IMG/VR virus record: IMGVR_UViG_2778261666_000010
Strand: one strand, 5' to 3'
Source of the DNA: a virus
Lineage: Duplodnaviria > Heunggongvirae > Uroviricota > Caudoviricetes
Length of the DNA stretch: 24,201 bases
Shown: piece after piece, positions 1 through 24,201 of the stretch
Layout of the letters: the number at the start of each line of letters is the position of its first letter
Position numbering within the stretch: position 1 is the first letter of the stretch
Notes under the pieces: model-generated
What the model saw: the letters and a program-made list of their open reading frames with translations, nothing else
Databases searched by the model: none
Told to the model about the DNA's origin: nothing
Made by a program: the position numbers and the translations under genes

Positions 1-1185
1 AGGCCACGGAACAGGCACACCAACGGGTAATGCAGAGCCTTCTCCCAAACCAAGGTAATCAAGAACCCCCTGCGTGCTGGGCTTACTAAGAATGGCACGT
101 CCAACACTTGTCAGTGCGGTTAACGCGGCGCGATCTGCACCTGTAAAATAAGGGAGTTTATCTGCTGCTGTAGCAAGTCCTGCCAGCGCCGTCAGGGTAG
201 CATCCTTCGGTTGCTTACCCGCAAGCGCGTTAGTCATGGTTGTCGCAAAATTCGGGTCGTTACCCAGCGCCGCCGCCAGCTCGTTCAGCGTGTTCAGTGC
301 GTCAGGTGACGAGTCTACAAGCGCGGCAATCGCGGCCATAACATAAGCCGTGCTTGCGATCTGAGTATTATTAGTCCCCTGTGGCGCTGTTGGCGTTGTT
401 GGCGTTCCGGTCAGTGCCGGGCTGTTTAATGGGGCTTTCTTGTTTGTTTCATCCATTACCACCTTAACGGCTTTTGGTGTCGCTGCCAGTGTTTCAGACG
501 TGCTGTTCGTGGCGCTACTGAGCTGAACAATCCCTTTTTGTGTTGTGGTGGCATTCTGGGCGGTATATTTCCCGCTAGCCAGGTCATATGCAGCCTTAAC
601 CGCTTTCGGTGTTGCGGCCAGTGTTTCTGATTCACTGTTAATTGCACTGCTTAACTGAGTGAAACCTTTTGCGGTCAGCGAGGCGTCCGGGTGGCGTCGT
701 GACTGTTCGTGCTCTGAGATTTTGTCATCCACATATTTGCGGGTTGCCAGAACCACAGACGGGTCGATTTTCAGCGTGATAGCTTCGGTATTCGTGACAA
801 CCAGAATCATGCGGATAGTCTGGGTACGACCACTGCCTTCCTGCAACTGCGGTTTGTACGTTTCCGGGCAGTTCGCCACCGCAATGAGTACGCCTTCATC
901 ATCATAAAGCCCAATCTCACGTATCCAGAATCCGCCCTCGTTCTCAGGGATGATTTGCTCCGCAATAATCTGGTTCTGGTTGTTCGGGTCAACACTCAGA
1001 AGATTCAGCGGTGCAATGCGTTTCTGGTTAATCAGTTTTGTTTGTGCAGGGTCTGGTGTTGGTAACACACCATTTGCATCACCAACGGCCATTTGCGTCA
1101 GATTCAGCTTACTGCCGAGCATCGTCGCGTTAGCCAGTCGTGCCGCGCCCTGATTAGTCAGAATGGCGTAGTATTTCACTGTCAT
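1..1185 (-). CDS. H: Tail fiber protein, N-terminal ~395 aa (P2 gpH-like); partial, C-terminal receptor-binding part lies beyond the window start
   Basis: Reverse-strand translation from ATG at 1185 gives MTVKYYAILTNQGAA...; internal repeats translate to VQLSSATNSTSETLAATPKAVK, the repeated motif I recall from P2 H. Start overlaps the gpI stop (ATGA). The short track ORFs in 456-1153 are off-frame artefacts. Confidence 0.85.
   Translation of the reverse strand, partial: MTVKYYAILTNQGAARLANATMLGSKLNLTQMAVGDANGVLPTPDPAQTKLINQKRIAPLNLLSVDPNNQNQIIAEQIIPENEGGFWIREIGLYDDEGVLIAVANCPETYKPQLQEGSGRTQTIRMILVVTNTEAITLKIDPSVVLATRKYVDDKISEHEQSRRHPDASLTAKGFTQLSSAINSESETLAATPKAVKAAYDLASGKYTAQNATTTQKGIVQLSSATNSTSETLAATPKAVKVVMDETNKKAPLNSPALTGTPTTPTAPQGTNNTQIASTAYVMAAIAALVDSSPDALNTLNELAAALGNDPNFATTMTNALAGKQPKDATLTALAGLATAADKLPYFTGADRAALTALTSVGRAILSKPSTQGVLDYLGLGEGSALPVGVPVPWP
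461..660 (-). repeat. Intragenic tandem coding repeat in the tail fiber (two ~65-nt copies about 130 nt apart)
   Basis: Copies at ~461-528 and ~591-658 translate to QLSSATNSTSETLAATPKAVK and QLSSAINSESETLAATPKAV. Confidence 0.7.
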
Positions 1186-1790
1186 GCGTTTACTCTCAGA
1201 TTATCAATTAAATGAATGGCCGGGGCAGGGAAATAATCCCCTTCGACAATAATGGACTCCGGGGTGTAGGGATAAACCGTCAGGGCATCGCCGTGATAGC
1301 ATCCCGTACCAACGAAAATCTTTCCGTTCACACTCAGACTGATCGCCAGCCCTGTCAGATGGCGACTTACTGGTTTTGCATCCGCAATAAGGCGCTCAAG
1401 TTCCTGATACATTTCATCGGTGATGCCCTGATCAAGTACTCCGACAACAATGCGAAATGTTCCTGGCTCCTCGTTGAGTTGCCACCACTCCTTTACTTCA
1501 ATCAGGTAGCCGAGAGGCTCCACGGCTCTTCGCAGTGCGCTGATGGTCCCTTTGTGTCGGTGTATCAGCCATGCATCACGAATCACCTGTCGCTTTGTCT
1601 CTTCCGGCCAGTTGCGATCCCAGCGGTCAACGGAAAACGCCCAGGCGAGATAAGGCAGCAGATGCGCCGGGCAGGTGTCCGGCGACCACAGCGTGTTGAG
1701 GTCTACCGGAATGTCTGTAATGCGTGTTCCGACGGCTTCGGCACAACGCATGAAATTGCTGGCTGATGGTGGTAACAGTGAATTACTCAT
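1182..1790 (-). CDS. I: Baseplate assembly protein (P2 gpI-like)
   Basis: Gene order J->I->H as in P2. Start moved to ATG 1790 (MSNSLLPP...), which has an AGGTGG motif 5 nt upstream and sits just after the gpJ stop; track start 1823 would overlap gpJ by 41 nt. Confidence 0.75.
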   Translation of the reverse strand: MSNSLLPPSASNFMRCAEAVGTRITDIPVDLNTLWSPDTCPAHLLPYLAWAFSVDRWDRNWPEETKRQVIRDAWLIHRHKGTISALRRAVEPLGYLIEVKEWWQLNEEPGTFRIVVGVLDQGITDEMYQELERLIADAKPVSRHLTGLAISLSVNGKIFVGTGCYHGDALTVYPYTPESIIVEGDYFPAPAIHLIDNLRVNA

Positions 1791-2679
1791 TACGCCCACC
1801 TTCGCTGATGGTGAATGACTCACAGCGCGCCGCCTGTATGTCGCTGATGGCCATATTCTGTGTGGGTTCGATTATCTCCACGCGTTGCACACCGTGCACA
1901 TGCAGTGCGGCAGCAATGGCGGACAACGCCACGTCCTGACCGATAAGCCCCTGCTCAGCCAGCCACTTCCTGAACGACGATTCAGCCGCAGCCAGAATAG
2001 GTTCGGATTCCGGGCCGGGGTAAAAGTACAGTTTTGCATTCAGCCGCCATGTCACGATTCTGGCGCTCTGTACGGTCAGGCGGTCGGCCACCGGGCGGGT
2101 ATCCTCTGCATTCAGAACGGCGCGAACGGTATTAAGTAACGCCTCCGTTGCTGTGCCGTCGCCTTCAGTGGACAGGATGGAAACCGTCACATTTGCCGGA
2201 GACGGACTGATAGCCCGCGCATCACGCACCAGACCACTGGCGCTGCGGGCAAAATACTCGTATGCACCTGACGGGCCAGCAACACTCAGGCCGTCGTACG
2301 CCCGCTGCGCCCGCAGTCTCAGCGAGGTGTCGCTCTCCATCACCGCGTCGGTGGTATCCGTTGCCGGAGTGATAACCAGGCGCTTTGTGTTCATATTGCC
2401 CGCGAGGTTGTCCAGGTCTGTCCCGGCGCTGTGGCTTAACATGCAGGCGCGTGCACCCTCATTGACCCGCTGGCGTAACAGCATTTCACGAAACGCTGTT
2501 GTCTGGGCGATAACGTTCAGGGGTTCCGATTCCAGCTCCAGCGCGGCGGAGACGGCTTCACGCTGTTCGGCGGGATAAGCTGCAATCATCATGGCCTTTG
2601 TGTCAGCCAGAATTGCCTCAAAATCAGGCTCCGCGATGATGGCGGGTTCCGGTAACTGGGAAAGGTCAACGGCAGGCAT
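1783..2679 (-). CDS. J: Baseplate wedge protein (P2 gpJ-like)
   Basis: 298-aa ORF, ATG at 2679, position between W and I as in P2. Confidence 0.8.
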   Translation of the reverse strand: MPAVDLSQLPEPAIIAEPDFEAILADTKAMMIAAYPAEQREAVSAALELESEPLNVIAQTTAFREMLLRQRVNEGARACMLSHSAGTDLDNLAGNMNTKRLVITPATDTTDAVMESDTSLRLRAQRAYDGLSVAGPSGAYEYFARSASGLVRDARAISPSPANVTVSILSTEGDGTATEALLNTVRAVLNAEDTRPVADRLTVQSARIVTWRLNAKLYFYPGPESEPILAAAESSFRKWLAEQGLIGQDVALSAIAAALHVHGVQRVEIIEPTQNMAISDIQAARCESFTISEGGRNE

Positions 2680-2682
2680 GAT

Positions 2683-3033
2683 TTACTCTCTCAGCGTGAT
2701 GGTTAATTCAACATTCTGCATGGTCTGCATGACGGTGCCCGACAGCGTCACCCCGGCGCGGCCTCCTGCCTTCCAGACAACATCGATGGCATCCAGGGCA
2801 ATGCGGGGTTCCCATCGTGTCAGTGCAATCACGGCAGCACTCATGCATTGCAGACGCGTGGTGTTATTCATGGGTTCGTCAATCAAATCAGGCACAAGGC
2901 TGCCATATTCCCGTCGCATAACCCGGCTTGCCAGCGGGGTGGTCAGGATATCCCTGACTGACTGTTTCAGGTGTTCCATATCGTTCAGGTTTCCCGTCCC
3001 GTCCGGATTCATTCCTGTGTAGCGGGTTGTCAC
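2683..3033 (-). CDS. W: Baseplate protein (P2 gpW-like, gp25/lysozyme-like family)
   Basis: 116 aa, begins MTTRYTGMN... like P2 W as I recall it. GTG start at 3033 overlaps the gpV stop (GTGA) and has AGGAGG 6 nt upstream. Confidence 0.8.
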   Translation of the reverse strand: MTTRYTGMNPDGTGNLNDMEHLKQSVRDILTTPLASRVMRREYGSLVPDLIDEPMNNTTRLQCMSAAVIALTRWEPRIALDAIDVVWKAGGRAGVTLSGTVMQTMQNVELTITLRE

Positions 3034-3611
3034 TGCGGGCCTCCTGTCGAATCGCTGCCGCCTTTCACGCCACCGTGTTTATGCGTATGCACGGTAATGC
3101 CGTTTGAGGTGAAGTTGCCGCCGCTGTGCGTGATATTGCCGCTCATCTTTCCTCCTTTTGTGACGTCAAGCGTCGCCGTTCTCAGAAGGTTTGTGCATTC
3201 CACGACGGGCGTATCCAGTTTCACGCTGACGGATGCCTGTAAAGTGGCCGTTTTCATGCCGCTGGCGCTCAGTGCGCCTGCGTCCGCGTCGTAGCGGAAC
3301 ACCGCGCCGTCCGGCGCGCTGATCACGATTTCTTTCAGGCTTTTGCCGGGTGCCGGATTGGCATCACTCCACAGGCTGCCAATTATCATGGCGGTTTCCG
3401 GGTTGCCGCCAATGCAGGCAATTACCACCTGTTCGCCTGGTGATGGCGGCAGCCACACATTGAAGGCTCCCGCGCGCGTGGTGTTCCAGCGCAACCAGCC
3501 TGTTTCCAGTTCGCCGCTGCGAACGCGCACGCGCCAGGACTTCTCATCAACTTCAGAGATGATCCCGGTGCGGATGATATTGCTCAGCAGTCGCATGAGT
3601 TCTGCGCTCAC
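3030..3611 (-). CDS. V: Baseplate spike/hub protein (P2 gpV-like)
   Basis: 193 aa with NIIRTGIISEV... and C-terminal HTHKHGG apex motif typical of gpV spikes. GTG start at 3611 has GGAGG upstream and overlaps the upstream stop. Confidence 0.85.
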   Translation of the reverse strand: MSAELMRLLSNIIRTGIISEVDEKSWRVRVRSGELETGWLRWNTTRAGAFNVWLPPSPGEQVVIACIGGNPETAMIIGSLWSDANPAPGKSLKEIVISAPDGAVFRYDADAGALSASGMKTATLQASVSVKLDTPVVECTNLLRTATLDVTKGGKMSGNITHSGGNFTSNGITVHTHKHGGVKGGSDSTGGPQ

Positions 3612-4252
3612 CGTACAGCCTCCGCAATCCGGCCCAGCACCGTGTTATAAATCAGGCGCTCATCTGCCTGGCTGATACCCAGCAGCTCACGTACCGGGTA
3701 ATCGGTGAAAATGCCCGGCGCAACCTGATCGCGCTCACCGAACTGATGAACGCGGGCAATACGTGCGGCCACGCCGCTGTAACCCACCGTCACACCGGAA
3801 GCATCTGCACGGGCTTTCAGGTAGCGGGCGGTGCGCAGTTTTACGAACATGGGGACGCGCTTTGTGCTGTCCTGGTTGATGCGCCGGGTGCGTATTTCCA
3901 GAAAACGGTCGATATCATCCCGGTAAAACGTGCGGATATTATTTTTATCCTCATCCCACCCGGTAATGGTTCGCCCGTATTTCCCCGTGTCGTGATGCCA
4001 GTTTTTCAGCGTGCGTGCTTCGTTATTCCAGATAAAGCGAATGCGTTCCTGTATCCGGGTTACGCGGCGTCTGCGTGGTGTCCACGCGGTCCCGTCCGGC
4101 GCTTTCTGTGACCGGATACGCGCCTGCTGGGCGCGGCGTAAATCCTGTGCCAGCTTTCTGGCGATGTTATTAATGGCCTGCTGATTCAGGCTGTCGCGGA
4201 TGGCCTCAAAGGTTTCATCCACGCGGGTGAATGCCTTATCCATCGCTTTCAC
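3608..4252 (-). CDS. S: Tail completion / virion morphogenesis protein (P2 gpS position)
   Basis: 214-aa ORF between R and V in P2 order. Start is ambiguous: GTG 4252 or ATG 4243. Longer than the ~150 aa I recall for P2 S. Confidence 0.65.
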   Translation of the reverse strand: MKAMDKAFTRVDETFEAIRDSLNQQAINNIARKLAQDLRRAQQARIRSQKAPDGTAWTPRRRRVTRIQERIRFIWNNEARTLKNWHHDTGKYGRTITGWDEDKNNIRTFYRDDIDRFLEIRTRRINQDSTKRVPMFVKLRTARYLKARADASGVTVGYSGVAARIARVHQFGERDQVAPGIFTDYPVRELLGISQADERLIYNTVLGRIAEAVR

Positions 4253-4703
4253 CCCACGTCACATCCTGGAATACATGCGACCAGTCGCCTTCGGAAGATG
4301 GCAGGCGGGGTTTTGGCTCCGGCAGGTGTTCTGCCTGCGGCGTGCCCTGACTGCTGCGCGTGATGCGAACGCGTTCCCGCAGAGGGAGCGTAAACAGGAG
4401 ATCGGCGCTGTCATCGTCATTGATAACGGCGGAGAATTTGATGTCCTGATTACGCTCCGGATTGAGCAACAACTGTGGCTGATTTTCTGATAACCACGCC
4501 AGTAGCGGCAGCGTGAGGTCGTCCAGCTCCCCGGCGTAATCCATGACAAACATCACCATCTGATAGCGGTAAACAAACGAGGGCGTTTCTCCGGTCGTTT
4601 CAATGTTGCCGCTCTCCACGAAAATGGTGAATTTTTCCGGGTTGGCCTGACACCATCGGCATGAACGGGTCATGGCTTCACGCAGGGAATCAGTTTTCAG
4701 CAT
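4236..4703 (-). CDS. R: Tail completion protein (P2 gpR-like)
   Basis: 155 aa, the length I recall for P2 R; ATG at 4703; directly downstream of the lysis genes. Confidence 0.75.
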   Translation of the reverse strand: MLKTDSLREAMTRSCRWCQANPEKFTIFVESGNIETTGETPSFVYRYQMVMFVMDYAGELDDLTLPLLAWLSENQPQLLLNPERNQDIKFSAVINDDDSADLLFTLPLRERVRITRSSQGTPQAEHLPEPKPRLPSSEGDWSHVFQDVTWGESDG

Positions 4704-5010
4704 GGTTGTTGTCCTCGTTGTTCAGTCGTTGCAGCTTGCGCTGTTCCAGTAATTCAATGGCCCGTTTATCCGCGTTACAGGTTTCCAGTGCATCCAGAAG
4801 GCGGTCGCCCCATATACCGAGATTTCCCCATGTGGGAGTATCAGGGAAGGGGGGAGGCATTACCGGTATGGTCAGCGTCTGCGGTATAAGCCGGACTGAC
4901 GGCGCTGGCCGTGGCGCGTTCTGCGTGCCTGCGCAACCTGTCAGTAAAACGAGCGTCAGGCAAAGCGTGGGCGCATTCATCTTTTGCAATATCGTTGCGT
5001 AGCTGTTCAC
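4690..5010 (-). CDS. Outer-membrane spanin (o-spanin, Rz1/LysC-like lipoprotein), overlapping the i-spanin in another frame
   Basis: Signal peptide with lipobox LLTGC followed by a proline-rich region. GTG start at 5010 has GGAGAGG upstream; an ATG at 4980 is an alternative. Overlaps the i-spanin 3' end by ~170 nt. Confidence 0.7.
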   Translation of the reverse strand: MNSYATILQKMNAPTLCLTLVLLTGCAGTQNAPRPAPSVRLIPQTLTIPVMPPPFPDTPTWGNLGIWGDRLLDALETCNADKRAIELLEQRKLQRLNNEDNNHAEN

Positions 5011-5248
5011 GTCTGGCCTCTCCGTCCTGATTGCGTTGCTGATTTTCCGCGCGGAGTTGTGCCAGCACCTGCTGCATATCCTGTACCCCGGCGCTGATGA
5101 TATTCAGGGTGTCGACGGTACTTTTCAGGGTGCTGGCCTGCGCTTCGTTTCTGGCGTTCTCCCGGCCCAGTGACCACGACAGACGCATGGATGCTCCCCA
5201 GGCGGCAATCAGAAGAAAAGCGACGCCCAGCGTGGGCCAGAGCTTCAT
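4841..5248 (-). CDS. Inner-membrane spanin (i-spanin, Rz/LysB-like)
   Basis: Start moved to ATG 5248 (MKLWPTLGVAFLLIAAWGA...), which overlaps the endolysin stop (ATGA). N-terminal transmembrane helix then a charged coiled-coil region. The track's extra 48 N-terminal residues overlap the endolysin. Confidence 0.7.
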   Translation of the reverse strand: MKLWPTLGVAFLLIAAWGASMRLSWSLGRENARNEAQASTLKSTVDTLNIISAGVQDMQQVLAQLRAENQQRNQDGEARREQLRNDIAKDECAHALPDARFTDRLRRHAERATASAVSPAYTADADHTGNASPLP

Positions 5249-5637
5249 GCCGGATAAACACCGTGCGGTAACTGAAAATGCGGTCCGTCTTTCAGGGTCT
5301 TCCAGTCGCCGCCCCATTCCACCGGAATATTCAGTTCCCGGCTGGCCTGTCTGAATGCTGCTGCGATTTTTTCGTACAGCGGCCATTCCCATGACACCTG
5401 GCTGCCGATATAAGCCACAACATCCACGGCATGTCCCGTAAGGTGGCGGCTGTTCATGGTCTGGCTCTTACCTGTGGCCACAAGTTGCTTCTGGCGGTAA
5501 CGGCTGCGCAATCCTTCGGTGATACCAAAATCCACTTCCGAGATTTCCAGTGCCCGTCGGGTCACTTTCACCAGATCAGGATTTACGCCCTGCAAATTCT
5601 TTTCGCTCCGGCTGCTGAATTTAAATGTGTTGCTCAT
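5245..5637 (-). CDS. Endolysin, peptidase M15 family (L-alanyl-D-glutamate peptidase type)
   Basis: 130 aa with a zinc-peptidase signature (SRHLTGHAVDV ... DGPHFQL) resembling T5-type M15 endolysins. ATG 5637 overlaps the holin stop. Not a P2 K-type lysozyme. Confidence 0.75.
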   Translation of the reverse strand: MSNTFKFSSRSEKNLQGVNPDLVKVTRRALEISEVDFGITEGLRSRYRQKQLVATGKSQTMNSRHLTGHAVDVVAYIGSQVSWEWPLYEKIAAAFRQASRELNIPVEWGGDWKTLKDGPHFQLPHGVYPA

Positions 5638-5957
5638 TCGTCCTTCTCCTTCACCCTGCGATTAAAGGCCGCAATAACCTTGTCGCGTGCTTTCTCTGCC
5701 CCCATAAAACCGATTGATGCGCCGATAAACGTCACGGCATCTTCAGGAAAACCGAAGAAGCGCAACGACCCGGCCACGGCCATGGCAAGAACGCCGCACG
5801 CCAGCGATCCCGTTACGGTCTGAACCAGTGTTCGTCCGTCATAAAGACTCATCAGCGCGGAAATGCTGACCGCCGCGCCTACTGCATACACCGTTGGCAG
5901 GTGGTCAAAGAGCCACGCAATAACCTGCTCTGTGATCCCTGTTTGAATGGTGCTCAC
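5634..5957 (-). CDS. Putative holin
   Basis: About 107 aa with three hydrophobic segments and a charged C-terminus, located between X and the endolysin like P2 Y. The track ORF has no internal ATG; I call a GTG at 5957 with a GGGGGAG motif 5 nt upstream, just after the gpX stop. Confidence 0.6.
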   Translation of the reverse strand: MSTIQTGITEQVIAWLFDHLPTVYAVGAAVSISALMSLYDGRTLVQTVTGSLACGVLAMAVAGSLRFFGFPEDAVTFIGASIGFMGAEKARDKVIAAFNRRVKEKDE

Positions 5958-5959
5958 TG

Positions 5960-6160
5960 CTACTCCCCCCACAACTGAATCATTTCTCGTTTCTTCTTCT
6001 CCGGCTCCGGCATCTCCACTTCCTGCCCGGCGTCCAGAAATACCTGCTGACAGAGTCCGGGGTTGGCATCCAGCACCTTTTCGGTGACGCCCTGCGTCGT
6101 GCCGTAGTACCGGAAACAGAGCGAATCCACGGTGTCGCCTTCCAGTGCCTTCACTTTCAT
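5960..6160 (-). CDS. X: Tail protein X (P2 gpX-like, LysM-like)
   Basis: Start moved to ATG 6160 (MKVKALEGDTVDSLCFRYYG...), giving 66 aa, close to P2 X. Overlaps the gpL stop (ATGA). Confidence 0.7.
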   Translation of the reverse strand: MKVKALEGDTVDSLCFRYYGTTQGVTEKVLDANPGLCQQVFLDAGQEVEMPEPEKKKREMIQLWGE

Positions 6161-6654
6161 CAGCACAACTCCGCAAAGATTCGCGGGCGGCACAGAATGT
6201 CAGAGATGGCCCAGCTCACATCGCGCCACAAATCCGATGTCTGTATATCCAGTGCGTCCGCCCGGCGGTCGCCCTTGTCCGTTGTGTCCGCATCGCGGTA
6301 ACGCTCCAGAATCAGGGCGCGTGTGGCGGTATAAACAGCATTGCGCCAGTGCCAGAGATTGACGCTTTCTCCGTTAATTACGGGTGCCGGAACATCGGCC
6401 AGCGTCTGATGGCCAGCCGCCTGCTGTTCCTGCTGCCATGCTTCCAGCTCGCGGGTAACGTGTGCCACGGCCCCGGTGGCGGTATGCAGCAGGCGGGAGG
6501 TGGTCACACGGCCCGGCAGTCGTACCGCCAGACGCAGCTCGCGCAGCACAATATCCGGCCAGAATGCACCTGCTGAAATGCGAGTGTCGCCATCATCGGT
6601 ATCGGTGATGTCGTCCTCTGCGGGTCTTGGTTCAGTTCTGGCAACCATACTCAT
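6160..6654 (-). CDS. L: Head completion/stabilisation protein (P2 gpL-like)
   Basis: Position after M as in P2. Track start 6663 is GTG only 1 nt from the SD; ATG 6654 has AGGAG at good spacing. C-terminal ...WRDVSWA... resembles P2 L. Confidence 0.8.
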   Translation of the reverse strand: MSMVARTEPRPAEDDITDTDDGDTRISAGAFWPDIVLRELRLAVRLPGRVTTSRLLHTATGAVAHVTRELEAWQQEQQAAGHQTLADVPAPVINGESVNLWHWRNAVYTATRALILERYRDADTTDKGDRRADALDIQTSDLWRDVSWAISDILCRPRIFAELC

Positions 6655-6756
6655 GGGGTTCACTCCTGAAAAAAATCGGGCGGTGGGTGCGCGGTGTAAA
6701 CGGTCACGGAGTCAAACCGGAACACCGCGCACGCCGCCCGCTGACGGGGTCAGTCG

Positions 6757-7557
6757 TTAACCGCGCTTCGCCTTCTGCGTCGCGGTGGTTTTTCGTGTTG
6801 CAGGCTTCCGCGTTGTCTTTTTACTTTTGCTGCTTTCGTCCTGCGCCTGCTGTGCGCTGGCGTCTTCTGGTGCGGCTGCGGAATCGGCTTTTTTCAGGGC
6901 GCGGGAAAGGGTTGCAATCTCGCGTTTCACACCTGCGTTCGGGTTCAGGTGCATCGCTTCGCGCAGCAGCTTCAGTGATGAGGCCATGCTGTCCGCATCG
7001 CTCAGGCCACGGCGGGCAAAGGCGCACGCCTTGCATAATTTGGCGCGCACTTCGTCCGGCATATCCTGGTTGGCGACAATTTCCCAAAGTGTGTCCAGTG
7101 GTTCGATAAAGGCGGACAAATCCGCGTCGGCATCCGTCCCGGCCTGCGTCAGTACCGGGTTGCAGATTTCTTCGGTCAGTACCGTGACAGCAGTACGGCC
7201 AAAGTTATCCGGCATGATGAGGTTGTGACGGACCACATACGCACCAATACGCAATGCCAGCGGAAGATCGCCGCAGTCAATCGCCCACACCATCAGCGTG
7301 GCAATCACTTCATCCTGCTGCCCGCCGTCAGCCTCCAGCGTTCCTTCAATCCAGCCGGAAAAGTCCGGCAACAACTCTTTTTTGATGGCGGCTTTCGCGC
7401 TTCTGGCCTGTACGCCCTTAAGCCGGGCCTGTGCCAGACGCAGACGATACAGCACCTCTTCATGCGCGGTACGCGCGGCGTGGTCCACGCCTTCATTCGC
7501 CCGGCCTGCGCGCTGTGCCATCACGTTCTGCCAGTGTTGCTGTGCAGGAGTAATCAT
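6757..7557 (-). CDS. M: Terminase small (endonuclease) subunit (P2 gpM-like)
   Basis: 266 aa with ...MPDEVRAKL... and a basic K/R-rich C-terminal tail as in P2 M; ATG 7557 with GGAGAG upstream. Confidence 0.8.
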   Translation of the reverse strand: MITPAQQHWQNVMAQRAGRANEGVDHAARTAHEEVLYRLRLAQARLKGVQARSAKAAIKKELLPDFSGWIEGTLEADGGQQDEVIATLMVWAIDCGDLPLALRIGAYVVRHNLIMPDNFGRTAVTVLTEEICNPVLTQAGTDADADLSAFIEPLDTLWEIVANQDMPDEVRAKLCKACAFARRGLSDADSMASSLKLLREAMHLNPNAGVKREIATLSRALKKADSAAAPEDASAQQAQDESSKSKKTTRKPATRKTTATQKAKRG

Positions 7558-7574
7558 TTGTTCTCTCCGTTACA

Positions 7575-7593
7575 GGCGGGCATGATGCCCGCC
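7575..7593 (-). other. Perfect 19-nt palindromic hairpin between capsid gene N and terminase gene M
   Basis: GGCGGGCATGATGCCCGCC, just after the N stop (7603-7605). No U-tract follows on the minus strand, so it looks like a stability/attenuation element, not a strong terminator. Confidence 0.4.
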
Positions 7594-7602
7594 GTGAGTT
7601 GA

Positions 7603-8655
7603 TTAGCTGTCGGCGAACTTCAGGCCAGTGACCATCGCGCACTTGCCATAGTCTTCAACGACATAAGCGTCATTGATGGACTGGTAGGTGGCGATGCGGT
7701 TGTATTCCGGCTCGTCTTTCATCAGGCGACGCATTGTTCCTTTCTGCCAGTAAATTGACAGGTTGTTGAACGAGGTGATAAGCATCGTTGAATCCGGGAA
7801 GAACGGCGCAAGGAATACATCCAGCCCGCCAATGGCGCGCGATGACAGGATGAGCTGTCCGGCAAGTAATTCCGCATTGGGATTCTGGCCGCTGATGCTG
7901 TTCAGCACGGGCAGACGCAGCGAGTTAAACAGGTTGCGCCCCATAATCACCACGAGGTCGTCAGCTTCCTTGTGCCATTCATCCAGCAGGGATGAGCGCG
8001 CGTCCTGTACCAGAGCATCAGCGTTCGCATACTTACCCGCGTGCGCCACGGTGTTGTCCATGTTGCGGGAGGTCAGCGTCACGTCATTCATTACGCGCTC
8101 GCTGGCGTCGGTTCTGATGTGCTCCAGCCATCCCACGTTAACGTCCTGAAGCAGCTTGTTAGTGCTGAAGTTGGACTCATCTGCGTGAGACGTGCCGTTG
8201 AAACCGATCATGATGCGGTCAAGCGCCACCTGCCGGGCAATCTGTGTGCTGACGCGGGACTGAAAATCAGGGTGTGCCGCCCAGGCATCAAGCTGCGGAT
8301 ACGAAATAAACGTGTCGTAGTTCACCTGTTCGCACTGATATTTGCGGTTTTTCAGATCAACCACGTTATTCGGGTTACGGCGTTTTGTGCCGTCATAACT
8401 GGTATTCGTGCGCGCAATCGGCCCGGTGGTGTCCAGGAGGATTTTTTCGCCTTTCTGGTCGGTCACACCGAACACGTTAATTTTTTTTGTAAATTCGGTG
8501 CTTTCCTTTACTGCGTTTTCAAAACGCTGCTGCACCGAGGGTTCCACGGTAAATCGCGATACCAGTGCAGATACCGGGATGTTGTTAAGCGACGCCTGCT
8601 GCGCCATATAGCAACCCAGCTTGTTGCGGGTAATATCTGACATCACCAGATTCAT
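7603..8655 (-). CDS. N: Major capsid protein (P2 gpN-like)
   Basis: 350 aa; shares ...FTVEPSV... and the overall pattern of P2 N from memory; ATG 8655 with AAGGAG upstream. Confidence 0.9.
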   Translation of the reverse strand: MNLVMSDITRNKLGCYMAQQASLNNIPVSALVSRFTVEPSVQQRFENAVKESTEFTKKINVFGVTDQKGEKILLDTTGPIARTNTSYDGTKRRNPNNVVDLKNRKYQCEQVNYDTFISYPQLDAWAAHPDFQSRVSTQIARQVALDRIMIGFNGTSHADESNFSTNKLLQDVNVGWLEHIRTDASERVMNDVTLTSRNMDNTVAHAGKYANADALVQDARSSLLDEWHKEADDLVVIMGRNLFNSLRLPVLNSISGQNPNAELLAGQLILSSRAIGGLDVFLAPFFPDSTMLITSFNNLSIYWQKGTMRRLMKDEPEYNRIATYQSINDAYVVEDYGKCAMVTGLKFADS

Positions 8656-8678
8656 AAAAAATTTGCTCCTTTGTCTTA

Positions 8679-9515
8679 TCAGAAGTCAGCCAGTTGATCG
8701 GAGGCTGCGCCCGTTGCGGTGAACCGGTTCTGCGGATCGCCGTCCTGCGTGCGCAGTTTTTCCTTCAGTGCTGTCAGCTCTGTGGTCAGTGAAGTGATTT
8801 TCTGGCTGTCCTGCTGATGGCGGGTTTCCAGCGCATTAAAACGGTCGATAATGTCGGCCTGTGACGTTGCGACGCCTTCCACCGCTTCCTGAATGCGGGA
8901 AAAACTGGCGTCATCCGCTTTGCGGCCACGGCCAATAATCCCCATTACGCGGTTAAACCACTGGGTGCCTTCTTCCTGGCGTTGTTCTGCCATTTCGATG
9001 ATTTCAGACTCGATGGCTTCGGAGATAAGCGGTGCTTCACCCTGGACACTGTTGAACGTCATCACCGCCTGACGTTGCTGTGCCGTGAATTTCAGGCGCT
9101 CAGTGCCCAGACTTGCCGGGGTGTCGGTCATCGCCAGCCCGACCAGATAGGCGCGCCCGTTAACGGAGAACTGCGGGTGCAGTTCGATACTGGAATAGAT
9201 TTTCTTGCCGTCAGCGACAAGCTGCTTCATGCGCTCGGTCGGTTCGATTTCTGCATACAGCGCAGTACGTCCGGCCAGCGGACCTTCCGTAATGTCTTCC
9301 GTACTCAGTGCGGTGACATCGCCCATTGCGGAAAATTCGCTTGACGGGCATGGCGAGAGATAGTGCTCAACGTTCACGCGGGCAGCGTAAACATCCGGGT
9401 CGAAGTTCTCAGCAGCTTCACGCAGATGCACCGGACTGATTTCGCGGCCATCAACAGTTGATCCGGAGACAGCCACGCGAAACTTTTTGCGTGATGTCTT
9501 TTTTTCATTAGCCAT
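8679..9515 (-). CDS. O: Capsid scaffolding protein (P2 gpO-like)
   Basis: Start moved to ATG 9515 (MANEKKTSRKKFRVAVSGSTVDGR...), which has an SD; track start 9548 has none. Matches P2 O pattern (...YLVGLAMTDTPASLGTE...). Confidence 0.85.
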   Translation of the reverse strand: MANEKKTSRKKFRVAVSGSTVDGREISPVHLREAAENFDPDVYAARVNVEHYLSPCPSSEFSAMGDVTALSTEDITEGPLAGRTALYAEIEPTERMKQLVADGKKIYSSIELHPQFSVNGRAYLVGLAMTDTPASLGTERLKFTAQQRQAVMTFNSVQGEAPLISEAIESEIIEMAEQRQEEGTQWFNRVMGIIGRGRKADDASFSRIQEAVEGVATSQADIIDRFNALETRHQQDSQKITSLTTELTALKEKLRTQDGDPQNRFTATGAASDQLADF

Positions 9516-9548
9516 AGTTTTTGCCCCTCTGACTGGTTCTTCAGTCAT

Positions 9549-9669
9549 GATGGCAAAGCGTAACAGGCTGATACAAAGGGCTTTTGTTGTAAGAAAATGG
9601 CCAGAACAGGGGGTTAAGGAGAACGGTTTCGCGCGCGGGTAATCTTCCTGTAATTACTCAGGGGGAGCA
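9549..9669. promoter_or_regulatory. Divergent late-promoter region between O (minus) and P (plus)
   Basis: 120-bp intergenic gap between divergently transcribed late operons, where P2 has its Ogr-activated promoters. It contains TGT/ACA half-sites (e.g. ACAAAGGGCTTTTGT at 9573-9587), but I could not match the P2 consensus spacing exactly. Confidence 0.35.
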
Positions 9670-11421
9670 ATGATTCAGGACGCTTTTGTGCGCCAGCGTG
9701 CGCGACAACTTTACTGGCAGGGTTATCCGCCCGCTGAAATATCACGTCTGATGGGAATAAACCCGAACACGATTTATGCGTGGAAAAAACGCGACCAGTG
9801 GGATGAAACGCCACCCGTGCAGCGTGTCACGCAGTCCATCGATGCGCGCCTCATCCAGCTTACTGAAAAACAGAATAAAACAGGCGGTGACTTTAAGGAA
9901 ATAGACCTGCTGACCCGGCAGCTTAAAAAACTGCATGATGGCCAGCCGGATGCGACGGCCACAGGAAAGAAAGGCCGGGCGAAAAAACTCAAAAATCATT
10001 TCACGCCGGAACAGATTGCCGCACTGCGGGAAAAAATCATCAGCAGGCTGGAGTGGCATCAGCGGGGCTGGTTTGACTCCCTGACCCTTTGCAGGGAAGC
10101 CGGGATACGTAACAGGATGATCCTGAAATCCCGACAGATTGGGGCGACCTGGTATTTTGCACAGGAAGCACTGCTGATGGCGCTGCGTGACGATGTGGCG
10201 CAACCTTACCAGCGTAACCAGATTTTTTTGTCTGCGTCGCGTCGTCAGGCGTTCCAGTTTAAAAGCATTATTCAGAAGGCCGCGGCTGAAGTTGATGTGG
10301 AGCTGAAAGGGGGCGATAAAATCATCCTCTCCAACGGCGCAGAGCTGCATTTTCTCGGCACTTCTGCTGCGTCGGCACAGTCCTATACGGGCAATTTTTA
10401 TTTTGATGAATTTTTCTGGGTCAGTCGCTTTGCTGAACTGCGCAAGGTGGCTGGCGCTATGGCAACCCTCAGCGGACTGCGGCGCACCTACTTCTCCACG
10501 CCATCCACCGAAACGCACGAGGCATACGCCTACTGGAACGGCGACCGCTGGAATGAGAAAAAGGCCTCGCATAAACGCCAGCGTTTTTCTGTGGACTGGA
10601 AAACGCTGCATAACGGGCTTATCTGCCCTGACCGGACGTGGCGGCAAATTGTCACGCTGGAAGATGTGGTTAATCACGGCTGGAAACACACTGATATCGA
10701 CGAAATTCGTGATGAAAACACCGAAGACGAGTTCCTCAATCTCTATATGTGTGAGTTTGTCCGCGAAGGGGAATCGGCATTTAACCTGAATATCCTGATT
10801 GGCTGCGGTGTTGACGGATACGACGACTGGAAAGACTGGAAACCTTTTGCTCCCCGCCCGATGGGGAATCGTCCGGTATGGATTGGGTATGACGCAAACG
10901 GCAGTAGTGGCAACGGCGACAGCGGCGCTGTGTCCGTGGTGGTTCCTCCGGCTGTTCCTGGTGGCCGTTTTCGAACGGTGGAGACGCGACGCGTTCAGGG
11001 GCTGGAGTTTGAAGAACAGGCCAGAGTCATTGAAGAGTTCACGTATCGCTACAACGTGGAACACATCGGCATTGATGTGACGGGCGGGAACGGGGAGGCT
11101 GTTTATCAGATAGTGAAACGGTTTTTCCCTGCTGCTATTCCGTACACCTTCACGCTGTCATCAAAACGGTCGCTGGTACTGAAAATGCTGCAAATAATGC
11201 GTGCCGGGCGGTGGGAATACGATCGCGCCGAACGCGAGCTGGTCGCGGCCTTTAACGCCGTGCGTAAGGTGAAAACACCGGGCGGCTTTATCACTTACGA
11301 AACGGACCGCGCGAGGGGGATCAGCCACGGCGACCTTGCGTGGGCAACCATGCTTGCTGTCATTAACGAACCGATTGGCGGCGAAGGAGAAAACGAGCGT
11401 TTCACGGTTATGGAGTTCTGA
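9670..11421 (+). CDS. P: Terminase large (ATPase) subunit (P2 gpP-like)
   Basis: 583 aa; ATG 9670 preceded by GGGGGAG; N-terminal HTH-like segment (YWQGYPPAEISRLMGINPNTIYAWKKRDQWDE); stop overlaps the portal start. Confidence 0.9.
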   Translation: MIQDAFVRQRARQLYWQGYPPAEISRLMGINPNTIYAWKKRDQWDETPPVQRVTQSIDARLIQLTEKQNKTGGDFKEIDLLTRQLKKLHDGQPDATATGKKGRAKKLKNHFTPEQIAALREKIISRLEWHQRGWFDSLTLCREAGIRNRMILKSRQIGATWYFAQEALLMALRDDVAQPYQRNQIFLSASRRQAFQFKSIIQKAAAEVDVELKGGDKIILSNGAELHFLGTSAASAQSYTGNFYFDEFFWVSRFAELRKVAGAMATLSGLRRTYFSTPSTETHEAYAYWNGDRWNEKKASHKRQRFSVDWKTLHNGLICPDRTWRQIVTLEDVVNHGWKHTDIDEIRDENTEDEFLNLYMCEFVREGESAFNLNILIGCGVDGYDDWKDWKPFAPRPMGNRPVWIGYDANGSSGNGDSGAVSVVVPPAVPGGRFRTVETRRVQGLEFEEQARVIEEFTYRYNVEHIGIDVTGGNGEAVYQIVKRFFPAAIPYTFTLSSKRSLVLKMLQIMRAGRWEYDRAERELVAAFNAVRKVKTPGGFITYETDRARGISHGDLAWATMLAVINEPIGGEGENERFTVMEF

Positions 11422-12467
11422 TGAGCAGAAAAAACAAAAAAGTGCGCATGAGTTCACGCATTGATCTCGCTGATGCGCTCAGGAAAGAATCATCGCTCAG
11501 TGCATTCACATTTGATGGTCCTTATCGCCTGACCGGGCATGACCTGCTGGACAATATGTACTGTGCTGATAACGGGCGGTGGTATGAAACCCCGGTGGAC
11601 TGGTACGGTCTGGCAAGAGCAGCCCGGCAAACGTCCTGGCATCAGTCTGCGCTTTACTTTAAGCGTAATGTATTGCTCGGTTGCTATATTCCGCACCCGC
11701 TGCTTTCCCGGCAGGATTTCTCGGCGCTGGCGCTGGACTGGTTTGTGTTCGGTAACGCATTCCTTGAGCTTCGAAGCAATATGCTCGGCGAACCACTTAA
11801 ATTACGGCACACCCTGGCGAAATACATGCGACGCGGAAGCGATCTTGAATCATGGTGGTATGTGCAGGATGGCAAGGACGCGTTTCAGTTTCGCCCTGGC
11901 AAAGTGTGCCACCTGATGAATCCTGACATTAACCAGGAAATCTACGGCATGCCGGAATATCTCGGCGCATTACTCTCGGCCAGCCTGTCTCATTCGGCGG
12001 ACATGTTCAGAAAACTGTATTACGACAACGGCTCCCACGCCGGGTGCATCATCTACATCGGTGCAGCGCAGGTAAACCGCGAAAGCATGGACTCCCTGAA
12101 GGAAACGCTACAGGGTGCGCGTGGTGGTGGTGCATTTAAAAACGTGCTCATTCATGCGCCCAACGGGGGCAAAGAGGGGGTGCAAATTTTGCCGTTCCAG
12201 CAGATCACCGCAAAGGATGAGTTCATGAATGTTAAGGCGGCATCCCGTGATGATGTGCTGGCTGCGCACCGCGTTCCGCCGCAACTGATGGGGGCGATGC
12301 CGGGCGAAAAAAGTGCGTTTGGCGATGTGGAGAAGGCAGCGCGGGTTTACGCAATTAACGAGCTGATGCCCGTCATGGAGGCTATGAAGCACATCAATGA
12401 CTGGCTTGGCGAAGAGGTGATCCGTTTTAACTCTTATGCTCTTCTTGATGAAAAAACAGCCCCGTGA
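11421..12467 (+). CDS. Q: Portal protein (P2 gpQ-like)
   Basis: 348 aa, close to the 344 aa I recall for P2 Q; immediately downstream of the terminase, as in P2. Confidence 0.9.
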   Translation: MSRKNKKVRMSSRIDLADALRKESSLSAFTFDGPYRLTGHDLLDNMYCADNGRWYETPVDWYGLARAARQTSWHQSALYFKRNVLLGCYIPHPLLSRQDFSALALDWFVFGNAFLELRSNMLGEPLKLRHTLAKYMRRGSDLESWWYVQDGKDAFQFRPGKVCHLMNPDINQEIYGMPEYLGALLSASLSHSADMFRKLYYDNGSHAGCIIYIGAAQVNRESMDSLKETLQGARGGGAFKNVLIHAPNGGKEGVQILPFQQITAKDEFMNVKAASRDDVLAAHRVPPQLMGAMPGEKSAFGDVEKAARVYAINELMPVMEAMKHINDWLGEEVIRFNSYALLDEKTAP

Positions 12468-12483
12468 TGGGGCTGTCCTTTTT
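12456..12483. terminator. Bidirectional intrinsic terminator shared by convergent portal (plus) and orf174a (minus)
   Basis: 8-bp stem ACAGCCCC/GGGGCTGT (12456-12463 / 12469-12476) with loop GTGAT. Followed by a T-run on the plus strand (CCTTTTTA) and preceded by an A-run, giving a U-tract on the minus strand too. The portal stop lies in the loop; the orf174a stop lies in the T-run. Confidence 0.65.
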
Positions 12484-13006
12484 ACCAGAGTTGAACCATT
12501 TTCTGGGTGCCGTCAGGCTTGAGATTATCAATTTCAGAGAGAACGTAATATTGAATGGCTTCACAAACGGTGGTGTAGGGTGAATTACCTTCTTTAAGTG
12601 GCACGATATTATTATTAACGCGAACCTGTATTTCATCGTTATACATTGCGATCGAAACAGGAGTGTGCACGAACGCGACTTCGCCAGGTGTGTCGTCAAC
12701 CACCGTTTCAATACTAAAAGTCAGTTTTCGCTCATCATTGCTGCCCCGTGCTTTGGGGGTAGCGGCAGGGATCTGGGATAAAGGCATTCTGCGAAATCCT
12801 TCGGCTGCTTCCAGTCCGCATGAAACGTAATGCTGGCGATTACCGTCGCTATCTGTCCAGGTCTGTGATGGCAGCTCCAGCGAGATTTCATAAGCATCAA
12901 CAATGCCCTGGGCAAGGCGTACAAGCGGGGTCAGATCTTCATTGCGGCGAAAGCTCTCCTTTACCTGCTCCCGTTTTTCTCTTAACTGCTTGTAATTAAT
13001 GACCAT
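12482..13006 (-). CDS. Hypothetical protein (174 aa), accessory gene next to the portal
   Basis: Track start 13045 is GTG; ATG 13006 has a perfect GGAGG 7 nt upstream (MVINYKQLREKREQ...). Ends at the shared terminator. No motif I recognise. Visibly more AT-rich than the flanking structural genes. Confidence 0.6.
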   Translation of the reverse strand: MVINYKQLREKREQVKESFRRNEDLTPLVRLAQGIVDAYEISLELPSQTWTDSDGNRQHYVSCGLEAAEGFRRMPLSQIPAATPKARGSNDERKLTFSIETVVDDTPGEVAFVHTPVSIAMYNDEIQVRVNNNIVPLKEGNSPYTTVCEAIQYYVLSEIDNLKPDGTQKMVQLW

Positions 13007-13108
13007 AAAACAGCCTCCATTGATTTCTTTGCTCGTATTTTGCACTTATGAAGTATGGTCGGCAAGGTGCCGTATCGCTGACGCGCTTCGCTTGTCTGCT
13101 GCTTCGCC

Positions 13109-13131
13109 GGGGCATAAAAAATTTATGCCCC
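13109..13131. other. Perfect 10-bp-arm palindrome/hairpin
   Basis: GGGGCATAAA-AAA-TTTATGCCCC, about 100 bp upstream of the orf174a start; no flanking U-tract on either strand. Confidence 0.4.
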
Positions 13132-13505
13132 GACTCTCCAGCTCCTGTATCAATCAGATAATTTCACGACGCCTTCCAGCTTATTGTCATCATCGACGGT
13201 CAGGCTCTTACGCAATCCCGCCGTGCTGACTGCATGTTCTCGTCGCCTCAGTGCGATTTTGACGGCCTTATCAGTCACCCCATCAAATCAAAAGCCCTCA
13301 CGTATTTTTCACGCTCAGCGTGAGAAAGACAGCCATTCTGTTGTGTCGCTGCGACATCGTTCAGGGAATGCTATTTACCCCCTGAAACGCGGGCTGTTCC
13401 CCCGTCACCTGCGCGCAGAAAAAACGCGTTTTTTTGTGCACGCACGGATCCTTGACGGATCCAGCCGCCACGGGGGCCGGAAGGGCAAAAAGTCGTTCAA
13501 AAAAA

Positions 13506-13532
13506 TTGTGCAAATTTGTGCACTATTGTGCA
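13506..13532. repeat. Three TTGTGCA direct repeats at exact 10-bp phasing
   Basis: aTTGTGCAaatTTGTGCActaTTGTGCAgc, copies starting at 13506, 13516 and 13526 in non-coding DNA; helical-phase iterons suggest a protein-binding array. Confidence 0.5.
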
Positions 13533-13572
13533 GCAGGGCGATGCGCGATTATCGCCTTGGTTTGAGAGGAAA

Positions 13573-14097
13573 TCAGGTGTTCTTTTTACCTTCTGTCAGT
13601 GGGCATAACCATCCACTATTTACATCACTTAGCTGATGCGTTCTTTCCTCGTGCTTCTCCTGCCACAATGCTTTTCCGCCAGCCTTTATGATGGCTCTTT
13701 CAACATCCCGCTCGTATCGCAAGGGCTGAAATACGTTATTAATGAAATATTCGCTTATGTCCGGAAGCAATACTGCAAAATTATTGGTTTGTTGCGCCGT
13801 TCGGCTATGCAGCAAAGCGGCATACTTTAATGCGTCCTGTGCTTTCTGGAATTTCAGTGCATGGTCAGTGGCGATTTTTTCCAGTTCAGCGATCCTGTTG
13901 TCTTTGGTTTCCAGCTCTTCCAGCAGCTCGGCGATAATGTCCATTTCCTGATGACGGATTTGACGCTTAAACGCCGCCACTGCTTCGCTACAATCCTGCT
14001 CAGCATTTGGGTTATCCGTGATGGCCTCATACCACGCCAGCGTCGATTGATAGTTTTGTGCTGCCTCACGTAATGCCTGATAGTTGATTTCGCTCAT
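13573..14097 (-). CDS. Hypothetical protein (174 aa), predicted alpha-helical/coiled-coil, downstream of parR
   Basis: ATG 14097 with AAGGAG upstream; a hairpin (14135-14152, CAGGGCGAACTCGCCCTG) separates it from parR; no recognisable motif. Confidence 0.6.
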   Translation of the reverse strand: MSEINYQALREAAQNYQSTLAWYEAITDNPNAEQDCSEAVAAFKRQIRHQEMDIIAELLEELETKDNRIAELEKIATDHALKFQKAQDALKYAALLHSRTAQQTNNFAVLLPDISEYFINNVFQPLRYERDVERAIIKAGGKALWQEKHEERTHQLSDVNSGWLCPLTEGKKNT

Positions 14098-14160
14098 TAT
14101 GTCGTTCTCCTTGTTTATGTTCTGAGGTGGAGAGCAGGGCGAACTCGCCCTGATGTTGTG

Positions 14161-14472
14161 TTATTCAGGAAATAACGCCCTGATATTTCTGGCCATCTGA
14201 CTGGTTATCTGTGCGGTTGGTACTGGCTGTGACTCGGGGCGTTCTGTCCTGGTTTGTGTCACTGATAACGTCTCATCGTCAGCCCATGCAGCCAGTCGGT
14301 AAGCCTCTGCCGGATTCATTTTCAGAAGTGCCAGCCCGGCCAGAAAAGCCACGCGTTGGCCGCTTTTGCGAGCTTCTGGTGTAAGGCTGTCCAGCCAGGC
14401 GCATGCTTCACCTTCGTTCTTGACGGCGGCGGGTTTCAGATAGAAACTTATCCGTCTGGTTGGTGTCGTCAT
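14161..14472 (-). CDS. parR: ParR-like centromere-binding adaptor (partition protein)
   Basis: Start moved to ATG 14472 (MTTPTRRISFYLKPAAVKNEGEACAWLDSLTPEARKSGQRVAFLAGLALLKMNP...), with AAGGAG upstream and overlapping the parM stop. Resembles the N-terminal ribbon-helix-helix region of plasmid R1 ParR (...RTIAFKLNPD...LDSIP...RAALTAGLALY...) from memory. The track's 45-residue N-terminal extension overlaps parM. Confidence 0.65.
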   Translation of the reverse strand: MTTPTRRISFYLKPAAVKNEGEACAWLDSLTPEARKSGQRVAFLAGLALLKMNPAEAYRLAAWADDETLSVTQTRTERPESQPVPTAQITSQMARNIRALFPE

Positions 14473-14476
14473 TGGT

Positions 14477-15436
14477 TTACTCCTTGTCCATTGCGTACAG
14501 CCCATTAACCAGAGCAAACTGTGGCACCCCGTCCGCGATGAAAGTCGCATTAACTCCGCAGGCTTCGCGGATAGCGGGTGCCACAATCTCCGCCCCGCCA
14601 CCGACAACCATCACCCGCCCGTAACCCGAAAAACCCGCCAGCGCGCGGATCACGCGTTGTTTCAGTGTTTCTTCCTTTTCACGAATAACCGCCATCAGGC
14701 TGGCGTAATGCGCGTCATTGTGGATGTGCTGGCGCAGCCAGGCTTCATCATGGCGATGTTCGATAATGGTATTGGCGATGTGGTGACTGGTACGCATACC
14801 GTTAGTGGCCATCACCGACAGTACGGCATCGGCCATCAGGGAAACGCCTACGTGTGGATCGCAAAACACCTGGCTGATACCTGCCAGTTGTCCCTGAACC
14901 TTTGCCACATCCAGCGTGGTTCCGCCCAAATCCACAATCAGCAGGGATTCAAACGGACTCATGTCAGCCAGTGCCTTAAAGCCAGCCGGAATGGATTCAG
15001 GCATAACCCGTACATTACGGATAGTGAATGCCTTACCGTTCTGGTACTCCACCGGGCGCATGACGTTCGCTTTTTTGCGGTTGATGTTGGCCATGTCCGG
15101 CTGTGCGTTTGTGTCGAAATACTCGCTCAGTGGCAGGGTGACAACCACATCCACTTCCTGTGGTGTGATGCCTGATTTGACCAGCGCGTGATGAATGGCA
15201 ATTACATTCACATCGCTGTACTGGTATTGCGTGTCGGTCGTCTGGACAAAGCGATCGCTGACCGGATCAAAACCATAGCGCACGCCATCAAGCATGTAGT
15301 TCGCGGGCTGCATGCCACCGAACGGCGCAGACCATTCCGATTTGAAGCTGTTCGGGCTGATGGCGTTGCGGCGTTCGCCGTTCTCAGTCCATGCCAGCTT
15401 GATGTTGGTGGAGCCGTCGTCGATACAAATTTTCAT
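14477..15436 (-). CDS. parM: ParM/StbA-like actin-type segregation ATPase
   Basis: 319 aa, collinear with plasmid R1 ParM as I recall it (MKICIDDGSTNIKLAW..ISPNSFK..YSDVNV..HHAL..RKKAN..VMPESIPAG..DLGGTTLD..GVSL..GGGAEIV..LVNG), including phosphate-1, phosphate-2 and adenosine motifs of the actin fold. Confidence 0.85.
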   Translation of the reverse strand: MKICIDDGSTNIKLAWTENGERRNAISPNSFKSEWSAPFGGMQPANYMLDGVRYGFDPVSDRFVQTTDTQYQYSDVNVIAIHHALVKSGITPQEVDVVVTLPLSEYFDTNAQPDMANINRKKANVMRPVEYQNGKAFTIRNVRVMPESIPAGFKALADMSPFESLLIVDLGGTTLDVAKVQGQLAGISQVFCDPHVGVSLMADAVLSVMATNGMRTSHHIANTIIEHRHDEAWLRQHIHNDAHYASLMAVIREKEETLKQRVIRALAGFSGYGRVMVVGGGAEIVAPAIREACGVNATFIADGVPQFALVNGLYAMDKE

Positions 15437-15468
15437 GTCGATTTTCCTTATATTGATTAATTAATCGG

Positions 15469-15580
15469 TTACGGGATTTTTAAATCCCGCTTTTGCCTGT
15501 TTTGTGCGCGCTTCATATTTCGCGGCGCTTTTTTTGCTCATTTACGGGATTTGTGAATCCCGTTTCTGTCTGTTTTTTGT
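15469..15580. repeat. Two ~38-bp direct repeats, each with an internal hairpin and T-rich tail, straddling the gene A stop and the parM upstream region
   Basis: Copy A 15469-15506 (TTACGGGATTTTTAAATCCCGCTTTTGCCTGTTTTGTG) and copy B 15542-15580 (TTACGGGATTTGTGAATCCCGTTTCTGTCTGTTTTTTGT); copy B lies inside the last ~23 codons of gene A. Confidence 0.6.
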
Positions 15581-18335
15581 TCCCACGGGTCAGGCCACCC
15601 CGCAGCAGGTCTGCTTTGCGGTGGGCGCGTTCAGTGGTTTCACTGATTCTCTGTGCGTGCTCTGCGTCACGGATGGCGCGCAGCATGTCAGAAAGCACGG
15701 TAACGGGTGTCTTCATGGTGTTCTGGTCTTGCTGAAGTGTGGATGCCAGGCGTGCGGCGGCTTCGGGGTCTGATGCCCCTAGCTGTTCCAGATAGCTGGC
15801 GACCGGGTTATGGCGGATCTCCGTGCTGCTTACGCCGTGATTACGGCTCAGGCGCTGCCAGAGCTGCGTGATTCGGCTGTCCGGTCGGGTATCTGGTTTG
15901 CGTACAATTTCAAATCCCTGCGGTGCAATGATGCTGCCGTCAACGTACAGACTGCCGCCCCGTAACAGGTGCAGCATCTGTTGTTCACCGATATGCAGGC
16001 CGAGAGATTCGGCAGACTCCCGCCATTCTTTAGCGAGTAACTCGTGGTTATCAGGCAAAGGTCGCGGCTGTTTGCGGCTCTGTGTCCAGTTCTGCATTTC
16101 ATCGCTGCTGTTTTTTGCCTGTTTGTCACGAAGCGAACGCATCAGCGCCCGGCGTTCGTGCCGTTTCAGTGAGCGCATCCATTCATTTACTTCAACGCCG
16201 TCAGGAAGCTGCGGCCACGGTGCTGGCCGTTCTTCCGGCTGTTCTGTTCCGTTGTTGTTCGTTTCCTGTACACGGGGACAGTTATTGCCACGAGTCCAAG
16301 GGGCGGCAGGGCCGCCCTGAAGGTCAAAACCATTTTCGCGGGCGCTGTCTTCCGCTTCCGGTTTACGCCTTACCAGCTTCCAGTTATCCGGGTGCGTGCA
16401 CACGCGGGAAGACTCCCCGATGAGCGGCGACCAGATCCCGTAAATCTGTACACTCTGCTCGCCGTAATCGTTCAGTTCATCTGCGAGGTCGTAGGCGGTG
16501 CGAATCAGGTAGTCTTTACGTGGAACAAGTACGCCGCCCTGTTTTTCAATGTAGGAGGCAAAACACCCGGCATCGGCGGCAGCGAGTACCGCATCCATTG
16601 CGTCATCCTTCAGCCGTTGCGGGCCTTCCGGGTTGCGTGCCATCTGGCTGGCAAGGCGGCGCAGTTCACGCCACACCTGACGGGAGGGGATGCCAAAGAA
16701 CTGGAACTGGCGGACCCGATGAAGGCGCGCCCAGCCGATGGCGCGCTCCACGCTCTCGGCCATTGATTTTCCGGTTTCGTGGTCAACGCGTGGTTTGCCC
16801 GTTTTCGGGTCGATTCCATCCACGGCGCGGCTGTCCAGGTTTTTTCCGATGTAGGTGGCGATGTAGCTGGTTGGCGTGCCTTTGGAGCCGTCGACGTACT
16901 CCACCTTAAAGCGCGGAGTAATATCATTGCCCAGCTCGTGGCGGTCTTCCTGAATGGCAATATCGCGGGTGATGGCCACGATGCTGTCGATTTCTTCTGG
17001 ATGAGCAAAGACCATCATATGCCAGTGCACGGTGCCGTCATGGTGAGGCTCCACCGTGCGGATGCCATACCAGCGCAGGCCGTCGCGGTTCAGTTTCTTG
17101 CGGACCGCCGCAAAAAACGTGTTAACCAGGTAATCGCTGGAGTCGCGCATGGTGGCCCCGTTCCATTTGGGATTCGGATGACCGTTCTCTGTTGTGGCGT
17201 GGTATTTTGACGGGCAGGTGACAGTCAGAAACACCGCTTTGTCGCCACGGGCTTCGGCTAGAAGTTCCAGCCCCTTCATGGTGGCCATCATTTCTGCCTT
17301 ACGGTGAACCGGGTTACTTACTCCCGCGTAATACACTGTCTCAAGATCAATCGTGAAGCCGTCTTCGTTTTCCAGTTCGAAGCTCTTCAGGAAGTCGCGG
17401 GTTTTCTCGCGCTGTGCGCGAAACTCGCTTAACGCGTCCTGGCTCAGATAGGGTGATGTTTTTCTGGAAACCAGACAGGCGGCACGGAGCTGTTCTTCCC
17501 GCCACTCGCAACGTAAAAGCCACAGTTTGTGTTTCCACCATTCCGCACAGGTCAGGCGAAGGATGGCACCCGGCAGCAGCTCCGTATTCAGTGCGTTCTT
17601 CCGGTCTTTGTCCGTTCTCAGTGCTTCGTAATGCGGCGGCATGGTGTGCAGATGTAACGCCATGCGGGCCAGCATCTGATACGCCTTCAGCGCAATTTTC
17701 ATGGTCAGCTCGCCATCGGTCGCGCCAAAGTTATCGCAGAGTGTTTCGAAAGTGCTGCTGAACATCGCCGCCGTCATGGTGGCCAGCGTCTGTATCTGGT
17801 GTTTGTTGAGCTGCGGCAGGTAAAGCAAATCGTCCAGGCGTTCGCGTCCGGCAAGGGAGCAATAACACGGTGTCAGCCAGCGTCCGTCAGTGCGATCCAG
17901 ACGTTCGAATATTTTGCGCAGGGTTCCGCGTGCATAGCGTTCCGCCTGCCAGCTCTTTTTGCCTTTCCGGCGATCGGCTTCCTGTTTTTTGCGCAGGAAG
18001 GAGAGGTGGCGAATAAGCGGATCGCGCAGATAGGACGGCAGCAGGCGGAGCGAGGCCATGGCTTCATCCACCGCGCCGCGTGCCTGTTTTCTGGCGTCTC
18101 CTGTCAGTGTGATGGTTTTGTCCTGTTTTTCCTGTGCGTCCAGGCTTTTATTAATCAGGTTGCCCAGCGGCGTGGCGGAGAACGCCGCATCAGCCATTTC
18201 CTGGCGGCGCTCGTTCTCTGCCCGGTAGGCATCCAGCCAGGAGGAAAGCGCGGATTCAGGAGCGGGGATCCCCGTTCCTTCACGCCCCACTGCGTGGCGC
18301 GGTTGTTGCCAGTCCCTGATGTACTCTGCCGTCAT
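15513..18335 (-). CDS. A: Replication initiation endonuclease (P2 gpA-like, rolling-circle HUH family)
   Basis: 940 aa, ATG 18335; metal-binding motif EPHHDGTVHWHMMVF and downstream tyrosine region (...TSYIATYIGKN...). Longer than the ~761 aa I recall for P2 A. Confidence 0.85.
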   Translation of the reverse strand: MTAEYIRDWQQPRHAVGREGTGIPAPESALSSWLDAYRAENERRQEMADAAFSATPLGNLINKSLDAQEKQDKTITLTGDARKQARGAVDEAMASLRLLPSYLRDPLIRHLSFLRKKQEADRRKGKKSWQAERYARGTLRKIFERLDRTDGRWLTPCYCSLAGRERLDDLLYLPQLNKHQIQTLATMTAAMFSSTFETLCDNFGATDGELTMKIALKAYQMLARMALHLHTMPPHYEALRTDKDRKNALNTELLPGAILRLTCAEWWKHKLWLLRCEWREEQLRAACLVSRKTSPYLSQDALSEFRAQREKTRDFLKSFELENEDGFTIDLETVYYAGVSNPVHRKAEMMATMKGLELLAEARGDKAVFLTVTCPSKYHATTENGHPNPKWNGATMRDSSDYLVNTFFAAVRKKLNRDGLRWYGIRTVEPHHDGTVHWHMMVFAHPEEIDSIVAITRDIAIQEDRHELGNDITPRFKVEYVDGSKGTPTSYIATYIGKNLDSRAVDGIDPKTGKPRVDHETGKSMAESVERAIGWARLHRVRQFQFFGIPSRQVWRELRRLASQMARNPEGPQRLKDDAMDAVLAAADAGCFASYIEKQGGVLVPRKDYLIRTAYDLADELNDYGEQSVQIYGIWSPLIGESSRVCTHPDNWKLVRRKPEAEDSARENGFDLQGGPAAPWTRGNNCPRVQETNNNGTEQPEERPAPWPQLPDGVEVNEWMRSLKRHERRALMRSLRDKQAKNSSDEMQNWTQSRKQPRPLPDNHELLAKEWRESAESLGLHIGEQQMLHLLRGGSLYVDGSIIAPQGFEIVRKPDTRPDSRITQLWQRLSRNHGVSSTEIRHNPVASYLEQLGASDPEAAARLASTLQQDQNTMKTPVTVLSDMLRAIRDAEHAQRISETTERAHRKADLLRGGLTRGNKKQTETGFTNPVNEQKKRREI

Positions 18336-18341
18336 AGTGAT

Positions 18342-18707
18342 TTACTTCGTCATGCCATTCAGGGTGTCGCGGCAGACGGCAGCCAGCCGCTGAATTTCCA
18401 GCACGGTGTCTTCTGTGTCGGCATGGCGATGTGTGATGCGGATGCTGTCGGCAATCACATCGACGATTGCAGAGGATGGGCGCTGGTAAATGCCAATAAC
18501 GGACGGGGTGCCGCCTTCAATGCGGTAAAGCCTGTAATTTCCCTCGTGGCTGTCAATCATGTAGCGACCATCAATAACAATCTTTCCGTCAGCGAGCTGC
18601 GGTACAGGCAGGGATTTCAGGTACATGTCATAACGTTCACGCACGCGAACGGCAAGATCACGCTCTGTGTTGAGCAGGTATTCAAGAAAGTCGTTGGCGA
18701 GAATCAT
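18342..18707 (-). CDS. Hypothetical early protein (121 aa)
   Basis: ATG 18707 with AGAGGA upstream; ends 7 nt before gene A; position of the small P2 orfs preceding A. Confidence 0.55.
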   Translation of the reverse strand: MILANDFLEYLLNTERDLAVRVRERYDMYLKSLPVPQLADGKIVIDGRYMIDSHEGNYRLYRIEGGTPSVIGIYQRPSSAIVDVIADSIRITHRHADTEDTVLEIQRLAAVCRDTLNGMTK

Positions 18708-18779
18708 TGCGGCAATCCTCTTGTTACAGATGTGCGAAGGCCTCCCGCCGCAAGGTGCAGGAAAGGCCCGGAACAGGAA

Positions 18780-19010
18780 TTAATGGAGTTTGTTTTGCTG
18801 CTCGATGAGCTGCTGAAGCTCGCGCAGATCATCCGCCAGATAGCTAAATACTGCGGCGGAGTAGGCGTTTGACAGCACGTGGCTGTGCTCATGTGACATG
18901 TTGATGAACATGATACGAGCGACGCGTGATGCGCGGTAAAGTCTGCGGTTGATTTCAGTCTGGATGTGACGACGCGCAGCGTATGCGCGCTGTTGTTTGC
19001 GGTTTGCCAT
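18780..19010 (-). CDS. Hypothetical early protein (76 aa)
   Basis: ATG 19010 with AGAGG upstream; first gene after the 320-bp structured non-coding region. Confidence 0.5.
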   Translation of the reverse strand: MANRKQQRAYAARRHIQTEINRRLYRASRVARIMFINMSHEHSHVLSNAYSAAVFSYLADDLRELQQLIEQQNKLH

Positions 19011-19188
19011 GGTGTGGCCTCTTTGCTAGTAAGTTTTAAAAACTCACCATCCAGAGGTGGAAAACTCGGGGTGGTGAGACGTACAGGGTTTCCACAACCG
19101 GCTAGCAAAGAACCCGGCCCGACCGAAGTCGGCCCCATACGCCCCACCATAATTCGTGTGCGAAAAAGACGTGGCGATACGGTACGCA

Positions 19189-19210
19189 CAAAAAAACCGC
19201 TGGCGCGGTT
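19189..19210 (-). terminator. Candidate intrinsic terminator (minus strand) inside the early region
   Basis: Minus-strand RNA would read AACCGC-GCCA-GCGGUU followed by UUUUUU; short GC stem, moderate strength. Confidence 0.4.
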
Positions 19211-19330
19211 GTGCGCTTTGCTAGTCAGCGGGGTGGAAATCCCGGCACCCGTTTTATGAGGTGCAGCGGAAATGTAACCTGACTGATTGCGGCATGGCAA
19301 GCGGTTTTTTTGTGTGTGCATGATGATTAC

Positions 19331-19882
19331 TCAGTTTGGTAATAGCTCGTACAGCACGGCGTCGGCGGCGGTTCGGCGGTTGTAAAGCCACCATACTGTG
19401 CTGTATGCCACCTGTATCCCTGTGATTTTGTGTATATGTCTGCTTATTTCCCTGAATGGCATGCCGTGCCCATCACGCAATTCAGTTACCAGATGAACAA
19501 TATGATCGTCGTATTTAGCAGCATGATGTATGCCTCCACACTTCATTGCGCTGTAACCACGATCGCGGAGTATTTTTTGTATGGTGCATTTGCTACATTT
19601 CATTTCCCGCGCCATATCCCTCTTACTTTTTCGGTGGCGGTTGCTGATTATTTCTGCTATTGCCTTTTCATCCAGCCGCTGGCGTTTCCGCCCAATCAGC
19701 CCTCGCTTGCGCAAGGTGATAAGGCGCTGCCCCGTTGCATGAAATGAGCGATTAAGTCTGGATGTCATTTCCCTGATGCTGTGTTTCGGGTACATGCTTA
19801 TCAGCAACGCATCTTCCTGTTTCGTCCATTGTTTAACGTGTCTTGGTGCCCGACCGGGGATGCCCATGGGTTTGAGTTTCAT
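19331..19882 (-). CDS. Putative DNA-binding protein with two HTH-like segments (183 aa)
   Basis: ATG 19882; segments KQWTKQEDALLISMY... and ...RDMAREMKCSKCTIQKILRDRG... look like helix-turn-helix/homeodomain-like modules; no transposase catalytic motif seen. Confidence 0.55.
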   Translation of the reverse strand: MKLKPMGIPGRAPRHVKQWTKQEDALLISMYPKHSIREMTSRLNRSFHATGQRLITLRKRGLIGRKRQRLDEKAIAEIISNRHRKSKRDMAREMKCSKCTIQKILRDRGYSAMKCGGIHHAAKYDDHIVHLVTELRDGHGMPFREISRHIHKITGIQVAYSTVWWLYNRRTAADAVLYELLPN

Positions 19883-20099
19883 TGTGATTTGCTCCCCTAC
19901 TGGTTAAGGAAAAAAAATCAAAAACGTTATTGATGCGTTGTGATAACTCGCGCTGTATTGCTTCCAGTGTTTCCGGTTCGCCAGGCGACCCCAGCGTTGC
20001 GCAGAAATCAGCGATCTCGCGTTGAATGAGTTCTTTCAGCGTCGGTAAGGAATTCATGTGTGTGCGGCGATGCCTGCGTGTGATTCGCCTTCTGCTCAT
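19833..20099 (-). CDS. Hypothetical protein (88 aa; start uncertain)
   Basis: ATG 20099 overlaps the upstream stop (ATGA); an alternative ATG is at 20057; the 3' end overlaps the 183-aa gene by ~50 nt. Confidence 0.4.
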   Translation of the reverse strand: MSRRRITRRHRRTHMNSLPTLKELIQREIADFCATLGSPGEPETLEAIQRELSQRINNVFDFFSLTSRGANHNETQTHGHPRSGTKTR

Positions 20100-20299
20100 T
20101 TACGATGCTCCTGTACCTGTCGGATAAGGTTTACCCGCGCCACATTAGTGGCGCAGAAGTAAGTGCCGTCAGTGAGGTAGATGTGGTGTGCATCCTTTTC
20201 CGAACGATGTTTGTCGATAGTGGTAATCAGGCGTTCATCGACCTCGTATTCGCGCCCTCTGGAGGTAAAGCGAACGACGGGAAAATGCTTAATTGCCAT
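20096..20299 (-). CDS. Hypothetical protein (67 aa)
   Basis: Track start 20320 is TTG; ATG 20299 (MAIKHFPVVRF...) has AAGGGGG upstream. Confidence 0.5.
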   Translation of the reverse strand: MAIKHFPVVRFTSRGREYEVDERLITTIDKHRSEKDAHHIYLTDGTYFCATNVARVNLIRQVQEHRK

Positions 20300-20322
20300 T
20301 GCGCCCCCTTTGTCCAGCAACC

Positions 20323-20739
20323 CTATGCGTTAAATACGGCACGTTGCGCGTCATCAATGAATACAGCTTGAGAGCGTTCTATCAGGCGGAGATTCGTCAG
20401 AAGCTCTGACTCTTTTGTGTGGTAAGGCGTTATCAGGTATTTGCCGTGCAGTTCGGAAATAATGGTGTATCGCATCATCATTGCCGAACCAAGAATGTAA
20501 ATGCTGCGTCCAATGATGGACGGATTCATGGCTGCAACTGTTGACTGTGTTTTAAGAGTGTCGATTTCTTTGCTCTGTTCCTCAATGATTTTAGCTGCGT
20601 CAGCGGTGATTTTTGCAATGGTCAGTGCGTGAAGTGCTGCCATGTGTTGGCTATGCTTCATGGCATCTTTAGCCATTTGGTCTTCCGCTTCAGATATTTT
20701 TTTTAATGTGTCGATGATGCCTTCTTCTTTTGCGTTCAT
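20323..20739 (-). CDS. Hypothetical protein (138 aa), helical N-terminus
   Basis: Start moved to ATG 20739 (MNAKEEGIIDTLKK...) with GGAG upstream; the track's N-terminal extension is arginine-rich and lacks an SD. Confidence 0.5.
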   Translation of the reverse strand: MNAKEEGIIDTLKKISEAEDQMAKDAMKHSQHMAALHALTIAKITADAAKIIEEQSKEIDTLKTQSTVAAMNPSIIGRSIYILGSAMMMRYTIISELHGKYLITPYHTKESELLTNLRLIERSQAVFIDDAQRAVFNA

Positions 20740-20831
20740 TTTATATCTCCGTTGTTTACGTGTGCGAATACCTCCGCGCATGCGGATGGTTTTCACGTTT
20801 TCTTATTTAATCCGGTGTTTTGTTTGTGCTG

Positions 20832-20945
20832 TTATTCACCAGTGAAAAAACGTTCAATCTTTTTTACTGAATGAATAATTCGCATAATCCCAATGGCACA
20901 GGCCACCGAAATAATCAGAACAAACCATGAGATAAATATACTCAT
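20832..20945 (-). CDS. Small single-pass membrane peptide (37 aa); absent from the ORF track
   Basis: Minus-strand ATG 20945 overlaps the upstream gene stop (ATGA) and has GGGGAA upstream; translation MSIFISWFVLIISVACAIGIMRIIHSVKKIERFFTGE is a hydrophobic helix followed by a basic tail. Confidence 0.4.
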   Translation of the reverse strand: MSIFISWFVLIISVACAIGIMRIIHSVKKIERFFTGE

Positions 20946-21184
20946 GCGATATTCCCCAGCTTATACGGTTCAATATGTTCCCCGCATTCTGCGGCACAGA
21001 TCAGCTCGGAAAGCTCGTTAAGTGCATCCAGATCATCAGCGTAAAAAGCCACGTCATACAGACTCCGGATTGCTCTGGTTAATGAGTCACGGGCTGCACG
21101 TTCAGCATGAGCGCCTGATGCACTTAAGCGAAAATAAAAACGCTCAAGTGCTTTGTTAATGAGAGTTTTATATTCTTTGCCCAT
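20942..21184 (-). CDS. Hypothetical protein (80 aa)
   Basis: Track start 21187 is GTG; the adjacent ATG 21184 is used (MGKEYKTLINKALERF...). Confidence 0.5.
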   Translation of the reverse strand: MGKEYKTLINKALERFYFRLSASGAHAERAARDSLTRAIRSLYDVAFYADDLDALNELSELICAAECGEHIEPYKLGNIA

Positions 21185-21195
21185 CACAACGCCCT

Positions 21196-21474
21196 TTAAT
21201 CTGCTTTCTGAATTTCAGCTTCTGAATCCATACAAATAATTTCGATATAGGGTTCATCGCCATTAACCTGACGTGCCTTTTCAGCTTCGCTAATGATTTC
21301 GCGTACGGTCTGGTACGGAAGTTCCACAAACAATCGCGTGCCGTTCAGATAAAGGTAAGTGGCCACATCTTTTTCTGCCGGGACTACAGCATCAATAGCT
21401 GATGCGCGTAACAACAACTCACCGCGAAAATCAATAAAGCGGATAAATACACCTTGTGCATGGTCTTTAGTCAT
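21196..21474 (-). CDS. Hypothetical protein (92 aa)
   Basis: Start moved to ATG 21474 (MTKDHAQGVFIRFIDFRG...) with AGGTG upstream, just after the upstream stop. Confidence 0.5.
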   Translation of the reverse strand: MTKDHAQGVFIRFIDFRGELLLRASAIDAVVPAEKDVATYLYLNGTRLFVELPYQTVREIISEAEKARQVNGDEPYIEIICMDSEAEIQKAD

Positions 21475-21484
21475 AAAGCACCTG

Positions 21485-21943
21485 TTATAAATCAGCTTGT
21501 TTAATAAAACTTTGCCCACGAAGCAGACGATCAACTGTGCGAAGTGCTTCGTATAATGTGAAATCCTGCCCGAACTGATTGTCGCCGCAGTTCAATGCAA
21601 AAATGCGGTTTCCGGTAAATGGATTGCGTGGGCATCTGTGAACTACGATTCCAGCTTTTTCAATCAGCCAAGTGTGTTCGCCAATTTGTTTTACTGTATG
21701 GCCATCTGGCGTTGCGTGCGTCTCGCTTAGGCTGTAGCGAGAGTTGCTACGTGATGCACTGGTAGTGAAGCGGTTAGCGTGGCGTTCTGCGCCGTTGCGG
21801 AAGCGCTGTTGTGAAGAATTGCGCTGTTGCTTCATGTCAAAAACTCCGTACCTGTTTACTTCCCCGGCATAACGCCCATTTTCAAAATAATTGCGGCGAA
21901 ATCCCATGTTATTGGGTTCGCTGTTTCGCTGTTGCTTATTCAT
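21485..21943 (-). CDS. Hypothetical protein (152 aa), low-complexity N-terminus
   Basis: Track start 21970 is TTG; ATG 21943 (MNKQQRNSEPNN...) has an SD-like TAGAGG upstream; N/Q/R/S-rich first half, structured-looking C-terminal half. Confidence 0.5.
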   Translation of the reverse strand: MNKQQRNSEPNNMGFRRNYFENGRYAGEVNRYGVFDMKQQRNSSQQRFRNGAERHANRFTTSASRSNSRYSLSETHATPDGHTVKQIGEHTWLIEKAGIVVHRCPRNPFTGNRIFALNCGDNQFGQDFTLYEALRTVDRLLRGQSFIKQADL

Positions 21944-21954
21944 TTTTTGTGCCT

Positions 21955-22296
21955 CTACCCGATAAGCCAAATAACAAACGCTATGAGCACCGCGCCAATA
22001 GTGGTCGGGAAAAGACCTCTGGTATAGGCGGCGAGGTAATGAACGTTGAGAACAATAAAGCGCTCTTTTTGTCCTGTTAGCTTGTTAAGCAGATAAATCG
22101 CTATTACACCCACTTCCAGGAATACAAGGTTCAGAATGGCGCTGATGATATTGCTGGTTATTTTTGTGTGTTTAGTTGCCTTCGCTGCTTTTGAGTCGCT
22201 CCAGCTTTGAACTTCTGCCTGTATAAACTCGCTTACCGTTAATGGTCTGGCAGTCTTCTTTATTAGCTGGAAAGAACTTTCTTTTCTGGCGGTCAT
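21955..22296 (-). CDS. Possible overprinted two-helix membrane protein (low confidence)
   Basis: Alternative frame overlapping the 3' end of the Cox-like gene; the C-terminal 70 aa are strongly hydrophobic (ITSNIISAILNLVFLEVGVIAIYLL... LFPTTIGAVLIAFVIWLIG); the only in-frame ATG is at 22296, with a weak SD. Confidence 0.25.
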   Translation of the reverse strand: MTARKESSFQLIKKTARPLTVSEFIQAEVQSWSDSKAAKATKHTKITSNIISAILNLVFLEVGVIAIYLLNKLTGQKERFIVLNVHYLAAYTRGLFPTTIGAVLIAFVIWLIG

Positions 22297-22693
22297 ACGT
22301 CCAGTAACTTTTCCAGTTGTGCCATTCTGGTGGCTCAAGTTCCGGTAGCTCGTCAGCCAGTGCGTCCCACTCTTTGGCGTTAAACCACCATACTCCGTCT
22401 GAGTTTTCATCTTCCGGGTTTGTGCGCGTCTTGTGTCCCGGCATTTGACCGCGATGAATGGCTACGCGCAGTGCAGATTTTGTTAGCCCAATATATGCCG
22501 CGCCTTTTTCCAGAGAGCAAAGCCCGGCGATCGGACCATCCAGCCGTAAAGTCGCTCCTTTTTTGTAGGAACGCTTTTTCTTGTTTTCTTCGTGTTCGTC
22601 GTCGTTGGCGGCATCAATGGATCCGCTGAGTGCGTCACTTTCCTGAAGTGGTTGGTGGTCAGATAACTCTTTATCGGCAATGAAGTCCCGCAT
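22172..22693 (-). CDS. Cox/Apl/Cro-position HTH regulator, first gene of the early operon (173 aa)
   Basis: ATG 22693 with AAGAGGA upstream; divergent from the repressor; acidic N-terminus then an HTH-like segment (AAYIGLTKSALRVAIHRGQMPG) and a Trp-rich region. Much longer than P2 Cox (91 aa from memory). Confidence 0.6.
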   Translation of the reverse strand: MRDFIADKELSDHQPLQESDALSGSIDAANDDEHEENKKKRSYKKGATLRLDGPIAGLCSLEKGAAYIGLTKSALRVAIHRGQMPGHKTRTNPEDENSDGVWWFNAKEWDALADELPELEPPEWHNWKSYWTYDRQKRKFFPANKEDCQTINGKRVYTGRSSKLERLKSSEGN

Positions 22694-22752
22694 TTGTTAT
22701 CCTCTTGCGTTGGTGCGCTTGTCGCGCCTTGTGATGGTTTGTTTTGGCTTGT

Positions 22753-22808
22753 AAAGATAATCAAACGGTTATCTTTGTGCGAGAGGTTAATACTCAAATG
22801 GTTATCTT
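22753..22808. promoter_or_regulatory. Candidate operator elements of the immunity switch
   Basis: Perfect inverted repeat AAAGATAA-N8-TTATCTTT (22753-22776), plus a 9-bp direct repeat GGTTATCTT at 22767 and 22800 (33 bp apart), the second overlapping the repressor start codon. Confidence 0.45.
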
Positions 22809-23139
22809 GTCAATAGACTATGCAAAAAAGTTACGTCAGATACGTAAGGCGGAAGGGTTAACACAAAAGCAGTTTGCGGATATTACTGGGTTGTCTTTGG
22901 CAACCATAAGGAATTACGAATCGGGGCAAAAGAACGCTAGAGCAAAAATCGTTGAGGCGGTTCTGCAAGTCGATCGCTTTGAAAAATACATGCTGTGGCT
23001 AATAAAAGATAAGACGCTACCTGTCGCCGGGCAGATTGCTCCGGCTCTCTCTCTTGATGGATCTATTCAGTCGGAGGGCGATCAGGTTTCAATCGGTATT
23101 ACCCAAAAATCACCCCGATCAGGCCGCAATGTTGGCTGA
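22798..23139 (+). CDS. Immunity repressor (P2 C / lambda CI-type, HTH_XRE)
   Basis: Start placed at ATG 22798 (MVILSIDYAKKLRQIRKAEGLTQKQFADITGLSLATIRNYESGQ...), a classic XRE HTH; upstream of and co-oriented with int, as in P2 C-int. The track's earlier start 22744 remains possible. Confidence 0.7.
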   Translation: MVILSIDYAKKLRQIRKAEGLTQKQFADITGLSLATIRNYESGQKNARAKIVEAVLQVDRFEKYMLWLIKDKTLPVAGQIAPALSLDGSIQSEGDQVSIGITQKSPRSGRNVG

Positions 23140-23208
23140 CTCTACACATTGAGCGAATTACATATCGCAAGGAGTGTTTAGTTAATTTATCCGTTGGAGG
23201 GGCTAATC

Positions 23209-24201
23209 ATGTCGATTAAGCAACTCAAAGACGGACGTTATCAGGTCGATGTCAGACCGCAGGGGGCGGAAGGAAAGCGGATTCGAAAAATCTTTGCCCT
23301 GAAATCAAAGGCTCAGGAGTTTGAGAAGTATGTGTTACAGAACTTTCATGACAAGCCATGGCAGGCTAAGCCAGCTGATCAGCGGCGATTATCAGAGCTG
23401 CTTGACGCGTGGTGGATGCTTGATGGGCGTAATCAGGCTTACGGGGATAGCTACAGGGTTAGGCTAGGGAAGGTTGTTCGTGAAATGGGAGATCCTCGCG
23501 CCAGTCAGATGACGCGAAAATTTATGCTTGAATATCGGTCAGAGAAATTACAGGCCGGATTAATGCCGTCCAGTATTAATCGTGACTTATGCGTACTGTC
23601 TACCATGTTCACGGTGCTGATTGAAGCTGAGGTCTTTCACAACGCGAACCCTGTACGCGGTATACGAAAACTGAAAGTTCAGAACACAGAGATGGCCTTT
23701 CTTTCTGATGATGAGATTGAACGGCTTCTTGAGCGACTGGAGGGTGATGCGCGTCGTGTTGCCATTCTGTGTCTTTCTACTGGTGCCCGATGGAGTGAAG
23801 CATCGGAACTACGTGGAGAGCATATCGTTGGCAACCGGGTGACGTTCTTTAACACCAAAAACGGAAAATCCCGTTCGGTTCCTGTGGCGGATTCGGTCGT
23901 GCCTCTGATTAAAACCCGTCGAACGGGGTTATTGTATCAGGTTGATTATCTGAAGTTCCGGGAGATTCTTCAGGAGGTGAAACCGGATTTGCCGAAGGGG
24001 CAGGCTACGCATGTCATGCGTCATACGTTTGCCACACACTTTATGATGAATGGCGGAAATATTGTTACGTTGCAACGAATCCTGGGGCACGCAACGATTC
24101 AGCAAACAATGACGTACGCTCATTTTTCGCCGGACTTTTTACAGGACGCGATCAACTTTAATCCGCTGGCTGAAAGTGTCCATAAACTGTCCATCGATTA
24201 G
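23209..24201 (+). CDS. int: Tyrosine integrase (P2 Int-like)
   Basis: ATG 23209 preceded by GGAGG; C-terminal catalytic region ...HVMRHTFATHFMMNGGNIVTLQRILGHATIQQTMTYAHF... with the R/H/Y signature; stop is the last codon of the window, so attL/attR should lie just beyond it. Confidence 0.9.
   Translation: MSIKQLKDGRYQVDVRPQGAEGKRIRKIFALKSKAQEFEKYVLQNFHDKPWQAKPADQRRLSELLDAWWMLDGRNQAYGDSYRVRLGKVVREMGDPRASQMTRKFMLEYRSEKLQAGLMPSSINRDLCVLSTMFTVLIEAEVFHNANPVRGIRKLKVQNTEMAFLSDDEIERLLERLEGDARRVAILCLSTGARWSEASELRGEHIVGNRVTFFNTKNGKSRSVPVADSVVPLIKTRRTGLLYQVDYLKFREILQEVKPDLPKGQATHVMRHTFATHFMMNGGNIVTLQRILGHATIQQTMTYAHFSPDFLQDAINFNPLAESVHKLSID

Follow-up and report, generated by a model that had tools for sequence, protein, structure and literature searches.

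What purpose an R1-type actin segregation pair serves in a phage that integrates is the main question raised by the locus described here. Of the 5426 complete E. coli genomes from which the genome counts below are taken, 1307 contain the pair, parM and parR. We investigated it within one window (the whole stretch of DNA analysed, 24,201 nucleotides), which belongs to a P88-like (Xuanwuvirus, Peduoviridae) phage of the P2 family; its nearest phages are P88, P88_4B11, PhiR44_2 and phiSM. An earlier note on this DNA had placed four open reading frames and a 566-bp gap between the portal and replication genes, and we found all of them at those positions, with all four frames on the minus strand (Table 1).

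The cos-proximal gpA-gpQ interval of P2-like phages was described as a hotspot by Rousset et al. 2022 (PMC9122126), and is also covered in PMC13586616. The former study reported a putative partition system in about one quarter of P2-like phages, and its table includes both this arrangement and the orf1 protein. Since both the locus and its set of genes had been catalogued before, they do not constitute a new kind of system. The locus and the flanking genes are those of that description, which also notes the partition system; this instance differs in carrying no recognised defence system, and the present analysis in resolving a conserved par module, cos, and two separate slots, one on each side of cos. 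The earlier note had reported that old and tin are absent from the interval and that motifs of known defence systems are lacking, and both observations held; PADLOC defence models gave no match for orf1, ParR or ParM, and only coiled-coil-type matches (E about 0.005-0.007) for the Ead/Ea22-like protein.

Table 1. Features of the gpA-gpQ interval and its flanks (positions in the window).
Feature	Position	Strand	Remarks
Portal gene Q	11421..12467	+	PF04860, phrog_68; flanks interval
orf1 moron cassette	12443..13077		635-bp insertion relative to P88; P88 homology ends 12442, restarts 13078
Bidirectional terminator-like hairpin	12451..12481		Between convergent Q and orf1; inverted repeat I22
orf1	12482..13006	-	174 aa from ATG, 187 aa from upstream GTG
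Conserved non-coding spacer of P88-like phages	13078..13387		About 91-95% identity across P88-like records
Ancestral hairpin	13107-13131		Within spacer; follows Q in P88
Spurious 42-aa ORF	13150-13278		Within spacer; annotated in some P88 records
Probable cos packaging core	13388..13532		Sole part alignable with Enterobacter phage phiT5282H, 75% identity
Three TTGTGCA repeats	13506..13532	+	Exact 10-bp spacing; fourth copy at 13434; conserved in phiT5282H
Ead/Ea22-like gene, 174 aa	13573..14097	-	PF13935 1.5e-15; last in early-operon direction; hypervariable slot
parR (StbB-type adaptor), 103 aa from ATG	14161..14472	-	PF10784 5.2e-25, phrog_2515
parM (actin-like ATPase), 319 aa	14477..15436	-	PF06406 5.6e-82 plus PF21523 1.3e-68
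Two 38-nt repeat units, 73 bp apart	15469..15579		Repeat D1; distal unit overlaps gene A last codons
gpA homologue, replication initiator, 940 aa	15513..18335	-	PF05840 2.9e-129, phrog_91; flanks interval

ParM aligned over its full length with the ParM of plasmid R1 (PDB 1mwk; 2.2e-92), with the DDGSTNIK, PESIPAG, DLGGTTLD and GGGAE motifs conserved, and the gene is closely related to plasmid parM genes. ParR scored 87.5 bits against PF10784 (cut-off 25) and aligned end-to-end with the ParR of an IncL/M plasmid, with common N-terminal R(R/K)xSFY and C-terminal N(I/V)xxLFP(E/D) motifs; its gene begins 4 nt past the parM stop codon. The module shares with the R1/NR1 ParMRC system (stbA/stbB) the full-length ParM homology, the conserved nucleotide-binding motifs, the order of repeats, parM and parR, and a PF10784 ParR with an N-terminal strand and an LFP(E/D) tail. 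It differs in residing in an integrating P2-family phage, directly after gene A and without a recognisable promoter of its own, in the short ParR, which occurs as mosaic alleles beside a nearly invariant ParM, and in a putative centromere of two 38-nt units with 19-bp palindromes in place of about ten direct iterons.

The two proteins are conserved to very different extents. ParM was 97-100% identical across at least 30 loci, against 82-98% for gpA, and is under purifying selection (pN/pS about 0.09), while the ParR alleles shared about 50-98% identity around an invariant N-terminal strand. Among close prophages, neither parMR nor the cos region varied, in contrast to orf1 and the Ead allele, and in some relatives Phd/Doc was found in place of parMR. 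ParMR, which the earlier note had treated as variable island cargo, is a lineage-typical P88-like module attached to gene A, occasionally replaced, and is not variable cargo at that level. We found neither a minus-strand terminator nor a consensus promoter between A and parM, and we therefore infer that early-operon transcripts run on through parMR, although expression in lysogens from a weak internal promoter is conceivable. In the literature on ParM in P2-like phages, Xuanwuvirus, phage P88 and WP_000236495, we found no functional study.

The region upstream of parM contained neither an iteron array nor a consensus promoter, only two palindromic units, and no other repeat families were found in or around the par module. 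Each 38-nt unit contains the palindrome ACGGGATTTnTnAATCCCG (15471-15489 and 15544-15562), which occurs at two sites, read on both strands as four matches, where chance would give 0.03. The units are candidates for the parC centromere or for a ParR operator. They could instead be mRNA hairpins, or tandem plus-strand terminators that protect gene A when the late P-Q transcript reads through in antisense, with the true parC elsewhere or absent. Both palindromes are indeed scored as terminator-like on the plus strand, each with a T-rich tail that lies within the 38-nt unit, and the related plasmid ParR proteins go with direct-repeat arrays rather than palindromes (in R1, and with a 10-bp period in the IncL/M relative). 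However, both palindromes were retained in a prophage in which the upstream gene differs (L033), and they travel with the par module; the lack of any other repeat family also argues against terminators, as does the invariance of the ParR N-terminal strand and of most palindrome-arm positions across alleles. In 15 loci spanning all the ParR alleles, the arms were mostly conserved with few single-base changes, and these changes were not compensatory. We consider the terminator or hairpin explanation unlikely, and retain the units as the candidate centromere or operator.

If so, ParR would bind the two units, and ParM filaments would push or position circles of phage DNA. The target would be a transient, extrachromosomal circle, present early after infection or excision, because parMR was chromosomal in 1453 of its 1455 places in the complete E. 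coli genomes and the window contains an integrase. A 34.5-kb circular record of a complete P88-like genome is also in keeping with such a circle. ParMR would then serve either to pass the circle on before the phage integrates or to organise replication, as the AlpAC system does in the Corynebacterium prophage CGP3, where it is switched on early and the excised circle depends on it to replicate efficiently (Donovan et al. 2015; PMC4446434). Both modules comprise an actin-like ATPase and a DNA-binding adaptor encoded by an integrated prophage; the present one differs in that its ParM is close to the R1 type, with no demonstrated sequence relationship to AlpAC.

Stable plasmid lysogeny is a different proposition, in which P88-like phages are facultative plasmid prophages (phage-plasmids) and ParMR partitions the unintegrated prophage. 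It was suggested by Rousset et al. (PMC9122126), and the close kinship with plasmid parM genes is consistent with it, as are the addiction-type modules of the lineage, namely the Phd/Doc that replaces parMR and a hok/gef gene in a related genome, which suit maintenance in the manner of a plasmid more than a role confined to the lytic cycle. One complete P88-like genome has also been deposited as a plasmid, in a 34.5-kb circular record, but this single record may reflect an excised replicative form picked up during assembly. The nearly exclusive chromosomal location stands against this proposition; in addition, the integrase and repressor are intact, and the sole replication function seen is the gpA-type rolling-circle initiator. 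We therefore doubt that stable partition in lysogeny is the purpose of ParMR, and prefer action on the transient circle.

The second component of the interval would be the cos site. We found no open reading frame under coding selection in the 566-bp gap (13007-13572). A 42-aa frame was rejected as a gene, as its variable sites were spread 16/20/15 over the codon positions and two alleles contained in-frame stops. The spacer is mostly 90-95% identical in E. coli genomes, and the linear P88_4B11 record, as deposited, has its start and its end adjoining between 13487 and 13488. The best match to the P2 cos 19-mer, at 13/19 positions, was in an invariant block at 13391-13409 in the same orientation to Q, although other places in the window reach this score by chance; the P2 cos junction showed no BLAST similarity to the gap, only chance 8-9-mers, and Rfam gave no match over 12300-15700 at E <= 1. 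What the earlier note had described as structured non-coding DNA belonging to the island is instead, most probably, the conserved, essential cos packaging region. Within it, the TTGTGCA repeats are a candidate binding site for terminase or an accessory protein, and a minus-strand terminator-like hairpin that overlaps them (13523-13508) would terminate the minus-strand early operon.

The two 174-aa genes on either side of cos were AT-richer, as previously noted (GC 0.474 for orf1 and 0.469 for the Ead-like gene, against 0.53-0.58 for Q, P, parM and A), and are horizontally exchanged cargo. orf1 lies in a cassette with precise bounds (12443 and 13077), containing a terminator-like site with a T tail (12456-12476). 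The cassette supplies the final 8 codons of portal gene Q, whose C-terminus is unlike that of P88 from 12443 on, and in prophages without orf1 the portal end is joined directly to position ~13074-13078. As in other phage morons, the insertion is bounded and either present or absent, has its own terminator and a deviant base composition, and has homologues at classical moron sites; it differs in that its promoter is only a weak consensus match, with no site above the scan threshold and a best by-eye candidate, TTGCCG-17-CAAAAT, matching at 8/12 positions. Remote homologues were identified in the Q-holin gap of lambdoid phages, in an E217-like tail module, and adjoining the portal gene in a Morganella P2-like phage; a scan of genome contigs identified only two loci.

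The orf1 product is a soluble acidic protein, identical to WP_000236495 and matching PHROG 5091, and is under purifying selection (pN/pS about 0.09). It had been reported as unrecognised, and remained so, with no Pfam, NCBIfam or defence-model match and no known fold; searches of Pfam with 41 family members, and of NCBIfam, likewise assigned no family. Since orf1 occurs without parMR in three prophages (L012, L017 and L027), and without parM nearby in unrelated prophage types, we rejected a link between orf1 and ParM that had been considered from a resemblance to actin-capping proteins. We suggest that this prophage-restricted family may bind a protein partner and thereby take part in conflict between phages or between phage and host; the fold and domain searches favoured no particular activity.

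The second 174-aa protein, in contrast, proved recognisable, scoring 58.4 bits against Pfam Ead_Ea22 (PF13935; cut-off 27) over residues 2-116. An AlphaFold2 model of low confidence (pLDDT 54) predicted an N-terminal helix (6-26), a 70-residue helix (33-103), a small alpha/beta C-terminal domain (108-145) and a disordered tail, and the family alignment is a mosaic of the same modules. The protein shares with lambda Ea22 the Pfam match, a conserved N-terminal MSxI(N/D)YQAL motif, and the three-part build in which a long helix in the middle is followed by a small C-terminal domain. It differs in the place of its gene, which closes a P2-type early operon whereas that of lambda lies in the exo-xis region of lambdoid phages, and in its C-terminal domain, for which a phmmer search of all PDB chains (E up to 10) gave no match, the solved domain of lambda Ea22 included; C-terminal domains are known to vary among Ea22 homologues. 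Lambda Ea22 is an early, pro-lysogenic, tetrameric protein with a variable C-terminal domain (PMC10834534), and the coiled-coil protein described here may similarly act early, modulating the choice between lysis and lysogeny or the physiology of the host. The Ead gene of the closest genome is a pseudogene.

Either or both of these genes could alternatively be a new type of single-gene anti-phage defence expressed in lysogens, comparable to cargo of the hotspot that has already been validated. The recurrence of orf1 at the moron sites of other prophages and the purifying selection on it would be expected of such a gene, yet an anti-defence role fits these data equally well. Beyond the lack of a PADLOC match, we found no nuclease, NTPase, transmembrane feature or sensor-effector architecture; the Ead-like gene had no promoter of its own by scan and is oriented with the early operon, and its relative in lambda modulates development and does not act in defence (PMC10834534). 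A defence function in the lysogen is accordingly improbable, and we favour the conflict and early-modulator roles proposed above.

We lastly considered how the parts are distributed. Against the 1307 genomes with parMR, the cos region was present in 1146, orf1 in 397, and the Ead allele of the window, at full length, in only 23. The 32 loci compared showed at least 15 arrangements, with parM and cos separated by 856 to 2321 nt, and the slot between parR and cos contained ClpX zinc-finger, IrrE/HTH plus PIN, ASCH and Mom-like proteins in relatives. Because the parts differ so widely in distribution, the interval is not one island; the earlier note was right to place it in the cos-proximal gpA-gpQ hotspot of the P2 family, but not to treat it as a single unit. 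That the whole 3-kb block was co-acquired, with its four genes cooperating in, for example, a new defence or maintenance system, is highly improbable, as its contiguous genes on one strand in a known defence hotspot are outweighed by these independent distributions, the essential cos site in its middle, the occurrence of orf1 apart from the par genes, and the many alternative genes found in the Ead slot beside the same parM. Only the two 174-aa genes, between gpA and gpQ and adjoining cos, are swappable cargo, in separate slots flanking it. On balance, we think it somewhat more likely than not that the interval is a composite of independent pieces at the cos-proximal end of a P88-like phage genome, with the roles proposed above. 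Two more specific readings, one that a minimal two-site ParMRC segregates or positions unintegrated P88-like circles, the other that the PHROG 5091 protein is a new single-gene effector of phage conflict, are put forward tentatively, as possibilities that we think less likely than not.

With a candidate centromere, defined cassette boundaries and a known allele structure, the function of ParMR becomes directly testable, and the orf1 family, with no domain or fold assigned, under purifying selection and at the moron sites of several phage types, merits inclusion in screens for defence or anti-defence. If the second of these readings were true, an effector of the PHROG 5091 family, acting in defence or anti-defence, would move among unrelated temperate phages by way of their moron sites. 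If the first were true, P88-like phages, which about one quarter of complete E. coli genomes contain, would be facultative episomes (pseudolysogens or phage-plasmids), or, alternatively, ParMRC would provide them with an actin-driven layout for replication and packaging.

The window showed 93-98% DNA identity to Escherichia phages P88, P88_4B11 and PhiR44_2, Citrobacter phage phiSM and similar records, which belong to the genus Xuanwuvirus of the family Peduoviridae. The four ORFs described for 12482-15512 in the earlier note were found in place on its minus strand, and the two 174-aa genes are indeed AT-richer, with 47% GC in both, compared to 53-58% in their neighbours. The remainder of the window has a P2/186-type layout, with a minus-strand early operon extending from about 22693 down to gene A.

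Positions of the genes of the 12482-15512 block, its flanks and the lysogeny genes
Feature	Position	Strand	Length	Remark
orf1	12482-13006	-	174 aa	from the ATG
second 174-aa ORF (Ead/Ea22-like)	13573-14097	-	174 aa	
parR	14161-14472	-	103 aa	
parM	14477-15436	-	319 aa	
portal Q	11421-12467	+		flank of the four-ORF block
gpA-type replication initiator	15513-18335	-	940 aa	other flank
repressor	22744-23139			divergent from early operon
integrase	23194-24201			beyond repressor

The earlier note's overall reading holds only in part, as the block is composite and not the single accessory island that had been proposed. Its parts are distributed very differently across 5426 complete E. coli genomes: parMR was matched in 1307, the 566-bp non-coding stretch in 1146, orf1 in 397, and the window's Ead allele, at full length, in 23. 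Between the end of parM and cos, the packaging site, lay 856 to 2321 nt, and at least 15 different arrangements were seen in 32 loci. Other cargo in this slot included ClpX zinc-finger proteins, an IrrE/HTH plus PIN pair, ASCH and Mom-like proteins, and other Ead variants.

Of the partition proteins, ParM proved closely homologous to R1 ParM over its full length (2.2e-92), with every nucleotide-binding motif present. ParR matches PF10784 in Pfam and aligns end to end with the ParR of an IncL/M plasmid, sharing an N-terminal R(R/K)xSFY strand and a C-terminal N(I/V)xxLFP(E/D) tail. Across at least 40 related loci, identity was 97-100% for ParM (pN/pS about 0.09), 82-98% for gpA and about 50-98% for ParR. 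Mosaic ParR alleles of 93-98%, 85% and about 50% identity were found beside ParM proteins of 97-100% (loci L016, L018, L040, L042 and L043), with the breakpoint inside parR, the C-terminal two thirds of which correspond to 14161-14417; in 566 of the 1307 parMR-matching genomes, high-identity alignment was limited to parM and the 5' part of parR. All the alleles retain MTTPTRRISFYLKPAAV at the N-terminus and NIxx(L/F)FPE at the C-terminus, and the N-terminal 17 residues are invariant. We additionally identified losses of parMR in a few relatives, such as prophage locus L027 (also L012 and L017), in which parM breaks off after 16 codons and parMR has given way to a pair consisting of a Doc-like toxin and a Phd/YefM-like antitoxin (L027 3453-4401). 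Thus, ParMR is ancestral to the P88-like lineage, and has occasionally been replaced.

Two 38-nt repeat units, 73 bp apart, lie upstream of parM. Both include the palindrome ACGGGATTTnTnAATCCCG; counted on the two strands, it has four matches, from two sites, where chance would give 0.03. Apart from a few single-base changes, the arms of the palindrome are largely kept in loci with every ParR allele, and both palindromes persist in locus L033 even though the upstream gene differs, making the 38-nt units, on sequence grounds, the best candidate for the centromere parC. The assignment is not secure, because there are only two sites, the palindromes resemble plus-strand terminators, and the IncL/M plasmid relative has direct repeats of 10-bp period in contrast to the two palindromic units of the phage. 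The two palindromes also remain where Doc/Phd has replaced parMR. The distal unit overlaps the end of gene A and encodes its last 16 codons (TGFTNPVNEQKKRREI, 15513-15562), so that the C-terminal tail of gpA and the candidate centromere share sequence. In the IncL/M relative (L058), the repeats upstream of parM (1302-1472) are grouped in blocks 72-73 bp apart, equalling the spacing of the phage units, which may be coincidence.

A sequence scan of the interval between A and parM found neither a consensus promoter nor a minus-strand terminator, suggesting that parMR would be read through from the early operon. In complete E. coli genomes, 1453 of 1455 parMR places were chromosomal, and the phage encodes an integrase; thus the likely substrate of ParMR is a transient extrachromosomal phage circle, formed after infection or excision. 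The AlpAC system of CGP3 provides a precedent for an actin-like system acting on an excised prophage circle (Donovan et al. 2015, PMC4446434). A plasmid prophage, the idea put forward for ParMR by Rousset et al. (PMC9122126), is a possible alternative: plasmid-addiction-type modules are present in the P88-like lineage, and one complete 34.5-kb circular P88-like record exists. This genome (L051, NZ_CP148288.1), which entered the database as an E. coli plasmid, circular and 34,461 bp long, contains integrase, repressor, gpA, parMR, structural genes and hok/gef, and represents either an episomal state or an excised replicative form caught by assembly.

The earlier note had considered both 174-aa proteins unrecognised, which applies to orf1, for which there was no Pfam, NCBIfam or PADLOC match, and not to the second, which matches Pfam Ead_Ea22 (58.4 bits against a cut-off of 27). 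The Ead family is a mosaic, in which a variable insert separates a conserved N-terminal motif from a coiled-coil segment and a small C-terminal unit, both of these also conserved. The monomer model of the window's protein is poor, yet shows this architecture; its sequence matched no solved structure. Lambda Ea22 is an early, pro-lysogenic tetramer (PMC10834534), the C-terminal domain of which differs among homologues. The gene is intact in the window; none follows it in the direction of the early operon, and a sequence scan identified no promoter for it. The most economical reading gives it an early role, in development or in modulating the host. In E. coli Q5, the closest complete genome, the corresponding gene (L001 4273-4796) is a pseudogene, annotated as frameshifted with an internal stop.

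Alignment to P88 identified 12443-13077 as an insertion that takes the place of the eight final codons of Q and carries orf1, a bidirectional terminator hairpin and, upstream of orf1, 71 nt with a GGAGG ribosome-binding site and a weak promoter-like match read by eye (TTGCCG-17-CAAAAT). The orf1 protein is identical to WP_000236495 and matches PHROG 5091; profile searches recovered 88 cluster representatives, nearly all of 155-185 aa, and pN/pS was about 0.09. Homologues were found directly after gpA in Trabulsiella, in a lambdoid prophage between antiterminator Q and holin, within the tail module of an E217-like prophage, and adjoining the portal in a Morganella P2-like prophage. The protein is soluble and acidic (pI 5.0), and its AF2 model (pLDDT 77, pTM 0.71) contains two N-terminal helices, an antiparallel sheet and a C-terminal helix, for which a fold search gave no convincing match. 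We tentatively propose that it binds a protein partner in conflicts between phages or between phage and host.

The 566-bp non-coding DNA is read as the cos region. Identity over 13078-13532 is about 91-95% among P88-like phages, with only 13388-13532 still alignable in Enterobacter phage phiT5282H, and the termini of the linear P88_4B11 record join at 13487/13488. BLAST found no similarity to the P2 cos junction; an invariant block (13391-13409), in the same orientation relative to Q as the P2 cos 19-mer, matches it at 13/19 positions, a score that chance also gives elsewhere in the window. Candidate positions for the cohesive ends lie near 13391-13409 and near 13469-13487. Three copies of TTGTGCA are spaced exactly 10 bp apart (13506-13532), and a fourth lies at 13434; these motifs flank the presumed cut, are conserved in phiT5282H, and may be a binding site for terminase or an accessory protein. 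The motifs also form a terminator-like hairpin on the minus strand, which would end the early operon. A 42-aa minus-strand ORF (13150-13278), which the P88, P88_4B11 and PhiR44_2 records list as a hypothetical protein, showed no sign of coding constraint and was rejected as a gene, with variable sites of 16/20/15 by codon position and in-frame stops in two alleles.

Rfam searches found nothing in the cos non-coding stretch. Elsewhere on the minus strand, they gave gathering-level matches to C4 antisense RNA (RF01695, 19067-19154, 78.8 bits) and isrK (RF01394, 19190-19264, 63.8 bits, with a terminator-like hairpin inside it at 19210-19195), both within a mechanical ORF (18704-19321) with regulator or repressor-like PHROG hits. 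The 19067-19264 region looks like a P1 immI-type c4-antirepressor module within a P2-type early operon.

The locus is already known, as catalogued: the gpA-gpQ hotspot was defined by Rousset et al. 2022 (PMC9122126), and re-examined in a 2026 study. Literature searches gave no study on the function of ParMR, orf1 or the window's Ead protein in P2-like phages. The remaining interest is modest, and lies in the role of a very common phage-borne ParMR and in the uncharacterised moron family represented by orf1.

Follow-up and report, generated by a model that had tools for sequence, protein, structure and literature searches.

A small gene beside the portal gene of a P88-like Escherichia coli prophage, ORF174, is very probably a real, stand-alone accessory cassette in a known hotspot of P2-like phages, and the evidence tips slightly in favour of this cassette encoding a binding protein with a role in phage–phage or phage–host conflict. 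That the gene is real, beyond what chance would produce, is confirmed by the full-length match of its product to the protein family phrog_5091, by 89 matches in an exhaustive HMM search, by its dN/dS values and by an AlphaFold2 model with a pLDDT of 90.6.

The window analysed here (IMG/VR record IMGVR_UViG_2778261666_000010, taken over its whole length of 24,201 nucleotides) is a P88-like prophage (Xuanwuvirus, Peduoviridae, the P2 family) of E. coli, whose top DNA matches are the phages vB_EcoM-569R5, 705R2, PhiR44_2 and P88. On the plus strand, the gene for the large terminase gpP (9670–11421) lies 5' of that for the portal protein (11421–12467), a gpQ homologue recognised by Pfam Phage_portal and by phrog_68 (E 7e-153), and the cassette is flanked on its left by this conserved portal gene. 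All the genes beyond it in this region are on the minus strand: ORF174 (12482–13006) is followed by 460 bp of conserved non-coding DNA, an Ead/Ea22-like ORF (13573–14097), ParR and ParM (14161–15436) and the homologue of the replication endonuclease gpA (15513–18335), the annotation of the last being taken from collinear records.

ORF174, its cassette and the packaged genome end

The ORF174 coding sequence (174 amino acids, minus strand) ends in a TAA stop codon at 12482–12484. In a mechanical list of open reading frames the longest form of the gene begins at a GTG at 13045, giving 187 amino acids. The true start is the ATG at 13006, because a GGAGG Shine–Dalgarno sequence (13014–13018, minus strand) lies 7 nt upstream of it, because RefSeq annotates the identical 174 amino acid product as WP_000236495.1, and because the homologous proteins all begin at the same methionine, with the N-terminal sequence MVINY or, in distant relatives, M[TS]ITY. 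The Shine–Dalgarno sequence is invariant in the alleles inspected. An earlier note on this DNA, made from the sequence alone, had described ORF174 as a well-formed gene with a perfect GGAGG, convergent with the portal gene, and this description is borne out on each point.

The stop codons of ORF174 and the portal gene are 14 nt apart and between and around them lies a hairpin (12456–12476), found by terminator scan and by folding, that is common to both genes. The portal TGA sits within the loop of this hairpin and T-runs flank it on both strands. Its folding energy is −18.6 kcal/mol on the plus strand and −21.5 kcal/mol on the minus strand (z approximately −5), with none of 200 shuffled sequences being as stable. 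As the hairpin folds on both strands and has T-runs to either side, ‘bidirectional terminator’, the term chosen in the earlier note, is a fair label for it.

ORF174 probably also has a weak sigma-70-like promoter of its own. The candidate hexamers on the minus strand are a putative −35 element TTGCCG (13060–13065) and, across a 17-nt spacer, a putative −10 element CAAAAT (13037–13042) that lies 30 nt 5' of the ATG. Together they agree with the consensus at 8 of 12 positions, which is below the threshold of the promoter scan, so that the scan did not call them. About 30 E. coli alleles share both hexamers and the Shine–Dalgarno sequence without change but differ in the spacer and in the bases further upstream, and Salmonella alleles (encoding proteins that are approximately 60% identical) have the arrangement TTGTCT-17-CAAAAT at an equal distance from the ATG. 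Neither a LexA-box-like element nor a late-promoter element of the Ogr type (TGT-N12-ACA) is found in the 260 nt 5' of ORF174.

Comparison with relatives reveals the gene to be part of a discrete, optional insertion. In blastn alignments of the window with P88 (NC_026014), Chuche and P88_4B11, homology ends at 12436 and restarts at 13074; 637 bp in the window stand against 24 bp in P88, amounting to a clean insertion of approximately 613 bp at the portal stop codon. The inserted cassette (12437–13073) comprises a new portal C-terminus and stop codon, the terminator, ORF174, its 5' UTR and the putative promoter. The insertion alters the C-terminus of the portal protein, which reads LLDEKTAP in the window and LLDTQPTS in P88. 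Both junctions of the cassette have in common ...CTGACGCGCTTCGC, the junction on the cos side being the P88 portal stop context, and the cos-side junction is shared by a divergent E. coli allele with 56% identity at the protein level. The cassette is missing from P88, Chuche and P88_4B11, and P2 has no gene at the corresponding place.

The end of the packaged genome would lie close by. On the window, the two termini of the linear P88_4B11 record (NC_049391) meet at 13487/13488, and it is because both record ends abut there that we place cos at this point, with the likely cleavage region, and hence the packaged genome end, at 13469–13488. The sequence of this region is G-rich, as is that of the P2 cohesive end. 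On this placement, the ORF174 ATG is some 465–480 nt from the end of the packaged genome, in agreement with the earlier proposal that the gene sits at the extreme end of the packaged DNA. The accompanying statement that in P2 the portal gene is followed by non-coding DNA leading to cos is also correct: the P2 Q gene stops at 187, cosL occupies 1–19 and a terminator alone lies between them. The P2 cargo genes orf91, tin and old are all beyond cos, on the gpA side.

The morons of lambdoid and other temperate phages, a concept due to Hendrix and colleagues, are independent promoter–gene–terminator units located between core genes. ORF174 resembles them in its precise boundaries, its promoter-like hexamers, its terminator and its absence from close relatives. 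Its G+C content also deviates, at 47.4% against 53.2% for the portal gene, 54.0% for the large terminase gene and 53.4% for the whole window, and its homologues are found at other typical moron sites (see below). The ‘typical moron position’ of the earlier note is therefore an apt description of an optional insertion with these properties.

Frequency, selection and the hotspot of P2-like phages

Of 5426 complete E. coli genomes, 397 (approximately 7%) contain the cassette, at 401 places in total, with an annotated ‘phage portal protein’ under the match each time. ST131, O55:H7 and O111 strains are among those bearing it. As the P88-type portal gene is found at 1206 places in 1079 of the complete E. 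coli genomes, about one-third of P88-type loci are occupied. Two matches fell in plasmid records but an independent plasmid context was rejected, both being the same prophage inside plasmids. An identical protein (100%) is encoded in four deposited phage genomes, where it is annotated as ‘hypothetical’. Comparison with alleles that are approximately 95% identical in DNA gives dN/dS values of 0.066–0.078: ORF174 is under strong purifying selection, with dN/dS of around 0.07.

The neighbours of ORF174 on the other side of cos are less constant than the gene itself. Among genomes with an identical copy of ORF174, or one at least 95% identical, the gpA-side cargo may be the Ead/Ea22-like ORF (as in the window), a DUF4760 protein plus a hypothetical protein, an HTH protein plus a hypothetical protein, three small hypothetical proteins or, in PhiR44_2, a longer string of genes. 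Since the cargo across cos differs in this way, ORF174 does not form a multi-gene system with it and must act alone or together with core functions.

The interval between gpA and gpQ is well known as the cos-proximal variable hotspot of P2-like phages, or old/tin locus (Rousset et al. 2022, PMC9122126), and as ‘P2 defence hotspot #1’ (Vassallo et al. 2022, PMC9519451), and the P2-like hotspot is treated further in PMC13586616 and in the iLund4u preprint. ORF174 belongs to it both by position, between gpA and the portal gene gpQ, and by its variable presence among otherwise collinear phages and prophages. Indeed, the protein has been catalogued before: in the portion of Table S5A of PMC9122126 that was available, WP_000236495 is listed at least 167 times as ‘hypothetical’. 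With the hotspot published and the protein already in that table, the feature is less unusual than first thought, and as a genomic observation ORF174 is ordinary, adding a further hypothetical gene to the accessory content of a known hotspot. WP_000236495 does not appear in the available supplementary files of PMC9519451, in which defence systems of E. coli were selected by function. A literature search identified no paper text that names the accession or the PHROG identifier, and in the part of the literature that it covered there was no report of anti-phage activity for WP_000236495, nor any sign of its having been tested.

Two points can be regarded as slightly unusual. ORF174 lies between the portal gene and cos, a stretch that holds no gene in P2, whereas P2 old, tin and orf91 are on the gpA side. 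In addition, the portal-side site in E. coli P88-type prophages is mostly either empty or occupied by ORF174, in contrast to a site holding many alternatives; it is in essence empty or filled by a single family.

The phrog_5091 protein family

The ORF174 protein matches phrog_5091 with an E value of 1.4e-67, residues 1–168 aligning with positions 1–164 of the 164-position profile. It is a full-length member with no point of difference from the family, which carries the PHROG annotation of unknown function. A word-indexed search recovered close enterobacterial relatives only. When 1.84 billion representative proteins were searched exhaustively with an HMM, 89 matches were obtained, approximately 80 of them to full-length proteins of 155–185 amino acids that are 21–32% identical to the ORF174 protein. 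All 63 of the members that were aligned match phrog_5091 and no other PHROG, and all the homologues bear the name ‘hypothetical protein’ at source. The genera represented, all within the Enterobacterales, are Escherichia, Salmonella, Trabulsiella, Lelliottia, Serratia, Yersinia, Morganella, Providencia and Xenorhabdus.

The earlier note could assign no motif to the protein, and the domain searches likewise leave it without one. Neither Pfam nor NCBIfam gave a match for the ORF174 protein, none of the 5027 models of PADLOC-DB v2.0.0 matched it at E ≤ 1, and the family profile had no match among PDB sequences. The 63 aligned homologues were without Pfam matches and gave just two isolated PADLOC matches (E approximately 0.005–0.009), which are unconvincing. 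A single-sequence match in the PDB to designed helical-repeat proteins (E 2.7e-7) was rejected as an artefact of repeat summation: it is the sum of three insignificant repeat matches (i-Evalue 2.4–35) and is absent when the family profile is used. A relation to P2 Orf30 was also rejected, by hhalign of the family profile.

The ORF174 protein has a pI of 5.0 and is soluble, having neither a transmembrane segment nor a 20-residue hydrophobic stretch, and the family as a whole is likewise soluble, with mild acidity reflected in a median pI of 5.2 and a net charge of about −5. Aromatic and aliphatic residues are conserved at Y5, Y39, L43, L45, W50, Y60 and F97, and polar or small residues at S42, D52, G55, T101 and D104/D105, together with a lysine at 152 that is a glutamine in the window protein. 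No recognisable catalytic motif is present among these conserved positions. Since aromatic or hydrophobic residues predominate among the conserved ones, with S42, D52, T101 and D104/D105 in addition, a binding protein fits the family better than an enzyme.

AlphaFold2 modelling with the 63-sequence alignment gave a model, driven by co-evolution, with a pLDDT of 90.6 and a pTM of 0.81, and a model built from 11 sequences has an identical topology. The predicted fold comprises two N-terminal helices (residues 5–22 and 26–42), an antiparallel sheet (49–135) and a C-terminal helix (145–159). Foldseek comparison of the model with the PDB (best E 0.39) and a structure search of BFVD (best E 0.045) revealed no significant neighbour. 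NTF2-like alpha+beta proteins (SnoaL, ketosteroid isomerase, the CaMKII hub, VirB8 and immunity proteins of this fold) appeared as weak structural matches. The ORF174 product is thus modelled as a soluble alpha+beta protein without catalytic or membrane signature. Homology and structure searches had been the check suggested in the earlier note, with a structural or packaging match, or a lack of conservation, named as the outcomes that would count against its reading. In the event, phrog_5091 alone was matched, no PHROG or Pfam entry for structural or packaging proteins was among the results for the family, and its conservation is strong.

Among P2-like prophages, those of E. coli (homologue 56% identical), Salmonella (60–62%) and Morganella (23%) likewise have the gene running towards that for the portal protein, and in Trabulsiella it is found directly after gpA, beside HicB and Phd/Fic toxin–antitoxin genes. 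Outside the P2-like phages, in lambdoid phages and other myophages, the family is found at further sites typical of accessory genes and runs in the direction of the late genes. In Serratia, Morganella, phage CharmingMan and four viral contigs, this is the site between the Q antiterminator and holin genes, an HNH gene being interposed in some cases; in Lelliottia and one further locus it is between the lysis genes and HNH/terminase; in five loci of Xenorhabdus-type myophages it is between tail chaperone and tape measure genes; and in two loci apart from these it is within a baseplate cluster. A Providencia homologue closely follows mnt/arc/ant, a module resembling P22 immI that lies ahead of the baseplate genes. 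All of the readable contexts are prophages or viral contigs. On one short contig, the homologue is beside an EcoRII-type restriction–modification pair. That accessory sites of this kind can hold anti-defence genes is indicated by a Morganella prophage with a homologue, in which an Acb2/Tad1-hairpin gene occupies a nearby accessory-gene site.

Candidate roles of the ORF174 protein

We think it probable that ORF174 has a role in conflict with other phages or with the host, acting in one direction or the other. This is the best-supported class of function on account of the hotspot location and the presence of the family at accessory-gene sites, although inference from location is guilt by association. 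Within this class, our first choice is specifically a role in defence or exclusion, a choice that is tentative and held with well under even confidence; it is prompted by the precedent of the hotspot and by the orientation of ORF174 against the late operon without a late-promoter element. According to this scheme, ORF174 would be transcribed in the prophage from its own weak constitutive promoter and the shared terminator would insulate it from late P–Q transcription. Its product would bind a target protein or ligand, rather than act enzymatically, and, once made by the prophage, might poison a component of a superinfecting phage in a manner similar to P2 Tin, to which it is unrelated.

P2 Tin is a non-essential lysogenic-conversion protein that blocks the growth of T-even phages. 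As a protein that binds and poisons a component of a competing phage, Tin may be a functional analogue of the ORF174 product. Both are single soluble proteins of P2-family prophages whose genes adjoin cos and are transcribed inward from the cos side. Tin differs in being 253 amino acids long and in being co-transcribed with old, and homology between the two was rejected by hhalign of the family profile (probability 0.4%, with 8 aligned columns).

Several observations weigh against this first choice. No PADLOC model of the 5027 matches the family convincingly, the protein is absent from the available supplementary files of the functional selection (PMC9519451), and the candidate promoter, with its 8 of 12 consensus positions, is not called by the scan. 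Every context examined is that of a phage or prophage, whereas many defence genes are also found outside phages. A lone soluble protein of 174 amino acids that lacks nuclease, NADase, membrane and NTPase modules would also be unusual as a defence system, such a protein being more typical of counter-defence inhibitors. The product might accordingly be imagined as a small inhibitor or signal ‘sponge’ directed against host immunity and made from its own constitutive promoter when the end of the genome enters the cell, a reading that we rank a close second while judging it unlikely. Small, acidic, domain-less proteins are typical of known anti-defence proteins, and the ORF174 product is small, soluble, mildly acidic and domain-less. 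The restriction of the family to phage and prophage contexts is consistent with such a role, as are the location of ORF174 within approximately 0.5 kb of the packaged genome end, the placement of the Providencia homologue after mnt/arc/ant (the P22 immI-like module being expressed early) and the Acb2/Tad1-hairpin gene near the Morganella homologue. The conserved aromatic and polar positions Y39, W50, Y60, F97, S42, D52, T101, D105 and K152, taken with the weak NTF2-like matches, would fit a ligand pocket. Most of the distant homologues, however, are in late operons, downstream of Q or among tail genes, and genes so placed would be expressed too late to serve in classical counter-defence if they have no promoters of their own. 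[quoted passage not shown]

Two further readings are less likely. It is rather improbable that ORF174 is a lysogenic-conversion or regulatory factor affecting host or prophage physiology (induction, the SOS response, metabolism or fitness). The moron layout, with its promoter-like signals and terminator, would suit such a factor, and the cassette is very common in human-associated and pathogenic lineages, with ST131, O55:H7 and O111 among the matches. Regulators of host physiology do occur in the hotspot, as DinI-family genes of other P2-like prophages are included in the available portion of the Table S5A listing (PMC9122126). Against this, the protein has no DNA-binding, signalling or secretion motif, no signal peptide and no transmembrane segment, nothing links the family to virulence loci, and the case is circumstantial throughout. 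Far less probable still is a virion, packaging or head-internal protein, for example one associated with cos or the portal, or a packaged protective protein similar to P1 DarA. The gene does adjoin the portal gene and cos in several P2-like lineages, even where the protein is just 23% identical, and some homologues are within tail or baseplate clusters. Yet P2, P88, Chuche and P88_4B11 are viable phages that do without it, it runs opposite to the P–Q late operon with no Ogr-type TGT-N12-ACA upstream, and in other phage types the family is at quite different positions. The searches also speak against a virion role, with phrog_5091 the sole match and neither a structural or packaging PHROG nor a significant BFVD or PDB match among the results.

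With exclusion or defence kept as the first choice, the broader suggestion that phrog_5091 is an unrecognised family of single-protein immune modulators of temperate enterobacterial phages, whether exclusion factors or counter-defence inhibitors or sponges, is one that we would place a little short of an even chance. P2-like prophages are among the commonest in E. coli, and many immune systems have already come to light in the hotspot near their cos site; ORF174 is among the most frequent uncharacterised passengers of this hotspot. Being common, encoded by a single gene and confidently modelled without a solved relative, it is a cheap candidate for inclusion in screens for both defence and counter-defence functions.

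The stretch between the cassette and cos

The conserved stretch that separates the ORF174-bearing cassette from cos holds both a putative 42-aa ORF and its hairpin (window 13108-13278). The ORF itself (window 13150-13278, minus strand) has a counterpart in P88, SF19_gp22, which is annotated as a hypothetical protein, and on its coding (minus) strand is followed at the 3' side by a strong hairpin, GGGGCATAAA...TTTATGCCCC (-24.5 kcal/mol), after which a T-run is absent. Directly before the inferred cos cleavage region lies a direct repeat of GGATCC with a 5-nt gap (GGATCCTTGACGGATCC, window 13446-13465). The G-rich stretch adjoining this repeat bears only a loose resemblance to the P2 cohesive end.

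Carrier prophages and neighbours of phrog_5091 homologues

In the ORF174-bearing P88-like prophage of E. coli 4/1-1, the gene for the small terminase gpM (L010 1318-2118) is annotated as a pseudogene and contains an internal stop. Some ORF174 carriers are therefore probably defective prophages in which ORF174 has nevertheless been kept intact.

Members of the ORF174 family, phrog_5091, are also found in prophages of other genera. In a lambdoid prophage of Morganella (L081 / L082), the homologue lies between HNH and holin genes, and a protein with an Acb2/Tad1-hairpin domain is encoded directly after the lysis genes of the same prophage (L081 / L082 8159-8395). This domain belongs to a family of anti-CBASS / anti-Thoeris sponges. 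A Providencia prophage (L083 4300-6477) carries a module resembling P22 immI, comprising mnt, arc and an antirepressor gene, followed by a phrog_5091 homologue that appears to share the orientation of arc-ant, and in a P2-like prophage of Morganella (L005) the homologue is adjoined by a P22_AR_N antirepressor gene.

Rfam matches to small RNAs and the gpA side of cos

Two mutually adjacent Rfam matches, both on the minus strand and both above the gathering score, were obtained for the window's P2-family prophage, within its early or regulatory region: the C4 antisense RNA (window 19067-19154, 78.8 bits) and the Hfq-binding sRNA isrK (window 19190-19264, 63.8 bits).

On the gpA side of cos, the window's prophage carries variable cargo in the form of an Ead/Ea22-like ORF (window 13573-14097, minus strand; Pfam E 1.5e-15), the second ORF of 174 aa in the window. 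Other genomes sharing the same ORF174 have, as their gpA-side cargo, genes quite unlike this one. Between gpA and cos there is also a plasmid-type partition pair, ParM/ParR (StbA / Plasmid_stab_B; window 14161-15436, minus strand), which seems to be constant among P88-like phages. The presence of this pair raises the question of whether P88-like phages can persist as plasmids.

Follow-up and report, generated by a model that had tools for sequence, protein, structure and literature searches.

A probable cos site of the P2 family in a palindrome-rich intergenic region of a P88-like prophage

The cohesive-end packaging site of the P2 family, cos, has been placed between gpA and gpQ, and P4 and P2 have it in common (PMC9122126). 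The interval between Q and cos is a hotspot for the insertion of accessory genes (PMC5694545), and a 55-bp core of the P2 site goes back to Ziermann & Calendar 1990, as cited in PMC5694545. In the sequence records of P2 and 186, cos lies 187-196 bp past the portal gene. A literature search turned up no study that treats cos in P88-like phages.

Here we analyse a 24,201-nucleotide stretch of viral DNA (hereafter the window) and, within it, the region 13007-13505, which an earlier note made from the letters of the sequence had described as a palindrome-rich, non-coding stretch and a probable cos or packaging region. Gene order and homology support that proposal, but only for the right-hand part of the region, and the module itself occupies 13373-13532. 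We put the probability at roughly 85% that 13373-13532 is the cos site and that the remainder consists of a post-portal hairpin segment, a functionless spacer and the leader of an accessory gene, a reading built on sequence comparison.

Gene order and composite structure of the region

By BLAST, the 24-kb window is a P88-like prophage (Xuanwuvirus, Peduoviridae, P2 family): it falls among P88-like phages and also matches the chromosomes of many E. coli. The ORF map and Pfam matches give a gene order of the P2 type, reversed relative to the P2 map:

6757-7557, minus strand: small terminase M (gpM homologue; Pfam Phage_term_smal, E 6e-36; 37% identity to P2 gpM)
7603-8655, minus strand: capsid N
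8679-9548, minus strand: scaffold O
9670-11421, plus strand: large terminase P (gpP homologue; Pfam Terminase_6N, Terminase_6C and Terminase_5; 44% identity to P2 gpP)
11421-12467, plus strand: portal Q (gpQ homologue; Pfam Phage_portal), left landmark of the cos region
12482-13006, minus strand: 174-aa ORF (phrog_5091, function unknown)
13007-13572: non-coding stretch
13573-14097, minus strand: Ead/Ea22-like gene
14161-14475, minus strand: ParR/StbB
14477-15436, minus strand: ParM/StbA
15513-18335, minus strand: gpA-type replication protein, 940 aa

The region 13007-13505 sits between portal Q and the right-end accessory genes and gpA, the same layout as in P2 and 186, and cognate terminase genes of the gpP and gpM types (by Pfam and the identities listed above) are encoded in the same window. 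Searching the flanking accessory genes with PADLOC and PHROG returned only phrog_5091 and the Ead/Ea22-like match.

We compared the region with about 190 related copies drawn from IMG/VR, metagenome contigs, one genome per species and phage records. By this comparison, 13007-13505 is a composite, made up of an accessory-gene leader, a post-portal segment, a variable spacer and part of the cos module. The pieces to the left of the module are:

12468-13077, minus strand: inserted accessory-gene ('moron') cassette, consisting of the ORF 12482-13006 and its leader 13007-13077
13078-13167, plus strand: nearly invariant post-portal segment, with almost no polymorphism among 107 distinct copies
13108-13132, plus strand: perfect hairpin with 11-bp arms and without a U-tract, at the position of the P2 tQ terminator (P2 annotation)
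13168-13372, no strand assigned: variable spacer with many polymorphic sites and without a conserved ORF

The cassette is absent from P88_4B11 and most relatives, in which the portal stop abuts the equivalent of 13078; the TGA at 13079-13081 is a relic of that ancestral stop codon. Portal and module are about 1000 nt apart in 21 loci versus 350-450 nt in 135. The leader, which carries a Shine-Dalgarno sequence (GGAGG, 13014-13018), is on this alignment part of the inserted cassette, so that 13007-13077 falls outside the ancestral intergenic region. The post-portal segment is kept even in subtypes in which the following spacer is unrelated, and other subtypes have a different hairpin at the place of 13108-13132. 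The variable spacer is swapped for unrelated sequence in four loci (L068, L090, L112 and L108), in types B and C and in the satellite-like elements described below.

The region is indeed rich in palindromes. Perfect stem-loops (stem >=6, loop <=6) number 10 matches, representing 5 distinct elements, against a mean of 1.05 (sd 1.28) in 1000 dinucleotide-preserving shuffles, 0 of which reached 10; only 2 of 238 overlapping 499-nt tiles of the window do so, both over the 13007-13505 region. Every element that the earlier note had listed is present, displaced by 0-3 nt: the hairpin given there as 13109-13131 with 10-bp arms (13108-13132, 11-bp arms), TCACGCT-C-AGCGTGA at 13309-13323 (~13306-13320), TGTCGC-T-GCGACA at 13344-13356 (~13343-13355), the CTGCGCGCAG palindrome at 13409-13418 (13408-13417), AAAAAACGCGTTTTTT at 13419-13434 with a seventh T at 13435, the tandem repeat ACGGATCC-TTG-ACGGATCC at 13444-13462 (13443-13462) and the GC-rich stretch at 13464-13487. 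What does not carry over is part of the meaning attached to them. As elements of cos most drop out, one lying at the position of tQ, those at 13309-13323 and 13344-13356 lying in the variable spacer and broken in relatives, and A6CGCGT7 being specific to some subtypes; the T-run and the GTGCA that follows it are the part that is conserved family-wide. The terminator-like reading of AAAAAACGCGTTTTTT also failed, in a scan for consensus terminators. Judged by their behaviour among relatives, most palindromes in 13007-13505 are bystanders outside cos proper.

The putative cos module and its relation to defined cos sites

The elements of the module are as follows:

13373-13532, plus strand: putative cos module, 160 bp, running 27 bp past 13505
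13391-13409, plus strand: predicted cohesive-end core (cosN), GGGCTGTTCCCCCGTCACC, with 13/19 matches to the P2 cohesive end
13409-13435, plus strand: CTGCGCGCAG palindrome followed by the A6CGCGT7 palindrome, at the position of the P2 hairpin CGCCCGC-TTCA-CGGGGCG beside cos
13434-13441, plus strand: box 0, TTGTGCAC after the T-run, with TTTT..TGCA columns invariant across P2, P4, 186 and all subtypes
13442-13505, plus strand: spacer of fixed length and variable sequence, holding the ACGGATCC direct repeats (13444-13462), the GC-rich stretch (13464-13487) and an A-tract
13506-13512, 13516-13522 and 13526-13532, plus strand: three TTGTGCA repeats at 10-bp spacing, a candidate terminase-binding array (cosB-like)

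The module is common to all P88-like phages, to Novemvirus-type relatives and to satellite-like elements, and its boundaries are homology breakpoints. The satellite-like elements are homologous to the window from ATTTACCCCC (13373) to the end of the third TTGTGCA (13532), phiT5282H, a distant Enterobacter phage, retains just 13388-13532, and with every relative the homology ends directly after the third TTGTGCA. Among 107 distinct type-A copies, 13378-13417 is nearly invariant while its flanks vary. Part of the conservation at 13426-13451 and 13503-13523 reflects the search itself, since patterns taken from these positions were used to fetch the loci.

Five loci carry the module in a satellite-like setting (L102, L118, L124, L230 and QAKE01000006.1, the last comprising L211 and L218). 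Their genes encode an integrase, AlpA, an 897-aa primase, a repressor-like gene and a 470-aa homologue of the P2-family capsid that is only 35-39% identical to N of the window, and no portal, terminase or scaffold homologue was found in these loci. In QAKE01000006.1, the distance between two copies of the module is 12,207 bp, roughly a third of the size of the helper genome, which is the same ratio of element to helper as that of P4 to P2. The stretch 13373-13532 is the only DNA that we saw in common between the window and these 12-kb elements. Such sharing fits a packaging signal, by analogy with P4 and P2.

A direct link to defined cos sites was sought by alignment with P2 and 186, the check that the earlier note had proposed, and with P4, the cos junctions of all three having been rebuilt from the ends of their records. 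A profile of these three sites alone gave no nhmmer match in the window. The same profile matched modules of the Klebsiella 3LV2017 type over their full length (E 2e-9 to 3e-7) and those of the small element and phiT5282H in the correct place (E 0.012 and 0.18). The Klebsiella type in turn, with the 18-mer used for fetching removed, matched the window at 13375-13441 (E 7.8e-8), and a combined profile of P2, P4, 186 and the Klebsiella intermediate matched 13387-13528 (nhmmer, E 4.6e-5), the single significant match in the 24-kb window and colinear over profile positions 6-148. From this chain of profiles and its colinearity, the module is therefore a diverged homologue of the P2-family cos region, and in these searches the link from the window to P2, P4 and 186 needs the Klebsiella intermediate.

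The architecture common to P2, P4, 186 and the subtypes of the window runs from a GCGCGC flank through a C-rich core, a palindrome, a T-run with RTGCA and a spacer to three RTGCA repeats. The GCGCGC and the T-run are conserved family-wide; the A-run is not. By our own base count, the P2 stretch from GCGCGC to ATGCA is 55 bp, consistent with the 55-bp core as cited, and the P2 counterpart of box 0, TTTTAATGCA, closes it. The corresponding part of the window is ~13385-13441, in which all four elements occur in order, with TGTGCA for ATGCA and 2 extra bp.

The spacing of the boxes is more constant than the sequence between them. The three TTGTGCA repeats, which lie beyond the end of the region described earlier and are absent from its list of elements, have their counterparts in three ATGCA repeats that P2, P4 and 186 carry at an equal distance. 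Those three sites align gap-free over 152 bp, though the middle of P2 is unrelated in sequence. Measured start-to-start, the RTGCA of box 0 and that of the first repeat are 72 bp apart in the window (13436 to 13508), as in P2, P4 and 186, and the same value was found in 29 of 31 diverse representatives, the other two having 71 bp. These representatives came from Escherichia, Salmonella, Citrobacter, Kluyvera, Enterobacter and Kosakonia and from six further genera (Klebsiella, Pantoea, Erwinia, Mixta, Izhakiella and Apirhabdus). An inverted repeat occurs in the G/C-rich spacer of P4, of 186 and of the Klebsiella type. RNAalifold on 29 representatives, run on both strands, found no shared structure in the spacer, and we dropped the idea of a conserved hairpin or dyad there.

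The predicted cut position and alternative readings

The G/C-rich core was sought as the counterpart of the ~19-nt GGCGAGGCGGGGAAAGCAC of the P2 family and the candidate for it is 13391-13409. Its sequence, GGGCTGTTCCCCCGTCACC, shares 13 of 19 positions with P2 GTGCTTTCCCCGCCTCGCC when both are read in one orientation relative to Q, a similarity that alone is not significant and could be chance but that gains support from the position of the core and from its invariance; the alignment to the 19-nt P2 cohesive end runs through the Klebsiella intermediate, and in the profile alignment the core is 16 nt long (13394-13409). A strict core pattern, with four near-synonymous positions allowed, matches 183 of the 190 module copies, in many genera, and the other 7 are divergent subtypes, one 1-nt variant of the C-run and phage Chuche. 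The search does not build in this conservation of the core, as the patterns that fetched the loci lie in other parts of the module.

Two phage records depart from the core in ways of their own. P88_4B11 (NC_049391/LR595891) has a unique deletion of 13389-13393 together with T13398C, and Chuche (PP925824), an environmental isolate, has a unique 7-nt deletion at ~13395-13401; neither record carries prophage flanks, and none of the prophage copies of the same subtype has a multi-nucleotide indel in the core. We assume that P88_4B11 was sequenced from virion DNA; the simplest reading of both deletions is assembly error at physical DNA ends. Contig starts fall here as well: in window-equivalent positions, a Kosakonia contig begins at 13393, QAKE01000006.1 at 13394 (behind 9 adapter-like bases) and a food-metagenome contig of high coverage at 13397. 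Starts within 13369-13417 were counted for three metagenome contigs and two genome-bin contigs, with no contig end near 13488, and scaffold breaks form a further cluster at 13454-13456. Repeat-induced assembly breaks in multi-copy genomes are a plausible source of such ends near the core, and we therefore treat them as weak evidence for virion ends. From the alignment and the deletions, nicks are probably made at 13390-13394 on the top strand and at ~13409/13410 on the bottom strand, with the 5' polarity of the overhang assumed from P2 and 186.

This likely cut site lies about 75 bases to the left of the place suggested in the earlier note, which had compared the GC-rich stretch 13464-13487 with the P2/186 cohesive-end core. 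That stretch does not hold as the cohesive-end core: it sits in the spacer of fixed length and variable sequence, and the likely counterpart of the 19-nt ends of P2 and 186 is 13391-13409, or 13394-13409 by the profile alignment. A cos site whose terminase cuts in or beside 13464-13488 would still account for the linear record of P88_4B11, which is opened exactly at 13487|13488 and is the only public linear record cut inside the module, and the plus strand of this G/C-rich stretch does loosely resemble GGCGAGGCGGGGAAAGCAC. However, the sequence of the stretch changes from subtype to subtype and is polymorphic inside the family at 13467-13480, the counterparts in P4 and 186 are uncut, their experimentally defined ends lying at the core, and 0 of 64 metagenome contigs end near 13488. 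The same P88_4B11 record also has the 5-nt deletion in the core, which suggests that its real ends are there and that the record was opened arbitrarily. We consider a cut in the GC-rich stretch unlikely.

Readings other than cos fare worse. The TTGTGCA repeats might be iterons, either of a centromere (parC) for the adjacent ParM/ParR or of an origin, since short direct repeats at 10-bp spacing are typical of both and the ParR/StbB and ParM/StbA genes lie ~0.6 kb to the right. Yet the same three-repeat array recurs, equally far from cos, in P2, P4 and 186, whose records have no partition genes in the end regions examined; its neighbours in phiT5282H are a peptidase and an ATPase, and the satellite-like elements carry it with no partition gene among the ORFs searched. 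What lies to the right of the array changes from relative to relative, and the array itself invariably accompanies the portal side. In type II partition systems parC is normally upstream of parM, whereas the array in the window is downstream of the par operon and beyond another gene. We hold the parC or origin reading to be very improbable and rejected it on the recurrence of the array, in the same geometry, in P2, P4, 186, phiT5282H and the satellite-like elements without partition genes in the regions examined. Equally improbable is an ordinary intergenic region in which the palindromes serve only as terminators for the convergent Q and gpA-par operons. The hairpin 13108-13132 at the position of tQ and a weak minus-strand terminator-like site at 13523-13508 speak for it, but a promoter and terminator scan gave no excess over shuffles (4 terminator sites against 2.6) and did not call A6CGCGT7. 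Nor would terminators explain why the C-rich core is invariant, why the spacing is fixed at 72 bp, why defined cos sites are homologous or why a satellite-like element carries the module; terminator roles for single hairpins can coexist with cos. Finally, a small protein or small RNA might be encoded here, for example by the 42-aa ORF, and NC_049391 and KP063541 do annotate hypothetical proteins of 42-47 aa. Against this, about 20% of distinct copies have frameshifts, stops or lost starts, polymorphisms are distributed 19/15/13 by codon position, the segment is swapped for unrelated DNA in sister subtypes, and neither a PHROG search with the 42-aa ORF annotated in some records nor an Rfam scan of 12400-14200 (E<=1, 0 matches) returned a family. 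Frameshifts or stops break the ORFs of 29-50 aa in ~7-25% of 107 distinct related copies, the share varying with the ORF, and polymorphisms show no excess at third codon positions; two longer ORFs (76 and 150 aa) span the homology breakpoints at 13078 and 13532. We rejected the coding potential of four small ORFs on their broken frames and codon-position polymorphism, in agreement with the earlier observation of no credible ORF in 13007-13505, and regard an encoded small product as extremely unlikely.

Proposed mechanism and comparison with known systems

Under the cos reading of 13373-13532, the small terminase M is the presumed reader of the signal and the large terminase P the presumed nuclease and ATPase acting on it. 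By analogy with P2, the gpM homologue would recognise the TTGTGCA boxes, one beside the core and three exactly 72 bp away, and would then place the gpP homologue on the C-rich core (13391/13394-13409). Two staggered nicks made there by the gpP homologue would leave G/C-rich 5' cohesive ends of 16-19 nt, the DNA would be pumped through the gpQ portal and, after injection, the ends would anneal and be ligated, re-forming cos. The exact nick positions, the 5' polarity and the assignment of proteins to boxes are inferred, largely by analogy.

A broader reading, which we offer tentatively and consider possible rather than probable, is that the packaging signal of the whole P2 family is a ~150-bp 'ruler' rather than the 55-bp core alone, composed of the nicking core, an RTGCA box beside it and three more RTGCA boxes kept exactly 72 bp away by a spacer whose sequence is free. 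The P88-like form would then be a specificity variant with TGTGCA boxes and an altered, possibly 16-nt overhang, exploited by undescribed 12-kb satellites that bring their own P2-type capsid. On such a ruler, an oligomer of the small terminase might contact both groups of boxes on one face of the DNA.

The module is present in 1140 of 5426 complete E. coli genomes (21%) and, among the matches listed, none has an annotated feature under it. A defined cos would enable correct linearisation and annotation of P88-like prophages, would flag two public phage records that are apparently mis-assembled at the core, and would supply a small cassette with which P88-like helpers could package DNA into transducing particles. 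The constant 72-bp geometry and the sharing with satellite-like elements also provide leads on how P2-type terminases recognise DNA.

Compared with the cos site of lambda (cosQ-cosN-cosB), the module of the window has no sequence relationship and a similar plan, in which a nicking site is accompanied on one side by a small-terminase repeat array at a defined distance. Lambda has 12-nt ends and R-sites with an IHF site and packages from concatemers; P2 is reported to package from monomeric circles. The cos sites of 186 and P4 are much closer. Identity outside the boxes is low, and the inverted repeat in their G/C-rich spacer, which sits where the window has its G/C-rich stretch, is not kept family-wide, but the order of the elements is the same and their spacing exactly so. 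The common cos of P4 and P2 is mirrored by the 12-kb element that carries the module of the window.

P2 itself offers the fullest comparison. Over 19 positions the core of the window shows 6 differences from that of P2, or by the profile alignment is 3 nt shorter; the boxes of the window read TGTGCA rather than ATGCA, the palindrome beside the core is A6CGCGT7 instead of a G/C hairpin, and the spacers are unrelated in sequence. Direct similarity is too weak for nhmmer to detect without the intermediate, and the ends in the window are predicted from homology. Nevertheless, both sites lie beside portal Q in the same orientation, both have a GCGCGC-flanked C-rich core, a palindrome and a T-run with an RTGCA box, followed 72 bp further by three RTGCA repeats, and both are accompanied by homologous terminase subunits (44% and 37% identity). 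The cos module is an expected feature of a P2-family prophage, diverged in sequence.

Between the portal gene and cos

Three features lie at the end of the portal gene Q and beyond it:

12456-12476, a new terminator-like hairpin
12468-13077, an accessory-gene cassette encoding a 174-aa protein (phrog_5091), inserted between the portal gene and a conserved post-portal hairpin
13078-13167, a nearly invariant 90-nt segment (107 distinct copies) following the ancestral portal stop codon

The cassette is found in 21 of the roughly 157 related loci with a portal match, and its position between Q and cos is a known insertion hotspot (PMC5694545). Pfam and PADLOC searches with the 174-aa protein returned no match. 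The 90-nt segment, which contains a perfect hairpin with 11-bp arms and no U-tract, is retained even in subtypes in which the next 200 nt are unrelated. The hairpin sits at the position of tQ, the P2 terminator after Q.

Partition and replication genes

Beyond cos, two features lie on the minus strand:

14161-15436, minus strand, an actin-type partition pair in this P2-like prophage, ParM/StbA and ParR/StbB
15513-18335, minus strand, a gpA-type replication protein of 940 aa

ParM/StbA (319 aa) matches Pfam StbA_N and ParM_N, and ParR/StbB (104 aa) matches Plasmid_stab_B. Despite the presence of this pair in the prophage, 1,623 of 1,624 E. coli matches are chromosomal, a combination that invites one to ask whether there is a plasmid-like phase or whether the pair does something else. 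The Pfam GPA domain of the replication protein spans residues 179-503 only, leaving long N- and C-terminal extensions outside it.

Other carriers of the cos module

The cos module is also carried by a family of integrative elements of about 12 kb: L124 (positions 1-11289), L102, L118, L230, and L211 with L218, which together represent QAKE01000006.1. These elements have genes for an integrase, AlpA and an 897-aa primase (phrog_1139), together with a repressor-like gene. They also encode a capsid homologue of the P2 family, 470 aa long and only 35-39% identical to the phage capsid protein N; no portal, terminase or scaffold homologues were found in the family. The unit length in QAKE01000006.1 is 12,207 bp, about one-third of the helper genome. 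The elements look like satellites with a capsid gene of their own, and we found no published description of the family.

Some copies of the module are in assemblies that bear the labels Vagococcus, Bacillota MAG and Planococcaceae MAG (L206, L211/L218 and L234). Because these copies are near-identical to enterobacterial ones, contamination or mis-binning is likely. Three independent sequences (L050, L094 and L234) all break at the second copy of ACGGATCC, a short direct repeat in the variable spacer (window-equivalent 13454-13456). Assembly failure at the repeat could account for this, as could a scaffold gap.

The predicted cos core and its spacing

Two phage records depart from the otherwise invariant cos core, each in a unique way: NC_049391 (phage P88_4B11, positions ~78-100) has a 5-nt deletion and one substitution, and PP925824 (phage Chuche, ~19650) a 7-nt deletion. 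The deletions are probably assembly errors at physical DNA ends, and both public records may need correction.

The RTGCA box beside the core lies exactly 72 bp from the first of three RTGCA repeats, which lie outside the 55-bp P2 core (window 13436-13508). This spacing is kept in 29 of 31 diverse relatives and in P2, P4 and 186 (cos junctions L003/L004, L126/L127 and L128/L129), with unrelated sequence in between.

Follow-up and report, generated by a model that had tools for sequence, protein, structure and literature searches.

In bacteriophage lambda, the nicking site cosN is flanked by cosB (R3-I1-R2-R1) and by cosQ, with terminase-recognition repeats lying beside the nicking site and bending of the DNA being involved. 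The lambda R sites measure 16 bp, include an inverted orientation and follow no strict 10-bp tandem; IHF is needed at I1, and the reader of these sites is the winged HTH of gpNu1. For the P2 family, a 55-bp cos core of P2, 186 and P4 was reportedly defined by Ziermann and Calendar in 1990.

Conservation of a 55-bp core in the cos sites of P2, P4 and 186 is likewise stated in two published sources (PMC5694545, PMC3931495). Cos is the sole DNA that P2 and its satellite P4 have in common, and in P2-like phages the DNA on either side of cos is a cargo hotspot with accessory and defence functions (PMC9122126). A P2 cosmid endowed with longer cos flanks was transduced better, for which its authors named the flanks as a possible cause (PMC9594776).

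The window, i.e. the whole stretch of 24,201 nucleotides that was analysed, is a P88-like prophage (Xuanwuvirus, P2 family, Peduoviridae) of a type that is very common in Escherichia coli. It carries three phased copies of the heptamer TTGTGCA, an array that belongs to a well-known class of elements, namely the cos packaging signals. Considering its sequence and setting, the array is likely to be the terminase-recognition arm of a P88/Novemvirus-type cos site. A literature search on the P88 cos site, on P88_4B11 and on the heptamer returned no paper describing it.

The phased array and the surrounding cos module

Read directly from the plus strand, positions 13499-13532 comprise AAAAAAA TTGTGCA aat TTGTGCA cta TTGTGCA, in which the exact heptamers start at 13506, 13516 and 13526 with a period of exactly 10 bp. 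These starts agree to the base with the three identical, evenly spaced heptamers that had been pointed out in the earlier note. As a word, TTGTGCA shows no enrichment in the window, where it occurs 7 times and shuffled sequences lead one to expect 6.0. Chance falls far short of explaining the phased triple: no other 7-mer of the whole window is repeated three times at periods of 8 to 13, and none of 2000 windows simulated under a first-order Markov model held any 7-mer three times at period 10.

A fourth TTGTGCA on the plus strand, preceded by T7, lies 72 bp upstream of heptamer 1, and since this distance corresponds to approximately seven helical turns, the fourth copy would be presented on roughly the same face of the helix as the array. 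The T7 tract (13429-13435) and the A7 tract form an inverted pair that flanks a GC-rich centre. The upstream T-run with its TTGTGCA is also found in diverged lineages and in satellites, and in some of them it is doubled (TTTTTGTGCACTTTGTGCAG). Within the same interval, a perfect 16-bp palindrome, AAAAAACGCGTTTTTT, was observed at 13419-13434 just before the upstream heptamer, and other lineages do not have it. The direct repeat ACGGATCC occurs twice, 11 bp apart, at 13444-13462 between the upstream heptamer and the presumed cut, and this repeat pair amounts to two GATC/Dam sites.

The presumed cos cut is placed at 13487|13488 from the ends of one linear record, NC_049391 (P88_4B11), which starts and ends at precisely this window position, 19 bp from heptamer 1. 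A second independent record ending at cos was not found, and a search for contigs ending there yielded none that was informative. In the centre a GG.GGAA.GGGCA block is conserved, and the distances from the array to this block and to the upstream copy are essentially fixed. The reverse complement of the portal-side block is CTGCGCGCAGGTGACGG, which resembles the left flank of P2, CTGCGCGCTGACGG.

With regard to the neighbouring genes (Table 1), about 1 kb separates the portal gene from the array downstream of it; the capsid and scaffold genes are located between the small and the large terminase genes. The gene order terL-portal-(cargo)-array-(cargo/ParMR)-gpA recurs, beyond the window itself, in about 150 related loci, and it follows from this order that the array occupies the cos position of the P2 family. 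Variable cargo flanks cos on both sides in the window, namely the minus-strand ORF of 187 aa and the minus-strand Ead/Ea22-like gene, which fits a cos-adjacent hotspot (PMC9122126).

The cos module, taken as 146 bp, is present in 1102 of 5426 complete E. coli genomes. Of the 1251 places at which it was found, 1250 are chromosomal, yet these phages encode a ParM/ParR plasmid-partition pair.

Table 1 Coordinates of the array, the cos module and the neighbouring genes in the window.
Feature	Position	Strand	Basis or remark
Small terminase subunit, gpM-like	6757..7557	-	Pfam PF05944 match and alignment
Large terminase subunit, gpP-like	9670..11421	+	Pfam Terminase_5, HTH_23, Terminase_6N, Terminase_6C
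Portal gene, gpQ-like	11421..12467	+	Anchor for the unbiased comparison
Variable ORF, 187 aa	12482..13045	-	No Pfam match; between portal and cos; only in some relatives
Whole P88/Novemvirus-type cos module, about 145 bp	13388..13532	+	Main DNA similarity between satellites and phages
Portal-side block CGCGGGCTGTTCCCCCGTCACCTGCGCGC	13388..13416	+	Conserved; left limit of the cos module common to satellites
Upstream element, T-run and single TTGTGCA (13434-13440)	13429..13440	+	Portal side of the presumed cut
Presumed cohesive-end segment CACGGGGGCCGGAAGGGCA	13469..13487	.	Placed from linear-record ends; uncertain by about +/-15 bp
A7 tract	13499..13505	+	Adjoins heptamer 1; 80-100% conserved per column
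Heptamer 1, TTGTGCA	13506..13512	+	Nearest the presumed cos cut; best conserved unit
Heptamer 2, TTGTGCA	13516..13522	+	10-bp register kept in relatives
Heptamer 3, TTGTGCA	13526..13532	+	Last block of the conserved cos module; borders variable cargo
Ead/Ea22-like gene	13573..14097	-	Just beyond the array
ParR-like protein (Plasmid_stab_B)	14161..14607	-	Pfam
ParM	14477..15436	-	Pfam
gpA replication endonuclease	15513..18335	-	Pfam

Conservation among relatives and satellite-like elements

A pattern scan of IMG/VR yielded at least 120 loci, nearly all of which have a portal gene of the same orientation a few hundred bp upstream of the array. Since loci selected by the pattern itself are partly subject to ascertainment bias, conservation was retested on 80 loci collected by portal similarity alone (57-100% identity), 73 of which had enough downstream DNA. 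Of these 73 loci, 65 have three units in 10-bp register at the equivalent place, with 0-4 mismatches. Mismatches numbered 0-1 in 50 loci, 2-4 in 15, 5-7 in 7 and 10 in a single locus, which is cut off before the array position. The earlier note had suggested looking for the same array near cos in related phages, and it is there that the array was found.

Among the portal-anchored loci, the array lies 300-460 bp beyond the portal stop, or approximately 880-1040 bp where an extra ORF is inserted. Unit 1 has survived intact nearly throughout, including loci in which units 2 and 3 have degenerated; unit 2 varies to TTGCGCA, TCGTGCA or TTATGCA, and unit 3 is the most degenerate in distant relatives (TTTTGCA, TCGTGCA, TTATGCA), its (T)GCA core staying in register. 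The spacers are variable (AAT, AAA or AAC for the first; CTA, CTT or TGT for the second), and the DNA downstream differs too. An array that binds protein would be expected to look like this, its words and register conserved and its spacers free to vary. In the Enterobacter soli plasmid pENTAS02, the 35 bp of A7 and array are identical to the window, against about 77% identity elsewhere in the region, and in phiT5282H (Novemvirus) there is one change in unit 3 with the region about 75-77% identical. Similarity ends at 13532/13533 both among phages and between phages and satellites; megablast hits to phages and plasmids break off there, with many different sequences lying beyond.

The array is independent of the partition and replication genes. 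In 29 IMG/VR loci that span the whole interval from portal to gpA, the array is present and ParM/ParR is absent, and gpA in these loci is often only 31-35% identical to that of the window. The array is likewise found without ParM/ParR in pENTAS02, in phiT5282H and in the E. coli Novemvirus-type prophage L333. Loci devoid of ParMR and endowed with a divergent gpA indicate that the array follows the packaging genes and not the partition or replication genes.

Comparison of six satellite-like elements with six phages by blastn revealed little common DNA beyond window 13367/13388-13533, a block that stops at heptamer 3. Apart from this block, the matches between satellites and phages were short stretches of capsid genes, 39 bp in pENTAS02 and a block of the element L125 corresponding to window 23768-24134. 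One of the elements, QAKE01000006.1, has a 507-bp terminal redundancy, implying a circle of 12,207 bp, and codes for two integrases, a Toprim primase, AlpA, an Ogr/Delta zinc finger and a P2-family capsid protein. Another, L114, codes for a P4-type integrase, ProQ, a primase and gpO-, gpN- and gpM-like genes; the array is its only blastn match, its upstream T-run and TTGTGCA are kept too, and its heptamers are unchanged with a gpM-like protein only about 29% identical. As a group, QAKE01000006.1 and its relatives L145, L161, L114, L110 and L125 are characterised by one or more integrases, a Toprim primase, AlpA, an Ogr/Delta zinc finger and a P2-family major capsid gene of their own. No portal, large terminase or tail genes were found in these elements, and homologues of Psu, Sid and Delta were not detected in them by tblastn. 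They may represent an undescribed type of satellite. That satellites share essentially only 13388-13532 with the phages, as P4 shares only cos with P2, is the strongest argument for a functional packaging signal of which the array is a part.

Phased TTGTGCA at 10 bp with variable spacers is also common in unrelated phyla, especially in Bryobacterales MAGs, where many copies occur per genome, often as two copies, approximately 75 bp and three copies around a conserved centre, CGTGAAAAAACAAATAAGTCATTTAATTTCTTC. Unrelated bacteria also dominated the pattern scan of whole genomes. No protein family was found to recur beside the arrays in these unrelated phyla; only ECF sigma factors were encountered, at inconsistent distances. 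As the phased motif exists in unrelated bacteria, the motif alone is not diagnostic.

Proposed packaging function, competing explanations and candidate readers

The proposed cos layout would comprise, from the portal side, the portal-side block, the T-run with TTGTGCA, the GC-rich centre with a staggered cut, and finally A7 with the three TTGTGCA, with the array as the distal arm of the cos signal at the right genome end. Neighbouring subunits of an oligomeric terminase would place their DNA-binding domains on successive heptamers along one helix face, and the single upstream copy, approximately seven turns off, would be occupied as well. Clamping or bending of the DNA would then bring the nuclease into place over the centre and confer packaging specificity. 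The earlier note had viewed the heptamers as a cooperative-binding array, with packaging sites near cos among its candidates; the packaging-signal part of that view is strongly supported by the genome end, the conservation and the satellites, and cooperative binding is what we infer from the pattern. In principle, a cos-linked function other than terminase docking, such as end protection or circularisation, could also explain the conservation.

Alternatively, the heptamers and the A-tract could be bound by a nucleoid protein of the host, such as IHF, Fis or an HU-like protein, which would bend the DNA on behalf of terminase in the manner of IHF at lambda I1; the heptamers would then not be read by terminase itself. 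Such a role would be in keeping with the A7/T7 tracts around the centre, which suggest intrinsic bending, with the constancy of the heptamers in the satellite whose gpM-like protein has diverged, and with the phased TTGTGCA arrays of unrelated bacteria. However, no IHF consensus was found within 13380-13540 with one mismatch allowed, and the repeat word differs between clades that have their hosts in common (TGCAT in P2/186, TTGTGCA in P88); a switch of motif class between phage clades with the same hosts points to a phage-encoded reader. To our knowledge, no enterobacterial nucleoid protein has a TTGTGCA direct-repeat site, and we regard a host-factor site as improbable. The IHF-type site that the earlier note had listed among its candidates finds no counterpart in a wider interval either, as no match to WATCAANNNNTTR with one mismatch or fewer lies between 13160 and 14173.

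The sharp end of similarity exactly at heptamer 3, with many different cargos beyond, could be taken as the mark of an operator or recombination site for a phage protein unrelated to packaging, serving regulation or insulation at the cargo edge or acting as a recombination boundary that favours cargo exchange. Selection on the edge of a functional cos would nevertheless give the same sharp break. Moreover, no promoter-like site was found in 13000-14200, the neighbouring genes read towards the array and not away from it, and satellites with unrelated genes have retained the array along with the remainder of cos, which renders this explanation decidedly improbable.

It was also considered whether the array acts as an intrinsic terminator of the leftward gpA-parMR-ead transcript, in which a hairpin GTGCA-CAAATT-TGCAC followed by a U-run would shield cos. 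A consensus scan does flag a minus-strand site at 13523-13508 followed by T7, but its stem comprises just 5 pairs, and folding of the minus-strand RNA is no better than that of shuffles (-8.7 versus -8.2 kcal/mol, z = -0.21). Moreover, a hairpin other than the one adjacent to the U-run has the minimum energy. The stem C at 13523 is missing in about 20% of lineages, the conserved repeats are direct and not inverted, and the cargo modules of relatives appear, by eye and unscored, to carry a GC-rich hairpin and T-run of their own after the array. A terminator is accordingly very unlikely.

Type II parC, as in R1, lies upstream of parM and overlaps the parM promoter. A ParR-type centromere of the prophage ParM/ParR system, which the earlier note had entertained and which the two genes within 2 kb of the array and the phased direct repeats typical of such centromeres bring to mind, is hardly credible here, as the array does not lie upstream of parM but follows the 3' end of parR at approximately 630 bp, past the Ead/Ea22-like gene, and is present in identical or near-identical form in many phages and satellites without ParM/ParR. 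Directly upstream of parM, a 38-nt direct repeat was observed at 15469-15506 and 15542-15579 (73-bp spacing), each copy containing the palindrome ACGGGATTTTTAAATCCCG, i.e. ACGGGATTT(N2-4)AAATCCCG, at 15471-15489 and 15545-15563. This pair of repeats and palindromes is, by its sequence and position, a better candidate for a ParR-binding centromere or operator than the TTGTGCA array. Replication-origin iterons are excluded by the lack of co-variation of the array with gpA, the same array accompanying the divergent gpA proteins and a satellite Toprim primase.

Under the terminase-recognition reading, the heptamers would be read either by the gpM-like small subunit or by the N-terminal HTH of the gpP-like large subunit, and the two appear roughly equally likely. 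The HTH of the large subunit spans residues about 6-63 (nt about 9685-9858; Pfam Terminase_5 and HTH_23). A PDB search with a profile of this N-terminus gave weak matches to HTH domains that are sequence-specific (such as those of a DeoR-type regulator, a resolvase and sigma region 4), and the record of phage 186 annotates the same HTH in its large subunit. A putative recognition stretch within it reads N(P/Q/S)NT(I/V)Y(A/S)WKKRD in the TTGTGCA-type phages examined, the exceptions being two single Lys substitutions and the outlier L331 with 57% portal identity; in TGCAT-type phages it reads KRPTVQSWKQRD and is identical in P2 and 186. The gpM-like protein possesses a basic, Lys/Arg/Thr-rich C-terminal tail. 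No HTH is detectable in it, profile searches returned no meaningful PDB relative, and its single-sequence AlphaFold model is all-helical at low confidence (pLDDT 55.8).

The unchanged heptamers of L114, in spite of its divergent gpM-like protein, are a poor fit for gpM as the reader. Two HTH classes matching two repeat words would fit a reader on the large subunit, a correlation confounded by phylogeny since only two clades were compared, and the retention of heptamers in L114 is as evidence for the large subunit confounded likewise. It is a tentative proposal, possible though on balance doubtful, that the HTH of the large subunit and not the small subunit reads the heptamers, and that the repeat word acts as a packaging-specificity code by which helpers and satellites are matched, including a seemingly undescribed family of satellites of about 12 kb with a P2-type capsid gene of their own. 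If true, the word TTGTGCA or TGCAT would set which P2-family helpers mobilise which satellites.

From a practical standpoint, roughly every fifth complete E. coli genome carries a P88-like prophage with this cos module, and a short, recognisable cos signature permits precise placing of the genome ends of prophages and satellites as well as prediction of satellite-helper pairing. The packaging signal of approximately 145 bp could be employed in the engineering of cosmids and transducing particles, as a second P2-family specificity that is probably orthogonal to that of P2/P4. The analysis further raises the testable question of which terminase subunit reads cos in P2-like phages.

Comparison with known systems

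The R1 parC resembles the array in its short direct repeats at approximately one helical turn, presented on the same face, with ParMR genes nearby. The array differs from it in having only three units, in its position relative to parM and in being present without ParMR.

The lambda cos site is similar in outline to the P88 type, as short repeats lie beside the nick site and an extra element is located on the other side. There is, however, no sequence or protein homology between the two, and no IHF site was found in the P88 type. Whereas the lambda reader is a winged HTH on gpNu1, the P88-type small subunit is a PF05944 protein without a recognisable HTH, and an HTH is located on the large subunit.

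For the closest relatives, the circularised junctions of P2, P4 and 186 were aligned. In these three the conserved flank lies mostly on the right-end side, where TGCATTAAAA and a dyad are found beside the 19-nt end, about 20 bp from the cut. Further out, at about 100-130 bp and in otherwise unalignable DNA, they share the cluster GCAT-N8/9-GTGCAT-N5/6-TGCAT. Judged by its sequence, this distal TGCAT cluster outside the 55-bp core may be a terminase-binding element of P2-type cos.

To the P2/P4/186 55-bp core, including its 19-nt end GGCG(A/T)GGCGGGGAAAGCA(C/T), there is a loose resemblance in the central GG.GGAA.GGGCA block (plus strand), which recalls the P2/186 19-mer, and another in the portal-side CTGCGCGC..TGACGG, in mutually inconsistent orientations. 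Homology of the P88-type centre to the 19-mer GGCG.GGCGGGGAAAGCA was considered and set aside, the alignment being only ambiguous. As this centre is not convincingly alignable to P2, the P88 type is treated as a distinct cos type within the family.

Both types are located between the portal and the right-end accessory or replication genes, both have their conserved flank mainly on the right-end side of the cut, and both constitute the only, or in the P88 type essentially the only, DNA common to helper and satellite. Read in the P2 direction, the P88 type presents TGCACAA three times and then T7 at about 20 bp from the presumed cut, so that in either type a TGCA motif is followed by an A/T run at approximately that distance (TGCATTAAAA in P2, TGCACAATTTTTTT in P88). 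Three TGCA motifs at about one helical turn are likewise common to both, with a spacing of 10-13 bp in the P2 type. The repeat word, on the other hand, is TTGTGCA in the P88 type and (G)TGCAT in the P2 type. The P88 repeats are contiguous, spaced at exactly 10 bp and situated 19 bp from the presumed cut, whereas the cluster of P2/P4/186 is found approximately 100-130 bp away, and the P88 type, unlike the P2 type, carries an additional copy on the portal side of the cut.

Follow-up and report, generated by a model that had tools for sequence, protein, structure and literature searches.

An Ead/Ea22-like accessory gene in the variable slot downstream of parMR of a P88-like prophage

Genes and features of the locus

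The window analyzed here is a stretch of 24,201 nucleotides from a Caudoviricetes virus (IMG/VR record IMGVR_UViG_2778261666_000010), which megablast places among the P88-like phages (Xuanwuvirus, Peduoviridae, P2 family) and their prophages. A near-identical prophage of E. coli HCM-28C-2 carries integrase, repressor, cox, early genes, gpA, parM, parR and an ead/Ea22-like gene and continues, in inverted orientation, with the portal, terminase and structural genes. The gene of interest follows parR on the minus strand and lies between gpA and the portal gene. The features of the locus are collected in Table 1.

Table 1 Features of the locus and modules of the Ead/Ea22-like protein (positions are those of the window)
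Feature	Position	Strand	Residues	Basis or remark
Portal gene (gpQ homologue), right hotspot border	11421..12467	+		Portal in every annotated relative; PF04860 in relatives
Conserved 455-bp block ending the cargo slot, presumed cos-proximal	13078..13532	.		91-97% identical in all relatives, whatever the cargo
Ead/Ea22-like family gene	13573..14097	-	174 aa + stop codon	ATG start; ORF list, PF13935, NCBI name
Predicted disordered tail	13576..13653	-	149-174	pLDDT <50; close relatives only
Small α/β C-terminal domain, core motif FxVxLP..EYFI..VFQPLRYERDVERAIIKAGG	13654..13797	-	101-148 (motif domain ~105-148)	
Coiled-coil core LLEELETKDNRIAELEKIATDHALKFQKAQDALKYA	13798..13926	-	58-100	Inside AlphaFold2 helix; heptad register
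Swappable variable module	13927..14061	-	13-57	Alternative modules in homologues; best PHROG match phrog_16519, E=3e-18
N-terminal family signature MSEINYQALREA	14062..14097	-	1-12	Likeness to λ Ea22; conservation
Spacer between parR and cargo, 63 bp	14098..14160	-		Hairpin 14135-14152; Shine-Dalgarno AAGGAG 14107-14112
parR (Plasmid_stab_B), backbone, not cargo	14161..14472	-		PF10784 E=5e-25; phrog_2515 partition protein
parM (actin-like segregation ATPase), backbone	14477..15436	-		PF06406 E=6e-82, PF21523 E=1e-68
gpA replication endonuclease, left hotspot border	15513..18335	-	940 aa	PF05840 E=3e-129

A first-pass annotation of the window had listed this open reading frame as an unknown coiled-coil protein. 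Strand, ATG start and length of 174 aa were as described (the end coordinate takes in the stop codon, giving 174 codons plus stop). The word unknown was wrong at the family level, since the protein matches PF13935 (Ead/Ea22) at 58.4 bits, well above the cut-off of 27 (E=1.5e-15), and NCBI holds the identical sequence as "MULTISPECIES: ead/Ea22-like family protein [Escherichia]" from 57 contigs. In the Pfam alignment, residues 2-116 cover positions 1-133 of the 139-position profile, against which λ Ea22 reaches 100.9 bits. Homologues number 326 at E<=1e-3, and those named by their sources are called ead/Ea22-like. The identical protein is recorded in 97 blocks of the assembly collection, always positioned after parR and in P88-like prophages. 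On the strength of the Pfam match, these 97 blocks and the NCBI name, the reading frame is a real gene and not a chance ORF. It is an already annotated phage accessory gene of the Ead/Ea22 family, an ordinary and already catalogued feature.

Other databases were less informative. NCBIfam returned no significant family for the protein, and a search of the 5027 PADLOC models gave no significant match (best E-value 0.005), which leaves it outside the recognized anti-phage defense families. A toxin-antitoxin reading was considered and rejected, as this is a single gene with neither a partner nor a match to a toxin family.

Several features of the backbone deserve a record of their own. The Phage_GPA domain of GpA covers only residues 179-503 in Pfam, and the C-terminal ~430 aa have no family match. 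Just upstream of parM, a 38-nt direct repeat occurs in two copies (15469-15506 and 15542-15579; 84% identity, 73 bp apart), one on either side of the gpA stop codon. Each holds the palindrome CGGGATT-N4-AATCCCG, and the pair is a candidate for the parC centromere or for a ParR operator. The ParMR system (14477-15436) is complete, and the P2-like prophage that carries it is integrated in the chromosome and has an integrase and a Cox-type switch (23194-24201); in one sibling locus (L033) the prophage lies beside pdxB. For ParMR in integrating P2-like phages, which replicate by rolling circle, plasmid-like maintenance has only been speculated upon by Rousset et al. (PMC9122126), and our literature search for ParM in P2-like prophages returned nothing relevant.

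The conserved block that ends the slot opens with three TGCACAA repeats spaced by ~10-11 bp and followed by T7 (13500-13532), and it contains the palindrome AAAAAACGCGTTTTTT (13419-13434). The block is presumably the cos/packaging region, an assignment made by position only because the P2 cos 19-mer was not found when up to 3 mismatches were allowed. In complete E. coli genomes the block adjoins the portal gene, and many of these genomes match nothing else of the query. A second slot, present in some relatives and absent from others, lies between the block and the portal gene (12449-13078). In the window it holds a 174-aa ORF on the minus strand (12482-13006; phrog_5091, unknown function, no Pfam match). 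The same insert, of ~610 bp, occurs in PhiR44_2 and in loci L009, L017, L018, L030 and L031, with most relatives having only 15-21 bp there. The N-terminus of this second ORF, MVINYKQLRE, is faintly similar to that of the Ead/Ea22 proteins; the BLASTP E-value of 0.13 is not significant and the relationship was dropped.

The variable slot downstream of parR

The cos-proximal interval between gpA and gpQ is a hotspot of P2-family phages that holds old and tin in P2 and for which Rousset et al. 2022 (PMC9122126) described 1,650 gene arrangements across 18,150 loci. They found a putative partition system in the hotspot of about a quarter of P2-like phages. Neither "Ead" nor Ead_Ea22 appears in Table S2 of that paper, which gives the systems evaluated for defense. 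Flanked by gpA and the portal gene, the Ead/Ea22-like gene of the window occupies this hotspot position.

Comparison with relatives showed that the gene is cargo in this variable slot and is swapped for unrelated genes in syntenic relatives. When the window was compared by blastn with eight annotated relatives, homology ran through parR to its stop codon at 14161 and resumed at 13532. In P88 and PhiR44_2, where the cargos are ClpX-type zinc-finger cassettes, it extended to the cargo ATG at 14095 before breaking. The cargos of Shae_phiSM and Chuche are on the opposite strand. Sibling loci were then collected with ParR as the sole query, which gave 80 IMG/VR loci (ParR 94-97% identical) and three loci from the genome collection (87-92%). 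The latter being too few for a species-level census, the IMG/VR loci were used instead, and the slot was profiled on the 73 loci with both anchors, parR and the conserved block. Their parR-to-block intervals range from 628 to 3715 bp and hold 26 cargo types. An Ead/Ea22 ORF is present in 28 of the 73, and in only three loci is the cargo identical in kind to that of the window. Of 5426 complete E. coli genomes, 1460 gave at least a partial match to a query running from parR to the block, and in 161 the match covered 80% or more. Note that two assemblies, one labeled Vagococcus sp. WN89Y (contig of 226 kb) and the other Fredinandcohnia humi (contig of 229 bp), also yielded ParR sequences 92% identical; both loci (L119 and L121) look like contamination or mislabeling.

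Some sibling cargos match PADLOC defense profiles, namely IetA (E=4e-89), RmrA-like, AbiLi/AbiLii-like and PDC-M04A (loci L042, L043, L057 and L076), and the IetA-like cargo is followed by a 734-aa ORF. Each of these cargos is either encoded on the opposite strand or begins at a distance of 180-330 nt from parR. In forward cassettes of unrelated families the distance from the parR stop codon to the start is 61-64 nt. Those starting at +64, the Ead/Ea22 and ClpX-zinc-finger cassettes among them, have the backbone spacer and Shine-Dalgarno site in common, which suggests that they depend on transcription from upstream. Within multi-gene cassettes the downstream genes overlap by 4 nt. Other cassettes have canonical intrinsic terminators at their 3' junctions, whereas the Ead/Ea22 cassette ends in a hairpin that lacks the U-tract. 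The first terminator-like site after the gene is weak and is located on the minus strand inside the conserved block (13508-13523).

The first-pass annotation had reported a hairpin-containing spacer of 63 bp and a strong Shine-Dalgarno site ahead of the gene, and both descriptions proved accurate. The spacer is exactly 63 bp, parR ending at 14161; the hairpin is CAGGGCG-AGTT-CGCCCTG, with seven pairs of which six are G-C; and AAGGAG precedes the ATG by 9 nt. For the 91-nt spacer region the folding energy is -19.4 kcal/mol, lower than that of shuffled sequences (z = -3.1). Irrespective of the cargo, 94 of 113 loci retain the hairpin after parR, with seven different loops, a compensatory G-C to A-T change of the stem in two loci and, in 13 loci, a C-to-T variant whose pairing is preserved, as G-U, only in the sense RNA. 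On the coding strand the hairpin lacks a U-tract. As its conservation is independent of the cargo, it may be a marker of, or an attenuator at, the 3' end of the parMR message, and it is probably a functional RNA element of that message, whether as 3' end, stabilizer or attenuator. It may then attenuate rather than permit expression of what lies downstream.

A simple consensus scan (which may miss weak or non-sigma-70 promoters) found no sigma-70-like promoter on the coding strand from gpA to the ORF, and no hairpin with a U-tract terminator was found over the same interval. Given that neither a promoter-like site nor a U-tract terminator was seen, co-transcription with parMR is plausible and, judged from the sequence, fairly probable. 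The first-pass annotation, which had proposed it, had named as contrary evidence a terminator and separate promoter between parR and the ORF together with homology to an unrelated known family. The homology is there, to a family originally known from lambdoid phages; no such terminator and promoter were found.

Architecture of the Ead/Ea22-like protein

The Ead/Ea22-like protein is a five-part mosaic, with module boundaries taken from homologue alignments and from an exhaustive search of 1.84 billion representative proteins. AlphaFold2 gave an overall arrangement of an N-terminal helix, a long helix over residues 32-101 and a small α/β C-terminal domain, in two structure models of moderate confidence (mean pLDDT about 63-64).

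The N-terminus is the part closest to λ Ea22, with 12 of 14 residues identical (MSEINYQALREAA versus MSEINSQALREAA). The signature MSxI[ND]YQALREAA is present, and M1, Y6, Q7, A8 and L9 are nearly invariant among 77 homologues. The variable module that follows is replaced in alignments of the homologues by alternatives that include a 4-Cys zinc-ribbon-like segment and an ATQGEW segment. The stretch encoding residues 5-63 has 84% nucleotide identity to ead/Ea22-like genes of O157:H7 lambdoid prophages.

The coiled coil proposed in the first-pass annotation was borne out by prediction. The long AlphaFold2 helix (pLDDT 72-81) contains a heptad register that is constant over about residues 50-98, and 75% of its a and d positions are hydrophobic. 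Positions L58 and L59 do not vary among the same 77 homologues, and R68, L72 and E73 hardly do. As predicted, the central coiled coil would make up about half of the protein, as expected of the Ead/Ea22 family.

When modeled alone, the C-terminal domain gave a small unit of β, β-hairpin, α and β elements with a core pLDDT of 78-86. Its motif is strongly kept across homologues that are only 46-60% identical overall, and the domain is a rarer module. No Pfam family, PDB sequence match or fold match was obtained for it, and it has no detectable similarity to the solved C-terminal domain of λ Ea22 or to any other solved structure. PDB searches with the whole protein sequence and with the homologue profile returned weak coiled-coil matches only (E>0.3). 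Function could therefore be carried over from λ Ea22, by analogy, through the N-terminal motif and the coiled coil only. The terminal tail is missing from more distant homologues that have the same C-terminal domain.

The closer homologues (60-97% identical) all lie in the same slot, sometimes as two Ead/Ea22 genes in tandem, and truncated or stop-loss variants of 48, 103, 119 or 199 aa occur among the relatives. The GC content of the gene is 44-49% versus 53-58% in its flanks. This low GC and the likeness of residues 5-63 to lambdoid-prophage genes count in favor of a horizontal origin.

Proposed role and comparison with known systems

We hold with moderate confidence that the gene is an Ead/Ea22 accessory cargo gene of the gpA-gpQ slot in a P88-like prophage, that it stands outside the ParMR machinery and that its accessory role resembles that of λ Ea22. 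In the mechanism we propose, the gene would have no promoter of its own and would be the distal gene of a rightward early/replication transcript, gpA-parM-parR-cargo, with some transcription reading through the U-less hairpin after parR and with translation starting from the backbone Shine-Dalgarno site. The hairpin could instead be a functional 3' end of parMR, which counts against read-through. By analogy with the Ea22 proteins of λ and Stx phages, the protein would oligomerize via its long central coiled coil, and the oligomer would present several copies of the exchangeable module and of the small C-terminal α/β domain. These displayed modules may bind a target of the host or of a rival phage. 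Their effect would be on how infection or induction turns out, by way of the choice between lysogeny and lysis or of phage-host conflict, and not on DNA segregation. We infer, on these grounds, an early-expressed oligomeric accessory factor. The location in a defense hotspot favors conflict biology, and the apparent absence of a promoter of its own together with the early-gene precedent of the family favors a role in the infection or induction phase.

Two other readings draw on the same location, and each seems to us rather unlikely. The first is that the gene serves anti-phage defense or superinfection exclusion, being expressed in the lysogen and blocking rival phages like old and tin of P2 and the other cargos of this slot. 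It sits in the gpA-gpQ defense hotspot, siblings have IetA, RmrA, AbiL and PDC-M04A profile matches at the same position, and its rapid module shuffling and tandem paralogues are typical of conflict genes; moreover, ParMR might have a lysogen-active promoter that also drives the cargo. However, no PADLOC model recognized the protein, Ead_Ea22 is not among the evaluated systems of Table S2 (PMC9122126), and the characterized members, Ea22 of λ and of Stx phages, are early lytic genes with a developmental phenotype. The manner of insertion also differs, the Ead/Ea22 gene using the backbone spacer and Shine-Dalgarno site with no terminator of its own whereas recognized defense cargos lie 180-330 nt away or on the opposite strand and have their own intrinsic terminators.

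The second, which we rate no higher, is an early counter-defense (anti-immunity) protein that neutralizes an immune system of the host or of a prophage at infection or induction. Predicted expression with the early operon is consistent with such a role, as is the evolution of the variable region and C-terminal domain, which fits the tracking of a target. According to the OLD preprint, some phages have an EaD/Ea22 protein fused to Oad2, a relative of an OLD inhibitor, and recombination-linked loci of this kind may be reservoirs of anti-immunity proteins. This evidence is purely associative, however: the papers retrieved contain no demonstrated anti-defense activity of an Ead/Ea22 protein, and the C-terminal domain has no known fold.

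The first-pass annotation had left two options for a third gene after parMR, an extra partition component or an independent cargo gene sharing the transcript, and the comparative data favor the second. A third, accessory component of ParMR, for instance an adaptor for, or a regulator of, ParR, ParM filaments or the centromere, would accord with a gene immediately downstream on the same strand, separated by a 63-bp spacer that has neither promoter nor terminator consensus, and a coiled coil could in principle serve as an adaptor. Yet ParMR systems 94-97% identical precede 26 unrelated cargos in the 73 loci, some of them on the opposite strand, and 45 of these loci have parMR with no Ead/Ea22 ORF. 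The same holds for P88, PhiR44_2, Shae_phiSM, Chuche and 520873. Conversely, in a P2-like prophage that lacks parM and parR (L038), gpA is followed by a 143-aa gene that shares a 4-nt overlap with the next gene, an Ead/Ea22 member with the C-terminal domain seen in the window, and the family is widespread in lambdoid phages and prophages lacking ParMR. The GC content and mosaicism are those of exchanged cargo, and Pfam, PHROGs and NCBIfam gave no partition-related match for the protein. The turnover of cargo beside parMR and the presence of the gene where parMR is absent argue against a partition component, a reading that these comparative data effectively exclude. Equally improbable is a decaying or neutral passenger kept by hotspot linkage alone, for although the slot tolerates complete replacement and some relatives have the truncated or stop-loss variants given above, hundreds of contigs have an intact 174-aa frame whose products are 91-100% identical, distant homologues strongly retain the C-terminal motif and the Shine-Dalgarno site is strong.

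Returning to the accessory cargo gene that we favor, a broader generalization can be offered, although we consider it doubtful. The Ead/Ea22 cassettes of the P2-family cos-proximal slot and of lambdoid early operons may form a single modular class of phage conflict factors, in which specificity would lie in interchangeable modules, residues 13-57 and the FQPLRYERDVERA C-terminal domain, mounted on a scaffold of conserved N-terminal motif and coiled coil. Exchange of these modules between lambdoid and P2-like phages would keep pace with targets in the host or in rival phages, in defense or counter-defense. If true, this would give the long-uncharacterized Ead/Ea22 family a function. Ead/Ea22 proteins are common in E. 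coli prophages and have no known molecular target. The main consequence of the present analysis is a correct annotation and the finding is an ordinary one, but the locus shows clearly the module-by-module exchange of the family between lambdoid and P2-like phages. As the slot is otherwise used for defense systems, the gene is a reasonable and cheap candidate for a screen of phage resistance or lysogeny phenotypes.

The closest known system is λ Ea22, which is a tetramer at full length, is transcribed very early from pL, is non-essential and promotes lysogeny; the λ and Stx-phage versions have different C-terminal domains, and no molecular partner was reported (PMC10834534). That paper describes a layout in three parts, in which a long coiled coil stands between a short N-terminal region and a small C-terminal domain of mixed α/β structure, and the architecture of the present protein matches it. 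Both proteins score above the PF13935 threshold, they are near-identical at the N-terminus and of similar length (182 versus 174 aa), and C-terminal domains vary in both settings. Like λ Ea22 and P22 Ead, the present gene would be a non-essential accessory gene of an early operon near replication or recombination genes. It differs from them in that its host element is a P2-family myovirus rather than a lambdoid phage. It follows gpA-parMR next to the presumed cos region, whereas λ ea22 is found in the exo-xis region, and its C-terminal domain is unrelated in sequence to that of λ Ea22 and matches no solved structure.

The cargo of the P2-family gpA-gpQ (old/tin) hotspot is alike in its borders, gpA and gpQ/cos, in its equally extreme turnover and in the defense proteins found at sibling loci. 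Unlike old/tin-type cargo, the Ead/Ea22-like gene matches no known defense family and is absent from Table S2 (PMC9122126). It also appears to have no promoter or terminator of its own, in which it differs both from that cargo and from the other cassettes of this slot.

The likeness to ParMR systems of the R1/pB171 type (parC-parM-parR) is that the upstream genes encode true ParM and ParR homologues and that the present gene is on the same strand and probably in the same transcript. It departs from them in having no homology to partition proteins and no co-variation with parMR. Canonical type II ParMR systems are complete with two genes and a centromere. Annotation should not list the Ead/Ea22-like gene as an additional part of ParMR, and the parMR of this prophage stays a normal two-gene system.

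Follow-up and report, generated by a model that had tools for sequence, protein, structure and literature searches.

The 24,201-nucleotide stretch analyzed here (the window; IMG/VR virus record IMGVR_UViG_2778261666_000010) carries what appears to be an intact type II (ParMRC) partition cassette of the plasmid R1 type. This cassette is a conserved core module of Xuanwuvirus phages rather than a stray piece of plasmid, and we consider it somewhat better than an even bet (probability about 0.55) that it serves to segregate or position the excised circle replicated by the phage endonuclease gpA. The cassette itself is already known, being an annotated and published hallmark of very common P88-like prophages whose two genes are called partition proteins by both RefSeq and PHROGs. 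No experiments on it were found in the literature searched.

Gene content and similarity identify the window as a P88-like (Xuanwuvirus) P2-type prophage. It contains P2-type capsid, scaffold, terminase, and portal genes together with intact genes for a tyrosine integrase (23194-24201), an HTH repressor (22744-23139), and Cox (22172-22693), and no tRNA genes were found in it. The region 12400-15600 is 93 to 97% identical in nucleotide sequence to P88-like phage records (14 phage records). With P88 the window shares the order terminase, portal, parR, parM, gpA, and its gpA and ParM proteins are 95.5% and 99.4% identical to those of that phage. Variable cargo lies between parR and the portal gene, represented in the window by an Ead/Ea22-like ORF and a phrog_5091 ORF. 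The phages P88 and phiSM are inducible and plaque-forming. An initial annotation made from the sequence had placed ParM and ParR-like genes in an integrating P2-like prophage, and this is borne out by the Pfam, PDB (1mwk), and phrog_2515 matches and by the integrase. Its view that such a module is unusual for P2-type phages holds in one respect, since among 50,697 phage records R1-type ParM occurs only in 14 Xuanwuvirus-type records and in phage-plasmid D6. It does not hold within the lineage, where the cassette is a fixed core feature. The lineage itself is very common, as 1307 of the 5426 complete genomes of E. coli have the cassette.

The parM gene (15436..14477, minus strand) encodes a 319-aa actin-fold ATPase assigned to the R1 ParM type by Pfam and PDB searches. 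Its product matches the Pfam StbA_N domain over residues 1-157 (E=5.6e-82) and the ParM C-terminal domain over residues 159-316 (E=1.3e-68), and the PDB match is R1 ParM itself (1mwk, E=2.2e-92), aligned over residues 2-316. In the 1mwk alignment, the segments DDGSTNIK, PESIPAG, DLGGTTLD, and GGGAE are the same in the window and R1 proteins, and the nucleotide-binding and catalytic motifs (phosphate 1, phosphate 2, adenosine loop, and catalytic Glu) are invariant among the window, Hafnia, D6, and pCTX-M3. Judged from these alignments, ParM is full length and retains both domains as well as its nucleotide-binding and catalytic motifs. A scan of genome contigs with ParM recovered three close relatives only, and searching viral contigs with an alignment, so as to reach more distant ParM proteins, yielded just these close relatives again. 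One of the three contig relatives is labeled Vagococcus, which is probably contamination.

Downstream lies parR (14472..14161, minus strand), which encodes a 103-aa adaptor matching Pfam PF10784 (Plasmid_stab_B, E=5.2e-25) and the PHROG phrog_2515 "partition protein" over profile positions 1-103 of 103. Homology searches thus uphold the identities proposed for both proteins, ParM/StbA for the 319-aa product and a PF10784 and phrog_2515 member for the 103-aa product. The initial annotation had described the two genes as overlapping, which is true only of the mechanically longest ORF (from TTG 14607). At the conserved start, the parM stop codon (TAA, 14479-14477) is separated from the parR ATG (14472) by a 4-nt gap, and a Shine-Dalgarno sequence, AAGGAG (14485-14480, minus strand, read from the sequence), lies within the last parM codons and is unchanged across all seven loci compared. 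This arrangement predicts tight translational coupling of two genes that do not overlap.

Alignments of ParR reveal an invariant N-terminal strand (RRISFYLKP), conserved helices, a hypervariable linker (about residues 68-95), and a C-terminal motif, NIxx(L/F)FP, that is invariant in 28 homologues. In the alignment, the C-terminal tail matches up with the ends of pCTX-M3 ParR and D6 StbB. No conclusion rests on the R1 ParR row in this alignment. For the ribbon-helix-helix DNA-binding fold expected of a ParR, a PDB sequence search gave no match even at E<=1. An AlphaFold2 model of the monomer, built from a 28-sequence alignment, is of low confidence (mean pLDDT 54.8) and leaves the N-terminal strand unmodeled; at that same confidence it places helices at residues 20-61 and, beyond a disordered linker, another at the C-terminus (87-100). 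ParR alleles reach dS values above 1.2 while parM is nearly identical, and the putative DNA-reading strand at the N-terminus is identical in all of them. By these comparisons ParR is a mosaic protein, a point that the present analysis adds.

The analysis also adds a candidate parC. By a repeat search followed by a pattern search, we located two 38-nt repeats that bear palindromes and are positioned as is parC of R1. The proximal unit (15469..15506) lies in the 76-nt spacer between gpA and parM and contains a perfect palindrome (CGGGATT-TTTA-AATCCCG, 15472-15489) whose GGGATT core starts 52 nt upstream of the parM ATG. The distal unit (15542..15579) lies 73 bp away inside the last gpA codons, is 84% identical to the first, and carries the palindrome CGGGATT-TGTG-AATCCCG (15545-15562). 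Both units are conserved in E. coli, Salmonella, E. albertii, and Hafnia and are found at 77 of 77 IMG/VR ParM loci, although this association largely reflects shared ancestry because, Hafnia apart, every informative relative is 88% identical or more. In Hafnia, the repeats keep their -52 and -125 positions, whereas the flanking sequence and the intervening spacer have diverged. Because the Hafnia gpA stop codon falls within the palindrome, conservation of the distal unit is not due to gpA coding. A hairpin role for the palindromes, as an RNA or DNA structure, a single-strand origin, or a terminator, was considered and not adopted: the arm variants among IMG/VR loci are all uncompensated single changes, and the sense strand has no following T-run. 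With only two units and palindromic cores, the candidate site is itself a point against a ParMRC reading.

The gpA gene (18335..15513, minus strand; 940 aa; Pfam Phage_GPA, 2.9e-129), encoding a rolling-circle replication endonuclease, lies directly upstream of parM in the same orientation. Its product has a C-terminal extension, about residues 797-940, that is confined to the ParMR-bearing lineage. A gpA at least 85% identical occurs in 14 phage records, which are exactly the 14 Xuanwuvirus-type records with ParM, and the next-best gpA among phage records is 43% identical and aligns to residues 9-796 only. Among phage records, the cassette is therefore strictly tied to the long gpA variant (14/14). 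A promoter scan found no sigma-70-like site upstream of parM and none between gpA and parM; inspection by eye picked out weak -35/-10 candidates only, between the two 38-nt repeats. In a terminator scan, neither the gpA-parM interval nor the stretch just past parR contained a sense-strand terminator with a T-run. The first downstream site resembling an intrinsic terminator (13508..13523, minus strand; GTGCACAAATTTGCAC plus T7) is probably the end of a gpA-parM-parR-ead transcript. From these simple consensus scans, we infer that gpA, parM, and parR are co-transcribed, with the proviso that a weak internal promoter could lie between the repeats. An Rfam search of 12400-15700 gave no match at E<=1.

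Several explanations compete with a role on the excised circle. An integrated prophage does not need partition, and the cassette might be a nonfunctional relic of an old plasmid-phage recombination that merely hitch-hikes, as the initial annotation had considered. Losses do occur: one IMG/VR locus (L088) lacks most of parM, and a frameshift disrupts parR in one degraded prophage. However, ORFs are intact in 76/76 parM and 70/70 assessed parR genes at the IMG/VR loci, the catalytic motifs are conserved, and Hafnia has the same gene order and upstream repeats. Values of dN/dS for parM range from 0.04 to 0.16, the lowest being that between the window (E. coli-type) and Hafnia genes (dS 0.63, dN 0.025), and those for parR are 0.2 to 0.3 overall and lower over the N-terminal 60 codons. 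Such values indicate strong purifying selection on parM and contradict a remnant, so that we regard this explanation as scarcely credible. The initial annotation had also considered a captured module put to another use, for which the data speak neither in favor nor against. A true dual lifestyle, in which P88-like phages persist for many generations as low-copy plasmid prophages and use ParMRC as their plasmid partition system, is improbable for other reasons. An episomal stage, which the initial annotation put forward, may exist and had already been proposed for P88: Pfeifer et al. (2021) counted this phage, with its partition genes, as a putative phage-plasmid and raised the idea that it has both an episomal and an integrative state (PMC7969092). 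PLSDB contains a single complete circular copy (NZ_CP148288.1; 34,461 bp), closed at the attP position where chromosomal copies split, and a phage 100% identical to it is integrated in another strain. This 34.5-kb attP-joined circle implies that the excised form can reach an abundance sufficient to assemble, but a lone circular assembly may be no more than spontaneously induced phage DNA. Moreover, complete E. coli genomes carry 1453 of their 1455 copies on the chromosome, and an intact attP junction was found in none of the 5426 E. coli genomes. The integrase, repressor, and Cox genes are intact, no theta-type plasmid replicon was seen beside the rolling-circle gpA, and gpA and parMR apparently sit in an operon that, by analogy with P2 biology, the repressor should silence. 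The cassette is thus not borne on an autonomous low-copy replicon, and copies that are almost always integrated do not fit the extrachromosomal lysogeny that defines phage-plasmids.

A function expressed in the lysogen against competitors, in which ParR and/or ParM would disturb how plasmids and phage-plasmids entering the cell, or superinfecting P88-like genomes, are partitioned (incompatibility or exclusion mediated by partition), seems more doubtful still than long-term plasmid life. It would suit the variable cargo that adjoins the cassette on the portal side, the intact cassette of a degraded O157 prophage, and the divergence of ParR alleles beside a nearly identical parM, which is the pattern expected of specificity switching. 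Nevertheless, neither the putative DNA-reading strand nor the palindromes vary among ParR alleles, which makes these alleles unlike new DNA specificities. No promoter was predicted for the cassette, PADLOC applied to ParM, ParR, and the two cargo ORFs gave no defense-system match beyond chance-level scores, and ParR was matched by tblastn in P88-like elements only and not in genuine plasmids. The weightiest alternative, which we nonetheless hold to be rather unlikely, is that ParM and ParR are replication or positioning factors that organize or move replicating circles, or stimulate the HUH endonuclease gpA, for lytic replication and packaging. The cassette follows gpA directly, with no terminator between them by the scan, and is linked strictly to a gpA whose unique C-terminal extension is encoded by sequence containing the distal repeat. 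In addition, ParM and ParR of R1 bind and stimulate the TraI relaxase (PMC4949242), and AlpAC plays a comparable role for prophage CGP3. Other P2-like phages replicate without ParMR, however. This alternative overlaps with the explanation we favor, and the sequence alone cannot separate the two.

We therefore return to segregation or positioning of the excised circle. With 1453 of 1455 copies chromosomal, the module cannot be needed for inheriting the integrated form, and its substrate would be the extrachromosomal circle, before integration and after excision. If parM and parR are transcribed with gpA as the tail of an early (lytic) operon, their products would be made after infection or induction and not in the repressed, integrated prophage. 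Following excision, gpA-driven rolling-circle replication would yield monomeric circles. ParR dimers might then bind the two palindromic 38-nt repeats as the candidate parC, and the conserved ParR C-terminal tail could capture the ends of ATP-ParM filaments, whose growth would push ParR-bound circular phage genomes apart. The expected benefit, following the same logic as in SrpMRC, is that copies would stay distributed and be inherited while the cell still divides. A consideration against segregation is that a cell heading for a lytic burst may have hardly any time left to divide, which makes the benefit less than obvious. As a tentative extension, to which we give clearly less than even odds, ParMRC may be functionally coupled to gpA, either through a facultative episomal phase supported by partition or through ParM and ParR organizing or stimulating gpA replication via the gpA extension.

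An intact and strongly conserved actin-type segregation cassette lies on the chromosome in roughly one in four complete E. coli genomes, O157:H7 among them, within a prophage that has no need of it while integrated. If the coupling to gpA is real, integrating phages present in roughly one E. coli strain in four would use plasmid segregation machinery as a working component of their life cycle. Should the cassette act to partition or position the excised circle, it would be a phage counterpart of the ICE system SrpMRC and would make these phages a second case of a prophage with its own actin, after AlpAC of CGP3. It would also bear on how sharp the line is between integrating phages and phage-plasmids.

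The nearest relatives of the window cassette are those of the Xuanwuvirus phages P88, P884B11, phiSM, PhiR44_2, 520873, and 503458, which are 93 to 97% identical in nucleotides across the cassette, share the gpA-parM-parR order with the portal gene beyond, and have ParM proteins 96 to 99% identical; they differ in the cargo between parR and portal and in a few ParR residues. Phage-plasmid D6 has a StbA that is 48% identical to window ParM and is followed by a StbB-type ParR (about 30 to 35% identical), and its annotation itself mentions similarity to P88 StbA. In contrast, D6 is maintained as a P1-like plasmid prophage of 91 kb, for which partition is necessary, and its upstream repeats are unrelated (TCTCAAA-N5-CTCA, three times). 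With parMRC (stbAB) of plasmids R1 and pCTX-M3, the window shares the order repeats, parM, parR, a ParM that aligns end to end with that of R1 (E=2e-92) and is 52% identical to that of pCTX-M3 (IncL/M), and a ParR of the same Pfam family with a C-terminal tail motif that aligns. Upstream of its parM, pCTX-M3, a true plasmid, likewise has two roughly 30-nt repeats 73 bp apart. The window cassette differs in residing in an integrating P2-type phage right after gpA rather than on a low-copy plasmid, in having no predicted promoter of its own, and in a ParR only about 21% identical to that of pCTX-M3. Whereas parC of R1 consists of ten 11-bp direct iterons, the candidate centromere here comprises two palindrome-bearing 38-nt units.

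Two further systems are likened to the cassette as functional analogues, on the basis of the literature. SrpMRC of SXT/R391 ICEs is a ParM-type partition system on an element that is normally integrated. Its genes are switched on solely together with those for excision and replication, and it stabilizes a transient circle that replicates by rolling circle; SrpR binds upstream of srpM (PMC4489591). That system belongs to an ICE, in its int operon, and its SrpM and SrpR are distant from R1 ParMR, whereas the window cassette is a close R1 relative in a phage, located after gpA; function was demonstrated for SrpMRC, and the window cassette is known from sequence. In AlpAC/alpS of the C. glutamicum prophage CGP3, an integrated prophage likewise encodes an actin-like filament former and a co-transcribed DNA-binding adaptor. 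The adaptor attaches to DNA in front of the operon, its induction comes early when the prophage excises, and it works on circular phage DNA (PMC4446434, PMC5539076). The host of AlpAC belongs to another phylum, and its reported role is efficient viral replication and not plasmid-like segregation.

Homology searches with both proteins established that the ParM/ParR pair proposed by the initial annotation is indeed present in an integrating P2-like prophage. In Pfam, the parM product is matched by StbA_N (E=5.6e-82) and by the ParM C-terminal domain (E=1.3e-68). Its alignment to crystallised R1 ParM (1mwk; E=2.2e-92) runs from one end to the other, and the two proteins share identical motifs for phosphate 1 (DDGSTNIK), catalysis (PESIPAG), phosphate 2 (DLGGTTLD) and adenosine (GGGAE). 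For ParR, the matches are to Pfam PF10784 (E=5.2e-25) and to the PHROG profile phrog_2515, 'partition protein', over positions 1-103 of 103. The two genes had been described as overlapping, which is not the case at the conserved start: the parM stop codon TAA occupies 14479-14477 and the parR ATG lies at 14472, with the parR ribosome-binding site, AAGGAG, located within the final parM codons.

The surrounding sequence is the genome of a P2-type temperate phage and runs in the opposite direction to the usual P2 map. Up to 9548, the minus strand carries genes for the baseplate, tail, capsid (Phage_cap_P2), scaffold (GPO) and small terminase, and the large terminase (9670-11421) and portal (11421-12467) genes lie on the plus strand. 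Further along are genes for a Cox-like protein (22693..22172, minus strand), an HTH repressor (22744-23139) and a tyrosine integrase (23194-24201). The replication endonuclease gene gpA (18335..15513, minus strand; Pfam Phage_GPA, E=2.9e-129) is followed directly, in the same orientation, by parM (15436..14477) and parR (14472..14161). Beyond parR come an Ead/Ea22-like ORF (14097..13573, minus strand), a segment with few ORFs (13046-13572) and an ORF of phrog_5091, whose function is unknown (13045..12482, minus strand). The cargo lying between portal gene and parR (12468-14160) is variable, with a gene content that differs among relatives, and it yielded no PADLOC match to defence systems. The cos site is probably near position 13488, to which one end of the Xuanwuvirus P884B11 record corresponds. 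Rfam searches gave gathering-level matches to C4 antisense RNA (RF01695, 78.8 bits, 19154..19067, minus strand) and to the Hfq-binding sRNA isrK (RF01394, 63.8 bits, 19264..19190, minus strand), both inside the 5′ part of an Ash-family ORF (19321..18704); the P2-like early region here includes an antisense immunity or antirepressor element of the P1/P7 type.

In a consensus scan, the gpA-parM interval contained no sigma-70-like promoter, and the first terminator-like site on the sense strand after gpA was located at 13523..13508, past the Ead/Ea22-like gene; on this strand, the palindromes upstream of parM (described below) are not followed by a T-run. The simplest reading is that parMR forms the tail of the gpA-containing early operon, which in P2 is repressed in lysogens. 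The 14 phage records that carry a gpA at least 85% identical to that of the window are the same 14 that carry ParM. Because the next-best gpA proteins (Fels-2, SEN8 and Klebsiella P2-like phages; 42-43% identity) align over residues 9-796 only, the C-terminal extension of approximately 145 residues (~797-940; window 15513-15944), which has no Pfam domain, is specific to the ParMR lineage among phage records.

The occurrence of the cassette in P88-like phages is already known from RefSeq and PHROGs annotation and from discussion of P88 in 2021, when a screen of phages for plasmid functions singled out this phage and suggested that it may exist in both episomal and integrative states (Pfeifer et al. 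2021; PMC7969092). Positions 12400-15600 are 93-97% identical to P88, Xuanwuvirus P884B11, Citrobacter phage phiSM, PhiR44_2 and others, whose records label the genes as ParM and partition protein, and the window is one more 97%-identical member of this lineage. When 50,697 phage records were searched with ParM by tblastn, only 14 P88-like records and the phage-plasmid D6 (48% identity), annotated 'similar to phage P88 StbA', were recovered. In the phiSM paper the gene is listed just under 'fitness' factors (PMC6456863), the cassette goes unmentioned in the P88 paper (PMC5285337), and no functional test of it was found in the literature searched. The present analysis extends this modestly: it proposes a candidate parC, shows ParR to be a mosaic, documents strong purifying selection, ties the cassette strictly to the long gpA variant, and gives figures for prevalence and chromosomal location. 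A P88-like enterobacterial parMR locus (97% identity) was also found in a 226-kb record labelled Vagococcus sp., a Gram-positive (NZ_JBQPOM010000071.1), a label that probably reflects assembly contamination or mislabelling.

The dN/dS values for parM against eleven relatives are 0.04-0.16, and those for parR are 0.2-0.3 overall and lower over the first 60 codons. Even the most distant relative, a prophage of Hafnia that shares the gene order gpA-parM-parR-portal, retains 95% amino acid identity in ParM (dS 0.63, dN 0.025). These selection data contradict the view that the cassette is a dead relic, as well as the earlier suggestion of a remnant of plasmid-prophage recombination. The parM ORF has 319 codons in 76/76 IMG/VR loci, a figure biased by the choice of these loci by ParM similarity, and parR has 103-104 codons in all 70 assessable loci (41 distinct sequences). 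ParM shares about 50% identity with the ParMs of plasmids (52% for pCTX-M3), and tblastn detected no ParR in genuine plasmids; the cassette has long resided in this phage lineage and is not a recent capture. Degraded P2-like prophages bearing IS insertions were also seen: one in E. coli O157 180-PT54 keeps gpA, parM and parR intact, with parMR beside an IS3, and another (GCA_008711365.1, 2697-6312) has a fragmented gpA, an internal double frameshift in parR and a 319-codon parM ORF.

An alignment of 28 ParR homologues revealed an invariant N-terminal segment (R6 R7 I8 F10 Y11 L12 K13 P14), conserved helices, a hypervariable linker (residues ~68-95), and an invariant C-terminus, NIxx(L/F)FP. 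The C-termini of pCTX-M3 ParR and D6 StbB align with this tail; work on R1 by Salje and Löwe and by Gayathri et al. reportedly established that the C-terminus of ParR docks onto ParM. ParR alleles fall into four or more groups separated by dS >1.2, while neighbouring parM sequences differ by only 0.05-0.1, which places recombination breakpoints inside parR. The gene is a recombination mosaic (window 14161-14472; also loci L005, L006 and L010), with chimeric forms such as the ParR sequences P0027 and P0033. The putative DNA-reading N-terminal strand is identical across alleles, and the NIxxLFP tail is likewise invariant. The AlphaFold2 monomer is of low confidence (pLDDT 55) and does not confirm the putative ribbon-helix-helix fold.

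Upstream of parM, a 38-nt direct repeat occurs twice, 73 bp apart, at 15469-15506 and 15542-15579, each copy centred on the perfect palindrome CGGGATT-N4-AATCCCG. The distal copy lies within the final codons of the gpA extension. In the Hafnia prophage, the gpA C-terminus, inter-repeat spacer and flanks have diverged and the gpA stop codon falls inside the distal palindrome, yet both repeats keep their positions relative to the ATG (-52 and -125), so that coding constraint does not account for their conservation. Both palindromes are present in 77/77 IMG/VR ParM loci with sufficient upstream sequence. Conversely, parM lies 36-56 nt from the paired palindromes in 92 of 93 loci (36 nt in 90), and the sole exception is a parM deletion (IMGVR_UViG_2681813421_000004, ~6270-6510) that keeps gpA, both repeats and the first ~20 parM codons. 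Note that this association mostly reflects shared ancestry, because the loci are closely related. All observed arm variants (GGGACT, AATCCT and others) are uncompensated single changes, which lends no support to a hairpin under selection. The true plasmid pCTX-M3 likewise has two ~30-nt direct repeats upstream of parM (2150-2252 of the compared locus) with an equal start-to-start spacing of 73 bp, although their sequences are unrelated to those of the prophage. R1 parC consists of ten 11-bp iterons, in contrast to this two-unit layout. We propose the two 38-nt repeats as a candidate parC and putative target of ParR.

One rival explanation is a stable dual lifestyle, integrated and episomal. 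PLSDB contains one circular record of 34,461 bp, NZ_CP148288.1, deposited as a plasmid from E. coli isolated from a cat; it is a P88-like genome in full, including integrase, repressor, Cox, gpA and parMR. Its int-to-cargo junction has an intact match in 0/5426 E. coli genomes, and the chromosomal matches all split at query position 343, so the circle closes exactly at the crossover point of attP. Another copy of the phage, 100% identical, sits in the chromosome of an isolate that the same project obtained from a human (NZ_CP148378.1). The excised circle can therefore reach an abundance sufficient for assembly; stable plasmid carriage does not follow. Among complete E. coli genomes, 1307 of 5426 carry the cassette, and 1453 of 1455 cassette places are chromosomal. 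Another rival is a role in incompatibility or exclusion, which would be exerted through expression in the lysogen.

The best-supported reading is that the cassette would be a working ParMRC module acting on the extrachromosomal circular phage genome. Expressed together with the early genes, it would act on the circle as it exists prior to integration and, once excised, while gpA drives rolling-circle replication. Two experimentally studied systems of integrating elements fit action on an excised circle. SrpMRC of the SXT/R391 ICEs, whose expression is confined to that of the excision functions, stabilises the element while it is transiently excised and replicating by rolling circle (PMC4489591). 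AlpAC of prophage CGP3 is induced early, connects actin-like filaments with circular phage DNA and is required for efficient replication (PMC4446434). Moreover, because R1 ParM and ParR bind and stimulate the HUH relaxase TraI (PMC4949242), a functional link between parMR and the HUH endonuclease gpA is conceivable.

Follow-up and report, generated by a model that had tools for sequence, protein, structure and literature searches.

Two palindromic repeat units form a putative parC-type centromere at the head of the parM-parR cassette of P88-like prophages

Introduction

Why does a P2-like phage that integrates into the chromosome of its host retain, under purifying selection, an actin-type machine for DNA segregation? 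The question is raised by the P88-like prophages (Xuanwuvirus, P2-like), one of which makes up the stretch of DNA analysed here (IMG/VR record IMGVR_UViG_2778261666_000010; 24,201 nucleotides, referred to in full as the window) and shares 95-98% identity with phage P88 and related phages. Of 5426 complete E. coli genomes, 1376, or about a quarter, harbour a prophage of this type whose ParM-ParR pair is intact, and it sits in the chromosome at 1545 of 1547 places. No record examined has any feature annotated in the gap between parM and the preceding replication gene gpA, and a literature search for P88 or Xuanwuvirus together with ParM or parC found no study of the locus; the cis site of a prophage type this common is thus neither annotated nor described in the literature searched.

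Where such sites have been characterized, parC consists of direct repeats just 5' of parM (PMC9426499, PMC2241845), with ten 11-bp iterons in R1, 20-bp repeats in pSK41 and four 17-bp repeats in pCW3 (PMC9426499, PMC2241845). In the R1 site, a 39-bp centre is flanked on each side by a block of five 11-bp iterons, all within 159 bp of strongly curved DNA (PMC2241845). For pB171 ParR, two 10-bp repeats suffice, and direct repeats are the reported target of every ParR studied so far (PMC9426499). A sequence-only reading of the window had drawn attention to a duplicated, hairpin-forming element upstream of parM and had offered two interpretations, a candidate parC centromere or the scar left by insertion of the par module. 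Here, we ask which of these, or which other function, best accounts for the repeats.

Results

On the minus strand of the window, gpA (15513-18335), which encodes a replication endonuclease of 940 residues (PF05840, E 3e-129), is followed by parM (14477-15436), encoding an actin-like segregation ATPase of 319 residues (StbA_N, E 5.6e-82; ParM C-terminal domain, E 1.3e-68), and by parR (14161-14472), whose 103-residue product is predicted to be a centromere-binding adaptor of the ParR/StbB family (PF10784, E 1.3e-24). ParM is about 50% identical to plasmid ParMs. For ParR, a PDB search with the single sequence found no match and an AlphaFold2 monomer model was of low confidence (pLDDT 58); its family profile matched PDB entry 2jd3_A, deposited as STBB PROTEIN, with E 2e-12, and by this profile similarity ParR is a member of the family of the solved pB171 ParR/StbB. 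The locus thus has the composition of a type II partition system, with a ParM ATPase, a small ParR directly 3' of parM and repeated DNA directly 5' of parM. Instead of a short direct-iteron array, the repeated DNA holds only two long direct units with inverted half-sites and no tandem array. A P2-type replication origin (nick site) probably lies inside gpA at 16275-16316 on the same strand, where the annotated ori of phage fiAA91-ss maps to the invariant motif GGPAAPWTRGNNCP; the DNA at this position, GCCGCCCCTTGGACTCGTGGCAATAACTGT, which encodes that motif, resembles the P2 ori core. Among the records of this phage type we also came across a 34,461-bp circular one, deposited as E. coli plasmid pZ1323PEC0009-2 (NZ_CP148288.1), which comprises a whole P88-like phage genome (integrase, cox, gpA, parM, parR and structural genes); it may be either a stable episome or an assembled excised circle.

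The repeats themselves were recovered with a repeat finder in the window as a direct repeat of a 38-nt unit in two copies, which are 84% identical and start 73 bp apart: unit A, the downstream copy, at 15469-15506, and unit B, the upstream copy, at 15542-15579. Read on the minus strand, each consists of an A-rich lead followed by a palindrome, in unit B ACAAAAAACAGACAGAAA and CGGGATTCACAAATCCCG (15545-15562), and in unit A (G)CACAAAACAGGCAAAAG and CGGGATTTAAAAATCCCG (15472-15489), the corresponding inverted repeats being CGGGATTTGTGAATCCCG for the upstream and CGGGATTTTTAAATCCCG for the downstream copy. The palindromes share a 7-4-7 build, CGGGATT-N4-AATCCCG, one per unit. When up to two mismatches were allowed, this pattern was found at two places in the 24.2 kb, both of them the units, where 0.07 were expected, and none of 100 shuffled sequences contained two or more matches; of the eight CGGGATT heptamers in the window, four fall here, within 92 bp. 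The pair of near-identical units of about 38 bp, 73 bp apart and each with an inverted repeat, that the sequence-only reading had described is therefore borne out by the repeat finder and by the pattern scan against shuffles.

Its placement of the two copies, one in the gap of 76 bp before parM (15437-15512) and one in the 3' end of gpA, proved correct as well. Unit A is non-coding and lies 33 bp 5' of the parM start codon, separated from it by a leader (15437-15468, minus strand) in which a Shine-Dalgarno sequence, AAGGA, can be read at 15445-15449. Unit B overlaps the final codons of gpA and encodes roughly ...NKKQTETGFTNPV, after which nine codons remain before the stop. The spacer between the units (15507-15541, minus strand) holds the gpA stop codon (15513-15515) and measures 35 bp, a length that is fixed although its sequence is poorly conserved. 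It also contains a weak, poorly maintained GC-rich inverted repeat, which we considered as a third hairpin element and rejected, its pairs being broken in many haplotypes and its sequence 50% conserved. No further repeat array or tandem repeat was found in or beside the par cassette. Over the unit region, AA dinucleotides recur with a period of about 10.6 bp, a signal within the top 0.3% of the window (p ~0.009 against shuffles). The half-sites inside each palindrome have their centres 11 bp apart, and the 73 bp between the palindromes correspond to about seven helical turns.

A consensus scan of both strands for sigma-70-like promoters between 14000 and 16500 found none, and by eye only poor matches were seen; parMR is probably read through from gpA, and may have a weak or non-canonical promoter. 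On the plus strand at 12456-12476, a terminator-like hairpin with a 9-bp stem (six GC pairs) followed by CCTTTTT overlaps the end of the portal gene and marks the end of the converging late operon. We also noted an open reading frame of 26 codons, MSKKSAAKYEARTKQAKAGFKNPVTD*, on the minus strand at 15461-15541, which spans the spacer and unit A in a codon register equal to that of gpA in unit B. Hafnia and 89 of 95 haplotypes keep this frame open, but we rejected it as a gene, since a Shine-Dalgarno sequence and a third-position bias (9/13/13) are both lacking and one haplotype interrupts it with an in-frame stop; the frame is probably open only because the strand is poor in T.

The question of whether the repeats belong to gpA or to parMR could be addressed by comparing loci in which the two have been separated. 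In E. coli SWHEFF_58 (L251), a block of 1,418 bp is 90.8% identical to window positions 15578-14161; its ends are the first bases of unit B and the stop codon of parR, with unrelated sequence on both flanks. Its upstream flank carries a different, shorter gpA of 768 residues and an extra ORF. Both palindromes are nevertheless present, 73 bp apart, and unit B remains only as a 69-bp "pseudogene" fragment. Loci without parMR were obtained through partial matches in E. coli genomes: SA31-1 and AHB29 (L252 and L253; NZ_CP076276.1 and NZ_OZ547246.1) have a P88-type gpA that is 94% identical up to window position 15599 and then continues into a different tail, ...DKGNSEKKK*, which ends earlier than that of the window gpA. 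Neither palindrome is present in these two loci. The sequence-only reading had suggested looking for the same duplication in relatives that lack parMR, and its absence from these two favours a parC. Within the phage collection, no GpA outside the P88 group shares residues 800-940.

By these alignments, the repeats belong to the par module and not to gpA. The module can be delimited as a putative parC-parM-parR cassette at window positions 15578-14161, with its left edge at unit B (15578) and its right edge at the parR stop (14161), and the last ~22 gpA codons in the window are read-through into it. In SA31-1 and AHB29, the ead/Ea22-like gene and the par cassette are both missing from the locus at 4692-8062 (equivalent to window 13533-15598), and an AAA-family ATPase and an S8-family peptidase stand in their place; the site 3' of gpA is a hot spot for the exchange of cargo. 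Just past the parR stop, where the cassette ends on the right, there is a GC-rich hairpin, CAGGGCGAACTCGCCCTG (14135-14152), and a 12-nt direct repeat, CGCCCTGAT(G/A)TT, straddles this stop codon with copies at 14146-14157 and 14176-14187.

For the variation of the units over short distances, we assembled ninety-odd distinct junction haplotypes from IMG/VR and from genomes; the IMG/VR scan with the GpA C-terminus yielded only relatives of at least 95% identity and informs on micro-variation, not on deep conservation. Among these haplotypes, the palindrome arms are conserved while the loops vary freely, and the 73-bp spacing of the units is kept in 197 of 206 loci. Polymorphism within the E. 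coli population is only moderately lower in the units than in their neighbours. Single-arm variants are common in both units, CGGGACT in unit B (24 of 94 haplotypes) and AATCCTG in unit A (21 of 94). The two favour opposite strands, and compensatory double changes in the palindrome arms were found in none of the haplotypes; as far as the sequences tell, haplotype covariation gives no support for a single-strand RNA structure. A collapse to a single unit occurs in only one contig (L180; IMGVR_UViG_2657245439_000011), in which a hybrid B/A unit upstream of parM represents a natural one-unit variant; the 73 bp that it lacks are what recombination of one repeat with the other would be expected to remove. 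A search of plasmids with a 164-bp region returned only copies of the same prophage.

Over the greater distance that separates E. coli from Hafnia, identity is 79% in unit B and 90% in unit A, compared with 50% in the spacer and 56-57% in the gpA sequence upstream; the leader is 72% and parM 88% identical, and the ParR of the Hafnia lineage 73%. The units are again spaced by exactly 73 bp in Hafnia, although gpA ends in another reading frame there, its TGA stop lying inside the loop of the unit B palindrome and unit B being read in a different frame. That unit B was kept despite this change of frame indicates that the constraint acts on nucleotides and not on protein. Orthologous units of E. 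coli and Hafnia are moreover more alike than the two units of one genome, indicating that the duplication is old, that it predates the split of the two lineages and that both copies have been kept since. The A-rich leads of 19 nt are likewise conserved in sequence, with their non-A bases (CAGGCA) included. On the protein side, overall identity among the clades of P88-like ParR falls to 53-56%, the divergence being C-terminal, and the N-terminal strand PTRRISFYLKPA and the helix QRxAFLAGLAL are essentially the same in all of them; this constancy of the ParR N-terminus fits with one palindrome sequence serving all clades.

More distant cassettes were sought in a scan of genome contigs, which gave nine loci, the useful one being that of Serratia (L095). 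The Serratia-type parMR is diverged (ParM 58%, ParR 38% identical), and its cassette has different elements 5' of parM that combine an A-run with a GC palindrome; a 13-mer, GGCAAAAACGGGA, is common to unit A and the Serratia-type region upstream of parM. In this region (L095, 5311-5475; also L104-L106), an inverted repeat of about 20 nt, GGGAACGAAATAGAAAAA ... TTTTTCTATTTC, surrounds a small GC hairpin 5' of parM, whose stem varies in sequence by lineage with its pairing kept (GCCG/CGGC versus AGCC/GGCT). L095 and L104 additionally contain two copies of a direct repeat, ATTTCATGACC, and a perfect palindrome, GCCGTTTAAACGGC, which is degenerate in L105 and L106.

Discussion

The two 38-bp units probably constitute a parC-type centromere of unusual build that heads a discrete, mobile parC-parM-parR cassette. 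The proposal of a candidate parC has thus gained ground as a putative assignment, in that the repeats travel together with parMR, are missing from loci without it, and are conserved at the nucleotide level with a fixed spacing. What counts against it is that the architecture differs from that of every characterized parC, that no promoter was found, that the units are only moderately less polymorphic in E. coli than the sequence around them, that the carrier is normally chromosomal, that single-arm variants are common, and that the opposite strand presents a hairpin followed by a T-run.

The last of these points leads to explanations in which the units act through transcription or its product. 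On the plus strand, each unit had been said to look like an intrinsic terminator at a place where no plus-strand gene ends; indeed, both copies were picked up by a terminator-like scan, and no plus-strand unit ends there. As terminators, they would keep antisense or read-through late transcription out of gpA and the origin. Stem and T-run are present in both, with hairpins of -10 to -11 kcal/mol, the Serratia-type palindromes likewise have T-runs on this strand, and the CGGGACT variant of unit B retains a G-U pair on it. We nevertheless regard this function as decidedly unlikely: upstream of the units there is neither a plus-strand gene nor a promoter-like site, the converging late operon has a strong terminator of its own 3 kb away (12456-12476), the AATCCTG variant of unit A creates an A-C mismatch beside the stem base, the stems are short and the T-tracts interrupted (CTTTTGCC, TTCTGTCTG), and terminators have no need of a fixed 73-bp spacing. 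On the sense strand, the units might instead be stem-loops in a 5' untranslated region that protect or process the parMR part of the early-operon mRNA or tune the translation of parM, and such a role would itself be a reason for them to travel with the cassette. Both fold on this strand with about -11 kcal/mol (z-scores -2.3 and -3.4), AATCCTG in unit A here keeps a G-U pair, and since parMR apparently lacks its own promoter and is probably read from gpA, processing of the mRNA is plausible. Against this stand the C-A mismatch that CGGGACT places in the middle of the sense hairpin of unit B in 24 of 94 haplotypes, with no compensatory double changes seen, the exact 73-bp spacing across a spacer that has diverged by 50%, which independent hairpins do not need, and the conserved 19-nt A-rich leads with their CAGGCA, which a stem-loop leaves unexplained. 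Rfam contained no family matching the units, and on balance we think an RNA element unlikely.

Other explanations leave the units as DNA elements and take them away from ParR. The nucleotide conservation, the 11-bp distance of the half-sites and the helical phasing speak for protein binding in general and not for ParR specifically, so that the units could be sites for a host nucleoid protein or another phage regulator, linked to the cassette by chance. This is improbable, however, because they are transferred with parM and parR in a block that holds no other gene and in which ParR is the sole predicted DNA-binding protein, because they are lost together with parMR, and because they persist behind two unrelated types of gpA, contrary to what a gpA-related site would do. 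The same loci bear on an origin function. HUH-type initiators often use hairpins, and the units sit at the 3' end of gpA, where they might be part of a rolling-circle origin or its termination signal recognised by the gpA protein; yet the P2-type ori has its place some 750 bp away, at gpA residues ~674-687 (window 16275-16316), par-less phages with the same gpA do without the hairpins, and in SWHEFF_58 the hairpins stand behind a different gpA, which makes this idea extremely unlikely. As for the insertion scar, the module does end on the left at the edge of unit B, the gpA-embedded copy, at 15578, and the breakpoints of two independent variants (15578 and 15599) lie within ~20 bp of each other; to this extent the sequence-only reading was right about the boundary. 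The duplication itself does not behave as a neutral and now functionless remnant. The transferred block includes both copies, with parMR to one side of them, selection has kept them 79% and 90% conserved while the spacer decayed to 50% and the adjoining gpA to 56-57%, the duplication is older than the split of E. coli and Hafnia, and a collapse to one unit is seen only in L180. We consider a scar very unlikely.

Returning to the centromere, we envisage that ParR dimers, through a ribbon-helix-helix fold, would recognise four ACGGGATT half-sites. The half-sites would form two inverted pairs, with centres 11 bp apart within a pair and the pairs 73 bp apart; as this distance is close to seven helical turns, the two palindromes would come to lie on the same face of the DNA. 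ParR would probably also spread over the helically phased A-tracts of the ~144-bp region, and the resulting ParR-DNA complex would cap ParM filaments, which would then drive copies of the phage genome away from each other. Through the junction with the cassette, gpA came to read ~22 codons into the upstream unit, an overlap that we regard as incidental.

A close point of comparison for such a site is the parC of R1. Both lie directly 5' of parM-parR and consist of two repeat blocks around a centre of 35-39 bp, the cis region measuring about 150 bp (159 bp in R1, ~144 bp in the phage); in both, the DNA is A-rich and helically phased, with the same kind of AA-periodicity signal in R1-type parC as in the phage region, and a CCC/GGG core is present in every box. 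Their ParR proteins are homologues (PF10784) with similar N-terminal strands, RRTIAFKL in R1 and RRISFYL in the phage, although overall identity between phage and R1-type proteins is only ~28% for ParR and ~47% for ParM. The differences lie in the architecture: R1 has ten 11-bp direct iterons, whereas the phage has two 38-bp units, each with a 7-4-7 palindrome, giving four inverted half-sites, and its upstream unit overlaps a coding region. Furthermore, the R1 centre holds a ParR-repressed promoter; in the phage, no promoter was found and the spacer, the corresponding position, is not conserved, so that a role of the site as autoregulatory operator is unsupported.

Other partition systems can also be set beside the phage units. 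In parC1 of pB171, the plasmid of the ParR/StbB structure (PDB 2JD3), repeat length, sequence and internal symmetry are all different from those of the phage units. The phage-plasmid D6 and IncI/IncF plasmids have the same gene order, each with a short repeat family of its own directly 5' of parM (TCTCAAAT-type in D6, T-rich in an IncI plasmid), the motifs being unrelated to the phage units; these are autonomous replicons, whereas the P88-like element, a P2-like prophage, inserts itself into the host chromosome. Ribbon-helix-helix proteins such as ParG, acting on parH of TP228, and omega of pSM19035 work on short boxes in direct or inverted orientation. By analogy, a protein of this fold could plausibly target inverted half-sites that are 11 bp apart, even though the ParG and omega systems rely on ParA-type ATPases (type Ib) and their proteins are unrelated in sequence to ParR.

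The defined cassette at 15578-14161, with two palindromic units, parM and parR, provides a minimal construct for experiments. If ParR binds the four inverted half-sites, the range of type II centromere architectures would be wider than is apparent from the characterized sites, and a very small centromere would become available for synthetic segregation systems; if it does not, the strong conservation of the units and their constant spacing would suggest that the cassette head serves some other function in cis. As to why an integrating phage should need such a site, one could imagine that P88-like phages persist or segregate as low-copy circular episomes by means of the palindromic parC and ParMR, for instance after infection, in a carrier state or upon excision. 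We hold this to be rather unlikely, but if it were true, a very common and supposedly integrating P2-like prophage would be a facultative phage-plasmid, and its parC the first type II centromere for which a build of inverted half-sites, in place of direct iterons, had been shown.

One minor observation concerns a genome record titled Vagococcus sp. WN89Y (NZ_JBQPOM010000071.1, L092), which contains a prophage on a 226-kb contig. Vagococcus is a Gram-positive genus, and the prophage is 95% identical to the E. coli phage in the C-terminal region of gpA and 97.5% identical in ParM; this case is probably one of assembly contamination or mislabelling.

Follow-up and report, generated by a model that had tools for sequence, protein, structure and literature searches.

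Analysis of the window, the 24,201-nt stretch of DNA from IMG/VR record IMGVR_UViG_2778261666_000010, revealed that the 320-bp gap at positions 19011-19330 is very probably an RNA control cassette of the IsrK-C4 kind, located within the early operon of a P88/Xuanwuvirus-type, P2-like phage. The cassette is an ordinary member of a known RNA switch family and was previously unannotated. A promoter-like site, a leader RNA, an antisense RNA and the regulated gene follow one another in this order, all on the minus strand. An earlier sequence-only reading had noticed a short motif repeated three times in the gap and had proposed either a small RNA or a recombination site, or else a terminator combined with a new promoter and operator repeats. 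Of these the small RNA proved right, except that two RNAs are present and not one; the interval also contains a terminator and a promoter-like site. The proposed operator repeats and recombination site proved wrong. On sequence grounds, the repeated motif is the recognition loop of the antisense RNA together with its two RNA target sites.

Leader RNA and C4 antisense RNA

The covariance-model search that the sequence-only reading had proposed matched both RNAs to curated Rfam families (RF01394 and RF01695). At relaxed threshold, other Rfam families gave chance-level matches only (E > 3), and no tRNA or tmRNA was found in the window. A sigma-70-like promoter, also absent from the earlier reading, is predicted on the minus strand at 19300-19271, with the -35 hexamer TTGCCA at 19300-19295 and the -10 hexamer TACATT at 19276-19271. 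It lies directly before the 5' end of the isrK match, with a predicted start at ~19264. No other promoter-like site was detected in 18600-20400, and both P4 and the relatives have equivalent hexamers 5' of their leaders. No LexA box (CTGT-N8-ACAG) was found near the cassette; LexA control was rejected, as the sole box in the window is at 16266.

The IsrK/seqA-type leader RNA (75 nt, 19264-19190, minus strand) matches RF01394 isrK at full length with 63.8 bits (gathering cut-off 50). From 5' to 3' it comprises hairpin 1, hairpin 2 with site a1 in its loop, the single-stranded site b1 and an intrinsic terminator. Compensatory changes were found in eight of nine predicted pairs of hairpins 1 and 2 among 38 sequences, P4 included. 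The minus-strand terminator recognised earlier was recovered by the terminator scan at 19210-19190, with the stem AACCGC-GCCA-GCGGUU at 19210-19195 and a U7 tract at 19196-19190; it is the 3' hairpin of the isrK model and the 3' end of the match. A terminator and U-run occupy this position in nearly all related cassettes. On the plus strand, the scan found no terminator at 19284-19311, where the hairpin is inadequate.

The arrangement that identifies an isrK leader was found in the window: the leader has its own predicted promoter and is directly followed on its strand, across a spacer of 35 nt, by a C4-type RNA. The same order occurs in P4, P88, phiSM and nearly all of 47 class representatives. 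Salmonella IsrK binds Hfq and accumulates as a stable short RNA (PMC2330248, PMC4825925). No separate C4 promoter was found in the 35-nt spacer, so that C4 supply would depend on read-through of a good-looking terminator.

The C4/CI-type antisense RNA (19154-19067, minus strand) matches RF01695 with 78.8 bits (gathering cut-off 45) over all 87 model positions. A mature form of 79 nt at 19148-19070 is predicted from alignment to the annotated 77-nt P1 c4, whose ends were taken from the annotation of the P1 record. The sequence at the P1 mature ends (AUUAU directly before the 5'-terminal GG, and CCACC at the 3' end) is conserved in the window. C4 and CI are RNase P substrates (PMC5499578). Among relatives the length of C4 varies by single nucleotides between 79 and 85 nt. 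Its fold has a long closing stem around two hairpins, and double compensatory changes support 15 of the 26 predicted pairs among 63 sequences, with P1 c4 and P4 CI included. Hairpin 1 (19132-19119, minus strand) is CCGAC-UUCG-GUCGG, with compensatory changes in four of its five pairs. The sequence-only reading had seen this hairpin but had placed it at ~19115-19128 and described the loop as GNRA-like; on the transcribed minus strand the loop reads UUCG, a tetraloop. The predicted loop of hairpin 2 contains b' (CUUUGCUAG, 19110-19102), which would pair with b1 and b2, and a second recognition element, a' (GUGGAAA, 19095-19089), lies single-stranded 3' of hairpin 2. Pairing of the whole C4 with its targets in RNAduplex unfolds C4's own structure and is therefore uninformative.

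Pairing sites and their co-variation

The exact motif CTTTGCTAG was found at 19021-19029 and 19216-19224 on the plus strand and at 19102-19110 on the minus strand; the three copies noticed earlier are thus real, with two of the start positions off by one. These are the only three copies in the 24-kb window and they span 204 nt. Shuffled sequences gave an expectation of 0.11 copies, and none of 100 shuffles reached three. Site b1 (CUAGCAAAG, 19224-19216, minus strand) is one copy, is the complement of b', and lies single-stranded just 5' of the terminator. Site b2 (CUAGCAAAGA, 19029-19020, minus strand) contains another copy and overlaps the Shine-Dalgarno sequence GAGG (19021-19018), located 7 nt 5' of the start codon AUG at 19010.

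A second repeat set, absent from the earlier reading, consists of TTTCCAC at 19057-19063 and 19233-19239 on the minus strand and its complement at 19089-19095. On the transcript these are a1 (UUUCCAC, 19239-19233), located in the loop of leader hairpin 2, and a2 (UUUCCAC, 19063-19057), located 7 nt past the predicted 3' end of C4; both are complements of a'. The inverted repeat reported earlier is present at 19043-19056/19065-19078, and a2 lies in its loop.

Co-variation was analysed in 47 (b',a') specificity classes from viral contigs, by scoring complements of at least 7 nt in own versus mismatched flanks. Site a1 co-varied with a' in 98% of the classes (mismatched pairs 8%) and b1 with b' in 79% (mismatched pairs 6.5%). 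For the sites downstream of C4, the values were 100% for a2 with a' (mismatched 3.5%) and 85% for b2 with b' (mismatched 3.4%). Site offsets are fixed in nearly all loci. Among 81 distinct first ORFs downstream of such cassettes, b2 abuts or overlaps the Shine-Dalgarno sequence in all 81, and the distance from this site to the start codon is 2-14 nt, nearly all 7-11 nt.

These results leave hardly any room for reading the repeats as operators for a protein or as a target of site-specific recombination. The occurrence of direct and inverted 9-mer copies near a promoter is all that speaks for it. Of the three copies, one is found in a conserved hairpin loop of the RNA, and both others are complementary to it within a single transcript; two of the three sit 50-240 nt downstream of the promoter, and there is no adjacent recombinase gene. 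Furthermore, the three copies change together between phages with complementarity kept, which is expected of RNA-RNA pairing and not of a protein site.

A total of 34 b' and 24 a' variants were found in the 47 pairings. This variety looks like a combinatorial immunity code common to P2-like phages, P4-like satellites and lambdoid phages, and such a code would bear on helper-satellite cross-talk.

Reading frames in and beside the interval

The regulated gene (76 aa, 19010-18780, minus strand) encodes a protein homologous to epsilon, the helper-derepression (anti-repressor) protein of P4. Its product matches Pfam PF25738 Derepression with 33.2 bits (cut-off 27; P4 epsilon itself scores 170 bits) and has 32% identity to P4 epsilon over 66 aa (E = 5e-8); by this homology it is a putative anti-repressor. 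Codon-position counts from 22 epsilon-type cassettes showed that the frame is coding, with variable sites distributed 44/36/65 over the three positions and thus in excess at the third. The 76-aa protein was also considered as an Icd homologue, and this was rejected for lack of similarity to P1 Icd. Behind other cassettes the first gene encodes a Rha protein, a protein with a P22-Ant N-terminal domain or an Icd-like protein. The 121-aa protein encoded further downstream in the window has no significant similarity to P4 ORF151 or ORF106, so that only the RNA cassette and epsilon are common with P4. Replication gene A (15513-18335) lies downstream in the same orientation and encodes a 940-aa P2 gpA-type endonuclease (PF05840).

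The sequence-only reading had stated that the gap holds no plausible ORF. Substitution patterns agree with this in giving no coding signal, but mechanical ORFs do cross the gap, namely one of 205 aa on the minus strand (18704-19321) and one of 97 aa on the plus strand, and the former has a Pfam match. The plus-strand 97-aa ORF and a 46-aa ORF had no family matches. That the interval encodes an 'Ash family' protein or its pseudogene remnant, with the repeats being incidental, is very unlikely, although several observations point that way. The 205-aa ORF scores 28.2 bits against PF10554 Phage_ASH (cut-off 26) and matches several PHROG 'transcriptional regulator/repressor' families (E = 1e-18), and the frame from the AUG at the 5' end of C4 is open in most relatives. 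The earlier reading had named a protein gene across this interval in related phages as evidence against a regulatory unit. Formally such a gene exists, as an 'ash family protein' pseudogene in some RefSeq genomes (in E. coli cq9 it is annotated over the corresponding interval), but codon-position analysis gives that annotation no support.

Variable sites in the Ash frame showed no three-base periodicity (isrK 6/9/8, C4 8/9/6) and cluster in a1, b1, b', a', a2 and b2 across the isrK/C4 region. Within the epsilon-like gene the Ash frame gives 36/65/44, where the excess at Ash position 2 is epsilon position 3. The 79-85 nt range of C4 lengths, shifting by single nucleotides, and the compensatory nature of the stem changes also argue against a translated protein. 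The 107 positions of the Ash model map onto translated isrK, spacer, C4 and b2 in P4, and the summaries in PMC3632133 and PMC4825925 attribute P4 immunity to the CI RNA. The HMM score passes, but a translated protein under coding selection, which membership of the Ash family implies, was not found. Overall, the ORF that spans the interval under the label 'Ash family protein' most likely represents the RNA cassette read as if it were protein. The Pfam Phage_ASH model appears to describe an RNA locus, as do the 'ash family protein' labels that it probably underlies, and both need revisiting.

The frame from the AUG at the 5' end of C4 is open for ~148 codons and stops in the ATGA at the start of the next gene. 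Over the epsilon-like gene, the alternate frame is open in 6-76% of synonymous shuffles, so that its openness is weak evidence, and the idea that selection keeps it open there was unconvincing.

Proposed control and related systems

The best reading of the cassette is that C4 gates prophage induction via translation of the anti-repressor. We infer promoter activity, processing sites and repression at the cassette from its sequence, and the steps of control from characterised relatives. Some transcripts would run past the terminator of the leader, and RNase P together with trimming of the 3' end would free the ~79-nt C4 from the read-through RNA. C4 bound to a2/b2 of the mRNA would block ribosome binding, and we propose that the anti-repressor is consequently not made in the quiescent prophage. 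The untranslated mRNA may undergo Rho termination as in P1, which would lower expression of the 121-aa gene and gene A too. Sites a1/b1, carried by the abundant short leader and by each newly made transcript, would compete for C4 as a sink. Increased transcription of the leader or the early operon would then titrate C4, allowing the anti-repressor to be translated and the C repressor, encoded at 22744-23139, to be inactivated, and induction would be locked in. The studied relatives partly differ in read-out: translation is blocked in P1, transcription stops prematurely in P4, and in Gifsy-1 the short leader activates.

The P4 immunity region has the order PLE, seqA leader, CI RNA, seqC, kil/eta and epsilon. 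Both Rfam families match P4 in the order and orientation found in the window. The a1/b1 - C4 - a2/b2 - Shine-Dalgarno design, the epsilon homologue downstream and the promoter-like hexamers at the equivalent position are also common to both. Unlike in the window, the leader and CI are 107 nt apart in P4 (35 nt in the window), an Icd-like kil lies between CI and epsilon whereas the epsilon-like gene comes first in the window, and the recognition sequences differ (P4 b' CCUGUGAA, a' UUCUCAC). The elements differ too: P4 is a satellite with an alpha primase, and the window comes from a P2-like phage whose genes include those for C/Cox, gpA and morphogenesis. Neither kil/eta after CI nor an alpha primase-helicase downstream, which mark P4-like satellites, is present; the cassette is P4-like and the element is a P2-like phage.

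On the P4 pattern, C4 bound to a1/b1 and a2/b2 of nascent RNA would mainly terminate transcription prematurely and, in the lysogen, silence gene A and the genes downstream, with translational control of epsilon being secondary. We regard this as possible, at somewhat worse than even chances. P4 has the two matching RNAs in identical order upstream of epsilon and a replication gene, gene A is downstream of the window cassette and co-oriented with it, and according to summaries in PMC4825925 and PMC3632133 pairing of CI with seqA and seqC leads to termination. Against this, b2 lies on the Shine-Dalgarno sequence here and in every relative examined, as a translational block needs, no Rho-dependent site is recognisable from the sequence, and the nested kil/eta, which are termination modulators in P4, are absent from the window because the epsilon-like gene comes directly after C4. 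Termination of this kind overlaps the main explanation rather than opposing it.

A parallel to the proposed translational block by C4 is found in the immI region of P1/P7 (c4 - icd - ant1/2). Its annotated layout of a1, b1, c4, a2, b2 and start codon closely matches the window in order and spacing. The distances in P1 and the window are 14 and 15 nt (a1-b1), 74 and 76 nt (b1-c4), 29 and 34 nt (a2-b2), and 18 and 19 nt (b2-AUG). P1 c4 aligns with the window C4 in a common fold, and the regulated function in both is relief of repression. Unlike in the window, the first regulated gene of P1 is icd, followed by ant, and the 76-aa protein is unlike Icd; the P1 leader promoter has a C1 operator, none being evident in the window, and the recognition sequences differ.

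The isrK - orf45 (STnc1160) - anrP region of Salmonella Gifsy-1 resembles the window in its leader, which belongs to the family named after Gifsy-1 IsrK and matched at full length by the window leader. Gifsy-1 likewise makes a longer RNA when the leader terminator is read through, has a processed RNA downstream and yields a prophage-inducing anti-repressor. In structure, IsrK is homologous to P4 seqA; a processed RNA is located downstream of it, and it activates an anti-repressor (PMC4825925). Gifsy-1 differs in being lambdoid with an unrelated anti-repressor, and its published mechanism involves short-RNA activation and translation of 'orf45', the equivalent of which in the window is not a 45-codon ORF.

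Applied to the window, the Gifsy-1 mechanism would have a1/b1 pair in cis with a'/b' in the long read-through mRNA and close the ribosome-binding site, and the short, terminated IsrK-like RNA open it in trans and turn on translation. The cassette would then be chiefly an activator switch whose effector is the leader RNA. The minimum free energy (MFE) structure of the full 285-nt transcript does pair the a1/b1 region of the leader in cis with the b'/a' region of C4, in agreement with 'structure A' of PMC4825925, and the full-length match of the leader to isrK fits as well. However, the Gifsy-1 model has the C4 region translated as 'orf45', while the corresponding frame in the window has 148 codons and runs out of frame through the epsilon-like gene, and the isrK/C4 region is without a coding signature. 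According to the genetics of P1 and P4 that PMC3632133 summarises, the repressor is the C4-type RNA. We consider the Gifsy-1 mechanism rather unlikely here.

The closest sequences are those of Xuanwuvirus P88, Shae_phiSM and relatives, with 88-95% identity over the whole cassette and with the downstream genes of the window. In P88 and Citrobacter phage Shae_phiSM both Rfam families match at the corresponding place; the gene upstream of the P88 cassette differs from that of the window. P88 b' is CUGUAGUUG, and phiSM has b' CUUUGGUUG and a' GUUCCAA, all unlike the window, which suggests that these phages are probably hetero-specific. The Xuanwuvirus records have no RNA annotated here, and P88 has a 62-aa hypothetical CDS antisense to C4. 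P88 was obtained following mitomycin C treatment (PMC5285337), and phiSM was described as spontaneously active (PMC6456863).

Gating of an epsilon-like anti-repressor by C4 suggests a route by which P88-type P2-like prophages could be switched on, unlike classical P2. Classical P2 is not known to be inducible.

A further element of 21 nt, ACACACAAAAAAACCGCUUGC, lies on the minus strand at 19317-19297, in overlap with the -35 hexamer and an A-tract, and is a candidate antiterminator. It is complementary at 19 of 21 positions to 19204-19184, that is, to the 3' arm of the terminator and the U-tract. When upstream RNA was included in RNAfold, the terminator was lost from the MFE structure (-52.9 kcal/mol, against -44.3 kcal/mol with the terminator enforced). 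The terminator was also lost in 26/26 rows of this leader/terminator type, by a difference of 5-11 kcal/mol; 24 of these rows fall among 29 distinct sequences, 22 of which have an epsilon-like gene downstream. In other cassette types upstream RNA displaces the terminator in only a minority. The element is conserved regardless of the upstream gene and, lying 5' of the cassette start site, would be present only in transcripts from the phage early promoter. These folding predictions prompt the tentative suggestion, which we hold as less probable than its opposite, of a promoter-of-origin switch, in which the upstream element disables the leader terminator only in transcripts from the early operon. 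If so, early-operon transcripts would reach C4, the anti-repressor and gene A, and those from the cassette promoter would mostly stop as the 75-nt leader. Such a switch would explain an RNA immunity cassette with a strong terminator amid an essential operon of a P2-like phage.

The assignment gives specific meaning to a widely recurring gap that is unannotated or wrongly annotated. The cassette interval has matches in 170 phage records, and DNA similar to a 1.2-kb query comprising the cassette and both flanking genes occurs in about 1,284 of 5,426 complete E. coli genomes.

IsrK-C4 antisense RNA cassette in the early operon

Analysis of the whole window with Rfam at curated thresholds revealed exactly two matches, both on the minus strand and both inside the 320-bp gap at 19011-19330: C4 antisense RNA at 19154-19067 (RF01695, 78.8 bits, cut-off 45) and isrK at 19264-19190 (RF01394, 63.8 bits, cut-off 50), each full length. 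The gap contains a complete IsrK-C4 antisense control cassette that looks intact, is of the P1/P4 kind and lies before an epsilon-like anti-repressor gene in a P2-like phage. The sequence-only reading, which proposed a covariance search, had offered a terminator with a promoter and operator repeats, a small RNA or a recombination site; it was right in part, as the small-RNA option holds for an antisense RNA control cassette with two Rfam RNAs. This kind of cassette is already known and the present copy was previously unannotated, with no RNA annotation at the cassette in the P88, Shae_phiSM or RefSeq E. coli records inspected. Our analysis adds an explanation of the repeats, a correction of the "Ash" annotation and an antiterminator hypothesis.

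Every sequence feature listed in that reading is present in the window. The 24.2-kb window has exactly three copies of CTTTGCTAG, two direct (19021-19029 and 19216-19224, +) and one inverted (19102-19110), compared with a mean of 0.11 expected matches; none of 100 dinucleotide-preserving shuffles reached three. The inverted copy forms the loop of C4 hairpin 2 (element b'); each direct copy has the minus-strand sequence CUAGCAAAG, which is exactly complementary to this loop. One CUAGCAAAG site (b1) is found in the single-stranded linker of the 75-nt leader and the other (b2) extends into the Shine-Dalgarno GAGG (19021-19018) of a 76-aa ORF starting at 19010. A second triplet, TTTCCAC at 19057-19063 and 19233-19239 (minus strand) with its complement at 19089-19095, was absent from the earlier list. 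A single-stranded segment of C4 contains GUGGAAA (a'); UUUCCAC is found in the loop of leader hairpin 2 (a1) and again 7 nt past C4 (a2).

Also absent from the list was a sigma-70-like site at 19300-19271 (-; TTGCCA, 18 nt, TACATT), the only promoter-like site that the promoter scan found in 18600-20400. The start expected from this predicted promoter is the 5' end of the isrK match, and the 3' end of the match is the minus-strand terminator noticed earlier and recovered by the terminator scan (stem 19210-19195, U-tract to 19190). The inverted repeat was recovered by the repeat tool at 19043-19078. The hairpin described as GNRA-like at ~19115-19128 exists, but its position is 19119-19132, its minus-strand loop is UUCG and it represents hairpin 1 of C4.

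Comparison with P1, using the GenBank record that annotates promoters, a1, b1, the 77-nt c4 RNA, a2, b2 and icd, revealed identical element order and near-identical spacings. These are 14 nt in P1 and 15 nt in the window from a1 to b1, 74 and 76 nt from b1 to the C4 5' end, 29 and 34 nt from a2 to b2, and 18 and 19 nt from b2 to the AUG. P4 likewise scores for both Rfam families, with the same arrangement and the same a2/b2-Shine-Dalgarno design. The two RNAs have been noted together in APSE phages (PMC7313666), and both CI and C4 serve as substrates of RNase P (PMC5499578).

Co-varying complementarity across related loci

Viral contigs were scanned with a pattern of the conserved C4 core, giving 120 loci with 65 distinct C4 variants; grouping by specificity left 47 classes, in which 34 variants of b' and 24 of a' occur. 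Exact complements of 7-10 nt to the hairpin-2 loop, and likewise to the 3' single-stranded stretch, lie both upstream and downstream in nearly all loci, at constant distances. A complement of at least 7 nt in the own flanks was observed for b1 in 79%, b2 in 85%, a1 in 98% and a2 in 100% of the 47 classes, compared with only 3-8% for mismatched locus pairs. There is free mixing of a' and b' elements: 10 b' loops are each paired with two or three different a' (loci L003-L122), and the b' of the window also occurs in one viral contig (L026) with a different a'. Such independent shuffling suggests a combinatorial specificity code common to P2-like, P4-like and lambdoid elements.

Compensatory double changes were found in 15 of 26 pairs of the C4 fold (63 sequences including P1 and P4), and 8 of 9 pairs in the two 5' hairpins of the leader show compensatory changes. 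Almost every class has a terminator and U-run 3' of b1, and in all 81 distinct first ORFs b2 ends 2-14 nt (7-11 in nearly all) upstream of the start codon. Cassette anatomy and co-varying complementarity are direct observations. One viral contig (L053) carries two complete cassettes (7044-7068 and 7913-7937), ~870 nt apart; they differ in b' and a', and each is placed before a Rha-type gene.

The Ash reading frame

The sequence-only reading saw no plausible ORF in the gap and named a protein gene across the interval in relatives as evidence against its interpretation. A 205-aa minus-strand ORF (18704-19321) does cross the gap, and the "ash family protein" pseudogene annotated by RefSeq at the same place in E. 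coli cq9 is formally such a gene; the coding reading was therefore put to the test. The ORF matches Pfam PF10554 Phage_ASH (28.2 bits, cut-off 26) and PHROGs 995, 6928 and 821 ('transcriptional regulator/repressor'). However, the 107 positions of the Ash model align in P4 to a translation of isrK, spacer, CI and b2, and the C-terminus of the old P4 "cI" ORF is accounted for by in-frame reading of the Icd-like kil gene. In a set of 22 distinct epsilon-type cassettes, the variable sites of isrK (6/9/8) and C4 (8/9/6) lack three-base periodicity in the Ash frame and are concentrated in a1, b1, b', a', a2 and b2, and C4 length differs by single nucleotides among cassettes. Over the epsilon-like gene, variable sites by codon position are 44/36/65 in the epsilon frame, the excess falling at position 2 of the Ash frame; the coding frame over this 76-aa gene is the epsilon-like frame. 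The ORF is thus judged not to be a protein gene here, and PF10554 and PHROGs 995, 6928 and 821 probably describe an RNA locus rather than a protein. Ash/PHROG matches to the isrK-C4 translation occur in the window (18704-19321, -) and in two related loci (L123 8168-8821, -; L126 638-931).

An AUG at the C4 5' end (19150-18704, -) starts a frame that stays open in the majority of cassettes. Its length is ~148 codons in epsilon-type cassettes, where it crosses the epsilon-like gene in another phase and its ATGA end overlaps the start codon of a 121-aa gene (18707). In cassettes of the Rha and P4/Icd types, this frame has the same phase as the downstream gene. It recalls the translated 'orf45' reported in Gifsy-1. 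Its openness is only weakly unusual, since it stays open in 6-76% of synonymous shuffles. The P88 record also has a 62-aa hypothetical protein opposite C4 (L001 5072-5260, +; AIZ95121.1), probably a spurious call over the RNA gene, because the equivalent 97-aa ORF in the window (18966-19259, +) gave no family matches.

Regulated gene, proposed control and host element

The product of the 76-aa gene (19010-18780, -) matches Pfam PF25738 "Derepression" above cut-off and is 32% identical to P4 epsilon (E = 5e-8), which itself scores 170 bits on PF25738; no similarity to P1 Icd was found. The first genes of other cassettes are Rha-like, P22-Ant-like or Icd-like, and several of these are anti-repressor or regulatory families.

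By analogy with P1, P4 and Gifsy-1, transcription would start near 19264 and mostly stop at the leader terminator, and processing of read-through RNA would yield a C4 of ~79 nt, with ends at 19148 and 19070 according to the P1 alignment. C4 bound to a2/b2 would occlude the Shine-Dalgarno of the anti-repressor gene, possibly also lowering expression of the 121-aa gene and gene A through Rho-dependent polarity, and the leader a1/b1 sites would compete for C4. Translational block (P1), premature termination (P4) and short-leader activation (Gifsy-1) are candidate read-outs; we rank translational block first, as b2 lies on the Shine-Dalgarno in every cassette. No LexA box was found near the cassette. 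The start-codon region of the epsilon-like gene (GCCACACCAU, 19009-19018) is complementary at 9 of 10 positions to the 5' strand of the C4 closing stem (AUGGUGGGGC, 19141-19150), a possible extra pairing within unprocessed RNA.

Minus-strand RNA at 19317-19297 is complementary at 19 of 21 positions to 19204-19184 (terminator 3' arm and U-tract). This element overlaps the -35 region and is therefore absent from cassette-promoter transcripts. Transcripts from 19264 keep the terminator in the predicted fold, whereas in those begun upstream it is predicted to be fully disrupted (-52.9 kcal/mol versus -44.3 with the terminator enforced). Disruption is predicted in 26 of 26 rows of this leader/terminator type by a margin of 5-11 kcal/mol (24 of these rows are among 29 distinct sequences, 22 of which have an epsilon-like gene downstream) and in only a minority of other cassette types. 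The element is conserved in all epsilon-type cassettes, whatever gene adjoins upstream. It is nearly invariant and shows no covariation; its A-run is two bases shorter in two loci (L026 and L080), with no compensating change. We hypothesize that 19317-19297 may let early-operon transcripts pass the leader terminator, which would make sense because gene A is downstream of it.

The surrounding element is P2-like, with C and Cox homologues at ~22172-23139 and a 940-aa gpA. The cassette is 88-95% identical to the Xuanwuvirus phages P88 and Shae_phiSM, and its best phage match is Citrobacter phage Shae_phiSM (93%). P88 was obtained following treatment with mitomycin C; for phiSM, spontaneous activity is described (PMC5285337, PMC6456863). 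The best E. coli match to 18700-19900 reaches only 94% identity; given these values, the window probably derives from the prophage of a related enterobacterium rather than from any complete E. coli genome sequenced so far. As many as 1,284 of 5,426 complete E. coli genomes carry parts of the 1.2-kb query, which comprises the cassette and its two flanking genes. In gpA (15513-18335, -), PF05840 covers residues 179-503 only, leaving long N- and C-terminal extensions. Just downstream of gene A, a replication gene, two genes (14161-15436, -) have matches in PHROG 'partition protein' families, and the Shae_phiSM record names the corresponding genes parM and parP. Their placement is the same in P88 and phiSM. 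These genes hint at an option of plasmid-like maintenance.

Follow-up and report, generated by a model that had tools for sequence, protein, structure and literature searches.

The question raised by this locus is whether a frame of just 37 codons, which begins on the stop codon of an early phage gene, encodes a protein and, if so, what that protein might do. We analyzed the complete 24,201-nt stretch of viral DNA that contains it (IMG/VR record IMGVR_UViG_2778261666_000010), referred to here as the window. A previous reading, made from the letters of the DNA without database searches (the sequence-only reading), proposed an unannotated membrane peptide that is translationally coupled to the preceding gene, and suggested that it could be a superinfection-exclusion factor, a toxin or a modulator of host membrane proteins. 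The 37-codon ATG-to-TAA frame is indeed present on the minus strand in both the sequence and the ORF listing, with its TAA at 20834-20832 (Table 1); the sequence-only reading did not give the strand. Its length by itself is not significant because 59 ORFs of at least 20 aa overlap the surrounding 3 kb. Thus, the case for a gene rests on comparative conservation.

P88-like prophages in E. coli and Citrobacter, which belong to Xuanwuvirus (Peduoviridae, P2 family), share 85-96% identity with the region. The gene order of the window matches the annotation of P88, with the gene of interest placed after Cox and before replication gene A. A 92-nt spacer comes next, and then genes for a PHROG 9338 protein, a PHROG 3459 protein, a winged-helix protein and an HTH protein, the isrK and C4 RNAs, and genes for a Derepression protein and GPA. 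In P2, the Cox-led early lytic operon is transcribed from Pe and is repressed by C in lysogens, as described in PMC1904263 and in the P2 annotation. If the P2 switch logic applies, the peptide would be made right after infection or derepression and would not be made in a stable lysogen.

Table 1. Features of the early region of the window, in order from the integrase gene to the replication gene.
Feature	Position	Strand	Basis
Integrase	from 23194	+	
C-type HTH repressor	22744-23139	+	
Cox	22172-22693	-	
DUF4761 protein	ends at 21485	-	
PHROG 3800 protein	ends at 21196	-	
DUF4754 protein, 80 aa, upstream coupled gene	20942..21184	-	Pfam PF15946, E = 2.9e-54
SD-like GGGGAA, 8 nt 5' of the ATG, in Leu-Gly-Asn codons of DUF4754	20952..20957	-	Pairing energy; motifs of relatives
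ATGA stop/start overlap, DUF4754 TGA and peptide ATG	20942..20945	-	Sequence; comparison of loci
CDS, 37-aa small membrane protein MSIFISWFVLIISVACAIGIMRIIHSVKKIERFFTGE, stop TAA	20832..20945	-	ORF listing, annotated orthologues, frame conservation
Predicted TM helix IFISWFVLIISVACAIGIM, codons 3-21	20883..20939	-	Kyte-Doolittle, column conservation, AF2 helix
Basic amphipathic tail RIIHSVKKIERFFTGE, codons 22-37, predicted cytoplasmic	20835..20882	-	Charge, hydrophobic moment, conservation, length variants
Spacer of 92 nt, peptide stop to next gene (ATG 20739, PHROG 9338)	20740..20831	-	
Conserved 5-bp hairpin UCCGC-AUGC-GCGGA in spacer, 45 nt past the stop	20773..20786	-	
GPA replication protein	15513-18335	-	

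Elsewhere in the early operon, Rfam identified a C4 antisense RNA (78.8 bits; 19067-19154, minus strand) and the isrK Hfq-binding RNA (63.8 bits; 19190-19264, minus strand), both at gathering level. These RNAs are encoded just 5' of a Derepression-family gene (18780-19010, PF25738), and they overlap a 205-aa ORF (18704-19321) with a match to the Ash family (PF10554). The arrangement resembles an RNA-based module for immunity and antirepression of the P1/P4 style, here within a P2-type phage.

To evaluate conservation, we fetched 180 related loci, anchored on DUF4754. The frame is intact in 176 of them, as a product of 37 aa (163 loci), 41 aa (two loci) or 45 aa (11 loci). Three of the other loci are cut to 30 aa by a slip from A6 to A7, and one is frameshifted early. 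The 54 intact sequences that are distinct give a pN/pS of 0.27 in the ORF frame, as compared to 1.31 and 1.11 in the other sense frames and 1.68, 0.33 and 0.99 in the antisense frames. The antisense frame with the value of 0.33 is the one that shares wobble positions with the ORF. For 92 joint haplotypes, pN/pS is 0.30 for the peptide (0.23 for the transmembrane part and 0.35 for the tail) and 0.21 for DUF4754.

The signal extends to distant relatives of 41 aa, which are 49-54% identical to the peptide and retain the hydrophobic helix and basic tail. In all 16 places with such relatives that we examined, the gene order is int, C and Cox, followed by DUF4761, a DUF4754-like gene of 80 aa and the peptide gene; their immunity regions differ. 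The 4-nt overlap is kept in 15 of the 16; in the exception (L196), DUF4754 is cut short at 57 aa and its gene stops 64 nt short of the peptide gene. When the window sequence is compared to six 41-aa sequences, pS is 0.53 and pN is 0.215, with dN/dS of about 0.28 in frame versus 0.97 and 3.05 out of frame. Identity to the distant relatives is 54% for the peptide, 32-38% for DUF4754 and 71-79% for DUF4761. One locus (L180) encodes a peptide with 81% identity and a DUF4754 with 44% identity.

These comparisons demonstrate that 20945..20832 (minus strand) encodes a protein, evolves under purifying selection and is an orthologue of phage P88 gp07, and we have very high confidence that it is translated. 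A 47-aa ORF that starts with GTG in an alternative frame of the same strand (20854-20997) was also considered and was rejected, as its pN/pS is 1.1-1.3. Database "proteins" of 103-128 aa that include the frame of this 47-aa ORF (P0004, P0016, P0022 and others) are frameshifted fusions from short assemblies.

The peptide ATG (20945-20943) overlaps the TGA (20944-20942) of the 80-aa DUF4754 gene, as had been proposed. Every one of the 180 loci has the peptide gene directly after DUF4754, with a 4-nt overlap, within the Cox-to-gpA early operon; the overlap is ATGA in 179 loci and GTGA in one. The sequence-only reading also pointed to an SD-like motif. GGGGAA is present, and its pairing with the anti-SD at the 3' end of 16S rRNA is -5.5 kcal/mol, which is equaled at 9% of random positions on the same strand; the motif alone is therefore weak evidence. 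Distant relatives have G-rich purine motifs at the same distance (GAGGAG, CAGGAGGAAG, AGGGGAA and CTGGAGG), and these persist though the overlapping C-termini of DUF4754 differ. The mRNA fold around the peptide start is not unusual (z = -0.7), so we find no structure that enforces coupling.

Coupling by termination and reinitiation at AUGA overlaps is established from classical operon examples. At this locus, ribosomes that finish DUF4754 would reinitiate at the overlapping AUG, aided by the modest SD motif, and DUF4754 and the peptide would consequently be made together from the Cox-led early (Pe-type) transcript. The co-occurrence of the two genes could also reflect linkage alone. A programmed -1 frameshift that fuses DUF4754 to the peptide was rejected because the slippery site is not conserved: the possible slip site is G GGA AAT in some alleles and G GGG AAT in most, and there is none in the distant relatives. 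The peptide frame is open for only six codons 5' of its ATG.

Overall, the proposal of a real gene for a small membrane protein, coupled to the early gene that precedes it, is supported by the conserved overlap, the G-rich motif and a frame under purifying selection. Two findings had been named in advance that would count against it, the absence of a translation signal and a frame that is not conserved in related phages. Neither was obtained, as the ATGA overlap and G-rich motif are conserved, and so is the frame.

The predicted architecture of the peptide is simple. Residues 3-21 have a Kyte-Doolittle mean of 2.63, the highest for any 19-residue stretch among the 165 window ORFs of 30-60 aa. 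The tail (residues 22-37) includes R22, K28, K29, R32 and H25 versus E31 and E37, for a net charge of +2. It is amphipathic, with a hydrophobic moment (muH) of 0.72 that is reached by 2% of shuffled sequences. AlphaFold2, run with a 41-sequence family alignment, predicts one continuous helix from residue 2 to residue 34 (pLDDT 88). Hydropathy, charge and predicted structure thus all agree with the earlier description of a clean transmembrane helix followed by a basic tail. If small membrane proteins are defined as those of no more than 50 aa with one predicted transmembrane helix, the 37-aa peptide belongs among them.

Residues F4, S6, W7, L10, I11, A17, G19, I20, I24, I30, E31 and F34 are invariant or nearly so, and R22, I23 and K28 are also strongly conserved. 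Positions 15, 25, 26, 29, 32 and 35-37 are variable, as is the length (37, 41 and 45 aa forms). Conservation of a single helical face is not significant (p = 0.35 at 100 degrees), and thus we make no claim of a defined interaction stripe. The N-terminal side of the helix is uncharged and the C-terminal side is basic. The positive-inside rule, which predicts the orientation of membrane proteins, therefore suggests that the peptide is oriented N-out/C-in, with about 16 residues forming the cytoplasmic tail. The 41-aa forms gain a C-terminal KRRK, KRHK or KHHK, and this reinforces the C-in prediction. Once inserted in the inner membrane, the peptide would have two N-terminal residues in the periplasm, a membrane-spanning segment at residues 3-21 and a cytoplasmic tail at residues 22-35.

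The gene contains an A6 run (20855-20860) and a T6 run (20844-20849; both minus strand) at which length variants recur in nature. The A7 variant produces a 30-aa truncation ending in KKD, which also occurs in E. fergusonii entries; L125, L173 and L174 are among the variant loci. The 45-aa forms result from a frameshift in the T-run near the 3' end, where a change of one base yields proteins whose tail is new (RFSLANNRANKTTG or similar); several of these proteins belong to clusters with many members. The homopolymer variants could be sequencing errors or real slippage. Given the 30-aa truncations and the 45-aa tails, the extreme C-terminus, or the whole gene in some lysogens, may be dispensable.

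The upstream partner, DUF4754, is modeled by AlphaFold2 with a pLDDT of 88 and helices at residues 3-24, 26-49 and 53-67, and is predicted to be a soluble three-helix bundle. A Foldseek search of the model against PDB returned no match at E <= 1e-3; the hits were to generic helical bundles (best E = 2).

Variability is greatest in the spacer just 3' of the peptide gene (pi up to 0.23). The hairpin within this spacer occurs in 166 of the 180 loci and in distant relatives with different flanks (L181, L187 and L191). It has the form UCCGC-N4-GCGGA followed by GG, with a variable loop. All 19 distinct hairpin sequences pair at every position, with one compensatory change from C-G to U-A and one G-U that pairs only on the sense strand. 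The z-score of the fold is -3.6, and there is no U-tract on the sense strand. On the opposite strand the hairpin is followed by a T-rich run and, judging from this arrangement, it looks like a weak terminator there. Its site corresponds to the position of tR1 in 186 and of the terminator after B in P2. Two loci (L196 and L198) have a different hairpin at this site, with a T-run on the sense strand.

The next gene in the window encodes a 138-aa PHROG 9338 protein (20323-20739). In P88, the spacer leads straight to the PHROG 3459 homologue. In the other relatives that we compared (L001-L003 and L181-L198), what lies past the spacer includes genes for ParE-like, Rv2179c-like exonuclease, D12 methyltransferase, SPFH and Ea22-like proteins, and 160-aa genes on the opposite strand. 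From this comparison, a hotspot for insertion of accessory genes appears to start directly after the conserved hairpin. The mechanical ORF list begins the next gene at GTG 20796 (157 aa), which reads through the hairpin. The start is at ATG 20739 in public annotation and in most relatives, and the upstream extension is closed by TAA in many of them. Thus, the 157-aa form is probably an artifact of an upstream frame that is open in this allele.

The proposal that the peptide was unannotated proved to be wrong. RefSeq WP_000021656.1, P88 gp07 and other NCBI entries already cover the 37-aa gene, and the ORF-size cut-off that was used at the first stage hides genes that have been called in public annotation. 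The corresponding 114-nt CDS in RefSeq (UMNK88, UTI89) is recorded as WP_000021656.1, "hypothetical protein". P88 gp07 (YP_009113050.1) is labeled "membrane protein", the vB_EcoM-569R5 protein "putative membrane protein" and some UniProt entries "Prophage membrane protein". The window peptide differs from WP_000021656.1 at one position (L8F). The exact window form, with F8, is present in 191 contigs in NCBI, and the L8 form in more than 1000. The CDS was left uncalled in a few phage records (e.g., phage 503458). The window gene has the same length, the same 4-nt overlap with DUF4754 and the same operon as P88 gp07 / WP_000021656.1, with no structural difference between them; the labels in the public entries were assigned computationally.

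Of 5426 complete E. coli genomes, 1195 (approximately 22%) contain a match to a 161-nt probe, and in a spread sample of E. coli genomes an annotated CDS underlies the match in all 39 rows with full coverage. Carriers of the gene include UTI89 and strains of ST131 and O157:H7. Using tblastn, we identified matches in 12 phage records with 78.8-97.3% identity and E values from 3e-7 to 4e-15 (97% for the P88 record). A phmmer search of 1.84 billion representatives returned just seven clusters at E <= 1e-3, and a profile search headed by a 41-aa relative returned 152 proteins at E <= 1. The best 120 of these 152 have E <= 1.9e-8; all are labeled "hypothetical", and those with a named source are all from Escherichia. 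Cluster members also occur in Shigella and Salmonella, and a relative is present in a Citrobacter phage. The family is restricted to P88-like prophages of the P2 family in Escherichia and its close relatives.

We found no match above threshold for the 37-aa peptide in Pfam, PHROG, NCBIfam, PADLOC or PDB sequences. A scan of 41 family members returned only sub-threshold matches driven by the transmembrane segment (best E = 0.039 for DUF6007 and 0.016 for phrog_5620). Similarity to the uncurated P88 gp07 / WP_000021656.1 family is significant over the full length. As far as sequence searches indicate, the peptide is thus a member of that family and not of any curated family. Our literature searches returned no mention of the peptide, its WP accession or DUF4754, and nothing relevant on small membrane proteins in P2-like early operons. 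One locus (L004; NZ_JBQPOM010000071.1) is on a 226-kb contig labeled Vagococcus sp. WN89Y, a Gram-positive genus. The prophage segment that it carries is of E. coli type and has an intact 37-aa peptide gene and a DUF4754 with 98% identity to that of the window. The label likely reflects contamination or a mislabeled assembly.

Several explanations for this conserved gene can be weighed. One is that there is no functional protein, and that the DNA or RNA itself is constrained, for example as a recombination junction, an RNA structure or a regulatory element, with translation being incidental. Truncated alleles exist, a conserved hairpin follows the ORF, and synonymous diversity of the peptide gene (20835-20945) is about half that of DUF4754 (20945-21184), with pS of 0.14 versus 0.30 and third-position pi of 0.09 versus 0.19. 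The latter hints at extra nucleotide constraint or at recent recombinational spread; low values of this kind could arise from a recombination junction, a sweep or an added constraint at the RNA level. However, selection is frame-specific and the start-region fold is unremarkable. Furthermore, deep relatives that differ at 53% of synonymous sites still retain the length, helix, tail, overlap and key residues, and we therefore consider this explanation to be very improbable. Another possibility is a membrane-damaging toxin (a type I toxin, holin or depolarizer) used for addiction, abortive infection or lysis timing. The size, single hydrophobic helix and basic tail of the peptide resemble those of type I toxins such as Hok and TisB, and some type I toxins are carried by prophages (PMC12648545). 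Unlike Hok and TisB, the peptide has no recognized antitoxin RNA and no promoter or leader of its own, and its gene is translationally coupled inside a polycistronic early operon. Rfam identified no antisense or overlapping sRNA of a described family at the locus; no family reached the gathering threshold at or near the ORF, where only chance-level matches were found at E <= 10. There is also no promoter-like site on the plus strand between 19800 and 23300. For lack of a recognizable antisense antitoxin and of an independent transcript, we rejected assignment to a type I toxin-antitoxin system. A holin or other lysis-cassette protein was rejected too, as the gene is not in a lysis cassette and is instead flanked by DUF4754 and early accessory genes, 5' of replication gene A. 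In addition, the gene is intact in about 22% of complete E. coli genomes, and we regard a toxin as quite improbable.

A superinfection-exclusion factor would block the entry of incoming phage DNA, either from the prophage or transiently during early lytic growth. This would suit a small predicted inner-membrane protein of a temperate phage, and exclusion proteins that are expressed early are known in other phages, the early genes imm and sp of T4 being responsible for superinfection exclusion. T4 Imm and Sp and HK97 gp15 are likewise small phage inner-membrane proteins. They are larger than the 37-aa peptide, and those of prophages are made in the lysogen, whereas the peptide gene is in a repressed early operon; we detected no homology to any of the three. 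The gene is mid-operon behind Cox, on the strand read from the early promoter, which is repressed by C in lysogens, so classical exclusion by a protein expressed from the prophage is unlikely; exclusion during early lytic growth is possible. Promoter-like matches are at chance level (three found versus 5.0 +/- 2.4 expected), and the gene is outside the slots for lysogenic conversion in P2-type phages that hold old and tin. The peptide is also strictly coupled to a soluble protein, and we know of no exclusion protein for which this is the case. Overall, exclusion is an unlikely function for this peptide.

The best explanation, and in our view a probable one, is that the gene encodes a coupled early small membrane protein that acts on a membrane target, with DUF4754 as its candidate partner. 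Of the three functions suggested by the sequence-only reading, modulation of a host membrane protein would be the most plausible. In such a scheme, the peptide would act as bacterial small membrane-protein regulators do, and its transmembrane helix (S6, W7, L10, A17 and G19) might bind a larger inner-membrane protein. The conserved tail face (I23/I24, K28, I30, E31 and F34) might contact a cytoplasmic partner. The most economical candidate for that partner would be the co-translated three-helix DUF4754, which the peptide could tether to the membrane, and the two may form an early host-takeover module. A more specific version is tentative and, we think, rather unlikely: DUF4754 and the peptide would constitute a hitherto unrecognized, membrane-tethered two-protein module for host takeover or anti-defence, specific to P88-like phages, in which the peptide recruits DUF4754 to a host complex of the inner membrane in the first minutes of lytic growth, as a functional replacement for fil and dhr of 186. 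The divisome, membrane proteases such as FtsH, and defence systems bound to the membrane are examples of possible targets.

At present, the gene adds one more to the conserved small membrane proteins of phages, an ordinary kind of gene whose existence and architecture would not surprise a specialist, and no specific new mechanism is indicated. It is, however, found in roughly a fifth of complete E. coli genomes. Central host machinery is often the target of genes in the early operons of temperate phages, so that defining the membrane target of this peptide would provide a tool or a mechanism relevant to host takeover and to conflicts between phages or between phages and defence systems.

Among known systems, the peptide can be compared to the regulators MgtS (31 aa) and MgtR (30 aa), which likewise have fewer than 50 aa, a single transmembrane helix and a short charged tail. 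Small membrane proteins such as these work by binding a larger inner-membrane protein (PMC12648545). We found no sequence relationship between this class and the peptide, which, unlike MgtS and MgtR, is phage-encoded; its gene is part of an early lytic operon and is coupled to that of a soluble partner. Within the P2 family, the same early-operon position, after the Cox/Apl switch gene and before a hairpin and the replication genes, is occupied by fil and dhr in 186 and by B in P2. In 186, fil (division inhibitor) and dhr (host-replication inhibitor) are ahead of terminator tR1, and B of P2 is similarly ahead of a terminator; the P88-type hairpin in this slot differs in that its sense strand lacks a U-tract. 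None of Fil, Dhr and B is a membrane protein (maximum 19-residue hydropathy of 1.26, 0.49 and 0.83, respectively) or has similarity to the peptide, and a scan of the early operons of P2 and 186 identified no small transmembrane ORF. Thus, the analogy is one of position only. Fil and dhr overlap each other, as DUF4754 and the peptide gene do, and the P88-type pair fills the promoter-proximal slot ahead of the intercistronic hairpin that is taken by fil and dhr in 186 and by B in P2.
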